Assembly (NCBI RefSeq): GCF_006345805.1
Contig: NC_043012.1
Coordinates: 8,556,001 to 8,620,000 of the forward strand
Direction of reading: 5' to 3'
DNA: 64,000 bases
DNA from: Octopus sinensis
Taxonomy: Eukaryota
Part shown: positions 1 through 64,000 of the stretch, one piece after another
Numbering within the stretch: the first letter of the stretch is position 1
Layout of the letters: every line of letters starts with the position of its first letter
Notes under the pieces: model-generated
The model's input: only the letters and a program-made list of their open reading frames with translations
Databases searched by the model: none
What the model was told of the DNA's origin: nothing
Translations under genes and position numbers: made by a program

Positions 1-1101
1 TAGGTATTTCGTCTGCCGTTACGTTCTGAGTTCAAATTCCGCCGAGGTCGACTTTGCCTTTCATCCTTTCGGGATCGATAAATAAAGTACCAGTTACGCA
101 CTGGGGTCGATGTAATCGACTTAATCCCGTTGTCTGTCCTTGTTTGTCCTCTCTGTGTTCAGCCCCTTGCGGGTAGTAAAGAAATAGGTATTTCGTCTGC
201 CGTTACGTTCTGAGTTCAAATTCCGCCGAGGTCCACTTTGCCTTTCATCCTTTCGGGATCGATAAATAAAGTACCAGTGACGCACTGGGGTCGATGTGAT
301 CGACTTAATCCCGTTGTCTGTCCTTGTTTGTCCTCTCTGTGTTCAGCCCCTTGCGGGTAGTAAAGAAATAGGTATTTCGTCTGCCGTTACGTTCTGAGTT
401 CAAATTCCGCCGAGGTCGACTTTGCCTTTCATCCTTTCGGGATCGATAAATAAAGTACCAGTTACGCACTGGGGTCGATGTAATCGACTTAATCCGTTGT
501 CTGTCCTTGTTTGTCCTCTCTGTGTTCAGCCCCTTGCGGGTAGTAAAGAATAGGTATTTCGTCTGCCGTACGTTCTGAGTTCAAATTCCGCCGAGGTCCA
601 CTTTGCCTTTCATCCTTTCGGGATCGATAAATAAAGTACCAGTGACGCACTGGGGTCGATGTAATCGACTTAATCCCGTTGTCTGTCCTTGTTTGTCCTC
701 TCTGTGTTCAGCCCCTTGCGGGTAGTAAAGAAATAGGTATTTCGTCTGCCGTTACGTTCTGAGTTCAAATTCCGCCGAGGTCGACTTTGCCTTTCATCCT
801 TTCGGGATCGATAAATAAAGTACCAGTTACGCACTGGGGTCGATGTAATCGACTTAATCCCGTTGTCTGTCCTTGTTTGTCCTCTCTGTGTTCAGCCCCT
901 TGCGGGTAGTAAAGAAATAGGTATTTCGTCTGCCGTTACGTTCTGAGTTCAAATTCCGCCGAGGTCCACTTTGCCTTTCATCCTTTCGGGATCGATAAAT
1001 AAAGTACCAGTTACGCACTGGGGTCGGTGTAATCGACTTAATCCCTTTGTCTGTCTTTGTTTGTCACCTCTATGTTTAGCCCCTTGTGGGCAATAAAGAA
1101 A
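1..1101 (+). repeat. Tandem array, 6 x ~184 bp, of the 3' part of SINE family A (runs off the window start)
   Basis: Units start at 1, 185, 369, 551, 734 and 918. The same sequence occurs as dispersed SINE copies at 34760, 41255 and 58860. Confidence 0.95.
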
Positions 1102-1170
1102 TATATATTCATCATTTTACATGAGGATATCTTTTATCTTTTATCTTTTAATTGCTTCAGTCATTATATT

Positions 1171-1483
1171 GTGGAGGCGCAATGGCCCAGTGGTTAGGGC
1201 AGTGGATTCGCGGTCGGAGGATCGCGGTTTCGATTCCCAGACCGGGCGTTGTATGTGTCTATTGGGCGAAAACACCTAAAGCTCCACGAGGCTCCGGCAG
1301 CGGATGGTGGCCACCCCTGTTGTACTCTTTCGCCCCAAATTTCTCTCACTTTCTGTTTCTTGAGTAACGCTGCGATGGACTGGCCTCCCGTCCAGCTGGG
1401 GGGGGGGGGAACACATGCACTACAGAAACCGGGAAACTGGGTCCATGAGCCCGGCTAGGGTTGAAAAGGGTGCATAAATAAAT
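1171..1483 (+). mobile_element. tRNA-derived SINE, family D
   Basis: A-box tggcccagtgg and B-box-like gtttcgattcc; homologous to 11861 and 28455. Confidence 0.85.
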
Positions 1484-1494
1484 ATAAAAAATAT

Positions 1495-1638
1495 GCTAGG
1501 GCACTGCCTTGAAGAATAAATCGACCCCAGGACTTTTTTTTCAAGTATTCTATCTGTTCTTTTGCCGAACCGCTAAGTTACAGGGGACGTACACACAACA
1601 CCATCAGGTGTCAAGCTATAGTGGGGGTCAAACACAAA

Positions 1639-1677
<39 letters not shown>

Positions 1678-1780
1678 ACACACACACACACACACACTGA
1701 CACACACACACACACACACACACTGACACACACACACACACACACACACTGACACATACACGCACGTATATATATATGTA
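1495..1780 (-). mobile_element. SINE family B, 3' half, containing a compound (CA)n/(CACTGA) microsatellite (1640-1760)
   Basis: Matches the 3' half of the full copies at 21427 and 42117. Confidence 0.75.
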
Positions 1781-1937
1781 CTTTGGTGCGACACAAACTG
1801 TAGGGATTGATGTGTAGCAGATATGTCTACCTTTATTATCGTCTCTTTTGTCTTCCACAAAATGACAGGTGGAGGTCTACCTGAAGCGTACGCTTGGTGA
1901 AATTCTCCCCCCCCCCTCTCTCTCTTTCTGTTATATA

Positions 1938-2338
1938 TCTTTATATATAAAAGTGAGGTTGTGTTCTGTCTGTCTCCTACGATTTAGATTCCTAAATACT
2001 CCCACATTTTGCGGTGCAGTTTAACCAAAACCGGGTATCTTATAGTCAGGATTCATATCGAGCCCTTCTGGGTATTAGCGCGTGTCTACGATGAGTCTAC
2101 GATTAAAAAAAAAAAATTACCATTTTTTCCATTTTAATGCATTTTTTCGCTATTAAAAAAAGGGAAGTAACTCTCTAAGAATGTCTACGATGAGTCGACG
2201 ATTTAAAAAAAAATTTACCATCATTTTTTTTTTCCATTTTTAATGCATTTTTTTGCTAGTTTTTGGCTATAACTCCTTAAAAATGCTTATATAGTTATTT
2301 CCCTTACAAACCCGAGCAATGCCGGGCGATACTGCTAG
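1938..2338 (+). mobile_element. Non-autonomous Helitron, intact termini
   Basis: A|TC 5' end, subterminal hairpin cccg-agcaatgc-cggg (2311-2326), CTAG|T 3' end, no TSD; second copy at 37992. Confidence 0.85.
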
Positions 2339-2645
2339 TATATACATATAAAGAAGATGAGAAAGAGAGAATTTCACTAAACATACGCTACAGATGCAAC
2401 ATTATTAGATGATGTACAAAATCCTACCCATAACGAACAGTCGCAGGATGAGTCTGACCGATTGTCGTACTGAATAAAAACTAGTACAGAATCTATCTTC
2501 CGTATTTTTCATCTTACATCGACCCCAGTGCGAAAAGTACCAGTTTCGCACTGGGGTCGATGTAAATGACTTAATCCCTTTGTCTGTCCTTGTTTGTCCT
2601 CTCTATGTTTAGCCCCTTGTAGGCAGTAAAGAAGTATATTATTAA

Positions 2646-2646
<1 letters not shown>

Positions 2647-2690
<44 letters not shown>

Positions 2691-2706
2691 CATTATTATT
2701 ATTATA
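2647..2706. repeat. (ATT)n microsatellite
   Basis: Direct reading. Confidence 0.95.
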
Positions 2707-2710
2707 TATA

Positions 2711-3624
2711 CGAGGTGGTATGAAAAAATTCCCGGACTAGTTCTGTAGCGCGCCAACAGACGGCAGCACACGGTTGCATGTATGGTGAGAGCTAGAAGTG
2801 ACCTCCATCAGGCAGAGTGCAGGGTAACATCGGGGTGTTGTTTATTTCGCAACGGGTATTTTTGTGATCACGTGTATGCTGTAGTCTGTGATTTTTTTCA
2901 TGGACAAGAAGTTGGAAGAAAGAGCCAACGTGAAAATTTTGCGTTAAACTTGGGAAGTCTGCTACTACAGAGACATTGAGCATGCTTCGGCAAGCTTACG
3001 GCGACGAGGCACATGGGTCGTAGACAATGTTTCAAGTGGCACAGGCGCTTCGAAAGTGGAAGAACGTCCTTGGAAGAAGATGAGCGGTATGGAAGGTCTG
3101 CCACGAGCGGGAATATGGAGAAAATTCACCAGCTTGTGCATGAGGATCGTTGGAGGATAATCAACGACGTTTTGAAGCATTTGGGGAAGGATATTTGGCG
3201 AAAGCGACTGGATCTGTGAATCGCGAAGAATTGGATTCTTCTCGACGGCAATGTACCTCGTGACCGACCTCTCATCACTCGTGAGTTTCTCGCCAAAAAA
3301 CAACAACATGGTATTGCTTCTGCATCCACTCTATTCACTAGATTTAGCACCTGTGGACTTCCATCTCTTCCATCTCAAAATGAAAATGCAGTTCAAAGAT
3401 CGCCGTTGTAACACCGCTGTCGAAATCCAGACCTAATCGCAGAAGGTCCTCGACTCGCTTACGGAAAACGACTTTGAGGTCGGATTCCAAAATTGGCAGG
3501 AACACTGAGACCAGTATATTTCTGCGCAAGGTGACCATTTCGAAGCAGATGATATTAAAGCTTAGGTATATAAGTTATTTTTTATTAAACATTACTAGTT
3601 CGGGAACTTTTTGATACCACCTCA
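2711..3624 (+). mobile_element. Internally deleted mariner element
   Basis: TA|cgaggtggtatgaaaaaattcccggactagt ... actagttcgggaactttttgataccacctca|TA. HTH fragment QCFKWHRRFESGRTSLEEDERYGRS and LLHPLYSLDLAPVDF (YSPDLAP-like); frameshifted. Confidence 0.9.
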
Positions 3625-3651
3625 TATATATACATACGTACATATATAACA

Positions 3652-4011
3652 AAGAAGAAGGAAGCAAAGTTGAAGGTAGCATTTACAATCGTTTCGATTT
3701 ACTAGTTCTAGTAAATCTCTTCAGAATGCGAAAATGGATAGGTACATCGGTTAGGATGCGAAAATAATTGATACATATGTGATGGTAATAGAAGGAAAGA
3801 TAGTAAGTCTTACATTAAATTTTGTTCTTGCGCTGGTAATTTCGCTGGGGAGAGGTTTCATTGCAATAGACGTGTTAGTTTTGTTGGGCAATCAATTATT
3901 TTCGCATTGAAACCGATGTACCTATCGATTTTTGCATTCTGAAGAGATTTACTAAAACTAGTAGATCGAAACGATCATAAATGCTACCTTCATTTTTGCT
4001 TCCTCATTCTT
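3652..4011. repeat. Foldback/MITE-like inverted repeat (arms 3652-3772 and 3891-4011)
   Basis: ~120-bp arms are reverse complements at roughly 85% identity, with a ~118-bp spacer. Confidence 0.8.
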
Positions 4012-4336
4012 TATTTTCTAATTAAATTAAAGGCATACCAGCGAAAACGATGAGTCTCTCCTTGTTTTTACATACATTTTATTCTCCAATATAACCTAAA
4101 CTACGGTCTACCAACCAAACCACCTGCTACCGTACAACCTTACAAAAGACTGTACCTATCCAGGGAACAACCAGGAGCGACTTTGGATTTAATTATCCCT
4201 TAGAGGTATTAAACTCCTCTAACCGATACCTACATAATATATATATATAATTGATATAGGATAAAAATTTTTTCGGGACTTGGTGCTTGCTTCTTCCGTG
4301 GGTATGAATAAGTATTTCCTTTATATCTCGCGTATG

Positions 4337-4395
4337 TGCCGCTGAAGAAGGGAAAATTTCTTGTGAATTAACCCCGAAATTGGACCAATACGGTA
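4337..4395 (+). ncRNA. Type I hammerhead ribozyme fold (Penelope-type)
   Basis: Stem I UGCCG/CGGUA, core CUGAAGA, extra A, stem II GGG/CCC, GAAA, stem III AUUG-gac-CAAU, AUA cleavage triplet at 4388-4390. Confidence 0.75.
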
Positions 4396-4517
4396 ATAAC
4401 GAATTTGTTTAGAGATTTCTATCAGTTTGTTTCGAGCCGCATAAATTTAATGGTTATCGACAATTTTTTTGTTTCGGCGTATCTGGCATTAGAATTTTTC
4501 TTTTGCCCTTATCTTGT

Positions 4518-4521
<4 letters not shown>

Positions 4522-4591
<70 letters not shown>
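4522..4591. repeat. (TA)n microsatellite
   Basis: Direct reading; part of the SINE B remnant 4590-4721 (-). Confidence 0.95.
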
Positions 4592-4593
<2 letters not shown>

Positions 4594-4775
4594 AAATGCA
4601 TTCACAAGGCTTTGGTCGGGCCGAGCCCATAGTAGAAGACACTTTCCCAAAGTGCCATGCAGTGGGACTAACCCCGGGACCATGAGGTTGGGAAGCAAGC
4701 TTCTTGCCACACAGCCGCGCCAATGTCAATATTTTCAGTCTTCTTTCATTAAAGGAAATTATTTCTGCAACCTGT

Positions 4776-4796
4776 TACTACTACTACTACTACTAG

Positions 4797-4864
<68 letters not shown>
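4776..4864. repeat. (CTA)n microsatellite
   Basis: Direct reading. Confidence 0.95.
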
Positions 4865-4869
<5 letters not shown>

Positions 4870-4929
4870 TTTAATTGTACTGCCACCATTCCTACCGCCA
4901 TCTCTGTACTTTTGAAACGCTCACCGAAC

Positions 4930-5530
4930 TCCTACCACCCCAACGACTAAACTCCTACCACCACCATTGTACTCCTATCTAACTTCCCCTAAAACACTTG
5001 ACTACCAGTCCATCCGTGACCACCTTTCCTACTTATCCATTATACCCGTTCATTGTTCTCACTCTGGCAACTATATGATAAAAGTTTCTCACTCCCAACA
5101 CTAACTGAATCTCCAAGCTTCCAAAATCCGTTAATACTTCTTTTCGACATTTCACAGAACCTATTCCCCAGGTGCTCTTCATGTCTAATGCACCTGTACC
5201 CCTGCGACAAATAAAGGTCACTTTTACTATTAGCCTGTCTGTGATTCTATTACATCTTGTATGCATCCAGTGTTTACATGGGCGCACTATATGGAAGTTT
5301 TGATCTACCTTTTTACACATCGATCCAGGTATGGCCATCTCCTTGATGGCAGCAGAATCTTGGCATTTTTCTACTTTGCAGGAAAAAAAACACCCAACTT
5401 TTGTCATGACTAACATCATGTTTACTTTAAGACCCTTCATTTCCAGGCTTTGCTTCCCTGTCAGGAATTTAATTTCGTCTCCCACAAGATCGTTAGCACA
5501 CGGAAGTTCCCCAGGGCAGCTAGTCTTAAA
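4930..5530 (-). mobile_element. Degenerate RTE-clade LINE ORF2 remnant
   Basis: ORF 5033-5563 contains LEMKGLKVNMM..TKV followed by a Cys-rich segment (C-KKV..NFHIVRPCKHWMHTRCNRIT), typical of the RTE post-RT region. Confidence 0.65.
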
Positions 5531-6187
5531 TTCTTCTGTTATGCCCGGGATAATTGAATTCATTGTTCGTTAACTCTCACCCGTGTCTGTGGAGTGCTCA
5601 GCCACTTGTACGTTAATTTCACGAGCAGGCTGTTCCGTTGATTCGGATCGACTGGGACCCTTGTTGTCGTAACCGACGGAGTGTCGTCCTTCCAGATTAG
5701 ATCAAATGAAATATCCATCAATTATTGGAATCGAATTATTCGAGTGGTTCTCGACCTGACAAAACTGAAACCCTTTCAAAATAGCATTTGTAAGATTCTT
5801 CGTCCCTCTCAACCTCTTTATCAACACGAAAACAATAGAGTTTATTCCTGTAAAATACTTCTTTCTTTGCCATGATTAAAAATATTCCATTATATTAAAC
5901 ACGGTGATTCATCCGTTCCATTTCAATTTTCCCGGGTCTTCTCAAGAAAGGGTCTAAATCCCTCTCCTGCGAGAAACAATGATTTAATTGACTCTTGCCA
6001 TTCCATCAAATCTGATGCCTTGGGACCCTACCTGTCAAATCACTGTTTTATCCGAACTCAATCTTGATCAAGCATTCCATCTGTGACCATCCTGTGTTTT
6101 TAACAGGGTGCAATGCCGTATGTGTCTTTGGTTGTTTTAGACGTTGGAATGTGATTTCAACAAAATTTTGTTGCTACTTCTAGCAGA

Positions 6188-6414
6188 TTAACCCTTTTGT
6201 TACCATATTTCTGTTGAGATGCTCTGTGTTCCTTTCAATTACTTTAAATATAACAAAGAATTTAGTAAAATAACTTCGTTATCATTAAGCTAGTGTTAGG
6301 AACATAAATTGTGACTAAGGTTTGGTGGAAGATTTTAATTTAAAACTTATGAAAACAAGACATTTGTACACAGAGCCAGAGCCGGTTTCAGCCGGGTTGG
6401 TAATGATAAGGTAA
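6188..6414. mobile_element. piggyBac-type MITE (family F) immediately upstream of NDUFA13
   Basis: ttaa|ccctttgttacc...ggtaatgataaggtaa; homologous to 33370, 41105 and 59800; TTAA-CCC termini. Confidence 0.7.
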
Positions 6415-6602
6415 AGCGTTCAGTCCCAGGGTCCATTCTTGGCTGTTCTAAGGAAGAAAACCCCACAATGTATGCAAGGGAAATAATAAACACGAAACGT
6501 TAACGGGAGATAACTCAATATTATTGCATGTCTAGTTGGTGTGTTCGTCGCCAGGTGTCAGCAGCGGCTGCAGAAGGACGGCGGCCTCAGCAGGTGCTCA
6601 AC

Positions 6603-6699
6603 ATGTCCAGTGCCAGCAGTTTTAAACAAGATTTGCCTCCACAGGGAGGATATGGGTCCATTAGATGGATGAAGGAAGTTGCTAAACGAGGTCCCAGCG
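6603..6699 (+). CDS. NDUFA13: NADH dehydrogenase 1 alpha subcomplex 13 (GRIM-19), exon 1
   Basis: MSSASSFKQDLPPQGGYGSIRWMKEVAKRGPSG (KQDLPP.GGY signature); donor gtacgt at 6700, phase 1. Confidence 0.95.
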
Positions 6700-8531
6700 G
6701 TACGTACAAATAAAAGATAAATATTCATTTTATTTGGCCTCGGATTCCCTTGTGATTCTGACATTGTACTTGTGCCCTTGACAACGCTAAAGTTAAATTA
6801 CTTTCCAATTATTCAAATATAATTATTGCTCATTTCTCACTAATTATAAATTATCAACTTTATTTCTTTTTATTCGTTCTTGTACGAAATTTCTCGATGC
6901 ATATCCTGTTTGTTTCCGAAGAATTTCGGACGATAGAGAGCTTAGCAATACAAACACGAACATCATTAAGTTTTCTCAAGAAACAATAATAATTCTCCCC
7001 AATCTGTATATTGGCACATTTTTTAAAACTTATAAATTATGTGATTGTATATATATTTAACAAAGATATTGTTGTTTGAACGAATATAATAGTGATTCTA
7101 TTACATTTGTTCTTCAGCAGACGACATAGGAAATCTTAAAAGATCATCTGAGGACCCATCGTGCATGGCTTAGAAATTTGTCTTGCAGTTTCCTCAACTT
7201 CATTGGTTTCTATACCGAATGTATTAATTGAATTAATTAAACAGAGGTGTGATATTCACACTCGAGTGACTGATTAGACCAATTTTTCCTCTGTTGGACC
7301 CTCCTAGCCATTTCATGTTTTTTTATAATCAAATATTATTAGGAATTGTATAAAAAATATTTTTTAATATTTTGTGCATTGTAGAAGTATAACCCTTTTA
7401 TCGCATGTGGATTTTAACAACAAAATCCTACAAAGGACCCCGGTTGAGAACCGCTACATTAGACAGTAGGATTATAGACAGCTCCCATACCAGTCATACA
7501 CGTTCCGGAGAGGACTATGTATGATAAACATCAACGTTGCAGCAGTGCAATTTGGAACTTTGATCGTGCATGCCTGATTGCTCCCACATTGGATTATGTC
7601 CAATTTGGGCCAATATAAGCCACTGTGATATTCTTCTCTTCTTTTGGTTCACGAGTATAAACAGAGTTATCAATATTTTGACAGTAAAGAAATAAATTCG
7701 TGACTGTATTTCTTCAAAAGAGAACAATGTTTGTTATGGGAATCCTGACTTAACAGTCTGAAATGGAAATTTTTCAAACCGAATAGAAGACATGCTCATC
7801 ATCATTTTCACGCCCACTTTTTCATGCTTGTATGGGTACAACAGAGCACATTGAGGCAAATTTTCTACTGCTTGATGCCCTTCCAGTCAACAACCCAGTA
7901 GAGGAAGCAGGCACCATTTTTCTCCTTATTAAAGAGTAAAAATAAAGTGCAAAAACCAGAATTTTTCAACAGAGGCAGACGTGGCTGTGTTGTTGAGTAT
8001 TTTGCTTCCCAACCACATGGTTTCAGGTTCAGTCCCTCTGTGTGGCACCTTGGGTAAGTCTTCTACTACAGCGCCAGGCCAACCGAAGCCTTGTGTATGG
8101 ATTTGGTTGAGAGAAATTGAAAGAAATCTGCAGTATGTGTGTGTATACCCTTGTTTTCACATCTGATGATGATTGTGTGTGAACTAGCATCATCATGTAG
8201 GCAAGATTGTTCATTTCCAGTCTTTCATGAAAAACTTGTCTGACCATGGGGAAATATTACCTTGCTTGGTTAAAAAAAAGTGATGTTTAGCAACAGGAAG
8301 GACATCTGGCCATAAAATTCTGCCTCAATGAATTCTCTTAGGCTTGAAGCAAGCATGAAAAAGTGGATATTAAATGGTTGCTATATATATAAAAAAAAAG
8401 TTTGATATTTTTTGCCATAACTGAGTGAATATGAGGTGCATGTCTTCATAATGTTCTGCTATGTTCCATCTATTTTATGACTTTTTATCTATGCTAACAG
8501 TTATCATTAATGATTTTATTTCCTTTTGCAG

Positions 8532-8610
8532 GATATTTCAAGTTTTCTACCTTTATTGCTCTTTCTCTGGCTGGTTACACTGCATGGACTTTCCAAGCTA
8601 AACACTGGAA
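8532..8610 (+). CDS. NDUFA13: NDUFA13 exon 2 (transmembrane segment)
   Basis: ttttgcag|, (G)YFKFSTFIALSLAGYTAWTFQAKHW(K), |gtatgt; 79 nt, phases 1 and 2 fit. Confidence 0.9.
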
Positions 8611-8719
8611 GTATGTAAATTTTTTAATATGTAATATATAATATGTGAATGAGTGTGGATCACGTGAGGCTGTTGGACAAATTGCATGTTTATTTTTTAT
8701 TGTTACTGTTAGAATCAAG

Positions 8720-9152
8720 TGAGAATCAAAATCAAAATCGATCAACATCAATGGAAATTGTAGCTGTGATACCAGTGCTGGGGGCACGTAACAGAATCAT
8801 CCGAATGTGGCTGTTGCCAGCGCCGCCCCGACTGGCCTCCGTGCTGGTGGCACATAAAAAGCACCATCTGACCGTGGCCGTTGCCTGCCTCGCCTGGCCT
8901 CTGTGCCGGTGGCATGTAAAAAGCACCATCCGATCGTGGCCGTTTGCCAGCCTCGTCTGGCACCTGTGTCGGTGGCACGTAAAAAGTACCCATTACACTC
9001 ACGGAGTGGTTGGCATTAGGAAGGGCATCCAGCCGTAGAAACATTGCCAGATCAGACTGGGCCTGGCGCAACTTTCTGTCTTCCCAGACCCCAGTTGAAC
9101 CATCCAACCCATGCTAGCATGGAAAGCAGACGCTAAACGATGATGATGATGA
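8720..9152 (+). mobile_element. Repeat family C (RTE-LINE 3' UTR-derived, internal ~55-60 bp VNTR, (GAT)n tail)
   Basis: Repeated ggcacgtaaaaagcaccatccgatcgtggcc units; ends catggaaagcagacgctaaacgatgatg. Further partial copies at ~10985, 12760, 16378, 23795, 39885, 50660 and 60255. Confidence 0.85.
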
Positions 9153-10304
9153 CTTACATTTTGTTTCCTAAATATTCTACTAAAGCAGTCACTGGGGCCT
9201 TCTCAATCCCATCTGCCTTTTGACATTATAAGACTTGTTTTAATGATGAATCCTCTCTCATTCTGTATTCTGTTTCTCCAACATAGTCAACAGTATTCTG
9301 AAAAGTTTTCTGGATAATTAATTAGAAGACAATAATCACTGCTGAGACTAATCTGTAATTGCAGTAGTCCTCGAAGGGGGACTACTTTGTGTTGGTGGCA
9401 TGATAAAATGCACCTAGATAATGCTGTAAAGTGGTTGAGGACAGAAAATATATCCAGATGTAAAAACCATGACAAATTAACTATCTTCTGTCACACATCA
9501 GCTCTTATTACCTAGAACTACTTTTCTACCGTGAAGAAGACAAGCTTAGCTATCCCTCGAAAAAGAATCTGAGCTGGCAGTTTTTACCACACTTTTGTCA
9601 ATTGTTTTTGGTGTTTGTGTAGTTGCATGAAAATATAGACTCATTCTTGGCCTTACATCCTTGACCCAGCCAAACATTGAGGATGTGTCAGCAATATACC
9701 ACCAGGTATAGGTATCGAACCCATGGCCTTATGATTGCAGACCAAACAACTTAACCACTAGGCTACACACCGTCATTTACTACAGTACAATGGTTAAATA
9801 ACAATAATTTCAACCATTTCAACACACTCAATCTGTCTATATGTATGTATAGCAGTATCAATTAATGTCTTCACAGGCAACCTATATTTTCAAAAAATAA
9901 ATAATCTCCAGAGATGGTCAGAAACTGAAGAGTTCTGTGTTTTAAAATTACATATATCCACCCTGAAGAATGGAGCAGTTGATATATCTGATAAACATCA
10001 ACGTTTATCAACTATGTATAATAATGTCTGCACTGTTCTTAATGCAATAAGCAACTAATCAAAAGACACACACACACACATGAGCTACTACACACATTTT
10101 TTTTCTCTCTCTCCTTGTTTTTTCTGTGTCCCTTTCTGTAGAAGAGCGTAGGCTCGAAACATAGAAGACTTTTTCTATTCCTGAGCGTTATACTAATACA
10201 TCTGTTTGTTTTGTACACCACCTGTCTTCGTCTTTTGTTTATTTTCATAAACTTTCCCTTTATATATATATATATGTATATATAATAAAATATTCTTTCT
10301 ACAG

Positions 10305-10376
10305 ACGTTACAGGCTTGAAATGCAGGATGCCAGGAATGCTGTAGAACCTCTGTTTCTAGCTGAAGTTGATAGAAT
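10305..10376 (+). CDS. NDUFA13: NDUFA13 exon 3
   Basis: ttctacag|, (K)RYRLEMQDARNAVEPLFLAEVDR(M), |gtaagt; 72 nt. Confidence 0.95.
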
Positions 10377-11421
10377 GTAAGTATATTTCTTATTTGTTTA
10401 CTTGTTTGGTGACAAAGACTGGCATGGAGTTGTTGGACAGATGTAATAAACACTAGGCGTAGGGAACTACTATGTGATGTTACATTAAAGACTGGATCAA
10501 ATGAAGGAAATATGGATAAGTCCATTTATAACAACCAGTTCTACTTGTATAATCTTACTCTTAATCTGGCGGGTTGCTGTGTTTGGGAAGACACATCATC
10601 GTAGATTCTTACTTTTCCCTTCACTCCTCGATTCTTTCCCTTGGAATACGTTTGCAAAACATTTTTTTTTTGTACGTTCAATATTTTGGTTGAGATTGTA
10701 TCGTAAGGAACTGTTGTAGAGTTTTTAGAAAAGTCAGATGAAAGTTATTTATCATTACTTTTTGAAATTAGGAATAAAGTTTCAGAAATTATATAAGGAA
10801 GCAGATAGTACTCATGACCCTTGGTAGTAATAAGACCATGGAGGGATTTGAACTCAGAGCACAAAATATTAAAAGAAGTATCAAACTCCTAGGTTTCTGC
10901 CAATCCACATCCCTTGACTGGTTTATTTTTTATTGACTCTGAAAGGAAGTAAAACTAAGTTGATCTTGTCGGGATTTGAAGGATTTGCCAGATCAGATTG
11001 GATCCTGGTACAGCCTTCTGGCTTGCCAGTCCTCAGTCAAACCGTCCAACCCATGCCAGCATGAAGTGCAGATGTTAAACGACGATGATGATGATGAAAG
11101 CAAGGAGTCAGAATTAAAACCAAAAAGCAGTTTGATTCCTTAACATCTCGACCAGTTCATCATCTATATTGGGAAATACTTACTCCAAAAATTCACATAG
11201 AAATTTACAAAATTTCAAAACCCATCCTCACTAACTTGATAAAATACATGTAAAAAAAAAAAAATTTTAATATGAAAATTAAAATGAGTTTAATTTCAAT
11301 TATATATATATTTTCTAAAATTTTCTTGTAAGTTGGTGTAAAAAAATTAGTCAGTAATAAATAATTAATTAATGCTTCTTGTAATTCATCTTTACTATTC
11401 TGGATCTGTTTGTCTACGCAG

Positions 11422-11626
11422 GTATTTAAGAAGACTGAGAGATAACCGCCAGGAAGAGAAAGAACTCATGAAAGACGTTCCAAACTGGGAAGTTGGCACT
11501 TTGAATGGCGAACCTATTTACCACAATCTCCGAGATAGATTCATTGAGCCATCATTAAAAGAATACTTGGCTCACGTTGGCAAGTCTGACATGTATGACA
11601 TAATGTTTGAAAGAAGGAAACATTAA
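11422..11626 (+). CDS. NDUFA13: NDUFA13 exon 4 (last)
   Basis: ctacgcag|, YLRRLRDNRQEEKELMKDVPNWEVG...ERRKH*; spliced CDS 453 nt = 150 aa. Confidence 0.95.
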
Positions 11627-11666
11627 AGTAGTTGACTGTTTTTTTTTTTGTATAGTTAAATACAAC

Positions 11667-11672
11667 AATAAA
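11667..11672 (+). terminator. Poly(A) signal of NDUFA13
   Basis: AATAAA 41 nt after the stop codon. Confidence 0.6.
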
Positions 11673-11860
11673 TATTACAAACCTTGTCTACTCTCTGTAT
11701 TAAATTCTTGTTGCTATTAGGGCTCTGTATTAAGTCTTATTGCTGTCAAGGGTGTGGAGATGACACACAAAACTTTTGACTCCTTCATTTATGGAATATC
11801 TCTCACTTTAACTCATCTCTGTAATTAGACTAAAATTATATTTCTTATGATGATTAAAAG

Positions 11861-12168
11861 AGTGGAGGCGCAATAGCCCAGTGGTTAGGGCAGCGGACTC
11901 GCGGTCGTAGGATCGCAGTTTCGATTCCCAGACCGGGCATTGTGAGTGTTTATTGAGTGAAAACACCTAAAGCTCTGCGAGGCTCCGGCAGGGGATGGTG
12001 GCGATCCCTGCTGTACTCTTTTGCCACAACTTTCTCTCACTCTTTCTTCTGTTGGCCTGCTCACTTAACTAGCGGGATGGTGTCATTTAAAGGCTAAAAA
12101 ACAATGCGAAACGCATTGTGACCAGCGATGTGTAGCAACATCTGATAGCCTGGTTGGTCACGGTGATA
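11861..12168 (+). mobile_element. Full-length tRNA-derived SINE family D with 11-bp TSD
   Basis: atgattaaaag at 11850-11860 and 12169-12179; A/B boxes present. Confidence 0.9.
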
Positions 12169-12504
12169 ATGATTAAAAGTACACAAAATATCTGGCCCTT
12201 GCAAACCATCAAGCCGCCTTTTAGTATCCCTAACCTGTTAAAATAGGGATTGAAAGCCTGTAGCTTTGTTGGTGTTGCATTTTAAAATTTTTTTCAAAAT
12301 ATTACAAACAGTTTAACTTAGGTGTAGACAAGGCTGTGTGGTAAGAAGCTTGCTTCTGAACTACATGGTTCTGAGTTCAGTCCCACTGTGTAGCACCTTA
12401 GGTAAGTGCCTTCTACTACAACCTCAGGCTGACCAAAGCATTCTAAGTTGATTTGGTAGACAGAAACTGAAAGCCAGTCACTTCATATATATATAAATAA
12501 GATA

Positions 12505-12754
12505 AATGCACCCTTTTAAAGCCTAGCCAGGCTCATGGGCCTGGTTTCCCAGTTTTAATGGCGTATGTGTTCCCCAGCTGGATGGGACACCAGTCCATCG
12601 CAGCGTTACTCATTTTTGCCAACTGAGTGGACTGGAGCAACGTGAAATGAAGTGTTTTCCTCAAGAACACAACACGTCGCTCAGTCCAGGAATCAAAACC
12701 ACAGTCTTATGATCATGAGTTCAACACCCTAACCACTAAGTCATGCGCCTCCAC
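12505..12754 (-). mobile_element. tRNA-derived SINE (family D/E variant)
   Basis: Head gtggaggcgcatg.. on the minus strand; 3' end shared with 1171; related copy at 61190-61510. Confidence 0.7.
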
Positions 12755-12898
12755 ACACACATCATCATCATCATCGTTTAACGTCCGTTCTCCATGCTAG
12801 AATGGGTTGGACAGTTCGACCGGGGTCTGGGAAGCCAGAAGGCTGCACCAGGCTCTGGACTTATCTGGCAATGTTTCTACAGCTGGATGCCCTTCCTA

Positions 12899-12937
<39 letters not shown>

Positions 12938-12938
<1 letters not shown>

Positions 12939-13446
12939 TTACTTGTACTTGTGGCAACATTCCCCCTGGGTGGGTTGAATCGGCTTCTTCCACCACCTTC
13001 GAGGCATCTCGAACCTTGGCAGCCCATGCACGACGGTCCTGCACCAGTTCACTGGAGACAGCGAGCCAATCACGGTTCCATTGGTGCAGGCCGATGTTGC
13101 CATTGTATTTACCATTGAGAATTCATGGGAGAAGTTTCGTGGGAATGTGTGGATTTTACAAGCGGTCCCCAACAATCCCGCGTGTAGAGACATCATGTTT
13201 GCCGCAGATTGTCTGCAGACGCAGGAACAGAACGACTGAGGAGCCGTCGGTTGCCGAAACAGACACTCCGAGGATTTTCCCCAGAGCCCTATCTACCAGG
13301 TTGTGGACCTAATACCACTCGGTGTCAGACCAATCTGCCTTGGGTGGCCCTACCAGGAACCGAAGTTCCCAATGACATAGCTCTGACACTACCCGTTGCC
13401 AGCGTCTCCACCACGGTGAGGAGGGGATGGACTTTGGGGACACACT
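12938..13446 (-). mobile_element. Bipartite non-autonomous RTE element (5' UTR joined to ORF2 C-terminus and tail)
   Basis: RTE/BovB-like 5' motif gagctatg..gtagggccacccaagg; C-terminal SELVQDRRAWAAKVRDASKVVEEADSTHPGGMLPQV; (caagta) tail. Confidence 0.65.
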
Positions 13447-15785
13447 TATATATATATATATATATATATATGATATATATATATGTAAGTGTAATTCAAA
13501 TAAGAAGACAAAGAAATCCTTTAACACATCTTTAATGATTCGTTACAGTTGTTTCTCTACTAACTCTGCTTACAACGCCAATTTACATAATATTTGTGGT
13601 TTTAGACATTAAAGGTGGCACTTCATTGTTCTTGCATCAAAGGTGCACTCTTACATTGTGCGTCTGGTTAGCTGTTATGTGGTAACAGCTAACAAATAGT
13701 AAACGTGGTAACAAATAGCTGTTATATAGTAACAGGGCATGCTAGAAATAGCAGCCAAATCTTTCCTTTTTCTGAAAAAGGAGCCGTTTACATGTGATTT
13801 CGATGTCGCATTTGTTGAAAGCATGCAAAATAACCTGGAAAAGAAAAAAAAGACGCACGAAACAAAACTTCCTTGGTGGAAAACTTTGAGGTCTCCTCTA
13901 CCCCTCCCACCTTTCTTTTCAGGAAAAAAGGTGGGTTTGGAGGTCAGATACCTTGAATGCACCCACAAAAATCTGTGGAAAAAATTATTCTACATTGAGG
14001 TACAAAATATTTACTGAAAGAATAAAATCTTGTACTGATTATACCTGTATTTTAATTTATTCAAATTAATGTACCTCAAGTGGCAAAATTTTTATCAGCT
14101 GCCATCTGGAATAATTTTAGTCACAAATCAAACAGGTAAGATGCATTAAGAATTTCAGTTTTAATGTTTATCCATTACGCTATTACTTTTACACCTGTTA
14201 ATTAAATTTACCTGCCCATAAAGCCAAATTTACTCAGCAAGATCAGCTAAAATTACATAACTATAAACCAATGGTATATAAAACACCCACTGACAAAATT
14301 GCAAATCTGTATGCAAAACATTTACCAAGTTAGAAGCAAATATTGTGGACAATCCTCTTGAACCTGAATAACTCAAAATAATGTGAACAGATGTTACAGT
14401 TGACAGATTAATACAAACACTATAGATGTTTTTAGGTGGTTTTCTTTCTTACACAAATATATAACACAGCCTCGCTCGGATGGGACTACACGTGTGTTAC
14501 TTTGACATCATCATACCATAAAACTTGTTTATGAGGAAAGAAATACTGAAAAATATCAATAGATGTGAGTGAGAAAGAAATGAGGAGGGAGGTTTTGGAA
14601 TATGCTAGAAACAACACATTTTCCTCTGAAATTATTAACAATTTATATGTTAAACTGAAAATGTTTCTCTCGTGGGTTTTAAGTGCAAATGAAAAAAAAA
14701 AAGGAAGACCCAAATCGTTTCAAACTGGGATAGTGAGGGAGTGGCGGGACTGAAAAAAATTTTTTCAAAATTTTTTTTTTTTCATGAAAAGATGCATCTC
14801 ATCATTCTGAAGACTTTGATGAAAAACATTGGAAAAAAATCCTCGTCAAAACAGAGAAATTTCAACTTACATGGGCTTTCTGATCTGAAACTCCTCCCCA
14901 CGCCCTCTTCCAAATATTTTGCCTACATATTTCGTTGTAATTGTAATCTACACCATTTGAAAGAAATTTGTGTAAAATTTCATTAAAAAATACCTATTTC
15001 TAGAAAGTTATGGGGGAAATGTCAGGTTCTGTGAATTTTCTGAAATTCTCCTCCCCAACCTGTCGGAAAAGTTTTTCCAACAAATCATTACATACATACA
15101 CTTTACAGGATATAAGTAATTATTTGGTGAAAGTTTCGTTAAAAAGTATCCATTATTCTGGAAGTTATGAGGCAACAAAGTCGGCGATGTATTAAACTTT
15201 TTTCAATGAAAGTTAACGTTAATGGATTAACGCTAACTTCCATTACATTTTCAAAGAAATAACGGATTAACATGTTGATTAATGGTGCCCAGCTGTGTGT
15301 GTATATATATATACATACATACATACATATATACATGGAGTTGCTATTTTACATCTGCAACCTAGCATCAATGACAACGTTGAGAGTTATTTTTTAAGGT
15401 CTGTATATCTCTCTGTTTCCATCACTGGCCACACTTGTATATACAAGAATTAGACAAAACTCATCAATTGTTTAATGGCCCACAAATATATTAATCTTCA
15501 AGAGTTTTCAGAAACGATCCAAGATCTACAGAGAACATGCCAGTAGTCCACCTGTCACTGACCCGTGTATTAGAACATAGCAGGGTTTCAAGAAACTGGG
15601 GGTGGTCTGCATTGGTAAAGGATAATTATTAAGCAGTAAAGTTATAGGGAGTCTGGATATGGTTATATTCTTTAATGAGAAGAACAATTTAATTGTTCAG
15701 TTCTATATTTAAGAGATGAAGAATTATGTGCATTATTTACATTATTTACATTCAACAGATATTTGTCCCCATCTTGTTTGTTGTT

Positions 15786-15831
15786 AACACAACGTTTCAG
15801 CTGATATACTCTCCAGCCTTCTTCAGGTGTC
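15786..15831 (-). ncRNA. Minimal type I hammerhead ribozyme fold
   Basis: GACAC-CUGAAGA-A-GGCUG-loop-CAGCU-GAAAC-GU-U-GUGUU; palindromic stem III AACGUU. Confidence 0.6.
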
Positions 15832-15882
15832 TTGTGGAAATTTTGAACCTGGGTTCTCATTCCTAAGGTATTTTTCAATGTT

Positions 15883-15913
<31 letters not shown>

Positions 15914-16106
15914 TAATAATTATTATTATTATTGTTCAAGGAACAATACACCATATGCCCGTGGGCAAATGGGGTAGTGGTTAAGAGCACAGGCTACTAA
16001 CCTTAGGATTCTGAGTTCGATTCCAAGCAGTGACCTGAACAATAATAATAAGAAGAACATTGAAAAATACCTTAGGAATGAGAACCCAGTTTTGAAATTT
16101 CCCCAA

Positions 16107-16152
16107 GACACCTGATGAAGGCTGGAGGGTACATCAGCCGAAACATTGTGTT
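16107..16152 (+). ncRNA. Minimal type I hammerhead ribozyme fold (stem III mutated)
   Basis: GACAC-CUGAUGA-A-GGCUG-loop-CAGCC-GAAAC-AU-U-GUGUU; a G>A change breaks the stem III palindrome. Confidence 0.5.
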
Positions 16153-16830
16153 AACAACAAACAAGATGAGGACAAATATCTGTTGAATGTAAATAATGCA
16201 ATCTAGTTGTTACTGGATGGAATCTCAGTCTGAATTAGAAAAGATATTTTTCAACAAAAGTGGGTTTTCAACAGGAATGAAAACCTGCAAGAACGAGATA
16301 AGAATATAAGTGTGGTGGTGGGGTACAAAATGTAGCAGGAGGTAGTCATCATCATCATCACCACCACCACCACCACTATCATCATCATCATCAACAACAA
16401 CATTTAATGTTAGTTTTCCATGCTGACATGGGCTGGACAGCTTGACAAGAACTGGCAAAGCCAGGTGTTGCACCAGGTGCCATAGCCTGTTTTGGCTTGG
16501 TTTCTATGGCTGGATGCCCTTCCTAACACCAACCACTTTACAGAGTGTACTGGGTGCATTTTACATGGCACCATCAATAGTGCTTTTTATATGGCACCAG
16601 CACCCACACCAGTGCTTTTTATGTGGAACCTTGGTTTTAGGATCTCAATTCTGCTGTGGCAGGCAGGTCCTCCAATACACATCTCAGTCGTCTATAATTT
16701 CCTTTGAGATCAACCTTCAATATTTTGATAAATCCAAATTTCTTTATAGAGACTGTGTTGTGTCGGTAGAGAAAAAATAGTAAAGTAATAAATATCAGGA
16801 GAGCAGCGATTTACACAACCAGCAAATAAA

Positions 16831-16875
<45 letters not shown>

Positions 16876-17138
16876 CTAAGGAGAGGTAAAAAAAATCATT
16901 AAAAATTTTTAAAAAACGTTCAGATCATGTTGCGAAGAAGTTTGTTTTTCATCCTTCATGGGTTGATATAATTAAAGGCCCAGTAAAGTCTTGAGAACGA
17001 TTTAATTGCAAATTATCCTAGATGTAAACTGAAATAGAAAAAAAAACTGTAAGTATTGCGCAGATTTAGTGGCGGATGAGTTTGAGGTGGGGACATAACT
17101 GGAATGTTACACCGTGAGTGGAAAGTAAAACTTGTTTA

Positions 17139-17186
17139 ATGTTTCTTGACATTAAAACTATTTTATTGTTTCTCTCTCTTTCGAAG
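17139..17186 (+). CDS. FAM172A: FAM172A candidate first coding exon 1a (signal-peptide-like)
   Basis: ATG..MFLDIKTILLFLSLSK, aag|gtaagt, phase 0, in frame with exon 2. Confidence 0.65.
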
Positions 17187-18048
17187 GTAAGTTTATTTTA
17201 TTTCGATGGCTTCGTCTTTAATGCGGCATTCGTTTTTCTCGAAGGTTATAAAAGAAGTTGCCCTGTTATTTCCGTCCTGCACGTTTTTGCGTCGATTTGT
17301 TTAGAAATATTTCTAGATTTCCATTCTTTTAATCGAGTTTCTGGCTTGGTTCGCAATAAACACACACACATATCTGACCTACGCCGTATTAGGGGCTTTG
17401 ATCGATTACCGAACCAAGAGAATAATTAGCAATTAATTGCTCATATCTCAAGGTAATGTTTATATATATTTCCTCGTGTCGCTCCCCCACAACATGCAAC
17501 AACTCAAAGACCATTCCACAGACACTCTGTGGTAAGTAGAAGAGATAAACAACCATTAGACACTGTATTTGGTGTCTGTTTTACTAGTTTAAAGGTTTTC
17601 TTATTGTCTAAGACATTTTTATGGCGCTTCTTCGTTTCCGGGCCCCAACGAAAGGAAAAGATTTAATCTTTTATAGCAATTGTTTTATTTATTTATTTTT
17701 TTGTTGGGATGTCAAGTGAAAGTATTTGGAATGCTAAATTATTACTGTTATACGGCATTCTTACACCTGTCTAGATGGATTGCCTTTCATCCTTTCGGGG
17801 TCAATAAATTAAGTACCAGTTACGCACTGGGGTCGATGTAATCGACTTAATACCTATGTCTGTCCTTGTTTGTCCCCTCTGTGTTTAGCCCCAATGTGGG
17901 CAATAAAGAAATAGGATGTGGTAGCCGAAAATCATGGAACGAGAGCGCGGAGTTGGCGGAGGACAAAAATATAAAAGATTGAATTTTTGTAACAAAATTT
18001 CTTTCACAGAACAAAACAATCGTTGTATTCCTTTCTTCTTCCTTTACC

Positions 18049-18069
18049 ATGAAAGTTCACAGCGATTCC
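18049..18069 (+). CDS. FAM172A: FAM172A candidate alternative first coding exon 1b
   Basis: accATG AAA GTT CAC AGC GAT TCC|gtaagt, phase 0, MKVHSDS. Confidence 0.45.
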
Positions 18070-18695
18070 GTAAGTTTGTTCCGATCAGAGTTTGGAAACA
18101 GGTTTACGAGTAAAGAATTTCCAAATATCTTTAAGACTGTTGACATGCTAGCTGTGATTGGGGCCCGTCGCTAGGGGTAGGGGCTCTGTCCCCCCACCCA
18201 CTATTCAGTGGTGCACCCTCACATTTACAACATACAATTTACGAAAATGTTCCCGCCATACGTTTATTGAAGTCTGACGAACTTTTCTTCTTAAATGAGA
18301 ACGAATAATATATTTTTTTGGAAATAATACAGAAGATGAAACAGAGTGATTGTGAAAAATTCCCTTAGAAAATAATTAGTAGAGGGGAAAATGATATTGA
18401 ATGAAGGGAAAAAAGCAAAAATCGAAAAATATCGACAACAATAACAGCAGCAATGAAAAAAAGCAAAAATAGCGCTGATGAAATCTCGATCTATATTCTA
18501 CGAATGCGCAGAAGAATACCTATACATATGTACCACACACACAAACACATATGCATGTTTATTCATTCGTTTACACTTTATTAACCCTGCTTCTGATCCC
18601 ATCTACACACACGCATATGTATAGGGATTGCTGTTAGTACTGGCGCCATTTAGACCAGATACTGACAACCTTAACATTCCTTGCAAAAAAAAAAA

Positions 18696-19099
18696 GGCGA
18701 TCTTTCGTCTCTAGTAGACCTTTCCGTCGATTTCCGTAAAAAAATTTTTTTTCTACATATGGGCTTGCGGGAACTTTTGAAGTAATGAGAGCGAAAGAGA
18801 CTAAGAGAAAGCGATTGTATGACGAGGGAAGTTCTTTTGAAGTTACCGTGCATGTGAAGCATTGATGTACACGTGTGTGTGTGTGTGTGTTTGATGGGGT
18901 GCGGGAGACAGACAGTATGTTGTGTAAGTGAAGTGCTTCTGTTAGTGTGTGTGAAAGAAAGAGATAACTGAAATTTTTTACTCGGTGTATGTGTATATGT
19001 ATGTATATTACTTCAAAAGTTTCCGCAAGCCCATATGTAAAAAAAAAAAAAATTATTACGGAAATCGACGGAAAGGTCTACTAGAGACGAAAGATCGCC
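18696..19099. mobile_element. MITE with ~92-bp TIRs (GG...CC termini)
   Basis: ggcgatctttcgtctctagtagacctttccgtcgatttccgtaa and its exact reverse complement ending at 19099. Confidence 0.85.
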
Positions 19100-20009
19100 A
19101 AGTCAATTAAACTTCCCAGGGAAAAGAAACTGGTTCACGCGAACATTCAAACATATATATACTTACACACACACACGCACAGATTTTAAAATTAGCTTCA
19201 CTTTAGAAACCCGTTTCGTTAGCTTGAGAATTTGATGTCTTTCTTCGATTTTCATAATTGTATTTTACCATCACAACTTCATTATCTTCTCCGATCAAAA
19301 TCTTGCAATAATAACTTAAGTGTCGCAACAAACATTTTGGCTTGTCTTTGAGAAGAAAGACGGGAGGAAGTCTTTCCAAGTTCCCCGAACACTCAATTAT
19401 TCAAAATAACAACTATTTATAGTTTGCTTTCTTTAAAGTATTTTCTTCTAAATTCTATTTTATTTTGCCTGAACTAACAAAACAAAAAAAAAAATCAAAT
19501 TAAAAAGCCATGAAATGACAGAGATCAATCTTGTCTCTGCTTTGGGTCGGAAATCCTAAAACCTCTAAAACTTGCAAAAATTACGAGATTTCTTCCATTT
19601 CAAATCAACCACAGTTAACTGCATCTGCAACAATACACCATCCTTTAATTTCTTTAGCAGCTGATGTTATACAGCTTATAGAACTTGAAATGTTTCCTAA
19701 ACTTGATTTATCTGCCATGTCAACCAAAATTATCAATGTATCATCCTAAACAATAAATTAAAAAAAAAAAAAGGAAATGCGACTTCTGTGCTTTGTGGTT
19801 CAGTGGCAGACCTTGGTTAGAATTGTTAATTCATTCTAAGGCTGTTTTTTTGCTATTATAGTCATTTTTGTTCATCCCAGAATGATGACAATAGATTTAA
19901 AGTTGTAGGATATAATATACCAACTATTATAAATGCTTTGTCAAAAAGCAAAGATTTTAGCATGCAGGAGAATTCTTTTGCACATGAAAATGCTATGAAA
20001 GTTTGGAAT

Positions 20010-20370
20010 CATCATCATCATCATCATTGTTTAACGTCCGTTTTCCGCGCTAGCACGGGTTGGACGGTTCGACCGGGGTCTGGGAAGCCAGGGGCTGCAC
20101 CAGGCTCCAGTCTGATCTGGCAGAGTTTCTACAGCTGGATGCCCTTCCTAACGCCAACCACTCCACGAGTGTAGTGGGTGCTTTTTACGTGCCACCTGCA
20201 CGATCGGTTGGAGCTTTTAACGTGCCACCGGCACGGAAGCCAGCCAAGGCAGTGCTGGCAACGGCCACGTTCGGACGGTGCTTTTTATGTGCCACTGGCA
20301 CAGAAGCCAGTCGGGGCGGCGCTGGCAACGGCCACGTTCGGATGGTGCTTTTTATGTGCCACCGGAATGA
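20010..20370 (-). mobile_element. Repeat family C copy
   Basis: (CAT)n tail on the left, VNTR units on the right. Confidence 0.85.
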
Positions 20371-20530
20371 AAGGCAGAAATGCAGGGCAACTAATCAGAA
20401 TGTATCTACAATGGTTGAAGATCAACTGACAAAAAAATCAGTATTATTTACAATGTTGTAGAAGTGATTAAGTTTTCATGCTTTAATGAACTTGCACTTT
20501 GGTGTGATTACAATGAAAATGTCACCTGTC

Positions 20531-20928
20531 AGATCTTTTCGGTTTGAACGGCAGTTTTTAAAATAATTTCCATGTAACTAAACACTTTTAAACTTCGTAT
20601 ACTGGTAGAATGTGTTTATAAAACATCTTTTTCTCTTGGCTTTATTGAGAAAATTCTATAGTTTGTAAGATATTTGTTGTTGTTTTTTCTTCAATTTCTG
20701 CAATTTCAACCAATCAATGACGTCTATTGAGGGGAAAACATTCTGTGCCATATGAATATGTCCCTCGTTTAAGAAACAGATTGGGTTTATTTACATTTGT
20801 GAAGAAAAAAAGATACCCTAACCCTAAAGCAGATTGAAATGCAATAGATCGATACTAGGGTCATAATTATGGGTGACAATTTCATATGACATCGCTAGAA
20901 AAAACTGCTGTTCAAACCGAAAAGATCC
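20531..20928. mobile_element. MITE with 28-bp TIRs and 8-bp TSD
   Basis: cacctgtc|agatcttttcggtttgaacggcagttttt...aaaaactgctgttcaaaccgaaaagatcc|cacctgtc. Confidence 0.9.
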
Positions 20929-20964
20929 CACCTGTCTTAACAGCTATAATAAAAATGAAGTTTC

Positions 20965-21405
20965 TCTGCTACTTTTATGGGTTTTTTTAATGTACTCTTA
21001 GACAAGATGCCAAATTGAAAGGAATATTTTCAATGATGCCTAAAAATGCATCATACACATCTGTTATGCAAATTAAATTTTACAACTTATGAAAGATGTT
21101 GTTTTGAATCAAATGACTGATGATAACCATCACTCAAACATCCCTTTCTTTACAATTAATACTGAAAATTGTCCAATAATTCTGAGGTTTGTAAAAGTAG
21201 GGATTATATCAGAAAGTCTTACAGCTTTAATTATGAGCAAAGACTCTGGCTGAAATCTTGGCTAATGTAATTATTCAAAGTGTTGAAGATGCTGAACTAA
21301 AGTTGGAAAGCACTTTATCTCAGTGCTTTGCTGGGTTCCTCAGTAATGCCTGGCTGTACCTGTGATGTTCAGAAACTAATGCAACAGAAAATTATAAAGG
21401 ATGTT
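20965..21405 (+). pseudogene. Degenerate hAT (ZMYM1-like) transposase fossil
   Basis: Frameshifted pieces LRQDAKLKGIFSMMPKNASYTS, IILRFVK, AEILANVIIQSVEDAELKLESTLSQC, SVMPGCTCDVQK resemble the hAT KNA.YTS / LRFV / GQ.YDGASVMSG motifs. Confidence 0.6.
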
Positions 21406-21426
21406 ATACAACTTATAAATTATATA

Positions 21427-21599
21427 GGCGTAGGAGTGGCTGTGTGGTAAGTAGCTTGCTTACCAACCACATGGTTCCGGGTTCAGTCCCACTGCATGGC
21501 ACCATGGGCAAGTGTCTTCTACTATAGCCTTAGGTCGACCAAAGCCTTGTGAGTGGATTTGGTAGATGGAAACTGAAAGAAGCTTGTCATGTATATGTC

Positions 21600-21632
<33 letters not shown>

Positions 21633-21817
21633 TTATCTGTGTTTGTCCCCCCAGCATTGCTTGACAACCGATGTTGGTGTGTTTACGTCCCTGTCACTTA
21701 GCAGTTTAGCAAAAGAGACTTTGGTTTACAAAGAATAAGTCCTGGGATCGATTTGCTCGACTAAAGGCGGTGCTTCAACATGGCCGCAGTCAAATGACTG
21801 AAACAAGTAAAAGAGTA
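21427..21817 (+). mobile_element. Full-length SINE family B (tRNA head, CORE-like accttgggcaagtgtctt, internal (TA)n)
   Basis: Complete head-to-tail match with 42117, 43004(-), 45476(-) and 35595(-). Confidence 0.9.
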
Positions 21818-22155
21818 ATACAAGCTATAATCATGCAATTGACTAAAATCAATTGAGAAAGAAGACAATAGAAAACAAAGACAAAGACTCAAAAGTAACA
21901 AAGTTTTAAATGAGAAACAGCAAAAGGTGTATAGTGTGGGGATTCTGCACTGTAGTGGTAGCAGAGCAGCAGGCAATAGCTACTTAGTACAAAAAGAGGG
22001 TCAAAAGAGATGAACACAAACTTCCACAAAAATGTGTAATAGATTCTGTATATTTCTTGTGTATATATTGTTCTGTATAATTATAAATATATATATTGTG
22101 TATATTTTCTGTATGCTGTTGTGTATAGTTCTTGTCTATGTAGTAATGTATTTCT

Positions 22156-22201
<46 letters not shown>

Positions 22202-22269
22202 GTGTATATTTTGATTTCCTGTAAATAATGAAATTTACCTTCCCTTTTTTCTTTCTTTTTTGACCTCAG

Positions 22270-22492
22270 TTACTCAGTTCCACAAAACAGAATTTGTCTT
22301 GGAGACATTCTGAAAACAAGTGCCTTATGCAGCCAGAGAATGGTCTGGAACATTCAAGCAAGGAAGATATAAAAATGTCAATTCTAGACAAAACTAGCGA
22401 AAGAAACTCTGGCGATGATGTTTCTTCTGCAGACTGTGAAATGGAAGAAAAAGAAAGAAATTCGCAGAAACTCATGCCAGAATCCACGAAAG
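22270..22492 (+). CDS. FAM172A: FAM172A exon 2 (low-complexity acidic N-terminal region)
   Basis: Polypyrimidine tract then cctcag|; open frame LLSSTKQNLSWRH...PESTK; the only phase-1 donor found is aag|gttcca. Confidence 0.65.
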
Positions 22493-22859
22493 GTTCCAAA
22501 ACTGAAGGGGACTTGAAATTGACATCTTCGAATCAGTGCAACTTGAGCCATAAACAGAAATATAAAAAAAAAATTGTGGTGTAAAACAAATGAAATTATT
22601 TCCTTCGAAAGAATCTGGCAAAATTTTACTAAAAGGTTAGCTCAAACATTTTGAAGGGTGGTTGTCTGCATTTGTGTGAGGGTGGTGTGGAAAGAAGTTG
22701 GTTTCCCAATTAAATGCTTCCAGGTTTTGTGTTCCATTACGTGGCACTTTGCACAAGTGTCTTCTACTATAGCCTCAGGTTGACTAAAGCCTTGTGAGTG
22801 AATTTGGTAGCCTGTTATATGTGTGTGTGTTTGTATATTGTTGGCATCTTTTTGTCTCG

Positions 22860-23240
22860 GGAGACAATGAGTTGTGCATAAACTAATCCAGTCTGGTTTT
22901 TACATTTCTTGTCCTCTCCAGTTTTGCGCAGACCTGGGCTAGATGTAAGAAAATCCTGGGTAGCCCAATCGTCAGGATTCCTCTCTCGACCTTGCTGACA
23001 TAGTCCAAAGGAGTGCAGAGCATTACGTTTGGCACCATCATGGTTGCAGGAGCTGCTGGAAGAGTGTTGAGTTGAACACTAAACCGCCTACGGGGCTCCA
23101 CTCTGGATTTCTTTGAAGACTGTCTCCTTTCCGTAACCCTGGATAGGGGCCCATACCAGGTACTGTCAGCTGGAGCCAGCTGAGCCCGGGACTCGTGTCA
23201 GGCAGGGTCGTCACTCCCTGAAGTAGTGAAGAAAATCGCT
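22860..23240. repeat. GC-richer interspersed repeat remnant, probably LINE-derived
   Basis: Composition break in the intron and resemblance to RTE 5' regions; not firmly classified. Confidence 0.35.
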
Positions 23241-24004
23241 ACCCACTTCCTACATGTTTGTATATACACACATGACACATGTATATGTGTGTGTCTTTGT
23301 ATTTATGTTTGTCCCCCTCCTCACTGCTTGACAACTGGTGTTGCTGTGTTTGTAACTTAGTGGTTTAGCAAAAGAGACTGATAGAATAAATACCAGGCTT
23401 TAAAAAAATATAAATTCCGGGGTCGATTCATTTGACTAAAATGTCTTCAAGGTGTTGTCCCAGCATGGCCGCAATCTAATGACTGACACAAGTAAAAGAT
23501 AAAAGAGCTGTTTGTTTGTCATATCAGGTCTGATTAGAAGGGAGCTGTGCAACAGAGGTGTATTAACAAAACTTTGCAAAGATAATCATCAATCAAGTCT
23601 AGCTAGAAAGGAGCTTCGCAATAAAGGCTTTATAGAAATTCTCTATATTTGGCTGCGAGAAGAGAGCTTTCTGGTAATGTGGTAATGGTTGGTATATAAA
23701 TGAGGCCTTAGAGACTTATTAGATCTTGCAGCTAGAAGAGAGCTGGGCAGTAATGAGGCATTGACAGGCTTTACAGAGTCCACCCTGTGAAGTGGTTGGT
23801 TTTAGGAAGGGCATCTAGGTGTAAAAACCATGCCAAAACAGACAGCGATGCATGGTGCAGTCTTCTGCCGAGCCAGCTCCTGTCAAACTGCCCAACTCAT
23901 GCCAGCATGGAAAGCGGATATTAAATGATGGTGATGATGACCTCAGTCGCATATGATTAGAAGTAAGTTGTGCAACAGTAGTGAGCTGGCAAGATTTTAC
24001 AAAG

Positions 24005-24388
24005 ATACGAATCAGAACCAAAATCGAAGTCGATCAACATCAATGGAAATTGCAGCTGTGATACCAGTGCCGGTGGCACGTAAGCGAACCATCCGATCGT
24101 GGCCATTGCCAGTGCCGTCTGACTGGCCTCCATGCCGGTGGCACGTAAAAACCACCATCCAACCATGTCCATTTGCCAGCCTCATCTGGTGCCTGTGCTA
24201 GTGGCACATAAAAAGCACCCACTACACTCTCGGAGTGGTTGGCGTTAGGAAGGGCATCCAGTTGTAGAAACACTGCCAGATCAGACTGGGCCTGGTGCAG
24301 CCTTCTGGCTTCCCAGACCCCAGTTGAACCGTCCAACCCATGCTAGCATGGAAAGCAGACGCTAAATGATGATGATGATGATGATGAC
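24005..24388 (+). mobile_element. Repeat family C copy
   Basis: Same 5' aatcaaaatcgatcaacatcaatggaaattg, VNTR and (GAT)n tail. Confidence 0.85.
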
Positions 24389-25287
24389 GTTGTGTCTGGC
24401 TTGAAGGGGGCCCTATAATACTGTTGTATTAAAATCATGTCTGGTTTGAAGAGAGCTATGATTTAGTGGCATATTAATGTAGCTCTACGAACATGCAGTT
24501 ATTTATTAAGATGCCAACTTTCCAAAGAGGACAATTGGTTGTTTCATAGTTTGATACTAGGAAAAACCCTTAACTCTCATTGAACTTACTCCACCTAGTT
24601 GTAACTAGGTACCGTGGTGAGGAACAGTGCAACAGAATGATGAGGTACATTGCATTTAAATATGTAAATATGTCTTGTGCTGAGTTATAACAATGTAACT
24701 TCTCAGTAGATGTTGCGAGAGGTAATGTCAATAGAGGCAATGACGAGGCTCAGTTCACTTGCCTGTCAGTAGGTACGATCACTAGATGTTGTAGTGTGGT
24801 TCAGTGTGTATCATTCAATAGCTACCATGAGTGGGTGTAGTCCAGTTTGACACCTGGGAAAAATGCAAGCACAGGACTGCCCTTGCCTGCCATAGCTGCA
24901 CCAGCAGAGGTGCCACTCCCTATAAAGGAGTGTAAGATACTCAGTTGTAAAAAATATAGTGTTTAGTTATGTTGGCTGTGGTGTTTAGCTATGTGACATG
25001 AAGTGTTTAACCATTAACATCTGGTGTTTAGTTCTACAGTTTTTGACTGATATTAATAATAATAAGAGTAAACATTATATTTTCATACTTGCTAGATATC
25101 TACATTATGTTTATGCATTTATTTACTTTCATACTGCCTTATTACTCTCTCTCTATGTATTTGTGATATTTATTTGGTATATATATATGTACTAAATTTA
25201 TTATCACCCTTCGGTCTTCCTGTCTTTCTTCAACATTTTTTCTTTTGTTTTATTTTTTTAATTTCTACTTCTGTATTTATTTCAAAG

Positions 25288-25377
25288 ATCCAAATGTGAT
25301 ATCAACTCCCCAGAACCATAATAAAAGCAAAATGAAGCGAAAATCTTTGGAGTCTTTTAAATATCGTTTCAATGAAA
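25288..25377 (+). CDS. FAM172A: FAM172A exon 3 (copy 1)
   Basis: ttcaaag|, (D)PNVISTPQNHNKSKMKRKSLESFKYRFNE(K), |gtaagt; 90 nt, phase 1-1; aligns to human TLEGFEYAFNEK. Confidence 0.9.
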
Positions 25378-27282
25378 GTAAGTAAGAATTTGTAAACAAA
25401 AGTCATCCATCAACCCATTCATTCATTCTCCCTCATCTCATTTGTACCCTTTCATTCACCCACATTAAACATTACACACCCAGAGCATGCTCAACACCTT
25501 CTTTCTGGCCTTCATACATCTTACACAACCAGCATCTGTCTTTAGCCACTCTTTGTACCCAAGCATTATAGAATCTACCCTTCACTCTTGATTACACTGT
25601 GTAACACAATTTTTGTCCTTTGGTAGCAACTGTTATTCCCTATGTGCTGACCCCTAGAAAGTATGAAAAATGGCTAATATTTCCTTCAAACTTTGCTTTT
25701 GTTACATTCATTCAAACCCAAAGAATCCTTCTCAGAACTTGACTGTGATGCTCCCCCACTACTTCTGCTCGTGATCAGAGATGCACATATTGCCAGCCAC
25801 TATGGAACATGCTCATGTGGTTAAGTCTGTGGCATTGAGCAGAATATTTGCTATAACAATATTACTGCTTCAGCAACTCTAAAATGTTCGATGGCTTAGA
25901 GTAAGAAAAGTCACTCTAAAACCAGAACCAGAGATCTGGACCAACTGCTTGCAGCTGTGTGGTGTCTACTTAATGTACTTATGAACCAAAAGGTAGATTG
26001 TTAAACAGGTGAACTTAGCCTGTGGCCCAAGTTACCATAAGTGTTGGCTAATTATTGGTGCTAACAACAGAAGCATGGCTATTGTGTTTTGTTGGACCAA
26101 TTATCCTTATGGGTAAATAGAGAACCACCTTTAATAGTAACCTTGAAGTACATGTAGTTCTGCTGTATGTCACCCTGGTACTATGTACAGCAAACTGTAC
26201 TGCACCCCCTCATGGTATCTATTGAGTGTTGTAAAATGAATCTCATTACTGCATCAGGGGGAGGGTACTCCATCCCCTACCGCATGATACTTATAGATAG
26301 GTGAGTGAAGTGATCCTCACATTAAGTTTTCATCTAGAAACATGGATGTGAGCAGATTCTTGTATCTTCCTCAGTCAATGTAACAGCTGTGACAAGAACT
26401 GATGAAGCTTAACTCTTTAACTTGTATTAAAATCATGTCTGGTTTGAAGAGAGCTATGATTTAGTGGCATATTAATGTAGCTCTACAAACATGCAGTTAT
26501 CTATTACGATGCCAACTTTCCAGAGAGGACAATTGGTTGTTTCATAGTTTGATACTAGGAAAAACCCTTAACTCTCATTGGACTTACTCCACCTAGTTGT
26601 AACTAGGTACCGTGGTGAGGAACAGTGCAACAGAACGATGAGGTACATTGCATTTAACAGTAAATATGTCTTGTGCTGAGTTATAACAATGTAACTTCTC
26701 AGTAGATGTTGCGAGAGGTATTGTCAATAGAGGCAATGACGAGGCTCAGTTCACTTGCCTGTCAGTAGGTACGATCACTAGATGTTGTAGTGAGGTTCAG
26801 TGTGTATCATTCAATAGCTACCATGAGTGGGTGTAGTCCAGTTTGACACCTGGGAAAAATGCAAGCACAGGACTGCCCTTGCCTGCCATAGCTGCACCAG
26901 CAGAGGTGCCACTCCCTATAAAGGAGTGTAAGATACTCAGTTGTAAAAAATATAGTGTTTAGTTATGTTGGCTGTGGTGTTTAGCTATGTGACATGAAGT
27001 GTTTAACCATTAACATCTGGTGTTTAGTTCTACAGTTTTTGACTGATATTAATAATAATAAGAGTAAACATTATATTTTCATACTTGCTAGATATCTACA
27101 TTATGTTTATGCATTTATTTACTTTCATACTGCCTTATTACTCTCTCTCTATGTATATGTGATATTTATTTGGTATTATAATATGTACTAAATTTATTAT
27201 CACCTTCGGTCTTCCTGTCTTTCTTCAACATTTTTTCTTTTGTTTTATTTTTTTAATTTCTACTTCTGTATTTATTTCAAAG

Positions 27283-27372
27283 ATCCAAATGTGATATCAA
27301 CTCCCCAGAACCATAATAAAAGCAAAATGAAGCGAAAATCTTTGGAGTCTTTTAAATATCGTTTCAATGAAA
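27283..27372 (+). CDS. FAM172A: FAM172A exon 3 (identical copy 2)
   Basis: Exon and splice sites identical to copy 1. Confidence 0.75.
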
Positions 27373-28454
27373 GTAAGTAAGAATTTGTAAACAAAAGTCA
27401 TCCATCAACCCATTCATTCATTCTCCCTCATCTCATTTGTACCCTTTCATTCACCCACATTAAACATTACACACCCAGAGCATGCTCAACACCTTTCTTT
27501 CTGGCCTTCATACATCTTACACAACCAGCATCTGTCTTTAGCCACTCTTTGTACCCAAGCATTATAGAATCTACCCTTCACTCTTGATTACACTGTGTAA
27601 CACAATTTTTGTCCTTTGGTAGCAACTGTTATTCCCTATGTGCTGACCCCTAGAAAGTATGAAAAATGGCTAATATTTCCTTCAAACTTTGCTTTTGTTA
27701 CATTCATTCAAACCCCAAAGAATCCTTCTCAGAACTTGACTGTGATGCTCCCCCACTACTTCTGCTCGTGATCAGAGATGCACATATTGCCAGCCACTAT
27801 GGAACATGCTCATGTGGTTAAATCTGTGGCATTGAGCAGAATATTTGCTATAACAATATTACTGCTTCAGCAACTCTAAAATGTTCGATGGCTTAGAGTA
27901 AGAAAAGTCACTCTAAAACCAGAACCAGAGATCTGGACCAACTGCTTGCAGCTGTGTGGTGTCTACTTAATGTACTTATGAACCAAAAGGTAGATTGTTA
28001 AACAGGTGAACTTAGCCTGTGGCCCAAGTTACCATAAGTGTTGGCTAATTATTGGTGCTAACAACAGAAGCATGGCTATTGTGTTTTGTTGGACCAATTA
28101 TCCTTATGGGTAAATAGAGAACCACCTTTAATAGTAACCTTGAAGTACATGTAGTTCTGCTGTATGTCACCCTGGTACTATGTACAGCAAACTGTACTGC
28201 ACCCCCTCATGGTACCTATTGAGTGTTGTAAAATGAATCTCATTACTGCATCAGGAGGAGGGTACTCCATCCCCTACCGCATGATACTTATAGATAGGTG
28301 AGTGAAGTGATCCTCACATTAAGTTTTCATCTAGAAACATGGATGTGAGCAGATTCTTGTATCTTCCTCAGTCAATGTAACAGCTGTGACAAGAACTGAT
28401 GAAGCTTAACTCTTTAACTTCACCATCTTAACCACTGAGCCCCAATCTGCCATA

Positions 28455-28762
28455 GTGGAGGCACATGGCCTAATGGTTAGAGTAGTGGAATTGTGGTCAA
28501 GGGATGGCGGGTTCGAATCTCAGACCGGGTGATGTGTGTATTTATGAGTGAAACACCTAAGCTCCACCCGGCTCTGGCAGAAGGTAATGGCGAACTTCTG
28601 CTGACTCTTTTGCCACAACTTTCTCTCACTCTTTCCTCCTGCATCTTGCAGCTCACCTGCGAAAGAACGGAGTCCCGTCCAGGTGGGGAACTTATACACC
28701 AAGGAAACCGGGAAACCGGCCCTTATGAGCCAGGTGTGGCTCGAGAAGGAACAAACAATAAT
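28455..28762 (+). mobile_element. tRNA-derived SINE family D
   Basis: gtggaggcacatggcctaatggttag..gggttcgaatctc; homologous to 1171 and 11861. Confidence 0.8.
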
Positions 28763-28829
28763 CTACCATGGTATTTGCTTCAGGTTCTTGTTTTTTTTTT
28801 TTAATTTAAAATCTTCTTTTATTTGCCAG

Positions 28830-28927
28830 AGGGCCGTCTACGACACATTAAAACTGGGAAACCTTTTGAGTTTAACATCAGCAACAATAGAAGGGATAAC
28901 GAGAAGAATTATGAAGAACTAGGAGAG
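28830..28927 (+). CDS. FAM172A: FAM172A exon 4
   Basis: GRLRHIKTGKPFEFNISNNRRDNEKNYEELGE (human GQLRHIKTGEPF..RYEALGE); ag|..|gtaagt. Confidence 0.95.
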
Positions 28928-29304
28928 GTAAGTAGTCATTATAATAGCACCAGCATTTTGGTAGAAGAATTGATAGAGGAGGTGGACGCAGGCGTGAGAG
29001 AGAGGTCGTCAAGTTCAAGACAGACATCTGAGGCAGACATTAAACTAATCATTATAAGAATGGTTTCTAATATTGGCACAAGGCTGACACTTTTAGGAGA
29101 GAGACTAAGTCAATTACATTGACCCTAGTATTCGACTGGTATTTATTTTATTGACCCTAGATGAAAGACGAGGTTGACCTTGGTGGAATTTGAACTCTCA
29201 CCATAATGAGTTGCAAGAACCTCTGCTAAGCATTTTGTTCAACCAAAGCCTTGTGAGTGTATTTGGTAGATAGGAACTGAAAGAAACTCATCACATGTAC
29301 ATAT

Positions 29305-29430
29305 ACGAGGGTATGCTGAAAAGTTCCTGCTTTAAAGGTATTGCAAAAGATCTGGTTGGAGGATCAACCTTCTGAGTTTTTTTACAGGGTTTAGAAAAAC
29401 TGAAGGACCACTGCAATAAGTGGTGTGAAT
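29305..29430. mobile_element. Mariner-derived MITE fragment (a similar one at ~39396-39530)
   Basis: TA-cgagggtatgctgaaaagttcc TIR-like end plus a GLEKLKDHCNKW C-terminal motif. Confidence 0.5.
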
Positions 29431-30293
29431 CTTTTTTACCGAACTGCTAAGTTACAGGGACGTAAATACACCATCGCTGATTGTCAAGCAGCAGTGGGAG
29501 GCAAAAGTAGACACAAAATCACTTGGAAATACACACTCATGTATGCAAGGCTTCTTTCAGTTTCCGTCTACTAAATCCACTCGCAAGGCTTTGGTCAACT
29601 CGAGGCTATAGTAGAAGACACTTGCCCAATGTGCCACTCAGGGGGGCTGAACTCGGAACCATGTGGTTAGGAAGCAAACTCCTTTATTTTATTAAATTTG
29701 CCATAAAGGCAGTACATAGAGTAGAGAAGCTTGCGGGCTGGACATGGACATTAATGAGATGAATGATAATGATGCAAGGATGATAAGGATGGGAGAAGAC
29801 GAAAAGCGCCCGCCGACTTCTGCTTCTCTAAAACGTTCTTTTTTTAAAAACACTGAATGAGGTATTAACCCTCTTACAATTTTATAAAGAGCTCATTACT
29901 AATAAAAACACATTTAATAAGGCGATAAACCTATTACGCACATAAGGCCTCAATCAACTTTCTTGCCTCCCACAGGCTTTCCTGCAGCTGCAAGTTGGGG
30001 GCCCCATAAACAGGATCTATATTCTTCCTTTGAGAAGGAGTCCATTATATCGTAGAAGTTCCTTTCTTCTGGTACCAGAGCCACGTCTGCACCTATGTCC
30101 ACAGTGTGTATGTAGATTGTATATTTAGGGTTGTATTTATGCTCGTGTTTCCTTATTTTTGTCATCCTCATTAGTAATGTCACCATCATTATCAATACAA
30201 TTATTATTGTCATCTTCACCACCAACTACCATCATCATCACCACTTCCACCATTGCCATCACTATTACTATTGTTGTCGTCATCGTCTTTCAG

Positions 30294-30359
30294 GCTGTCA
30301 CAGAACATATCTACAATATGTTACAAATTGAGATGAAACTGGAAAAAGTCTATGTACCG
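30294..30359 (+). CDS. FAM172A: FAM172A exon 5
   Basis: AVTEHIYNMLQIEMKLEKVYVP; tttcag|..|gtaagt; 66 nt. Confidence 0.95.
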
Positions 30360-30589
30360 GTAAGTACGGAACCTCTGAATATTACATCAAATTGTTATCC
30401 TCTCAACTTGCCACCTTGTCACATTGTCGACTTTTCAACTTGCCAAACAGTTAGAATGGTCAGTGACTTGGTCACAGATATGTCCCTTTATTATAACATT
30501 TGAAATCATGCTTTTACATTTTTTTTCTCTTTGACCCTTTAGCATTTTAACCAGCCATATCCGGCTGAAATATTCTACTTGTTTTATGT

Positions 30590-30864
30590 TCGCACGTAAA
30601 AAGCACCATCCGATCGTGGCCGTTTGCCAGCCTCGTCTGGCACCTGTGCCAGTGGCACGTAAAAAGCACCATCCGATCGTGGCCGTTTGCCAGCCTCATC
30701 TGGCACGTAAAAAGCACCCACTACACTCACAGAGTGGTTGGCGTTAGGAACGGCATCTAGCTGTAGAAACATTGCCAGATCAGACTGGGCCTGGTGCAGC
30801 CTTCTGGCTTCCCAGACCCCAGTTGCACCGTCCAACCCATGCCAGCATGGAAAGCGGACGCTAA

Positions 30865-30891
<27 letters not shown>
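30590..30891 (+). mobile_element. Repeat family C copy inserted after a piggyBac-type MITE end
   Basis: VNTR units and (GAT)n tail. Confidence 0.8.
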
Positions 30892-30895
<4 letters not shown>

Positions 30896-30962
30896 GTGTT
30901 TTCTTGGCTTTGGTCTGTTTTGTTAATGTAACTTTTTTTCTTTTATTTTATTGTCTTCACAG

Positions 30963-31090
30963 ATTAATCGAATTGGTTTGGAACCACAAAGTTTCATTTT
31001 CCAAAGTAAAGATGCCTTGACAAACCCTCACAAATTACTGCTGCTAGTCCATGGTTCTGGGGCTGTTCGTGCTGGTCAGTGGGCTCGTAG
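30963..31090 (+). CDS. FAM172A: FAM172A exon 6
   Basis: [42 protein letters not shown]; Arb2-domain [12 protein letters not shown] motif. Confidence 0.97.
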
Positions 31091-31999
31091 GTCAGTGGCC
31101 TTCTATGTCTTATTTTGTCCATTTCTGTCTTCACTTAGCCTTACTTCTTACGATTAAAGATTTTTGTAAACAAATTATTGCGGCCTGTTTCTCCAGTTAT
31201 AGTATGGGTTGACTAGAGCTGCAAATCTCTGTATGTAAAAATTTCTATCAGAACATGACACTGTAATTACTCTATGACGCAATCTACAAACTGCTATGTG
31301 GTCATTTAACTTACTAGAAATAAGTCTTAAATATCTCAAATCACAGGTAAAAGAGGTAAAAGCTTGCTGGATTATTTAGTTTGAGATAAACTATGTGAAA
31401 GGAAACAGGATGGTTGTAGCTGGAATGTCTTTGATCAGGACTCTGTTTGACCAGAGGGATTAGACAATAACACTTAACAACAAATGGCTTTTGTTCTCTT
31501 TGTTTAATCTGGATTATCTGAGTATATTGTTAATTTAGATTACCAACCAGATTACCGAGTATAAAACGAGTTTTTTTAATATATTCAGTAATAAGAGAGT
31601 TAAGTGTGGAACAATAGTTTACGAAAGCAGTTCAGTCTGTGTAGAAGTAAGATAAATATTGGTTTCAAATTTTGGCACAAGGCCAGCAATTTTGAGGAAG
31701 GGGTTTAAACAATTGCACCAACCTCAGGAAAGGAAACTACAATATTTTCCAGTATACAAGTTAAAATTTTTCAGTCCCAAATTTACAACCAATTTTAACT
31801 TGTATACTGGAAAATATTGTAGTTTCCTTTCCTTGCTTATAGCTATTGAAACACAAACACGACAATAAAGGAATGGTTAAGCAGCCAATTGGTAGTCATT
31901 AGAGTGTCGGATAGAGTACCTCACAGTATTTGTTCCGAGGTCAGCTTTACTTTTCGTCCTTTCAGGATGTTATAAAACCCAAACTCGAATATCAAAGTT

Positions 32000-32680
32000 T
32001 AAAAAGTTTTAATTGACTAAAAATACAGCAATATACAATACAAACGAAGATTGCTAAATTGTAAGCAAAACCAAACTTCAACACAATAACAGTTTTATGC
32101 AGCGAGTTGCTGCATTCTCGACTAACTAAAATCAACACTGAACATATCGTGCTGCAAACAGAACAGAACTCTGCACAGTTGCACTGCAGGCATATAACAG
32201 CAATCGAGACAATCAAAATCACAACACAGGGTCAATGAAAATGTGCCAATCTGGGATGATGGATTGGTGACACTGTTAGAGAGTTGCTATGCAGTATCAG
32301 CTGCAGCTCTTTGTATTGTGACAGTGTATACTGCAATGATACCTGTGGCAAACAGTATCACCTGAGGTTGGTGGCCTTTTCCTTCAATACACATTAGCTG
32401 TATGGAGAGGGAAGACTTTTGTTATTGGGCAGCTCAGTATTACTGGAAAATAATATTACTTTGGCCTTCACATACATGTGCAACTGCATAATCAACCTTG
32501 GTCAGTGGAGGCCCTACAAGAGGAATGATCTGACTGCCATCAAATATTGGTATTATCTCAGTGATATCGATCAATGAGGAATTAGTCTTATTGCTTTTGA
32601 TTCTCAGAGGCATAAATGGTGTGAAATGAATTGAGTTGAAGACAATGTTGCAAGAGCATTTAGATCCATCCAACAATATT
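32000..32680 (-). pseudogene. Highly decayed Tc1/mariner (maT/DD37D-like) transposase remnant
   Basis: VCEGQSNIIFQ*Y*AA resembles VCEGRPY.FQQD.APA; many stops. Confidence 0.4.
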
Positions 32681-32695
32681 CCTTGATTTTAGTGA

Positions 32696-32925
32696 TTAAC
32701 CCCTTAGCCTTTAAACCGGCCATATCCGGCCAAAAGTATTCTGCTTGTTTTATGTTCAAACTGGCCATATCTGGTCTCTCAGACTAACCCTACAATATCG
32801 TTTTAAAAATGAACAGTTACCTCATCAAAATCTCATAACTACAAGATTAATGAATGATTAGTTCAAAACAATGTGGATGAAAAAGCATTAGTTTTGGCAG
32901 AATAATGTGAACACTAAAGGGTTAA
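32696..32925. mobile_element. piggyBac-type MITE family G (also 44636-44847, 51960-52180)
   Basis: ttaa|cccct..agcctttaaac...ctaaaggg|ttaa. Confidence 0.8.
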
Positions 32926-33007
32926 TGTTTCTAACCACTATTGGAACCATATTCAGTAACACTCATAGAATCTGTTACAGTGAATGATGTAACTTTCTCT
33001 TTGCTAG

Positions 33008-33140
33008 ACTCATCATCAATGACTGCTTAGACAGTGGTTCACAAATGCCATTCATCAAGAGAGCTGTCCAATCCGGTTTTGCTGTTCTCGTCTTAAACAC
33101 AAACTTAAACAGAAGTAAAAAAATTGGAAATAAAATCAGG
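33008..33140 (+). CDS. FAM172A: FAM172A exon 7
   Basis: (R)[44 protein letters not shown]; ctag|..|gtgaga; 133 nt. Confidence 0.95.
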
Positions 33141-33369
33141 GTGAGACATCTGCGAGTTTTGTTTGTTTGCTTTTATGCTTCCTGAGGTTAGCAATGTGTG
33201 TGTTAGGGTGCCTGTATGCGCGTGTGTGTGTGGCTATCTTGCGTATATGTGTGTGTTGTGGGGAGATGCATGGAGGTGTGAGTGGGATAGGGGTGACAGG
33301 ACTCAGGGGTTCGAAGGTATTGGGTGCTTGTGTGGAGTGGGAAGGTGTGTATGAGTGCATGTGCAGTGA

Positions 33370-34515
33370 TTAACCCTTTTGATACCAAACTACCCAATTC
33401 AACCCTCTAATTCTATGTTGCAACCTCCCTGTTTTAGATTGACCTTAATTAAAACCTTTTATCAAAACGTTGTGTTAATTAGTTCCAAACACCACCTTAA
33501 TAATAACCTCAGGGCACTGAACTTTTTGGAGGAGATGACAAAAGATCGAGACATATGGCGCCTTCCTATACTCAAAAAGACCCATCCTCTTCAGCAGAAG
33601 TGTTATGGTTGCTTCCCCTGGTGAAGAGAATTTACCTGGTTGAGTCCTGTGCTAGTACCACATTAAAAAAGCACCCAACACACACTGTAAAGGGGTTGGT
33701 GTTAGGAAGGGCATCCAACTGTAGAAATCAAACTAAATCAGACTGGAACGTGCTGCAGCTTTCCAGTTGCCAGCCCTGGTCAACCCGTCCAACCCATGCT
33801 TGCATGGAAAATGGACATTACAGAATAATGATCTCACCTGGCAAGCCAAGTCAGACCATAACCTGTGGCCTATGCCAGGGGTGTAACCAGCCCACTTATG
33901 CATACCTTTCCTTCATTGGACACTAAACTCTGCTTGCGAAGACCTGTTGAGGCAATCAAAATCAAATTTGATGACTGGTATCTGTGCCAGTGGAGTGCTA
34001 AGAGCATCATCCGAGTGTGATCGTTGCCAGAGCAGCTGACTGGCTTCCCTGCCAGTGGCATGTAAAAAGCACCATTCAATTGTGGTCGTTACCAGCGTCG
34101 CCTTATTGGCACTTGTGCCAGTGGCACGTGAAAAAACATTCGAGCGAGATCGTTGCCAGTGCCGCTGGACTGGCTCCTGTGCAAGTGGCACGTAAAAAAC
34201 ACCATTTGAGCATGGCTGTTGCCAGTACCACCTGACTGGCCCTCATGCTGGTGGCATGTAAAAGCACCCACTACACTCTCAGAGTGGTTGGCATTAGGAA
34301 GGGTATCCAGCTGTAGAAACTCTGCCAGATCAGATTAGAGCCTGGTGCAGCCATCTGGTTCGCCAGTCCTCAGTGAAATCGTCCAACCCATGCCAGCATG
34401 GAAAGCGGACGTTAAACGATGATGATGATGATTTTATTAAGTTCTTCATTGTTTTCAAAATTAATTGAAACAATGTCAGTGTATTTTAACAGAAAAATCG
34501 TGGCAAAAAGGTTAA
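33370..34515. mobile_element. MITE family F interrupted by a ~920-bp RTE 3'-end/family C insertion (33512-34432)
   Basis: The MITE halves match the intact copy at 59800; the insert begins LRALNFLEEMTKDRDIWR and ends in (GAT)n. Confidence 0.75.
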
Positions 34516-34734
34516 AATCTTCCTGTACTCTATAGTTAAACTTACTATTAATTACTTTTGTTCTCACTCAAAATTTTACTTTTATCAAAATGTTATCGTT
34601 TATTCTGTAGTTAACGCATACTTCTGTGTACTGTAGCAACATAGTTCAGTGTGTTCACAGCAGTTTAACACAGTTCAGTCTCTAGTTAACACACCCCAAT
34701 AATCTCTCATGTATCTTAGTTCATGTGATAAGGT

Positions 34735-34985
34735 GGTGAGCTGGCAGAATCATTAACATTAAGGCGGCGAATTGGCAGAAATGTTAGCACGCCGGGCGAA
34801 ATGCTTAGCAGTATTTCATCTGCCGCTACGTTCTGAGTTCAAATTCCGCCGAGGTCGACTTTGCCTTTCATCCTTTCAGGGTCGATAAATTAAGTACCAG
34901 TCACGCACTGGAGTCGATGTAATTGACTTAATCTCCTTATTTGCCCCCTCTTATGTTTAGCCCCTTGTGGGCAATAAAGAAATAA
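34735..34985 (+). mobile_element. SINE family A (tRNA head, central gcctttcatcctttcggggtcgataaattaagtacc domain); also 17780, 36922, 41255, 48130, 58860(-), 62822
   Basis: B-box gagttcaaattcc; conserved central domain resembling the Meta/Sauria-type SINE domain. Confidence 0.85.
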
Positions 34986-35594
34986 GAATCATTCACATGC
35001 CAGCTAAAATGTTTGGCAGCATTTCTTTCTGGCTTTGCTATTGAGGTTAATTTTGTCTTTCATCCTTTTGCGATTGATAAATTGAGAGCCTGTTGAGCAT
35101 TGGGGTTGATGTAATGAACATCTCCCACCCTTCAAAACTGTCAGCCTTGTGTGAAAAATTAGGAGGAATTATTAGTTCATGTGGTCACCTAGTGTGTGTT
35201 ATACATGTTATGAGTACATGTCACAGGAGGTGTTAGTGTTTTTACTGAATTGGAAATGTAGTTTAATGAAATAAATGTTAACAATTAGTCTGGTGGTGGT
35301 GGTTGTGTGTGTAGAGAGAAGGCATGGCTATGTGAAATAGGTGTAGACATGGTTCCAGGTTCAGCCCCACTGCATGGCACCTTGGACAAGTGTTTTTTAC
35401 TATAGCGTCATGCTGACCAAAGCCTTGAGTGGATTTGGTAGATGAAAACTGAAAGAAGCTGGTCATATATGTATACGTGTATCTTTAGGTCTGTGTTTGT
35501 CCCCCATCACCACTTGACAACCAGTGTTAGTGTGTTTACATCCCCTTAAAAGGATAAATACCAGGCTTTAAAAAAAAGTACTGCAGATCAATTC

Positions 35595-35764
35595 CTCGAG
35601 GTGGTGCCTTTAGTCAAAGAAATAGACCCAAGGACTTATTCTTTGTAAGCCTTGTTCTTATTCTGTTGGTCTCTTTTGTCAAACTGCTAAGTTATGGTGA
35701 TGTAAAAACAACAGCATCGGTTGTCAAGCAATATTGGGGGGCAAACACAGACACACAGACATAT

Positions 35765-35834
<70 letters not shown>

Positions 35835-36001
35835 CATACGACGGGCTTCTTTCAGTTTCCATCTACCAAATCCATTCACAAGGCTTTGGTCAGCCTGAGT
35901 CTATAGTAGAAGACACTTACCCAAGGTGCCATGCAGTGGAACTGAACCCGGAACCATGTGGTTGGTAAGCAAGCTACTTACCACACAGCCACTCCTGCAC
36001 C
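35595..36001 (-). mobile_element. SINE family B, inverted relative to the copy at 35318-35575
   Basis: Reverse complement of 21427. Confidence 0.85.
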
Positions 36002-36042
36002 TAATTCTTTAATTTGATATCTTTTATTCTGTGATGTTGCAG

Positions 36043-36162
36043 GGAAACGGTAGTGCTTTAGAACACCTGTTGTATGTGTGGGACAACTTTGTGGTGGCAG
36101 CGAAAGCGAAACATATTGCTTTCGTCTGTCACAGTTACGGTGGAGTGGCAACTGCCAAACTG
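36043..36162 (+). CDS. FAM172A: FAM172A exon 8 (nucleophile elbow HSYGG)
   Basis: GNGSALEHLLYVWDNFVVAAKAKHIAFVCHSYGGVATAKL; cag|..|gtgagt. Confidence 0.97.
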
Positions 36163-37323
36163 GTGAGTAATTGTAACTTCTATATTATTATTATTATTAT
36201 TATTAAATGGTGAGCTGTCAATCATTAACATGTTGGGCAAAATGTTTAGCAGTATTTCGTCCATCTTTACATTTGAAACTATTATTATTATGTCAAGAGC
36301 AGTGCATGCCGTCAAAGAGACCCTGGGATAAAATAATAGAAGCCCAGTATACCCATCATGACTACCCATCTGATAAGGGTACAGAAAGTACATGCATCAC
36401 AACCATATGTGTGCAACATGGTGATCTCATATCAAGATAAACAGCACATGACCTTGCAGGTGGGGCCCAGTTAGAATTTTCTGCAGGTTGTGTAGCTTAT
36501 CCTGCTCAAAAAGGTTCCTGAATAAGGGTTATTTAAAGATGTTGAACGAAACACTCCTGTTTCTAGAGGTAAATTATTCAAACCCCAAAGAATTCCTCTC
36601 AACACATGGCTATGATGCTCCCTCACTATTTCTGCTTGTGATCAAAGTGCTTTGGGGTCAGCTTGCTACACTCACTCACAATATATGAGATCGTTTCGTT
36701 TTTGCTTCCACACATCCTACAAAGGGGCGATTCACTGTTATTGTTGTTGTTAAATTGGAAAGCAATATTTAACACTGTAAGTGCAAAGTTCAGAAGGTTT
36801 GTCTTTGCCTGTCAGCCTAAAAGATGCATTAAATTAGAAAATAATCAAGTTCTAATCAAATATACCACTAAAATGTGTGACTTTATGCCTATATCATAGA
36901 TGGTTATTATTGCATTATGAGGGCAGTGAGCTGGCAGAATCATTAGCATACCGGGCGAATGTGCTTAGCAGCATTTTGTCTGCCAGTATGTTCTGAGTTC
37001 AAATTCCACCGAGGTCAACTTTGCCTTTCTTCCTTTTGGGGTTGATAAATTAAGTACCAGTGAAACATGGGGTCAATGTAATCAACTAGTCCCTTCCCCC
37101 AAAATTTCAGGCCTTGTGCCTATAGTAAAAAGGGTTATTATTGCATTATAAATGTACCTCACACAATCTTCTACATGATACACCAACATGTCTTACACAC
37201 ACCACATGTAGCCTTCTCTCTTCATGTCCATGTTTCACTCCCATACAATACACATTCCTTCTGCTGTCTCCAACAGGCTTAACAGTCAGCATCTCCTTCC
37301 ATTACCAAACATGGTATCTTAGT

Positions 37324-37610
37324 CCAGTGGTTCTCAACTGGGATTCATCATGTAAGATTTTTGGGAGTCCGTGCAACAAAATAGTAAATTGGGGATCCAA
37401 AATAGCTGTTTAAGAGCCCATGAAAAAATGTTGCTTTTAGATGTATGTCTTGAAAGAAACAGCTGGGTTTCTTCCTCTTATGTTTTACATAGTTCGGCCG
37501 ACACAAAGTTACTGTGTGAAAGACAAAATAGTAAATTTTTAGACATTGAATGGCTTTGAGGGGTCCATTAGAATAAAAGTAATGAAAGGGGGTCATAGAT
37601 AAAAAAACAA
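37324..37610. mobile_element. hAT-type MITE remnant
   Basis: cagtggttctcaactggg terminus; a similar end at ~7440. Confidence 0.45.
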
Positions 37611-37991
37611 TCCCTGTCTTAGTCCTTTTGAAATGCCCTCCTTTCAGGTATTCTCAAACTCCACACTGCTGATTTCCTGTGCAAAATCAGGATAACTGTG
37701 GCCCATCTGAGAAATGAGCCCTGCTAATTGTTGTGGTTGCTGCAGTGAATGTCATTAGCAATTCCCCATTGCAATCATTTTCATGAGGCGTGGCTAAACA
37801 TGCCATTTGGTCTGGGGTGTATGACCCCTGCCTTACTCCCTCCCCACCATCTGCTGGTGCGTAATCCACCTTCTCCACTTTCCTTTTTCTTTGTTTCCTT
37901 GGTTAGATATTTACAGGGCTTTTTTGTTTTCCCTCGATAATTTGGTCTTATTTGTTTTAATATTTTTTTCTTTCTTTTCTTCATGTAAAAA

Positions 37992-38556
37992 TCTTTATAT
38001 ATAAAAGTGAGGTTGTGTGCTGTCTGTCTCCTATGATTTAGATTCCTAACTACTCCCACATTTTGCGGTGCAGTTTAACCAAAACTGGGTGTCTTATAGT
38101 CGTGATTCATATCGAGCCCTTCTGGATTGTTGTTATAAGGGTTATTTAAAGATGTTGAACGAAACACTCATGTTTCTAGAGGTAAATTATTCAAACCCCA
38201 AAGAATTCCTCTCAACACATGGCTATGATGCTCCCTCACTATTTCTGCTCGTGATCAAAGTGCTTTGGGGCCAGCTTGCTACACTCACTCACAATATATG
38301 AGATCGTTTCGTTTTTGCTTCCACACATCCTACAAAGGGGCGATGAGTCTACGATTTTAAAAAAATTTACCATCATTTTTTCGCTATTATATAAGGGAAG
38401 TAACTCTCTAAAAATGTCTACTATGAGTCAACGATTTAAATAAAAAATTTACCATCATTTTTTTCCATTTTTTTGCTATGTTTTGGCTATAACTCTAAAA
38501 ATGCTTGTATAGTTATTTCCCTTACAAACCTGAGCAACACCGGGCGATACTGCTTG
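37992..38556 (+). mobile_element. Non-autonomous Helitron (copy of 1938) carrying a 219-bp foreign patch
   Basis: A|TC start, hairpin, CTTG|T end; 38135-38344 copies 36522-36731. Confidence 0.85.
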
Positions 38557-38868
38557 TATATTAATAAGAATAAAGTCCATTGCAAACAACAAAAATAAAT
38601 GATTCCATATTCATTCAATTGAAAAGAAAAAATCAATTCCAATCAATTTTTTTGTATTGCATATTTTCATTTTCCTTCAGGTACCACTGCAATTATGCAT
38701 TCTTTACTTGTATTGTTGCACATACAATATTGCATCAATGACATCATATCTACATATTGCATGTGTTTTAACTGTTGAAGGGAGGAGTGGTGATGATGAT
38801 GACGAGGGTAGTGGGGTGGTGGTCGATGTCCCTTCAGTGTTGTTCAAGATCCTTTTCTGTCATTTCAG

Positions 38869-38976
38869 GCCAACAAGAGAAGGGATTTCTTATCAAGGAT
38901 TTCTGCCGTGGCTTTTACCGATTCCATGCCTGACAATTATATCAATGATGCTGATATTAAAGAATTCTTCAAAAAG
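38869..38976 (+). CDS. FAM172A: FAM172A exon 9
   Basis: ANKRRDFLSRISAVAFTDSMPDNYINDADIKEFFKK (human VTAVALTDSVH); donor aag|gttctc. Confidence 0.9.
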
Positions 38977-39054
38977 GTTCTCTCTATGAGTCTTCCTATA
39001 ATACATGTGTGTGTGTGTGCATATATATATATATATACATCAAAATGTATATCA

Positions 39055-39372
39055 AATGGAAATAGTAATCGTGATGCCAGTGGCATGTAAAAAGCACCAT
39101 CCGAACGTGGCTGATGCCAGCGCCACCTTCACTGGCTTCTGTGCCGGTGGCACGTAAAAAGCACCAACCGATCGTGGCCGCTGCCAGCCTCCCCTGGCAA
39201 GTAAAAAGCACCCACTACACTCTCGGAGTGGTTGGCGTTAGGAAGGGCATCCAGCTGTAGAAACACTGCCAGATCAGACTGGAGCCTGGTGCAGCCCCTG
39301 GCTTCCCAGACCCCGGTCGAACCATCCAACCCGTGCTAGCACGGAAAATGGACGTTAAACGATGATGATGAT
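39055..39372 (+). mobile_element. Repeat family C copy
   Basis: VNTR plus tail. Confidence 0.8.
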
Positions 39373-40831
39373 ATATATATATATATATTATAATATGAGG
39401 AGGTGCTGTAAAGTTCCTGGCTGTAGGTAAAAGAAAATACAGGAGGATCAGTTATGATTTTATTCAAAATATTCCCCTCTTGGATTCACACACTTATTAC
39501 AGTGGTTGTTCAATTTTTCTAAGCCCTTCAAAAAAAAAAAAAAAAAAAAAATCTCAGAAGGTTCGATCTCCAACCAGGTATCCTTAAAGCCAGGAACTCT
39601 TCAGCCCCCCCCCCCCAATCTCTTTGTATCATACTTTTGTAATGCTTATTCATTCACACTGTTTGGAATTAATCATGCATTATATAGTAGCTTAAAGATT
39701 TCAATGATGTGATTGCTTATTTTTAGAACGGTGTTGTTAGGTAGGTGTGAGAGGCTGGATCTGGCCAGTTTGAACATAAAACAGAATATTTGAGCCAGAT
39801 ATGACTGGTTTTAAATTTGTAGAACCTTACAATCTAGACTAAAATTAATAAATATATATATATATGCATATATTATATATATATATCTGTGCCGGTGGCA
39901 TGTAAAAAGCACCCACTACACTCGCGGAGTGGTTGGCGTTAGGAAGGGCATCCAGCTGTAGAAACTCTGCCAGATCAGACTGGAGCCTGGTGCAGCCCCT
40001 GGCTTCCCAGACCCCGGTGGAACCGTCCAACCCGTGCTAGCGTGGAAAGCGGACGTTAAACGATGATGATGATGAAATAAATACATCTTATTTTAGGTAC
40101 AAGTGTGGCTGTGTAATCAAGAAGTATGTTTCCTAACCACATGGTTTAAGGTTCATTCCCACTGCAAGGCACCTTGAACAAGTGTCTTCTACTATAGCCA
40201 TGAGCTGACCAAAGCCTTGTGAGTGGAAACTGTAAGCTTGTTATAAACATATGTGTGTTTGTGTATTACTGTCTCCTTGTATTGACATCATGTGTTAGTT
40301 GTAGATGTGTATCACTGTCATACAGACTTCATCTCCAATCTTTCATGCAGATATGTCCTGCTCGAGGAAAATATTACCTTGCTTGGAAATATGAAGGTTG
40401 GTGACAGGAAGGGCATCCAGCTGTAGAAAATCTGCCTCAAACAAATACCATGGCTTGGATGAGATTTGTTAAAACAATGATAATGAATAAAAGCACAACA
40501 CGAATAGAACTGTTGTGTCTGGGGAGAGTCATTCTCTTTTAGTGTCTTATTATTTAACACACTCACCAGTAAAATTTCCACATATTTCTTATTTTTATTC
40601 TCTAAAATTTTCGTTCGATGTTGCAACCTTTTCAATAGTCTTTACTGGTGAGTGTGTTAAATAATAAGGCACTAAAAGAGAATGACTCTCCCCAGACACA
40701 ACAGAATATGCTTCAACACACGAACTCATATAAAGAATCTTGCAAACCAAATCCTAAAACGAAATACAAATAGAATTGTTTTTGTAAAAAATTTGATGTT
40801 AATTGTTGTCTGAATTTGTGTTTATTTGTAG

Positions 40832-40916
40832 AAAAGTCGCAATTGGGTCACCAGTAAAGAACCTATTGATACAGTGGTAAACTCCTTCAATGGGACAGTC
40901 CCTAAAGTATCAGCAG
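40832..40916 (+). CDS. FAM172A: FAM172A exon 10
   Basis: KSRNWVTSKEPIDTVVNSFNGTVPKVSA(G) (human NWVSSSEPLD..PRVSAG); 85 nt. Confidence 0.95.
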
Positions 40917-42116
40917 GTAAGATATTGACTTCTGTTTGTTCAGATAATACCACTTCTTTCTCTCTGTCTATAAGGTTACTGCTATGCCCATTTTCATATA
41001 TAAACCATTTTGTCAAAGGAAATCTGTGTGCATGTGTGGTTGCTTGAGCATCTAAGAAATAGCAGCCAGCCAAATCTACCTCAAATTCTGTCCAATTGTC
41101 TTGATCCTTCCATTACCAATATCTCTGTTGAAATACACTGACTTTTGTGGCAATTAATTTTGAAAATAACGAAGGATTTAGTAAAATAACCTTATTCTTA
41201 TTAAGCTGGTGTTTGGAGCATAAATTAGCATAAAATTTTGATGAAAGGCTTTCTCGTTAGCACGCCGGGCGAAATGCTCAGCAGTATTTCATCTGTCGCT
41301 ACGTTCTGAGTTCAAATTCCGCCGAGGTCAACTTTGCCTTTCATCCTTTCGGGGTCGATTAAATAAATACCAGTTACGCACTGGGGTTCGATATAATCGA
41401 CTTAATCAGTTTGTCCCTTCTGTGTTTAGCCCCTTGTGGGTAGTAAAGAAATAGGTTTTCACTCAGATCACTTTTAAAATAAAGTTTATATGATAGAACA
41501 AAGGTTAATCTCAGATAGGGTCAGGGTATTAAAAGGGTTAAGGCAGAGACTATATTAGGACAAGCTAATGATGAGGTTTGTGTGTGTATGGTTGCCTGCA
41601 TTTGCAAAAAATAGTAGCCAGATCTATCTCCCTACTGTCGTAAGAGAAGGCAGACACATTGGATAGTGGACTCTTTCCCTTGTTTCTTTCACTGGATTGC
41701 AGCCAAGCTGGAGCAGCACCTTGAAAATGTGCATTCAGTATCACCCCCCGTACTTAGGTATCTAATATTTATTGGTTTCTGTTAGTTCAGTTACTGAACA
41801 TAAAGAATACCATCTTGCAAGCAGTGTCAATATAAAGACAGAGGCAAAAATCATGCTACCATACACACCTAGCAATCAGTCTCTTATCATTGTTTCAGGA
41901 CAACTCAAACACACTTTGAAGAATTCTTTGTCAAGATTAAAAACATGTCTGGGACATTGTTAGTATCCATGAGCAGATGATGAATCGAGATCCAATTTAT
42001 GGCATCCAGCCATAGAAGTCATGAATGGAACAGACGTTATATGATGTATGTGTATACACACAGTGTATATCATTCTGTATAGCTTACTTAACATGGTTAT
42101 ACTGTAATTTGTTAAA

Positions 42117-42475
42117 GGCGTAGGAGTGGCTGTGTGGTAAGTAGCTTGCCTACGAACCACATGGTTCCGGGTTCAGTCCCACTGCGTGGCACCTTGGGCA
42201 AATGCCTTCTACTATAGCCTCGGGTCGACCAAAGCCTTGAGAGTGGATTTGGTAGACGGAAACTGAAAGAAGCCCGCCGTATATATGTATATGTTTGTGT
42301 TGCTTGACAACCGATGCTGGTGTGTTTACGTCCCCATAACTTAGTTCGACAAAAGAGACTAATAGAATAAGTACTAGGCTTACAAAGAATAGGTCCTGGG
42401 GTCGATTTGCTCGACTAAAGGCAGTGCTCCAGCATGGCCACAGTCAAATGACTGAAACAAGTATAAGATTAAAAG
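42117..42475 (+). mobile_element. Full-length SINE family B
   Basis: Matches 21427. Confidence 0.9.
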
Positions 42476-43003
42476 TACAGAAAAGCATCCTGTATATCTA
42501 ACCTAATGTGGACATGCTGCAGAAAGCTATAACAGCACAGTTTTCATCTTGGGGAAACATCTTATATAGACATACTGTGCTAAAAGCAGTGTATAGTATG
42601 TCTACTGTGTGCTGTAAGAAACACAATGCTATTTTCAACTAATACTACTTCTGCTACTAATGAATTTTGAAACCAGTCCAACAGCTTTTTGTGACACAAG
42701 TGATATGTTAATCACTATTTTTTTCTATAATAGTAGAAGCAAAATTTCTCTAAGCATGCTTTTGAATATGGATTCTTGCTACTGATGATGTGCAAAGAGA
42801 GAGAGAGAGAGAGATCCAGATTTAACAACCCCCACCATGCCTGCTGGTCACTTTTTGTCTGCTTTTTAGTACTGTTTGTCTAGACAAGATGCTTTCTCAA
42901 AACAAGTATTTCAGTTTTCTTATAGTATAACCACATTAAAATGCTATTCTGAACTAATATGGCTTCCAAAACCGGGAGAGGTGGAATTTATATATATATA
43001 TAT

Positions 43004-43392
43004 TCTCTTTACTCTTTTACTTGTTTCAGTCATTTGACTGTGGCCATGCTGGAGCACCACCTTTAGTCGAGTAAATCGACCCCAGGACTTATTCTCTGTA
43101 AGCCTAGTACTTATTTTATCGGTCTCTTTTGCCGAACCACTAAGTTACAGGGACGTAAACACACCAGCATTGGTTGTCAAGCGATGTTGGGAGGACAAAC
43201 GCAGACACACAAACATACATATATATATACACACGACGGGCTTCTTTCAGTTTCCATCTACCAAATCCACTCACAAGGCTTTGGTCGGCTCGAGGCTATA
43301 GTAGAAGACACTTGCCCAAGATGCCACACAGTTGGACTGAACCCGGGACCATGTGGTTGGTAAGCAAGCTACTTACCACACAGCCACTCCTA
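43004..43392 (-). mobile_element. Full-length SINE family B (inverted partner of 42117)
   Basis: Reverse complement, roughly 90% identical. Confidence 0.9.
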
Positions 43393-43536
43393 TATATTTT
43401 ATATAAAGGGGGTGGGGGTTAAGCTACAATCAATGCCAGGCTGTCTAATTCAGTGATTTGTTATGTCTTAATTTATTACCTTGTTTCTTGTTAGAAAACC
43501 TTTTTTTAAAAAATGCTTTGTTCCTTTCTTTAACAG

Positions 43537-43649
43537 GACATACAAAACATGAAATGACTTCCTGGACAAGTTTCCATTCAATATTTAAATACCTGAATGA
43601 AAAGATTCCAGATCCCAGTTCTAAAACTGAATCTAAAGCTGAACTTTAA
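43537..43649 (+). CDS. FAM172A: FAM172A exon 11 (last)
   Basis: HTKHEMTSWTSFHSIFKYLNEKIPDPSSKTESKAEL* (human RHELTSWKSFPSIFKF..KHEEL*). Confidence 0.97.
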
Positions 43650-45475
43650 TGATCTCTCCCCACCCCCCACTGCCATTTTTTTAACTACAACCCAATTCAG
43701 TGCCTATACATTACCAAGTTGGTTTAATTACATCCCCCACCTCATGTTAAAAAAAAAATTTTTTTTTTGTTATCTTCCATCAATGTTATAAAGCTCTGTT
43801 TTTCTTGAACTCTTCTACAATTTTGTCCAATGACTTGAGAAACACCAGGGAACCTCTGGAACCACAAAGTGTTGCTTAGAATATTACCTACATCACCTCC
43901 AAACAGTATCTTCTATTTCTCCCCTCCTTCGTAAAGGACCAGGCTACATGTGGTGTCCTTGAGCAGGGCACTTTTTTTCATGTTCTCAGCCAGGAGTACC
44001 AGCTGAGCACTGCTTTCTCTCTCTCTCTGCCCTTCCAACTACCACACCTTGAATGTACTGCTTGGTCACAGGGTGGGTGAGTCAGAACAACTGCGTCATT
44101 CTTACCAAAAAAAAAAAAAAAAGTAGGAACTGCTTAACCAAGCCATACTAGTTTGCAACTGATTCTTGGCTCCAACCTCTCTCTCCTCTCTTTTTCAACA
44201 AGGATTTTTTAATATCTTCATTCTAATCACAATGTCCTTTAAACAGTAAAAACCCTGCAACTTAATCTTGATTCTTTCTCAAAACAAATACCTTTGCAAA
44301 ATTCCATTTTTTAAAAGAATTCCTATCATTTAAAAAAATATTTCTCAACCTCATTTACTTTGTGGTACTTTAGAGATAAAACATTATTGGTGCACTTTGC
44401 ATGGAAAGTTTGAAGAAACTATTGCTTACCTTTGTTTTATTAAAATTATATTTGTATATAACAATTATTCATAATGTTAATGATACTCGTATAACTTTTA
44501 ATTTTTTTAATATGCCCAAATATAGATTTTCTAAATCTTGAATTAATTTTTAAAATTGCCATGAATCCAAACTCCCCCTCTTGCAATGCCAACCTAAATT
44601 TTGTTTGTAAATAAGAATTTATTACAGGAAAACTGTAACTCTTTAGCATTTAATCCAGCCATATCCAGCCCAAATATTCTAGCTGCTTTATGTTCAAACT
44701 GGGCAGATCCAGACTCTCACACCTACTCAACATTTATCATAAGCAGTAACATCACTGAAATCTACGAGATAATGCACGATTAATACAAAACAATGTGAAT
44801 AAATAAGCATTACATTTGACAGAATAATCTGAATGCTAAAGGGTTCAAATTACATTACTACCAAGAATTTTATTAAATGGAATGAAAATTACTGTTTTCT
44901 TTAAGAGCTATATCATAAAAAAAAAATTTTTAAGCTAAGACAATTTCTAAAATCTGATTTTCACACTCATAGAAGGCCTGCAACTAATCTCTGCAAGAGA
45001 GGCATCAATTTAGTTCACACAATATATAATAATAATAATAATAATAATAATGAAATTATTGTATACAGTGCTCAGGTGCACCACAACTTGTCAAAAGTGC
45101 ATATAAAGCATATGCAGTAATTATTGGTAGATCAATATAAAAATTAGATTAAAATAATAACACATATATATAACATCTATAATGTGTGTATGTATATATA
45201 TATATATATATAAATAAAGAACAATGGTGGCTGTAATATTTTGTCTCCGAGAAACATCTGTTGACTGTTTTGATACCACCTTACTTAAAATTGATTTCCT
45301 GCTTCCATTGCACAAATTTCCTGATCTAAATTAAAAACCTTCCATCAAAATGTTTCAAACATCAATTTAATTATGGACAATGGTATTTTGATAAATTCAT
45401 TTATCTGAAAGAAAAGCAGTGCATTTCAATAGAAATATAACAATAGATAAGAGACTTGACAACATTCTGAACAAG

Positions 45476-45854
45476 CTCTCTTTACTTGTTTCAGTCATTT
45501 GACTGCGGCCATGCTGGGGCACCACCTTTAGTCGAGCAACTCGACCCCGGGACTTATTCTTTTTGTTAGCCCAGTACTTATTCTATCAGTCTCTTTTTGC
45601 CAAACCGCTAAGTGACAGGGACGTAAACACACCAGCATCGGTTGTCAAGCAATGCTAGGGGGACAGACACACAAACACACACACATATATACGACAGGCT
45701 TCTTTCAGTTTCCGTCTACCAAATCCACTCACAAGGCATTGGTCGGCCTGGGGCTATAGCAGAAGACACTTGCCCAAGATGCCACGCAGTGGGACTGAAC
45801 CCGGAACCATGTGGTTGGTTAGCAAGCTACTTACCACACAGCCACTCCTGCGCC
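45476..45854 (-). mobile_element. Full-length SINE family B between the convergent gene ends
   Basis: Reverse complement of 21427. Confidence 0.9.
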
Positions 45855-47698
45855 TTGGTTTTCATTATACAACGTTTCTTAAAAGAAGCTTCACTATGAC
45901 AAAATATTTCAGCTAATTCTGTTCTACATTTGTATATATATATATATACATTCTACATGTTATATTACTGCTATCTTCTTTTTCTTCTATCTGGACTCAG
46001 TAAAATGAGCCCAGTAGAATTGAAACTCAGGTCCATGATTTGCTTTATCTTTCATAAGTAGTGGTTTTCAAGCCTTTCCTAATGAATAAAGAGAAATTGT
46101 TTCAACTATACAAATTATATTTTTTTCTTTTCCCATTAGCACATCTCTCTGGAGAGAGATTGACCTCTGAAGACAAAATTAAACAAAATTCATAATGAGT
46201 ATATAATGTTAATTTCAACCTAGAAGGGAGTAATTTCCTCAGGAATATCAAATAAATTAGTCAAGAAATTTTGAATAAAACAGGTTTATTTTACTTTTTA
46301 AAACAGAATTTCATTGTCTTTTGAAAAGAGTTGACTGGATATATTTGTCTCACTAAATGTTAGATGACAGATTAAATAGAAATCACTAATGAATGTGTTC
46401 TAATTAAAAAGATGGATGACAAGGATTTCACAGGTACTGATCAATATCCAGTATTCATTTTGTAGAAATTACAAAACAGTACACACCATCGCCAAAATGT
46501 TAGCTTCGTGTCCAAAACAAATTCAATTTCGCTGTTGAAATGGTGAATCCTTTAATGGCTCTAACTTAAAGCATGAAGAGCCAGACATTGAGATTAAACT
46601 CAAAGAATAGCTTTGAGTCTGGCGGTTTAGCTAATGCTTGAGATAAATAAACTAGCATACAACTATTTTAGTTATTGTATGAGCTCACCCTGTATATGTC
46701 TTACTTTAGGAGTTTGACATTTAAGTGTCCATAAACTACCTTGGTACTTGGCTGTTGCCTAGGTGTTGTTAAATAAGGGACAAGAGCCATTCCGAATAAA
46801 TACAGTTGATAACAAAATAATTTCCATCATCAAGATTATGTAGATTATCGTAAAATATAATATTACATATTGAAAATTAATATTCAAAATGACTTTTCAA
46901 TTAGAGGGTAAAGCATCTTTTCTTTTTTAATGTGAAATAGTGAGACAAAAAAAAGGTCTATTGGTTGTTTGTAGAAGGAATATTTTGTAACAAAAGGGAT
47001 CAATTCACACAATGGTCATTATATACATGTGTAAGTGTATAGACATATATACACACACACAATAGTGAAAGATATTTGAAGCAACAATAAATGAAAGATG
47101 TTACTGTCCAGATACTTAAGTCACAAGCAACTACAGTTGATGATGAGGCTTGGAGGGGGAGAAACGGAAAACTGACAGAAGATTAATTTATTTTAGAGAT
47201 GAACAAGTGCTGGCCCCAAAATAATTGGTGTTTAAAAAAAAAAATTTTTTTTTCAAAGATTGGGGTAAAATATATTTAATAATTTTGTCGTTAATAACTC
47301 GTGAAATTAGTTACAGCTTCCTGGTAACACTGACTATTGGTGATATTAAACCTTCCATAAAATAGTGACTCCCCTGCTCCACTTAGTTTATCAGTCTTGG
47401 TCAAAAGAGAGGGAGTGTCGTAAATTCAGCTGTTGATAGCTAAAAGCAGAATGTTGGTGTTGATGGTCAAAGAATCATAACAAAACAGGTATGTCAGCCG
47501 AGAAAACAAGGGTCTCATGCACACACACATGCACACACACACACACACAGTAATATTGTTCAATTCCAAATAAGTTATCAAAAATAAAATGTAAGTCTGG
47601 GAAAATTACAATTAATCTCTTAGAATATAGTTTATGGGGTGGTACATGATGCAAGCCACAGAACCAAACTCCTTCACAACACCAATCAAGACTCAATA

Positions 47699-47704
47699 TT
47701 TATT
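47699..47704 (-). terminator. Candidate poly(A) signal of the tetraspanin
   Basis: AATAAA on the minus strand ~260 nt after the stop, followed by a GU-rich tract. Confidence 0.45.
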
Positions 47705-47960
47705 GAGACAACAGGTCTGATAGGAATTTTCAATTTCAAACAAATAACTAGGGGAACAAAAAATTTTAAATAAAAATTGATTAAAGAAAAATGTTTAACA
47801 GAAAAAAAAAATAGAAAAAAAAACCTAACAAAAACTTAGCATGCAAGTTCGATTAAATAAAATTGTGTGAAATGTTTCGATTGAGTATATTCGACAGTGG
47901 GTGTTTTAGGGAAAAGCTATAGTTTGTGAACCATTGCAAAATGCTGACATAACTAAAGTG

Positions 47961-48065
47961 TTAGACTCTCAGACCATTAGCACTAACATTACTGTTGAGG
48001 TTTTTGTAAGCAATCACTCCACGGGTTCGACAGCAGAGAATACACGTTGCAATCAGTCCAATTAT
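47961..48065 (-). CDS. TSPAN3: Tetraspanin-3-like, last exon
   Basis: ttccag|IIGLIATCILCCRTRGVIAYKNLNSNVSANGLRV*; Y-x-x-L motif. Confidence 0.85.
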   Translation of the reverse strand: MIGLIATCILCCRTRGVIAYKNLNSNVSANGLRV

Positions 48066-48991
48066 CTGGAAGAAAAAGAATAAAAAATTTAGCAAGAAAA
48101 TAATCTTGTAAAAATATTAATAATTATCTTAGGGTAGCAAAGCTCATAGAATCATTATTACAGTGGGAAAAATTGCTGAGCAGCATTTTGTCTGTCTTTA
48201 TGCTGAGTGCAAATTCCGCCGAGGCTGACTTTGCCTTTCATCCTGTCAGGGATCACAAGAGACTAGATAAAATAAGTACCAGTCAAGCACTGGGGTCAAT
48301 GTAAATCAACTAGACTGCTCTCCTGAAATTGCTGGCCTTGTGCCAAAATTTGAAACCAATATTAAAAGACTATATCAAGGTGAGCTGGCAGAATCATTAG
48401 TACACTGGGAAAAATGCTTAGCAACAAGAAAACACAGCAATCTGTGAGTCCAGGGCTGTAGTGATGGGTGAATCTTTGGCTTATTACTGAAATGGTCTTT
48501 TGAAATACCATTTAACTAATATAGGGTCAAACACTAAATACAGATTTTAAAGTAACACCCTATCAATATAAACATTATCACACAGCTACAAGGTACTAAA
48601 TTTTAGGTATGACTAATATTTCCTTATTGCTACAAACAAGCCAGCATAACACAAGATAGATATAGTATCATAGTCTCTCCTGTTCTTTCACTATGGTGTT
48701 CTCTATGTTAACAGAGCAGAACATTAAGATAACCGAATACTTAAAACAGAAAAGTTTTTTTTAAAAATAACGTTTCTATAGTTGGTGCTATTTCTTTCCT
48801 TCTCAACCGACACCTAAGGTCTGCATCTAGTGAAACTCCTACCAAAACATCCTAAAGCCTAACCACTCTCACACACATAAAGGTGTGACTTACTGACTCC
48901 CTCTACCTCCAAAATTAAAACCCACCTAGATGTTAGGTGAAATAACTTTCAGTTAATCAAGTTTCAGTGTTTTAAAACGAAATAAACTTAC

Positions 48992-49075
48992 CTGAAGAAG
49001 AGCAAATGTGATTCCTGCTGAGGTTATGTAAGTCAAATTGTCGAGAAATTTCAGCTTCAAACGTTCGTAACAGCC
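48992..49075 (-). CDS. TSPAN3: Tetraspanin-3-like exon (EC2 end/TM4)
   Basis: GCYERLKLKFLDNLTYITSAGITFALLQ; ttacag|..|gtaagt; 84 nt. Confidence 0.9.
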
Positions 49076-49299
49076 CTGTAATGAGAAAGGGTGGAGAGCA
49101 CTTCAGTTGGGGAAGGGATCTTATTCTAACAGCAAAGACTAATATATATCATCATCATTTTTGATATTCACTTTTCCAATACAGCAGAGATTAACTCTTT
49201 TAGTTACCAAGACATGCACGAATATGGTGTAACTAGTCTAAAATCTGGGGTACACATACTTTACAGCATATTCCCATTTATTGTTTGTTTTTATCTCAA

Positions 49300-49702
49300 T
49301 ATATCATCATCATTTAGCGTCCGCTTTCCATGCTAGCATGGGTTGGATGGTTCAACTGGGGTCTGGGAAGACAGAAGGCTGCACCAGGCCCAATTTGATC
49401 TGGCAATGTTTCTACGGCTGGATGCCCTTCCTAACGCCAACCACTCCGTGAGTGTAGTGGGTGCTTTTTACGTGCCACCCGCACAGGTGCCAGACGGAGC
49501 TGGCAAACGGCCACGGACGGATGGTGCTTTTTTCGTGCCACCGGCACAGGGGCCAGGCGGGGCTGGCAACGGCCACGATCGGATGGTGCTTTTTTCGTGC
49601 CACCGGCACGGGAGCCATATGAGGCTGGCAATGGCCACGAACGGATAGTGCTTTTTACGTGCCACCAGCACGGAGGCCAGTCGGGGCGGCGCTGGCAACG
49701 GC
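49300..49702 (-). mobile_element. Repeat family C copy
   Basis: VNTR plus tail. Confidence 0.85.
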
Positions 49703-50065
49703 CTAAATATAAACGGCAAAATGTCTGTCTGTGTGTGTGTCCTTTATACAAATCCATAATTTTTCAGTTAGAGGGCTCGCACTTTCTATGGTCATTCAAA
49801 ACCGACCAAGAGTGGTCGTGCACATCTTTACATTTCCCCAGTCACCCCGCAAAGCCATTAAGAAATCAATAGAAGTGACTTTTTTGTGAATTTTCTATCC
49901 AAAACCCAATCAAAATGCCCAAAATTTGATACGCCAATTGAATGCCAGCTAGCTGTATGTAATTGGTCGGAGATTTGGACAGTACTCGCGTGTATGTGCG
50001 CACGCATGCAGCTGTATATGCATGCACTAGCACTATGACCTGGCAACGCCAGGTCATAGTGCTAG
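49703..50065 (+). mobile_element. Second non-autonomous Helitron-like family with a long terminal palindrome
   Basis: taaatataaacggcaaaatgtctgtctgtgtgtg 5' part; ends ggcaacgccagg...gCTAG|T. Confidence 0.6.
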
Positions 50066-51106
50066 TATCATTCTATCCTAGAACGGGATACATGATTGTG
50101 TTACAGAGGCATCACCTTACAGCCAGATACTAATCTTAATCTATTTTTCAAGTCAAGGAATTTTTCTCCCTCCAACTTTGAAGGCACAAGCAAACAGATA
50201 ACCAGTTGATAGAACTCACAACAATATCACTGCACATAAGCTGTAACTTTCATTCAACTGAGCACAAATGTAAAGACACACACACACACACACACACATG
50301 CATGTGTATGAGCATACACTGATCTTTTCTGTCCCTATTCTATCAAGCCTGCTCACAAGGCTTTGGTTGGCCCAGAGCTACAGATGATACTTGCACATAC
50401 TACACTTAAGAGGGATTGAACCTGAAACTACATGGATGACAAAGGAACTTCTCAAGTACACAGCCATGCCTGTGCATGCACATATATGATGATGATAATG
50501 ATATATGTATATTACTTTATTTAAAAGCAGCAGAAATTAAAATTTTTGTTAAATTTCTGTTGCTTTTAAATAAAGAATATTACTCTACCTCTGGTATTTG
50601 AGTACTCTTTTTTCCACCTTGTTTCACATTTATGTGTTTACTCCGGTGTGTATATATATATATCATCATTTAACATCCGCTTTCCATGCTGGGATGGGTT
50701 AGACGGTCAGACATGGAGCTGTCCAGACTCCAGCTGTCTGTTGAGGCATGGTTTCCATGGCTGGATGCCCTTCCTAACACCAATCACTTAAAAGATCATG
50801 CTGGGTGCTTTTCTTGTGCAACTGGTATGGGTGTGTATATGCAGCACTGGCACGGGTGTGTTAGAGTAGCACTGGTATGAATGCTTTTTAAGTGGCACCA
50901 GCACCTGAAAGGACAAGCTTGTATGTGTGGAAGACAGCGACTTTACTTAGCTTGATGGGTCTTATCAAGTACAGCAAATCACCACATCTCCCAATAACTT
51001 ATTTCCTCAGTGAGGCTCAGCATCCAAAGATTCTTTTTCATCACTTATTCCCATGTCTTCCTGGGTCTACCCCTTCCAGAGGTATCCTCCACAATTAGAG
51101 CACAGT

Positions 51107-51143
<37 letters not shown>

Positions 51144-51159
51144 TAAAAAGAAACTTCTT

Positions 51160-51515
51160 AATCCTTTTTGCCCCTTGTGGAGCATATGGCCTCAACAGTT
51201 GTTTTCCACTTTTTGCGGTCATTGGCGTGTTTCTTGGCTGCTTCCCATGTCAGGGCAGTGGTCCTAAGCTCGTCCAAAATGCTCTGCTTTGAGCGTCCTC
51301 GCTTCCTTTTCCCCTGCAGGTTCCAGTCAAGTGCTTATCGTGTCACATTTGAGGGTTCTTTCCACAGTGTGTGTCCGATCCATCTCTATTTCCTTCGTCT
51401 AATCTGAACATGTATGGACTCCTAGTTGGCCCTTTCCCACAGGTCGGTGTTTGGCACTCTGTCGAACCACATTAGATGGAGGATCTGCTGGAGACATTTG
51501 TTGATGAAGGTCTGG
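51160..51515 (-). mobile_element. RTE LINE ORF2 3' remnant
   Basis: IQTFINKCLQQIL..W.DRVPNTDLWE..QIRRRK*RWIGHTL..ALDWNLQGKRKRGR. Confidence 0.8.
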
Positions 51516-51728
51516 ATCTTCTTGTAGTTGCTGCAGGTGGCTCTCCATGTTTCATGCTACACTTAAGAGGGATTGAACCTGAAACTACATGGATGACAAA
51601 GTAATCTCTCAAGTACACAGCCATGCCTGTGCATGCATATATATAATGATATATATATATATATATATATATATCATCGTTTAACATCCGTTTAGGAAGC
51701 CATTATTTAAACAGAAAAAAAAAATTAC

Positions 51729-51887
51729 CTGGTGATAGATTCCTGTAGAATGATGATCAAGTTTTGTATCACAGGTAACATTGTGCGTAGTTTGAGGCAT
51801 ACAACAACTTTCTGGCACTGCATGGTAGGTCTTGTACCATTTTGTGTTACGCCAATCTGTGGCGTTCTTTACACCACAACATTCCAA
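51729..51887 (-). CDS. TSPAN3: Tetraspanin-3-like exon (EC2, CCG and PxSCC)
   Basis: LECCGVKNATDWRNTKWYKTYHAVPESCCMPQTTHNVTCDTKLDHHSTGIYHQ; 159 nt. Confidence 0.95.
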
Positions 51888-53719
51888 CTGAAATGGTAAG
51901 AAATGGTAAGATTAACAGATAATTAGACTTTATGTTATACAACAGAAAATGAATATTTATTAACCCTTCAGCTTTCAGATAACTGTCAAATGTAATGTTA
52001 ATTAATGTTAATTTATTCACATTGTTTTGAATTATTCATGTATTATCTTGTAGCTTTCAGATTTTGTGACTGCTTATGTTTAGAATGACAAATGTTGAGT
52101 AGGTATGAGAGGCCAGGTCCAGCCAGTTTGAACCTAAAACAGGAAGAATATTTGGGCCAGTTTAAACACTAAAGTGTTAAAGAAGAGATAATAATGTTGA
52201 CATCACCTTGAAGATCTTTCTTCTCGATAGATAAGAGGTTGTCAAATAACTCTTCAAATTATGAAGTTATACTGTGACAACACTGAACAAATTTAAACCC
52301 TAACAACACCACTACAGCTATTATGTGCCTCTGGGCAAAGCACATGACTTCCTTGGTCTACACACCAGTTGGTCTGGGGTGTACAGACTGTTACTCCCTC
52401 CTCACCATCTTCTGCTGCTTAATTCCACCCCCTTGCCCTTTTTCTTTGTTTCCTTGGGGTACTTCTGTTTTTTTTTTGTTTGATAATTTAATCTTTTATA
52501 CTTATGTTTTATTTTTTATTTTTCTCCCTCTAAAAACATATTGATAAAATGCGATTTAACACTAATACAAAAATTAACAAAATTTTAATGGCTATTTTTA
52601 ATTTAGATTATTTAAAACAGAATTTGTATCATGAAACCAAGAGTGGTTTCAGGCAGGTTTGATGATATCAAAAGAGTTAATATTCACTGTCCCATAGTGA
52701 CACAAGTTTGATAGTTTGGTAGGCACCAACGAAGTGGAGGACCACATCATGTCCCAATATTCATCTCTGAATGGTTTCTGTGGCTGAATGCCTGCCTTTA
52801 TTCCAACTACTTCACAGAATGTGTTAGGTGCTTTTCTTTTCTTCATGACACCAGCACTATTGAGGATTCCATACATATTTTACAGACAATAGTATTTAAT
52901 TTATGGAAGGACAAATACAGTTATTCCAATACTGTATCAGAGGTAGCTTGGAAAATGTGTGGGGAGGTTAATTACTAAGGCACAGCAAAATACTTCAGAT
53001 CTTCATAATGTCTGAAGAAAGCTGATCTGGTGGAGTATAGTCTACGATCTGTGCTTGTAGTATGATGTTACCACTACTGGAAAAGAACAAATGCTTTGCA
53101 ACAATACAGTGCTTAGAATACTTCTTACAATAAACTACCACTGCAGGGTCCCTATTTACAGCTAGGTAGACTACTGGAGTAATGAAATTAACTGTTATAA
53201 CTTAGATAGGTTTTTGCCAGTATAGGCTCAGGCCATATCTAACTTAATAGCACCATCTGGTTATAGCAATAAATAGTGGTACCGTTTATGGGCTATGAAC
53301 TATTGTTCTCAATAAATAGGCTGGCATTGAACCAATTTGCTAAAAAACAATAAATGAAGATAAATTCTTTATTCATTTTCTGTTATAGTCACATTTTTTA
53401 TTATTGTATTCTCTGGTCTTCAAGTGCTTGTCACATTTTAGTAATATTCTCACAACTGGAACCAAAACCTTTATTAAATCTACATTGGGTAGATTGTTCT
53501 AATTCCATTGTCCAAATCAATGAGATTCTCTTCTTATGAAGTTAGTTTATGTTTGAACCAGAGTATATATAATTTCACTGACCTAGGAATTGAACTTACA
53601 CTCACCAGCTAAACTACTATTCTGATCACTTAATATTCACAATTCCTGTTATGAAGGCCAGAGGGCACAAAGGCCAGCCAACGTGGGTGAGAACACTATT
53701 TGGAATAAATCAGTGTGTA

Positions 53720-54105
53720 TCATCACCATCATCATCGTTTAACATCCGCTTTCCATGCTAGCATGGGTTGGACGATTTGACTGAGGGCTGGTGAGCCAGG
53801 AGGCTGCACTAAGCTCCAATCTTGATCTGGTAGAGTTTCTACAGCTGGATGCCCTTCCTAATGCCAAACACTCCGAGAGTGTAGTGGGTGCTTTTTACGT
53901 GCCACCGGCACGGGGGCCAGTCAGGCGGCACTGGAAACGACCTCGCTCGAATCTTATTATACGTGCCAGTGAAGCGACATTGGTAACGATCACACTCGAA
54001 TGGTGCCCTTTTACGTGCCACAGGTACGGAAGCCAGTTGGCTGCTCTGGCAACGATCATGCTTGGATGGTGTTCTTGGCACCCTACTAGCACAGGCATAA
54101 GTACC
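53720..54105 (-). mobile_element. Repeat family C copy (variant subfamily)
   Basis: (CAT)n tail, VNTR. Confidence 0.8.
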
Positions 54106-54220
54106 AGTAAGACGACGCTGGGTAATTCCATATTACAGAAATTTAGATGAACAAACAGGCATTTCATATTTCAAGTGAAACTTTATAAAGACTTTTTCTA
54201 ACAATGCAGACTTTACTTAC

Positions 54221-54319
54221 CTCTCGCTGTACATAGTCAATCTGATCATGATCAATACTACTGACATTGTCGTATTTGTTGATAGCAAGCGTCAATCCAT
54301 CTGACACAGCAGAGGTCAC
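54221..54319 (-). CDS. TSPAN3: Tetraspanin-3-like exon
   Basis: VTSAVSDGLTLAINKYDNVSSIDHDQIDYVQRE (human AIDYVQRQ); 99 nt. Confidence 0.92.
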
Positions 54320-54479
54320 CTGTGTAGAAGAGATACATACAATAATAATAATAATTGTTGAGTACTATGACTTCTTTTTTGTATTTGTCAGCTTCTTTAA
54401 AGACTGGAAACAGTTTTTTTTTGTTTTGTTTGTGTTTATTTGTATTAGTTTTCCTTGCTTCTGAAACAGGTATTTCTGT

Positions 54480-55735
54480 AGTCCTATGGAGGTTATTTTA
54501 TAATAGTTTTCTCGCTGTATAAGGCCTCTACCACCTTCGATATGTTCTATATATATAGCCTTTCTATGTCAGATTTTGGGTGGTGCATCCTAAATCCTGT
54601 CATTATTTTTCTTGTTTTTCTGTATTTTAATTAGTTCATTTAGGGTCCAGTTAAGAATATTGTAGCTGTAACATAACTGGGATGGCTAGAGTGTTGATAC
54701 CTATTATCTTGTTTTCTGCATTGAGCTCTGTTTTCAGTATTAATCTAACTCATCTATAGTATTCTATTTTTTTTTAATCTTCTCTTTCATTTGTGTGTGT
54801 TGTATCAAATCTAGTTCATTGATTCCTAAGTATTTGTATATCTGGCCTTGGTCTAATTCTCTCATTTCATTTGCTTAATATAGCGTGATGTTGCTACTCT
54901 TAACTAGTTTTCTTCTTTCCAAGGTTGCTTTGGCACATTTTTCTAAAAAGTCATAGTACCTAACAACTATGAAGAAAAAAAACAAACAAAAAAAAAAAGC
55001 TGTAAAACAACTGAAATCCAAACTAAAAATGGCAAATACTGGGTTAAACCAAATGCAAAAGAAATAGACAAAGCAAAACCCCAACAATGGCTCTGAGGAT
55101 TTTTAACTGCAGCACAAGACCAAAGCCTTTCCACCAGAAATTACCAAAAACATGTAATGAAAAGAAATACAAATAACTGTAGAATATGTGGGGATGGAGA
55201 AGAAACAATAAATCATATTGTCTCAGGCTGCCGAGTCCTGGTTAAGAAGAAATATATTCAGACACGACAGAGTTGGGATCAATGTACACTGGAAGCTATG
55301 CCAACACTATGGAATAACAGAAAAAAGATGCTATAGGCACACGCCAGAAAAGGTCACAGAAAATGAGAAAACAACCATACTATGAGATATGCCAATACAC
55401 ACAGATAGAGAAATTAAAGCTAATAGGTTGGATATAGTTGTCAGGGATCACCAAGAAAAAAAAATGCTTTCTAATCAATGTATCAATACCAAAAGATGAC
55501 AATGTTTCTCTAAAAGAAATGGAGAAACTTTCAAAATACAAAGACCTGGAAATAGAGGTAACTCGAAAGTGGAGTCTAAAAACAGAAACAATTCCTATCA
55601 TAGTAGGCGCATTAGGTAAGATAAAAAAATATTCAAACAGATACATAAACTCACCAGGACTAACAAGTATATATAACATACAGAAAATAGCCCTACTAGG
55701 CATCACACACATCCTACTTTCAATACAGTAGCCAT
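54480..55735. mobile_element. 5'-inverted, truncated R4/Dong-type (REL-endonuclease) LINE
   Basis: Minus 54480-54960: LEKCAKAT..IYKYLGI..INTLAIP. Plus 54990-55735: AAQDQSL, CRICGDGEETINHIVSGC (CCHC), RHD, NRLDIVV, KEMEKLSKYKDL. Confidence 0.85.
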
Positions 55736-55914
55736 AAGAGCATCACAACAAACCACAGCACATACCCAAGGCACACAGAGCTGCGCATGGCAATGCAGTG
55801 AAAGCATGCGATAAAAATAAAACTACTGAATAATAATAATAATAATGATATCAAATTTTGGCACAAGGCCAGCAAGTTAGGGATGGGAGTAAGTTGAATA
55901 ATAATAACAACAAC

Positions 55915-56180
55915 AATAATTTTGCAATTTCCTATGATAGCAGAGTCAATACCAAAGAAATGGGAAAAAATTGAGAAATACCAGGATCTGGTCAGAGAGC
56001 TGAGGAGACCATGGAAGACCAAGACAACAATTATTCCCATAGTAATAGGTGCACTTGGCACAACACCCAAAATGCCACCTAAAGGACTGAAAGAAATTGG
56101 AATTGAAACTAGCATTGTCGACCTGCAAGAAAGTGCCATCTTATATTCTGAAAGAATACTAAGGAAGATTGAGATTTGAG
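55915..56180 (+). mobile_element. 3' fragment of a second REL-LINE subfamily
   Basis: EKIEKYQDLVRELRRPWKTKTTIIPIVIGALGT. Confidence 0.75.
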
Positions 56181-57638
56181 GAAACTTGTCACCAAACCCC
56201 AAGATAAAGTACCTGTCAACTAAATGAGCAGGTGCTAGCATAATATCACATATAACCAAGCATATTATAGAACAGTTATAGAATAACTAAAACTGTGCAA
56301 AGGTTTCTAATAAATTGGAAAAATATAATTTTATGTCCACTTTCACATGCTGGCATGGGTTGGACAAGTCACTGTTTTCCAAACCAGGTTGTGAACAGCA
56401 TTTCATTTTTACATTCCATGGTTTCTACTACAACTGGTTGATCTTTCTAGGAAACACTGAACAATCATTTTAATGTGGTACAGCACCAGAGAGGTTGTCT
56501 TATCCCTGACAAGACTAAAAAGTTACTGTTTGTTCATGGCAACTTTTGTATAGTGAAACTGTACACTCCACCTGGTAAAAAGCCGTAGTAGCCAGCCTTT
56601 ATAAATAGACCAGTTGACAGAGATGGTCAAAGGGGAGGGTCGAGACTTAGTCATGTGTGCTGATATAGTAATTATAGTGTGATAATGAGTGGATGTTATA
56701 ATGATCCAACCTTTTGAGGATAACAACACTGTACGAGTCACACAGTGGCAGATAGAACCATTCTATTAACGACTATAACAATATCTGTCAGAGTGACAAC
56801 CGTCATCAAAAGACAGAGTGACAAAAGACCACTTTGCAACAGCAACATAACTGAATGAGTGACAGAGTGAGGATAGACAACTACATGTTGACTGTTGGAA
56901 AGGAAATTGAATAGAAATTATCACGCGTGGTAGGGTGAGGGGAAGAGAGTAATAGAAATGAGGGCAGCGAAAGAGATAACTGAAAAAAACAAATGAAGGT
57001 GACAATAAGTGGCAGAGAGTGATGGATAGCAGGGAGGATGGGTGACAGGGGAGAGAGAATGAGTCAATGGGAGAATGAGGGTCAGAAATAAAGAAAGGTT
57101 CTGAACTAATATTGCTTCAGTCATTAATAACAAAAAAAAAAAAAAAACCATTTATTTTGAAAATCTGAGGAAGAACCCCATTTTTCAATCTTGCTTTCTT
57201 CTCCAAGTGAAACCTCAACTGTTCATCTGTGCTGGCCTGCGTTAGACAGCCCGATAGGATTCAACCTGCTTGAGGGTTGCACTGAGCTCTAATATATGCC
57301 TTGGCATGGTTTCTACAATTGGATGCTCTTCTTAAAATCTGCTACAATGAATTTTGTCTGACCCTTATCAGCATAGAAAAATAGACATTAAAATGATTTT
57401 CTTTTCTGAGCTATGACAAGTTAAATATAATAAATTTTCCAACATTAAAGTTAAAATGCCAAGTATTGGTTCTTTGGTGATCCAGCATAGTCATTCTTAA
57501 CAGAAGTACCATAATTTATGCTGAGGAGGTCCAGAAGTTAATATTGAAACAAACTTTAGGGAAAGTTCATAAAAGTGTGATCAAACTTTGAGGCAAACAT
57601 GCAAATAAAAGAGAAAGGAATGGTTAAAAGTTACTTAC

Positions 57639-57713
57639 ATGTGATCTGTATAAGTAAGCTAACAGACCAGCTGTGACCTCAGCAGTGAGTACCACAAGTA
57701 AGGCAATGAAGTA
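57639..57713 (-). CDS. TSPAN3: Tetraspanin-3-like exon (TM3)
   Basis: YFIALLVVLTAEVTAGLLAYLYRSH; ttcag|..|gtaagt; 75 nt; polar Glu in TM3. Confidence 0.92.
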
Positions 57714-59799
57714 CTGAAACAGCAAAACATGGAAATTGTTATAATAGATGTGACCAAATTAAACATACAACCAGGGTTTTTTTTTTGTTTTTTTTTAATA
57801 GCAGAATCAGTATCAAACAACAACACAAAATTGTAAAACAGGTACAACGAGCAAGGCCCTTTTGCAAAGGACTTAAGAGAATCAGTTTTCTAAAACCTCA
57901 GGTTACTCAATATTTCAAGATATTCATAACTAGTAAAACAGGTAAGGGTTAACAACAGGAAGAGCATCCAGGTGTAAAACAACACATCAACCATATTTAT
58001 GTAACCCATTCTCAGACCTAAATTTGTCACAAGCGCTTGGTCTCCAAAAGCCAGAGTTTAATCCAATTCCCATGGTGTACAATTGACTGGGGGAGCAATG
58101 TGAATAAAAGCAATTTACTCAAGAACACAATGTCTCACCCAGTCTGCAAATTGGAACCTTGATTTTATGACTTGTGTAGATCTACACTAAACAAGGGGCC
58201 ATGTGGACTGGTTGTTAGGGTGTTGAACTGCAACATGGAAAAATGGGTATAAAAATGAAAGCACAAACAAGTATGCACACATATGCAGATACAAGCATGG
58301 CCGAGAGGTTAAAAAATTCAGTTTGCTACCATGAGGAACTGGGTTTGATCCCACTGAATGGAATCTTAGGCAAATGTCCATTATCACAGATTTGAGAAGA
58401 CCCAAACCTTGTGAGTGAAACTGGGTACTTTGAAGGTCCAACCATGTCACAATGATTCACTTATACCTAAGGGATACTCAACCACTTCACATACTAACTG
58501 AATGGGTAACTCATTCAGATGATTGAACAAGAGGATGTTCATACATTGTTCTCAATGGAGAATTCCACCATCATATATCACAGATTGACAGATCAATCAT
58601 TATTGTCTAACGTCTACCATGCTTGCATGGATCAGACGAGTGTGCATTGAGGCAGAGTTCTTCCTCTGGTCGGATGCCCTTCCTGTCACCAACCATCGCT
58701 TATGTCCAAGTGAGGTAATAATCTTTTTGAGTATTGCACAAATAACAGCTCAGACATATTCTATACAGTGAACTGGAAACAAGCAACACAATTTGAGGTG
58801 CCTTTTGTTTACAAAGATCACACATGTTGAGGAATGTTAGGAAGCTCAGATATTTCTTATTTCTTTACTACCCACAAGGGGCTAAACATAGAGGGGACAA
58901 AAAAGGACAGACAAAGGGATTAAGTCGATTACATCGACCTCAGTGCGTAACTGGTACTTAATTTATCGACCGCGAAAGGATGAAAGGCAAAGTCAACCTC
59001 AGCGGAATTTGAACTCAGAACATAACGGCAGACGAAATACCACTAAGCATTTTGCCCGGCATGCTAATGTTTCTGCCAGCTCGCTGCCTGGCTCAGACTG
59101 CAAGCCAATGACACTGGTAGAAAGCTATTGTTTACAGACCAGTGAACATGAGGGAAACCCACACACATACCTGTGTGTGAGTGGTTTTGGTAAGAGAAAG
59201 CTGAAAGAAGCCCACTGTGTGTATGTGTGAATATGAATCCCCTTGTCTTGACATTGGAGGATAGTTGTAAACGAGTGTCACTGTTATACAAGCTGTACCA
59301 TTCAATTCCAATATTCTGCAGAATCAAGGCTGGTCACAGGGAAATATTAGCTTACTTCATACATGCGAAGGTCAGCAACAAGGACATCTATCCAGAGAAA
59401 ATCTGCCTCAAGAAACTTCATCCAACCCATGAAAATGTAAAGAGTGGACAATGAAAGCAAACTTCTCAACCACATACCTATGCCTGTGTCCTAGGCAGAT
59501 CCATCACCACCACTACATATCACAATCAGCACAGTTTGATTTCCGTTGTGTCACAAAGTCGAGAAGATTGTTTGTGTGTGTGTGTGTGTGTGTGTGTGAG
59601 GGGGGGTTGTTTGTTAGAGGAAACAAAAAGGACACTCAGCAAGATAAGGTTTGTTTATTTGTCAGTTGTTAACAGTGGAAGATTGAAATAAAGTTGACTC
59701 ATACATTGACACCAGCAGGAAACACAACCAGAATAAAAATGTAAAGATGAACTGTTGGTATGGTCAACCAGCTTCCATCAGAGATATTCTGTATCAATG

Positions 59800-60008
59800 T
59801 AAACCTTTTGATACCAACTTGTCTGAAACTGCCCATCATTTGTTTTAATGCAATCTAAACTAAAACCTGTCGAAATTCCATGTGAATTTGTGTTCTGAAT
59901 ACCATCTTGGTATCGACAAAGTTATTTTATTAAATCCTCCATTATTTTAAAAATTGATTGAAGCAAAGGTAGTGTATTTCAACAGAAATAGGGTATCAAG
60001 AGGGTTAA
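59800..60008. mobile_element. piggyBac-type MITE family F
   Basis: taaaccttttgatacc...ggtatcaagagggttaa. Confidence 0.75.
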
Positions 60009-60468
60009 ACTAAGTCATGACTTTCCCCCTACAAAAGATATCTCCAGAGCAAAATTCAATTGAATGATAATCCTTACAACTCCCATCAGCTGATACTCAG
60101 AGGTAAATATGAATTCATTCTATTTTCAATATTTAAAAGAGTTATTTATAGGACATTGATAAAATAGAACTTTCTCCAGCTGATGTCTTCAGCGTTAACC
60201 TAGATATTTCCTTGAATCAAAGGCAGTCTCTATGTGGTTAATCACTAGATTCTATTGTTTTAGCTTGGTTTCTACAGCTGGATGCCTTTCCTAATGCCAA
60301 CCATTTTACAGTGTATACTGGATGCTTTTTACATGGCAGCTTGGTTTTAGGATCTCAATTTTGTTGGGGAGGGCGGGTCTTCTCGAGTGCAACAATGCAT
60401 CACATATCTCGGTTCTTTGAGTATAAACATAACAGACTGTTTCCTTCCTCTTTCAACCCCTCTCTCTA

Positions 60469-60499
<31 letters not shown>

Positions 60500-60689
60500 G
60501 GGGAGGAAAATGATGGTGGTGGTGGCGGCGGCGGCAATGGTTTGAAAATTTGATCAAAATAGACACCAGTCAAACTATTGCAGTGTTCTTTTGCATTACT
60601 GAAACTGTATAGTGATGGAAAAGATTACAGATTTATATTCAAAGCAACACTAAATGACAGATTGACATATTTATACAATACTGGTTTCT

Positions 60690-61170
60690 ACATCCACGAT
60701 TTAAAGGAATTCTAAGGCCAGTTAATCACTTTTTTTTGCCTTGTTGAATCTGAAGGAAAGGTTAGGGTACCCATGACTTCTGCAGATTTTCCCAGACTGA
60801 TGAGTTTGATGATATTAAGGTTCCAGTCGAGCAAGGACAAGACTGCAGTGAGAGAATGGTCTGAAGAGGAAAATCTAGGCATGGAGGTTAGTAAAGGGCA
60901 GTGGGATTGGATGATACAACAATGGTAAGAGGTGAAGAGACTGCCTGAGTAATAAAAGTATCAGACCAGCCAGCTTACAGAAGCCACAGAGAGGGAAAAA
61001 AAAAAAAGAAGGAAAATGGAGAGAGGAGATAGCACACTTGGAGAACAGGGAATGGAATGTAACCAATAAACTGAGTGACCCCTCTCCAGATATGGTCCAA
61101 GATGTTGATGTATTTAACAACAGTGCCATCTTGGATGTGAGAGAAGTAATCCACTCTGGACATCACATGA
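60690..61170 (-). mobile_element. Decayed CR1/Jockey-like LINE 3' remnant
   Basis: KAHVMSRVDYFSHIQ..NILDHIWRGVTQFIG resembles the YKAQVRP.MEYCSHIW..LDR.QRRA thumb region. Confidence 0.45.
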
Positions 61171-62064
61171 GCCTTATGATCTGATCTGAGACCCCCTTCG
61201 GTCAGACACTGACCATGGGCCTGCACCTAGAAAGTTACCCTCTGAGGCACAAGTCTGGGCAAGGTTGTTTATGGAAGACCAGCAGTCGCCCATGCATACC
61301 GGCCTCCCCTCTCCACGCCACCAGTGTTATCCAAGGGAAAGGCAAAGGGGCCGATACAGCTTGGTACCTGTGACATTGCAACTCATTTCTACAGCTGAGT
61401 GAACTGGAGCAACGTGAAATAAAGTGTCTTGCTCAAGAACACAACATGCAGCCCGGTCTGGGATTCAAGCTCACAACTTCGACACTCTAACCACTGAGCC
61501 ATGCGCCTTCAGAGTGTTAATAACTGATGGGGTTGAAATATCTTCTGGTATTAAAAAAAGGGCTAGCCTTAGGGATTAGGTCTGAGCAATGCTAGGGACC
61601 AGCTTTTGCTAGGAAAGCTTCTTGGTGACAGCAAAGCCTAGTGTTCTGAGTGATTGCAAGGGCTCTAGTTGAGTGCCACTTGTATTTAGTGGGAATAGAG
61701 TGCAGTGGTGTTTTCTTGACTTTTGAGTGACTTTCTAAGGAACTTCATAATTGATTTAATTCTGAGTGGAGTGTCACCAGCATTTCACACACAACGACTC
61801 TCTATTACTCAATTACACTTCCAATTAATCCATTGTCAATAGCACTATAAAAAAAAATAATAAAAGTACAAAAAAAAATTGCCTTATAAAAGAATAATTC
61901 TTTTTATCAGTTTATGAAAAAGATTAGTTCTATATCTGTTAAGAGGTGCTGAGCGCAATATGCAGAAATGGGTTAGCATATCAGTTCTCATTGACATGCA
62001 TAGATTTAGCAACCTTATGAATATATAACTGTGTATATTTGTGTGGGCATTTGTGCCTCCCCAC

Positions 62065-62480
62065 ATCATCATCATCATTTAGCGTCCGTTTTCCATGCTA
62101 GCATGGGTTGGACGGTTCAACTGGGGTCTGTGAAGCCGGAAGGCTGCATCAGGCCCAGTCAGATCTGGCAGTGTTTCTACGGCTGGATGCCCTTCCTAAC
62201 GCCAACCACTCCGTGAGTGTAGTGGGTGCTTTTTACATGCCACCGGCATGGGGGCCAGACGAGGCTGGCCACGGACACGAATGGATGGTGCTTTTACATG
62301 CCACCGGCACGGGGGCCAGGCAAGGCTGGCAACGGACACGAACGGATGGTGCTTTTACGTGCTACCGCCACGGAGGCCAGACGGGGCGGCGCCGGCAACG
62401 ACCACGATCGGATGGTTCGCTTAACCACAGCTGCAATTTCCACTGATGTTGATCGACCTCAATTTTGGTTCTGATTTGAT
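62065..62480 (-). mobile_element. Repeat family C copy
   Basis: Tail, VNTR and the same 5' end as 8720/24005. Confidence 0.85.
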
Positions 62481-62481
62481 T

Positions 62482-62551
<70 letters not shown>

Positions 62552-62677
62552 AAAAATAGGATAAAATCTTCATAAGAATTTATCAAGTAGTTAGCGTGAA
62601 AAACCTCATAAGAGAAAAAAACACCAATTTTTTCACTTAAATATATTTATTTGTATTATATCTAATACAACCATAAT

Positions 62678-62724
<47 letters not shown>

Positions 62725-63263
62725 CTTCATATTAGAGGGCAGTGTTACTTTGATGCAGGATAGGTTTCATGTAAATATAAGTATCTATGTATATCTGTTC
62801 TGTCTTAATATTAAGACTAAAGAAGGCAGCGAGCTGGCAGAAATGTTAGCATGCTGAGCAAAATGCTTAGAAGTATTTTGTCTGTTCTGAGTTCAAATTC
62901 CACCAAGGTCAACTTTGCCTTTCATCCTTTTGGGGAAAATAAATTAAGTACCAGTTGCATACTGGGGTAGATTTAATCGACTCACCCCCTCCCTTAAAAT
63001 TTCGGACTTGTGCCTAGAGTAGAAAAGAATATCGAGACACTGTCAAGTACTTCATGTTAAGAATAAATAGTTTTATGCATCTAACCCACTTTATGAATAG
63101 AAAGAGCGCCAATCATTCTTAGTATAGTTTCATAATTATATAAGGTATATATATATTTTTTTTAACATACCAGAGATTTAAATAGGAAAAATTAAAAACA
63201 GTCAAATATAATTAACACATCTGTCAGCATGATAACAACATGGTAATAAAGAACTAAACTTAC

Positions 63264-63455
63264 CGCTGCAAGTAGCCATCGGTTTTCTTTGCCAGCAGCA
63301 ACAATTCCCAGAAGTCCAATGATAAATAATATGATGCCAACACCAATTATGATACTGGCTGGGATGAGGGTAATATTCGCTGTGGTCAGTTGATCAAAAT
63401 GATGGTAAGTTTTGAAAATCCAAGCACCACCATAGAACAGAATGGCTGCTGCAGT
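63264..63455 (-). CDS. TSPAN3: Tetraspanin-3-like exon 2 (TM1 end, EC1, TM2); exon 1 is outside the window
   Basis: TAAAILFYGGAWIFKTYHHFDQLTTANITLIPASIIIGVGIILFIIGLLGIVAAGKENRWLLAA (human [23 protein letters not shown]); 192 nt. Confidence 0.92.
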
Positions 63456-63479
63456 CTAGCAAGGAGAAAGGAAATAAAG

Positions 63480-63567
<88 letters not shown>

Positions 63568-64000
63568 TACACATCAAAAACAGGAAAAAAACAAATGCCA
63601 ATTTCATGATCAGTGAAACTTTTGATGGAAAAATGAGAAAATGACATTTCAAGCAGGATTCTTCAATGGAAAGATTTTATGTATTATATAAAAAAAAAAT
63701 TCTATATTTCTGAGAATTTTTATCTGTTTTAGTTGGAATGGTGACCTCATCTTGATGGTCATTTCCACTACTTTCGGCTGGAGCATGCACAGCTGAAGCA
63801 GTGAATACAATAACCGAGATGAGAAAACCATTGATTAATATAACACACACACATACACACAATGAATGTATGTGTGTGTGTGGTGGTCATGGTGGGGCAA
63901 TTATAAAATTGCATAGAAAACTCTGGAAATAGCTGAATGAAAACATTTCAAACTAAACAGAGACCCCCACACAGAATCACAAATACAAAAACCAGAACAA

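What the first reader, a model, noticed from the sequence alone, without database searches (positions are those of the whole stretch)
17139..18069. Two in-frame alternative first exons may switch FAM172A between ER-targeted and nucleo-cytoplasmic forms
Seen: exon 1a (17139-17186, AAG|GTAAGT) gives MFLDIKTILLFLSLSK+LLSST, a hydrophobic signal-peptide-like N-terminus. Exon 1b (18049-18069, accATG, TCC|GTAAGT) gives hydrophilic MKVHSDS. Both are phase 0 and splice in frame to 22270, and both lie in CpG-richer promoter-like sequence. Established: human FAM172A is annotated with a signal peptide and HEEL, yet is described as a nuclear AGO2-associated splicing regulator. Inference: promoter choice could resolve this dual localisation.
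Basis: partly seen in the sequence, partly recalled or inferred. Interest (0 to 1): 0.72.

Follow-up and report, generated by a model that had tools for sequence, protein, structure and literature searches.

The report
Octopus FAM172A 5' end, frame broken
This is the start of the Octopus sinensis FAM172A/ARB2A gene: the first proposed exon is a real, already-annotated exon coding a signal-peptide-like start. The second proposed exon is unproven, a one-base deletion in this assembly stops either reading frame from reaching the protein's conserved domain, and the isoform idea is already published for mouse.

Summary
The window is Octopus sinensis CM016874.1 (L007 is identical to window 16590-49649). 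It carries the FAM172A/ARB2A homologue on the + strand.

Exon 1a is real. It is the annotated coding first exon in O. vulgaris and in O. bimaculoides X1, and it sits on a conservation peak.

Exon 1b has no support beyond its motifs:
- No retrieved protein model uses it.
- Its GT donor is GA in O. bimaculoides.
- Its conservation is only at background level.
- 10 of 24 GTAAGT sites on this strand have an in-frame ATG by chance.

In this assembly a 1-nt deletion in exon 2 (A10TT, against A10TTT and A9TTTT in the two relatives) ends both proposed ORFs at TAA 22582-22584. They are 120 and 111 aa and stop before the Arb2 domain. The RefSeq CDS starts at ATG 22590.

The idea that isoforms with and without the signal peptide explain ER versus nuclear localisation is already stated for mouse (PMC10205598). 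O. bimaculoides RefSeq X1/X2 already show forms with and without the hydrophobic N-terminus.

Verdict: ordinary and largely known, with low interest.

The parts
16751..19500 (.). CpG-undepleted, promoter-like zone that holds both candidate first exons
   Evidence: CpG o/e is 0.81-1.32 in 500-nt windows, against a window median of 0.39.
17139..17186 (+). Coding part of exon 1a: MFLDIKTILLFLSLSK, donor AAG|GTAAGT, phase 0
   Evidence: It is the CDS start of O. vulgaris CAI9733967/66 and of O. bimaculoides XP_014783221. The ATG and donor are invariant in the three species, and identity to O. bimaculoides is 0.92-0.98 here.
17970..17977 (+). TATA-like TATAAAAG, 79 nt upstream of the 1b ATG
   Evidence: Read and invariant in the three-species alignment A2. 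This is a motif only, with no evidence of function.
18049..18069 (+). Candidate exon 1b ORF MKVHSDS (unverified), donor TCC|GTAAGT, phase 0
   Evidence: The ATG is conserved, but the donor is GTAAAG in O. vulgaris and GAAAGT (no GT) in O. bimaculoides. Identity to O. bimaculoides is only at background level, 0.84-0.87. No retrieved protein model uses it.
22270..22635 (+). Exon 2 (acceptor cag|TTA, donor AAAAG|gttagc)
   Evidence: tblastn of P0001, three-species alignment A3 and exact reconstruction of XP_029646485.
22564..22584 (+). Frame-breaking lesion: A10TT (one T fewer than O. vulgaris A10TTT and O. bimaculoides A9TTTT), plus G>T at 22582, giving stop TAA 22582-22584 in the 1a/1b frame
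   Evidence: Adding one T in a script gives a 451-aa ORF collinear with O. vulgaris.
22590..22592 (+). ATG used as CDS start by the O. sinensis RefSeq models (MKLFPSKESGK...)
   Evidence: P0121 and P0123. The window reproduces P0123 exactly with GT-AG introns.
25288..25377 (+). Exon 3, copy a
27283..27372 (+). Exon 3, copy b (inside a 2.0-kb tandem duplication)
   Evidence: It is included in RefSeq X1 (P0121).
28830..43649 (+). Remaining coding exons: 28830-28927, 30294-30359, 30963-31090, 33008-33140, 36043-36162, 38869-38976, 40832-40916 and 43537-43649. The protein ends ...SKAEL*
   Evidence: Exact match to XP_029646485.1. Arb2 domain, Pfam E=3e-48.

Best explanation
The region is the 5' end of the Octopus sinensis ARB2A/FAM172A homologue, lying in one CpG-undepleted promoter zone.

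Exon 1a (17139-17186) is the genus-conserved first coding exon. Its 16 codons give a short hydrophobic, signal-peptide-like N-terminus that splices to exon 2 at 22270. Together with the C-terminal KAEL, a working KDEL variant, this specifies an ER-directed long form (451 aa in O. vulgaris, 450 aa in O. bimaculoides).

A form without the hydrophobic N-terminus also exists in the genus (O. bimaculoides X2, starting at the internal Met MQPENG). It most likely comes from a transcript whose 5' exon has no in-frame ATG, or from leaky scanning past the weak-context 1a ATG (tttaATGt). It probably does not come from the 7-codon '1b' ORF.

In this reference assembly a 1-nt deletion at an A10/T-run junction in exon 2 puts exons 1a and 1b and most of exon 2 out of frame with the Arb2 domain. 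That is why RefSeq starts the CDS at 22590. I infer that this deletion is more likely a homopolymer consensus error than biology.

Shown: the gene identity, exon 1a and its junction, the frame break, and the conservation pattern.
Inferred: signal-peptide function, ER residence, the origin of the form lacking the hydrophobic N-terminus, and the nature of the indel.
For: - Identity of the window: 100% identical to GCA_006345805.1; exact XP_029646485.1.
- Gene family: (Arb2, 3e-48).
- Exon 1a: orthologue CDS starts MFLDIKT/MFHDIKT at the homologous ATG; 95% column identity, invariant ATG and AAG|GTAAGT; conservation peak.
- Frame break.
- The RefSeq start ATG at 22590 is the 9th ATG of a 1a- or 1b-initiated mRNA. 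A real frameshift would therefore cripple translation of a widely conserved gene.
- Octopus form without the hydrophobic N-terminus: P0125.
- A hydrophobic N-terminus is common in orthologues (67 of 125 models), and 58 of 125 end in xxEL.
- It is transcribed in a decapodiform cephalopod: 9 RNA-seq contigs.
- KAEL is an efficient ER motif, and human C5orf21/FAM172A is ER-localised (PMC2140024).
- Mouse isoform-based explanation: PMC10205598.
Against: - No RNA-level data for O. sinensis could be reached.
- The h-region of 1a is only 9 uncharged residues (TILLFLSLS, max KD9 2.24; 2.76 in the relatives). That is short for a signal peptide, and SignalP could not be run.
- The indel could be real. 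Argonauta hians also has the conserved start of exon 2 out of frame with its annotated CDS.
- Exon 1b does have a conserved ATG in a good context (accATGa) and a conserved TATA-like box upstream, so it cannot be excluded.
Confidence: 0.72

Rival explanations
1. Exons 1a and 1b are both genuine, mutually exclusive first exons with their own promoters. With the exon-2 indel being an assembly error, they yield an ER-targeted form (MFLDIKT...) and a nucleo-cytoplasmic form (MKVHSDS...).
For: - Both are phase 0 into 22270.
- 1b has accATGa, a GTAAGT donor and a conserved TATAAAAG 79 nt upstream.
- The CpG-undepleted zone spans both exons.
- O. bimaculoides has an annotated isoform lacking the hydrophobic N-terminus.
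Against: - No retrieved protein model begins MKVHSDS or MKVNSDS.
- O. bimaculoides lacks the GT at the 1b donor, and its form without the hydrophobic N-terminus starts at MQPENG.
- The O. vulgaris donor is weakened to GTAAAG.
- Conservation at 1b is at background level.
- 42% of GTAAGT sites on this strand show the same ATG-plus-open-frame pattern.
Confidence: 0.2
2. The frameshift is real. O. sinensis makes only the 328/358-aa proteins from ATG 22590, without the hydrophobic N-terminus. Exons 1a and 1b and most of exon 2 are then a 5' leader carrying a long dead-end upstream ORF.
For: - RefSeq annotated it this way without a LOW QUALITY flag.
- Argonauta hians shows an analogous loss of frame continuity and also lacks a C-terminal xEL.
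- dN/dS of exon 2 looks relaxed between O. vulgaris and O. bimaculoides (about 11 amino-acid changes plus one 3-nt indel).
Against: - The lesion is a single base at an A10/T2-3 homopolymer junction, the classical long-read consensus error (inference from general knowledge of such assemblies).
- Eight ATGs, including a 111-120-codon ORF, precede 22590 in either mRNA.
- The sister species O. vulgaris is intact with 98.4% exon identity, and the only two other exon-2 differences between the two species are synonymous in frame 0.
- KAEL is retained.
Confidence: 0.25
3. '1b' is not a first exon but a 60-nt cassette exon (18010-18069) spliced between 1a and exon 2, using the conserved acceptor tttctttcacag|AAC.
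For: The acceptor-like site is invariant in the three species. The 60 nt are open and in frame in O. sinensis: NKTIVVFLSSSFTMKVHSDS.
Against: O. vulgaris has a 1-nt insertion inside this stretch, making it 61 nt and out of frame. O. bimaculoides lacks the donor GT. No protein model contains this peptide.
Confidence: 0.05
4. The hydrophobic peptide coded by exon 1a is not a cleavable signal peptide. It is too short or weak, so the long form is not ER-lumenal, and KAEL is incidental.
For: The h-region is 9 residues, interrupted by K16, and S15 in O. sinensis lowers hydrophobicity. Decapodiform orthologues keep a hydrophobic N-terminus but end NQAM/NQSM, without xEL.
Against: A hydrophobic N-terminus recurs across phyla, and 29 of the models combine it with xxEL. 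Human FAM172A with its native N-terminus is ER-localised.
Confidence: 0.3

Closest known systems
Mouse/human FAM172A (ARB2A) isoforms: 417-aa signal-peptide form versus 371-aa predominant nucleo-cytoplasmic form (Sallis et al. 2023, PMC10205598; Raykhel et al. 2007, PMC2140024)
   Same: Same gene family (45% identity over the Arb2 region). Both have a hydrophobic N-terminus plus a KDEL-like C-terminus (HEEL in human, KAEL in octopus). Both have annotated isoforms with and without the hydrophobic N-terminus.
   Different: Octopus lacks the roughly 49-residue vertebrate insert with the bipartite NLS and CK2 site. The octopus N-terminal extension (exon 2, about 120 aa) is not alignable to vertebrates. 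The h-region is shorter.
Octopus bimaculoides RefSeq XP_014783221 (X1) / XP_014783229 (X2) and O. vulgaris CAI9733967/66
   Same: Orthologous locus with the same neighbours (GRIM-19 upstream, tetraspanin downstream). Same exon 1a and same 1a>exon 2 junction.
   Different: Their exon 2 is in frame throughout. O. sinensis has the 1-nt deletion. O. bimaculoides has a single exon 3 and no GT at the '1b' donor.
Generic dual targeting by alternative first exons or alternative initiation
   Same: A targeting peptide present or absent at the N-terminus of an otherwise identical protein.
   Different: Here only the form with the peptide is documented at this locus. The second promoter and first exon are conjectural.

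Membership tests
FAM172A/ARB2A (Arb2-domain protein) | Arb2 domain (PF22749) over most of the protein | tested here: met
   Pfam E=3e-48, residues 34-274 of the window-encoded 328-aa protein. Best hits are named FAM172A/ARB2A.
FAM172A/ARB2A (vertebrate type) | Classical bipartite NLS plus CK2 loop splitting the Arb2 domain | tested here: not met
   BLASTP against a primate orthologue shows a 49-residue gap exactly at the NLS insert.
Sec-type N-terminal signal peptide | n-region, h-region of 7-15 hydrophobic residues, and c-region with small residues at -1 and -3 | tested here: inconclusive
   The 1a form has max KD9 of 2.24 (2.76 in relatives) and a 9-residue uncharged run. The 1b form has max KD9 of 0.21. 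No SignalP was available.
KDEL-like ER retrieval signal | C-terminal tetrapeptide accepted by KDEL receptors | tested here: met
   The protein ends KAEL. KAEL fails PROSITE [KRHQSA]-[DENQ]-E-L, but it is an efficient ER motif and all KXEL variants bind ERD21 (PMC2140024). Function in octopus was not tested.
Alternative first exons giving in-frame N-terminal isoforms | Each first exon reads in frame through to the shared functional domain | tested here: not met
   Both ORFs stop at 22582-22584 in this assembly. The feature would be met if one T were present, as in O. vulgaris.
Alternative first exons giving in-frame N-terminal isoforms | Splice donor of each first exon conserved in related species | tested here: not met
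   The 1a donor is invariant. The 1b donor is GTAAGT, GTAAAG and GAAAGT in the three species.
Alternative first exons giving in-frame N-terminal isoforms | Independent transcription start and observed junctions (CAGE, RNA-seq) | not testable with these tools
   No Octopus transcript data could be reached.

The most novel reading that the evidence does not exclude
ARB2A/FAM172A has an ancient, bilaterian-wide two-form design: an ER form with a signal peptide and xEL, and a cytosolic/nuclear form. In Octopus the second form would be driven by a separate TATA-type promoter at about 17.97 kb (exon 1b). Lineages such as O. sinensis (frameshift) and Argonauta (frame loss plus loss of xEL) would be natural knock-outs of the ER form only.
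Probability: 0.12. Interest if true: 0.45.

Novelty: already known. Interest (0 to 1): 0.22.

Why it matters
If it were true as proposed, it would extend to molluscs the isoform-based explanation for why FAM172A is seen both in the ER and in the nucleus. That would point to an ancient dual-compartment role for a gene linked to CHARGE syndrome.

As things stand, the practical value is different:
- The O. sinensis reference probably carries a homopolymer indel that truncates the annotated FAM172A protein by 123 residues, and this deserves correction.
- The ER-type termini (hydrophobic N-terminus plus KXEL) are conserved in Octopus even though the vertebrate NLS is absent. That cautions against transferring the nuclear AGO2-import role to cephalopods by name alone.

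Tried and rejected
1. A protein search with the 1b + exon 2 peptide found nothing, not even P0001, because of the limits of the word index. It is uninformative.
3. Look-ups of P0123 and P0125 returned nothing on record. Only the longest product per gene is stored, so no UTR or isoform exon coordinates could be obtained.
4. An Rfam scan of 15-24 kb gave only sub-threshold mir-297 hits on TA/CA repeats. There is no structured RNA explanation.
5. A BLAST of the 1a/1b region against the Argonauta locus found no homologous first exon. A motif scan upstream gave only unconvincing candidates.
6. The decapodiform transcript contigs have collinear 5' ends, so they give no sign of alternative first exons.
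7. PMC5789929 (Bélanger 2018) is not held in the library.

Full report
**1. What is at the coordinates**

- An ATG at 17139 opens 16 codons (MFLDIKTILLFLSLSK) that end at AAG|GTAAGT after 17186.
- An ATG in an acc context at 18049 opens 7 codons (MKVHSDS) that end at TCC|GTAAGT after 18069.
- At 22270 a long pyrimidine tract and cag| precede TTACTCAGT... (LLSSTKQ...).
- Both donors are phase 0, so both join 22270 in frame.
- The CpG remark is also correct. 500-nt windows between 16751 and 19500 have CpG o/e of 0.81-1.32, while the window median is 0.39. This is one continuous CpG-undepleted zone rather than two separate islands.

**2. Which gene and which genome**

A locating tblastn and then real orthologues show a FAM172A/ARB2A gene on the + strand from about 17.1 to 43.65 kb.

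The window reproduces O. sinensis RefSeq XP_029646485.1 residue for residue, with canonical GT-AG introns. The exons are 22590-22635, 25288-25377, 28830-28927, 30294-30359, 30963-31090, 33008-33140, 36043-36162, 38869-38976, 40832-40916 and 43537-43649.

Locus L007, from GCA_006345805.1 CM016874.1, is identical to window 16590-49649. Pfam gives Arb2 at E=3e-48. The neighbours are GRIM-19/NDUFA13 upstream and a tetraspanin downstream on the minus strand, in all Octopus loci fetched.

**3. Exon 1a is real and already annotated**

The two O. vulgaris models (CAI9733967/66, 451 aa) and O. bimaculoides RefSeq X1 (XP_014783221, 450 aa) begin MFLDIKTILLFLSLLK|LLSSTKQ... and MFHDIKT... respectively. 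Their CDS starts fall on the homologous ATG.

The ATG and the AAG|GTAAGT donor are invariant in the three species. The block around exon 1a is the conservation peak of the region, at 0.92-0.98 identity to O. bimaculoides against about 0.8-0.9 nearby. The 17186>22270 junction is therefore established by orthologous gene models.

**4. Exon 1b is unproven**

Evidence in its favour:
- The ATG and its good context (accATGa) are conserved.
- A TATAAAAG at 17970-17977 is invariant.

Evidence against it:
- The donor is GTAAGT only in O. sinensis. It is GTAAAG in O. vulgaris and GAAAGT (no GT) in O. bimaculoides.
- Identity here is at background level, 0.84-0.87.
- A 1-nt indel lies 12 nt upstream of the ATG in O. 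vulgaris. That fits non-coding sequence and also rules out a conserved cassette-exon reading.
- None of the retrieved protein models starts MKVHSDS.
- The pattern carries no statistical weight. GTAAGT occurs 24 times on this strand (21 expected), and 10 of those 24 have an open in-frame ATG upstream. One of them, at 18894-18923, lies in the same intron.

**5. The reading frame is broken in this window**

Frame 0 from 22270 ends at TAA 22582-22584 (...KQKYKKKIVV*). The Arb2-coding continuation (KKNCGVKQMKLFPSKESGKILLK|D...) is in frame +2.

The three-species alignment shows the cause. The window has A10TT, where O. vulgaris has A10TTT and O. bimaculoides has A9TTTT. There is also a G>T change at 22582. 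The two proposed isoforms are therefore dead-end ORFs of 120 and 111 aa here. This is why RefSeq starts the O. sinensis CDS at ATG 22590.

Adding one T in a script restores a 451-aa ORF collinear with O. vulgaris.

I infer that an assembly consensus error is more likely than a real frameshift (about 70:30), for these reasons:
- The lesion is a single base at a homopolymer junction.
- ATG 22590 is the 9th ATG of either mRNA.
- The sister species is intact at 98.4% exon identity.
- The other two exon-2 differences between the two species are synonymous in frame 0.

A real loss cannot be excluded. Argonauta hians keeps the exon-2 acceptor and about 20 homologous codons, but these are also out of frame with its annotated CDS, and its protein ends TQHV rather than xEL.

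**6. How it most likely works**

The long form has a short hydrophobic N-terminus. Its maximum 9-residue Kyte-Doolittle mean is 2.24 in O. sinensis and 2.76 in its relatives, and the uncharged run is 9 residues. The 1b N-terminus scores 0.21.

Hydrophobic N-termini occur in 67 of 125 orthologue models from many phyla, and 58 of 125 end in xxEL (HEEL, KSEL, KEEL, KDEL and others). All six Octopus models end KAEL.

From Raykhel et al. 2007 (PMC2140024):
- The -3 position of the motif tolerates every residue except proline.
- All KXEL variants bind ERD21.
- KAEL (human MSRB3) is an efficient ER motif.
- HA-tagged human C5orf21 (= FAM172A, HEEL) is ER-localised.

An ER-directed long form is therefore plausible in Octopus, although signal-peptide function could not be computed here.

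A form lacking the hydrophobic N-terminus is annotated in O. bimaculoides (X2, starting at the internal Met MQPENG). Since the 1b donor is absent there, that form must arise from some other 5' exon without an in-frame ATG, or from a different donor that puts the 1b ATG out of frame. Leaky scanning past the weak 1a ATG (tttaATGt) is a further route. The specific 7-residue 1b N-terminus is not needed for it and is not conserved.

The nuclear side is inference only. Octopus lacks the vertebrate insert that holds the bipartite NLS and CK2 site.

**7. Comparison with what is known**

Sallis et al. 2023 (PMC10205598) describe three mouse isoforms. [quoted passage not shown] The proposed resolution of dual localisation by N-terminal isoforms is therefore already in the literature. 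The Octopus long form, and an Octopus form without the hydrophobic N-terminus, are already in RefSeq and ENA annotations.

What remains new is small: a candidate second promoter and exon that lacks support, and a probable reference error.

**8. Verdict**

- Observation: partly confirmed.
- Interpretation: partly supported in spirit, not as coded in this sequence.
- Novelty: already known.
- Interest: low (0.22).

RNA-seq junction counts and a read pile-up over 22564-22576 would settle both open points.

Noticed in passing
window 24424-28418 (exon copies 25288-25377 and 27283-27372): A 2.0-kb tandem duplication (97-100% identical) duplicates the 90-nt, frame-neutral exon 3. O. sinensis RefSeq X1 includes both copies in series. 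O. vulgaris also has two copies (R/Q difference), each used by one model. O. bimaculoides has one copy. It is therefore a real duplication specific to the O. vulgaris-complex lineage, and possibly a nascent mutually exclusive exon pair.
   Followed up: partly
window 22564-22584: A 1-nt deletion at an A10/T-run junction, plus a G>T change, relative to two sister species. It truncates the annotated O. sinensis protein by 123 N-terminal residues and is probably an assembly consensus error.
   Followed up: yes
window 17104-17139: An 11-codon upstream ORF (MLHREWKVKLV*) whose TAA overlaps the exon-1a ATG (TAATG). It is intact in all three Octopus species. It matters only if transcription starts upstream of 17104.
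   Followed up: no
window 19500-19740: An intron-1 block that is 95-98% identical to O. bimaculoides, more conserved than exon 1b. It holds a 37-codon minus-strand ORF (MADKSSLGNISSSISCITSAAKEIKGWCIVADAVNCG) with no Pfam hit. Further conserved blocks lie at 17540-17680 and 18200-18300.
   Followed up: partly
window 18700-19100 and 17780-17916: An insertion of about 400 bp is present only in O. sinensis. A SINE-like element of about 135 bp is shared with O. vulgaris but absent at this site in O. bimaculoides, with copies elsewhere in the loci.
   Followed up: no
L008 9919-10216 (Argonauta hians): The exon-2 acceptor and its first ~20 codons are conserved (LTDSTQPNFPWNPDSDQCL). That frame stops after 39 codons, and the annotated CDS starts in another frame. 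The protein also lacks a C-terminal xEL.
   Followed up: partly
window 6504-6710 (+); 51684-51911 and 63195-63455 (-): Neighbouring genes: a GRIM-19/NDUFA13 exon upstream and tetraspanin exons downstream on the minus strand. The synteny is conserved in O. vulgaris and O. bimaculoides.
   Followed up: no
window 124-1063 (-) and 58892-59030 (+): Tandemly repeated units of about 183 bp that give near-identical open frames (TQRGQTRTDNGIKSITSTPVR...). The same unit is scattered elsewhere in the window. It is probably a SINE or satellite family.
   Followed up: no
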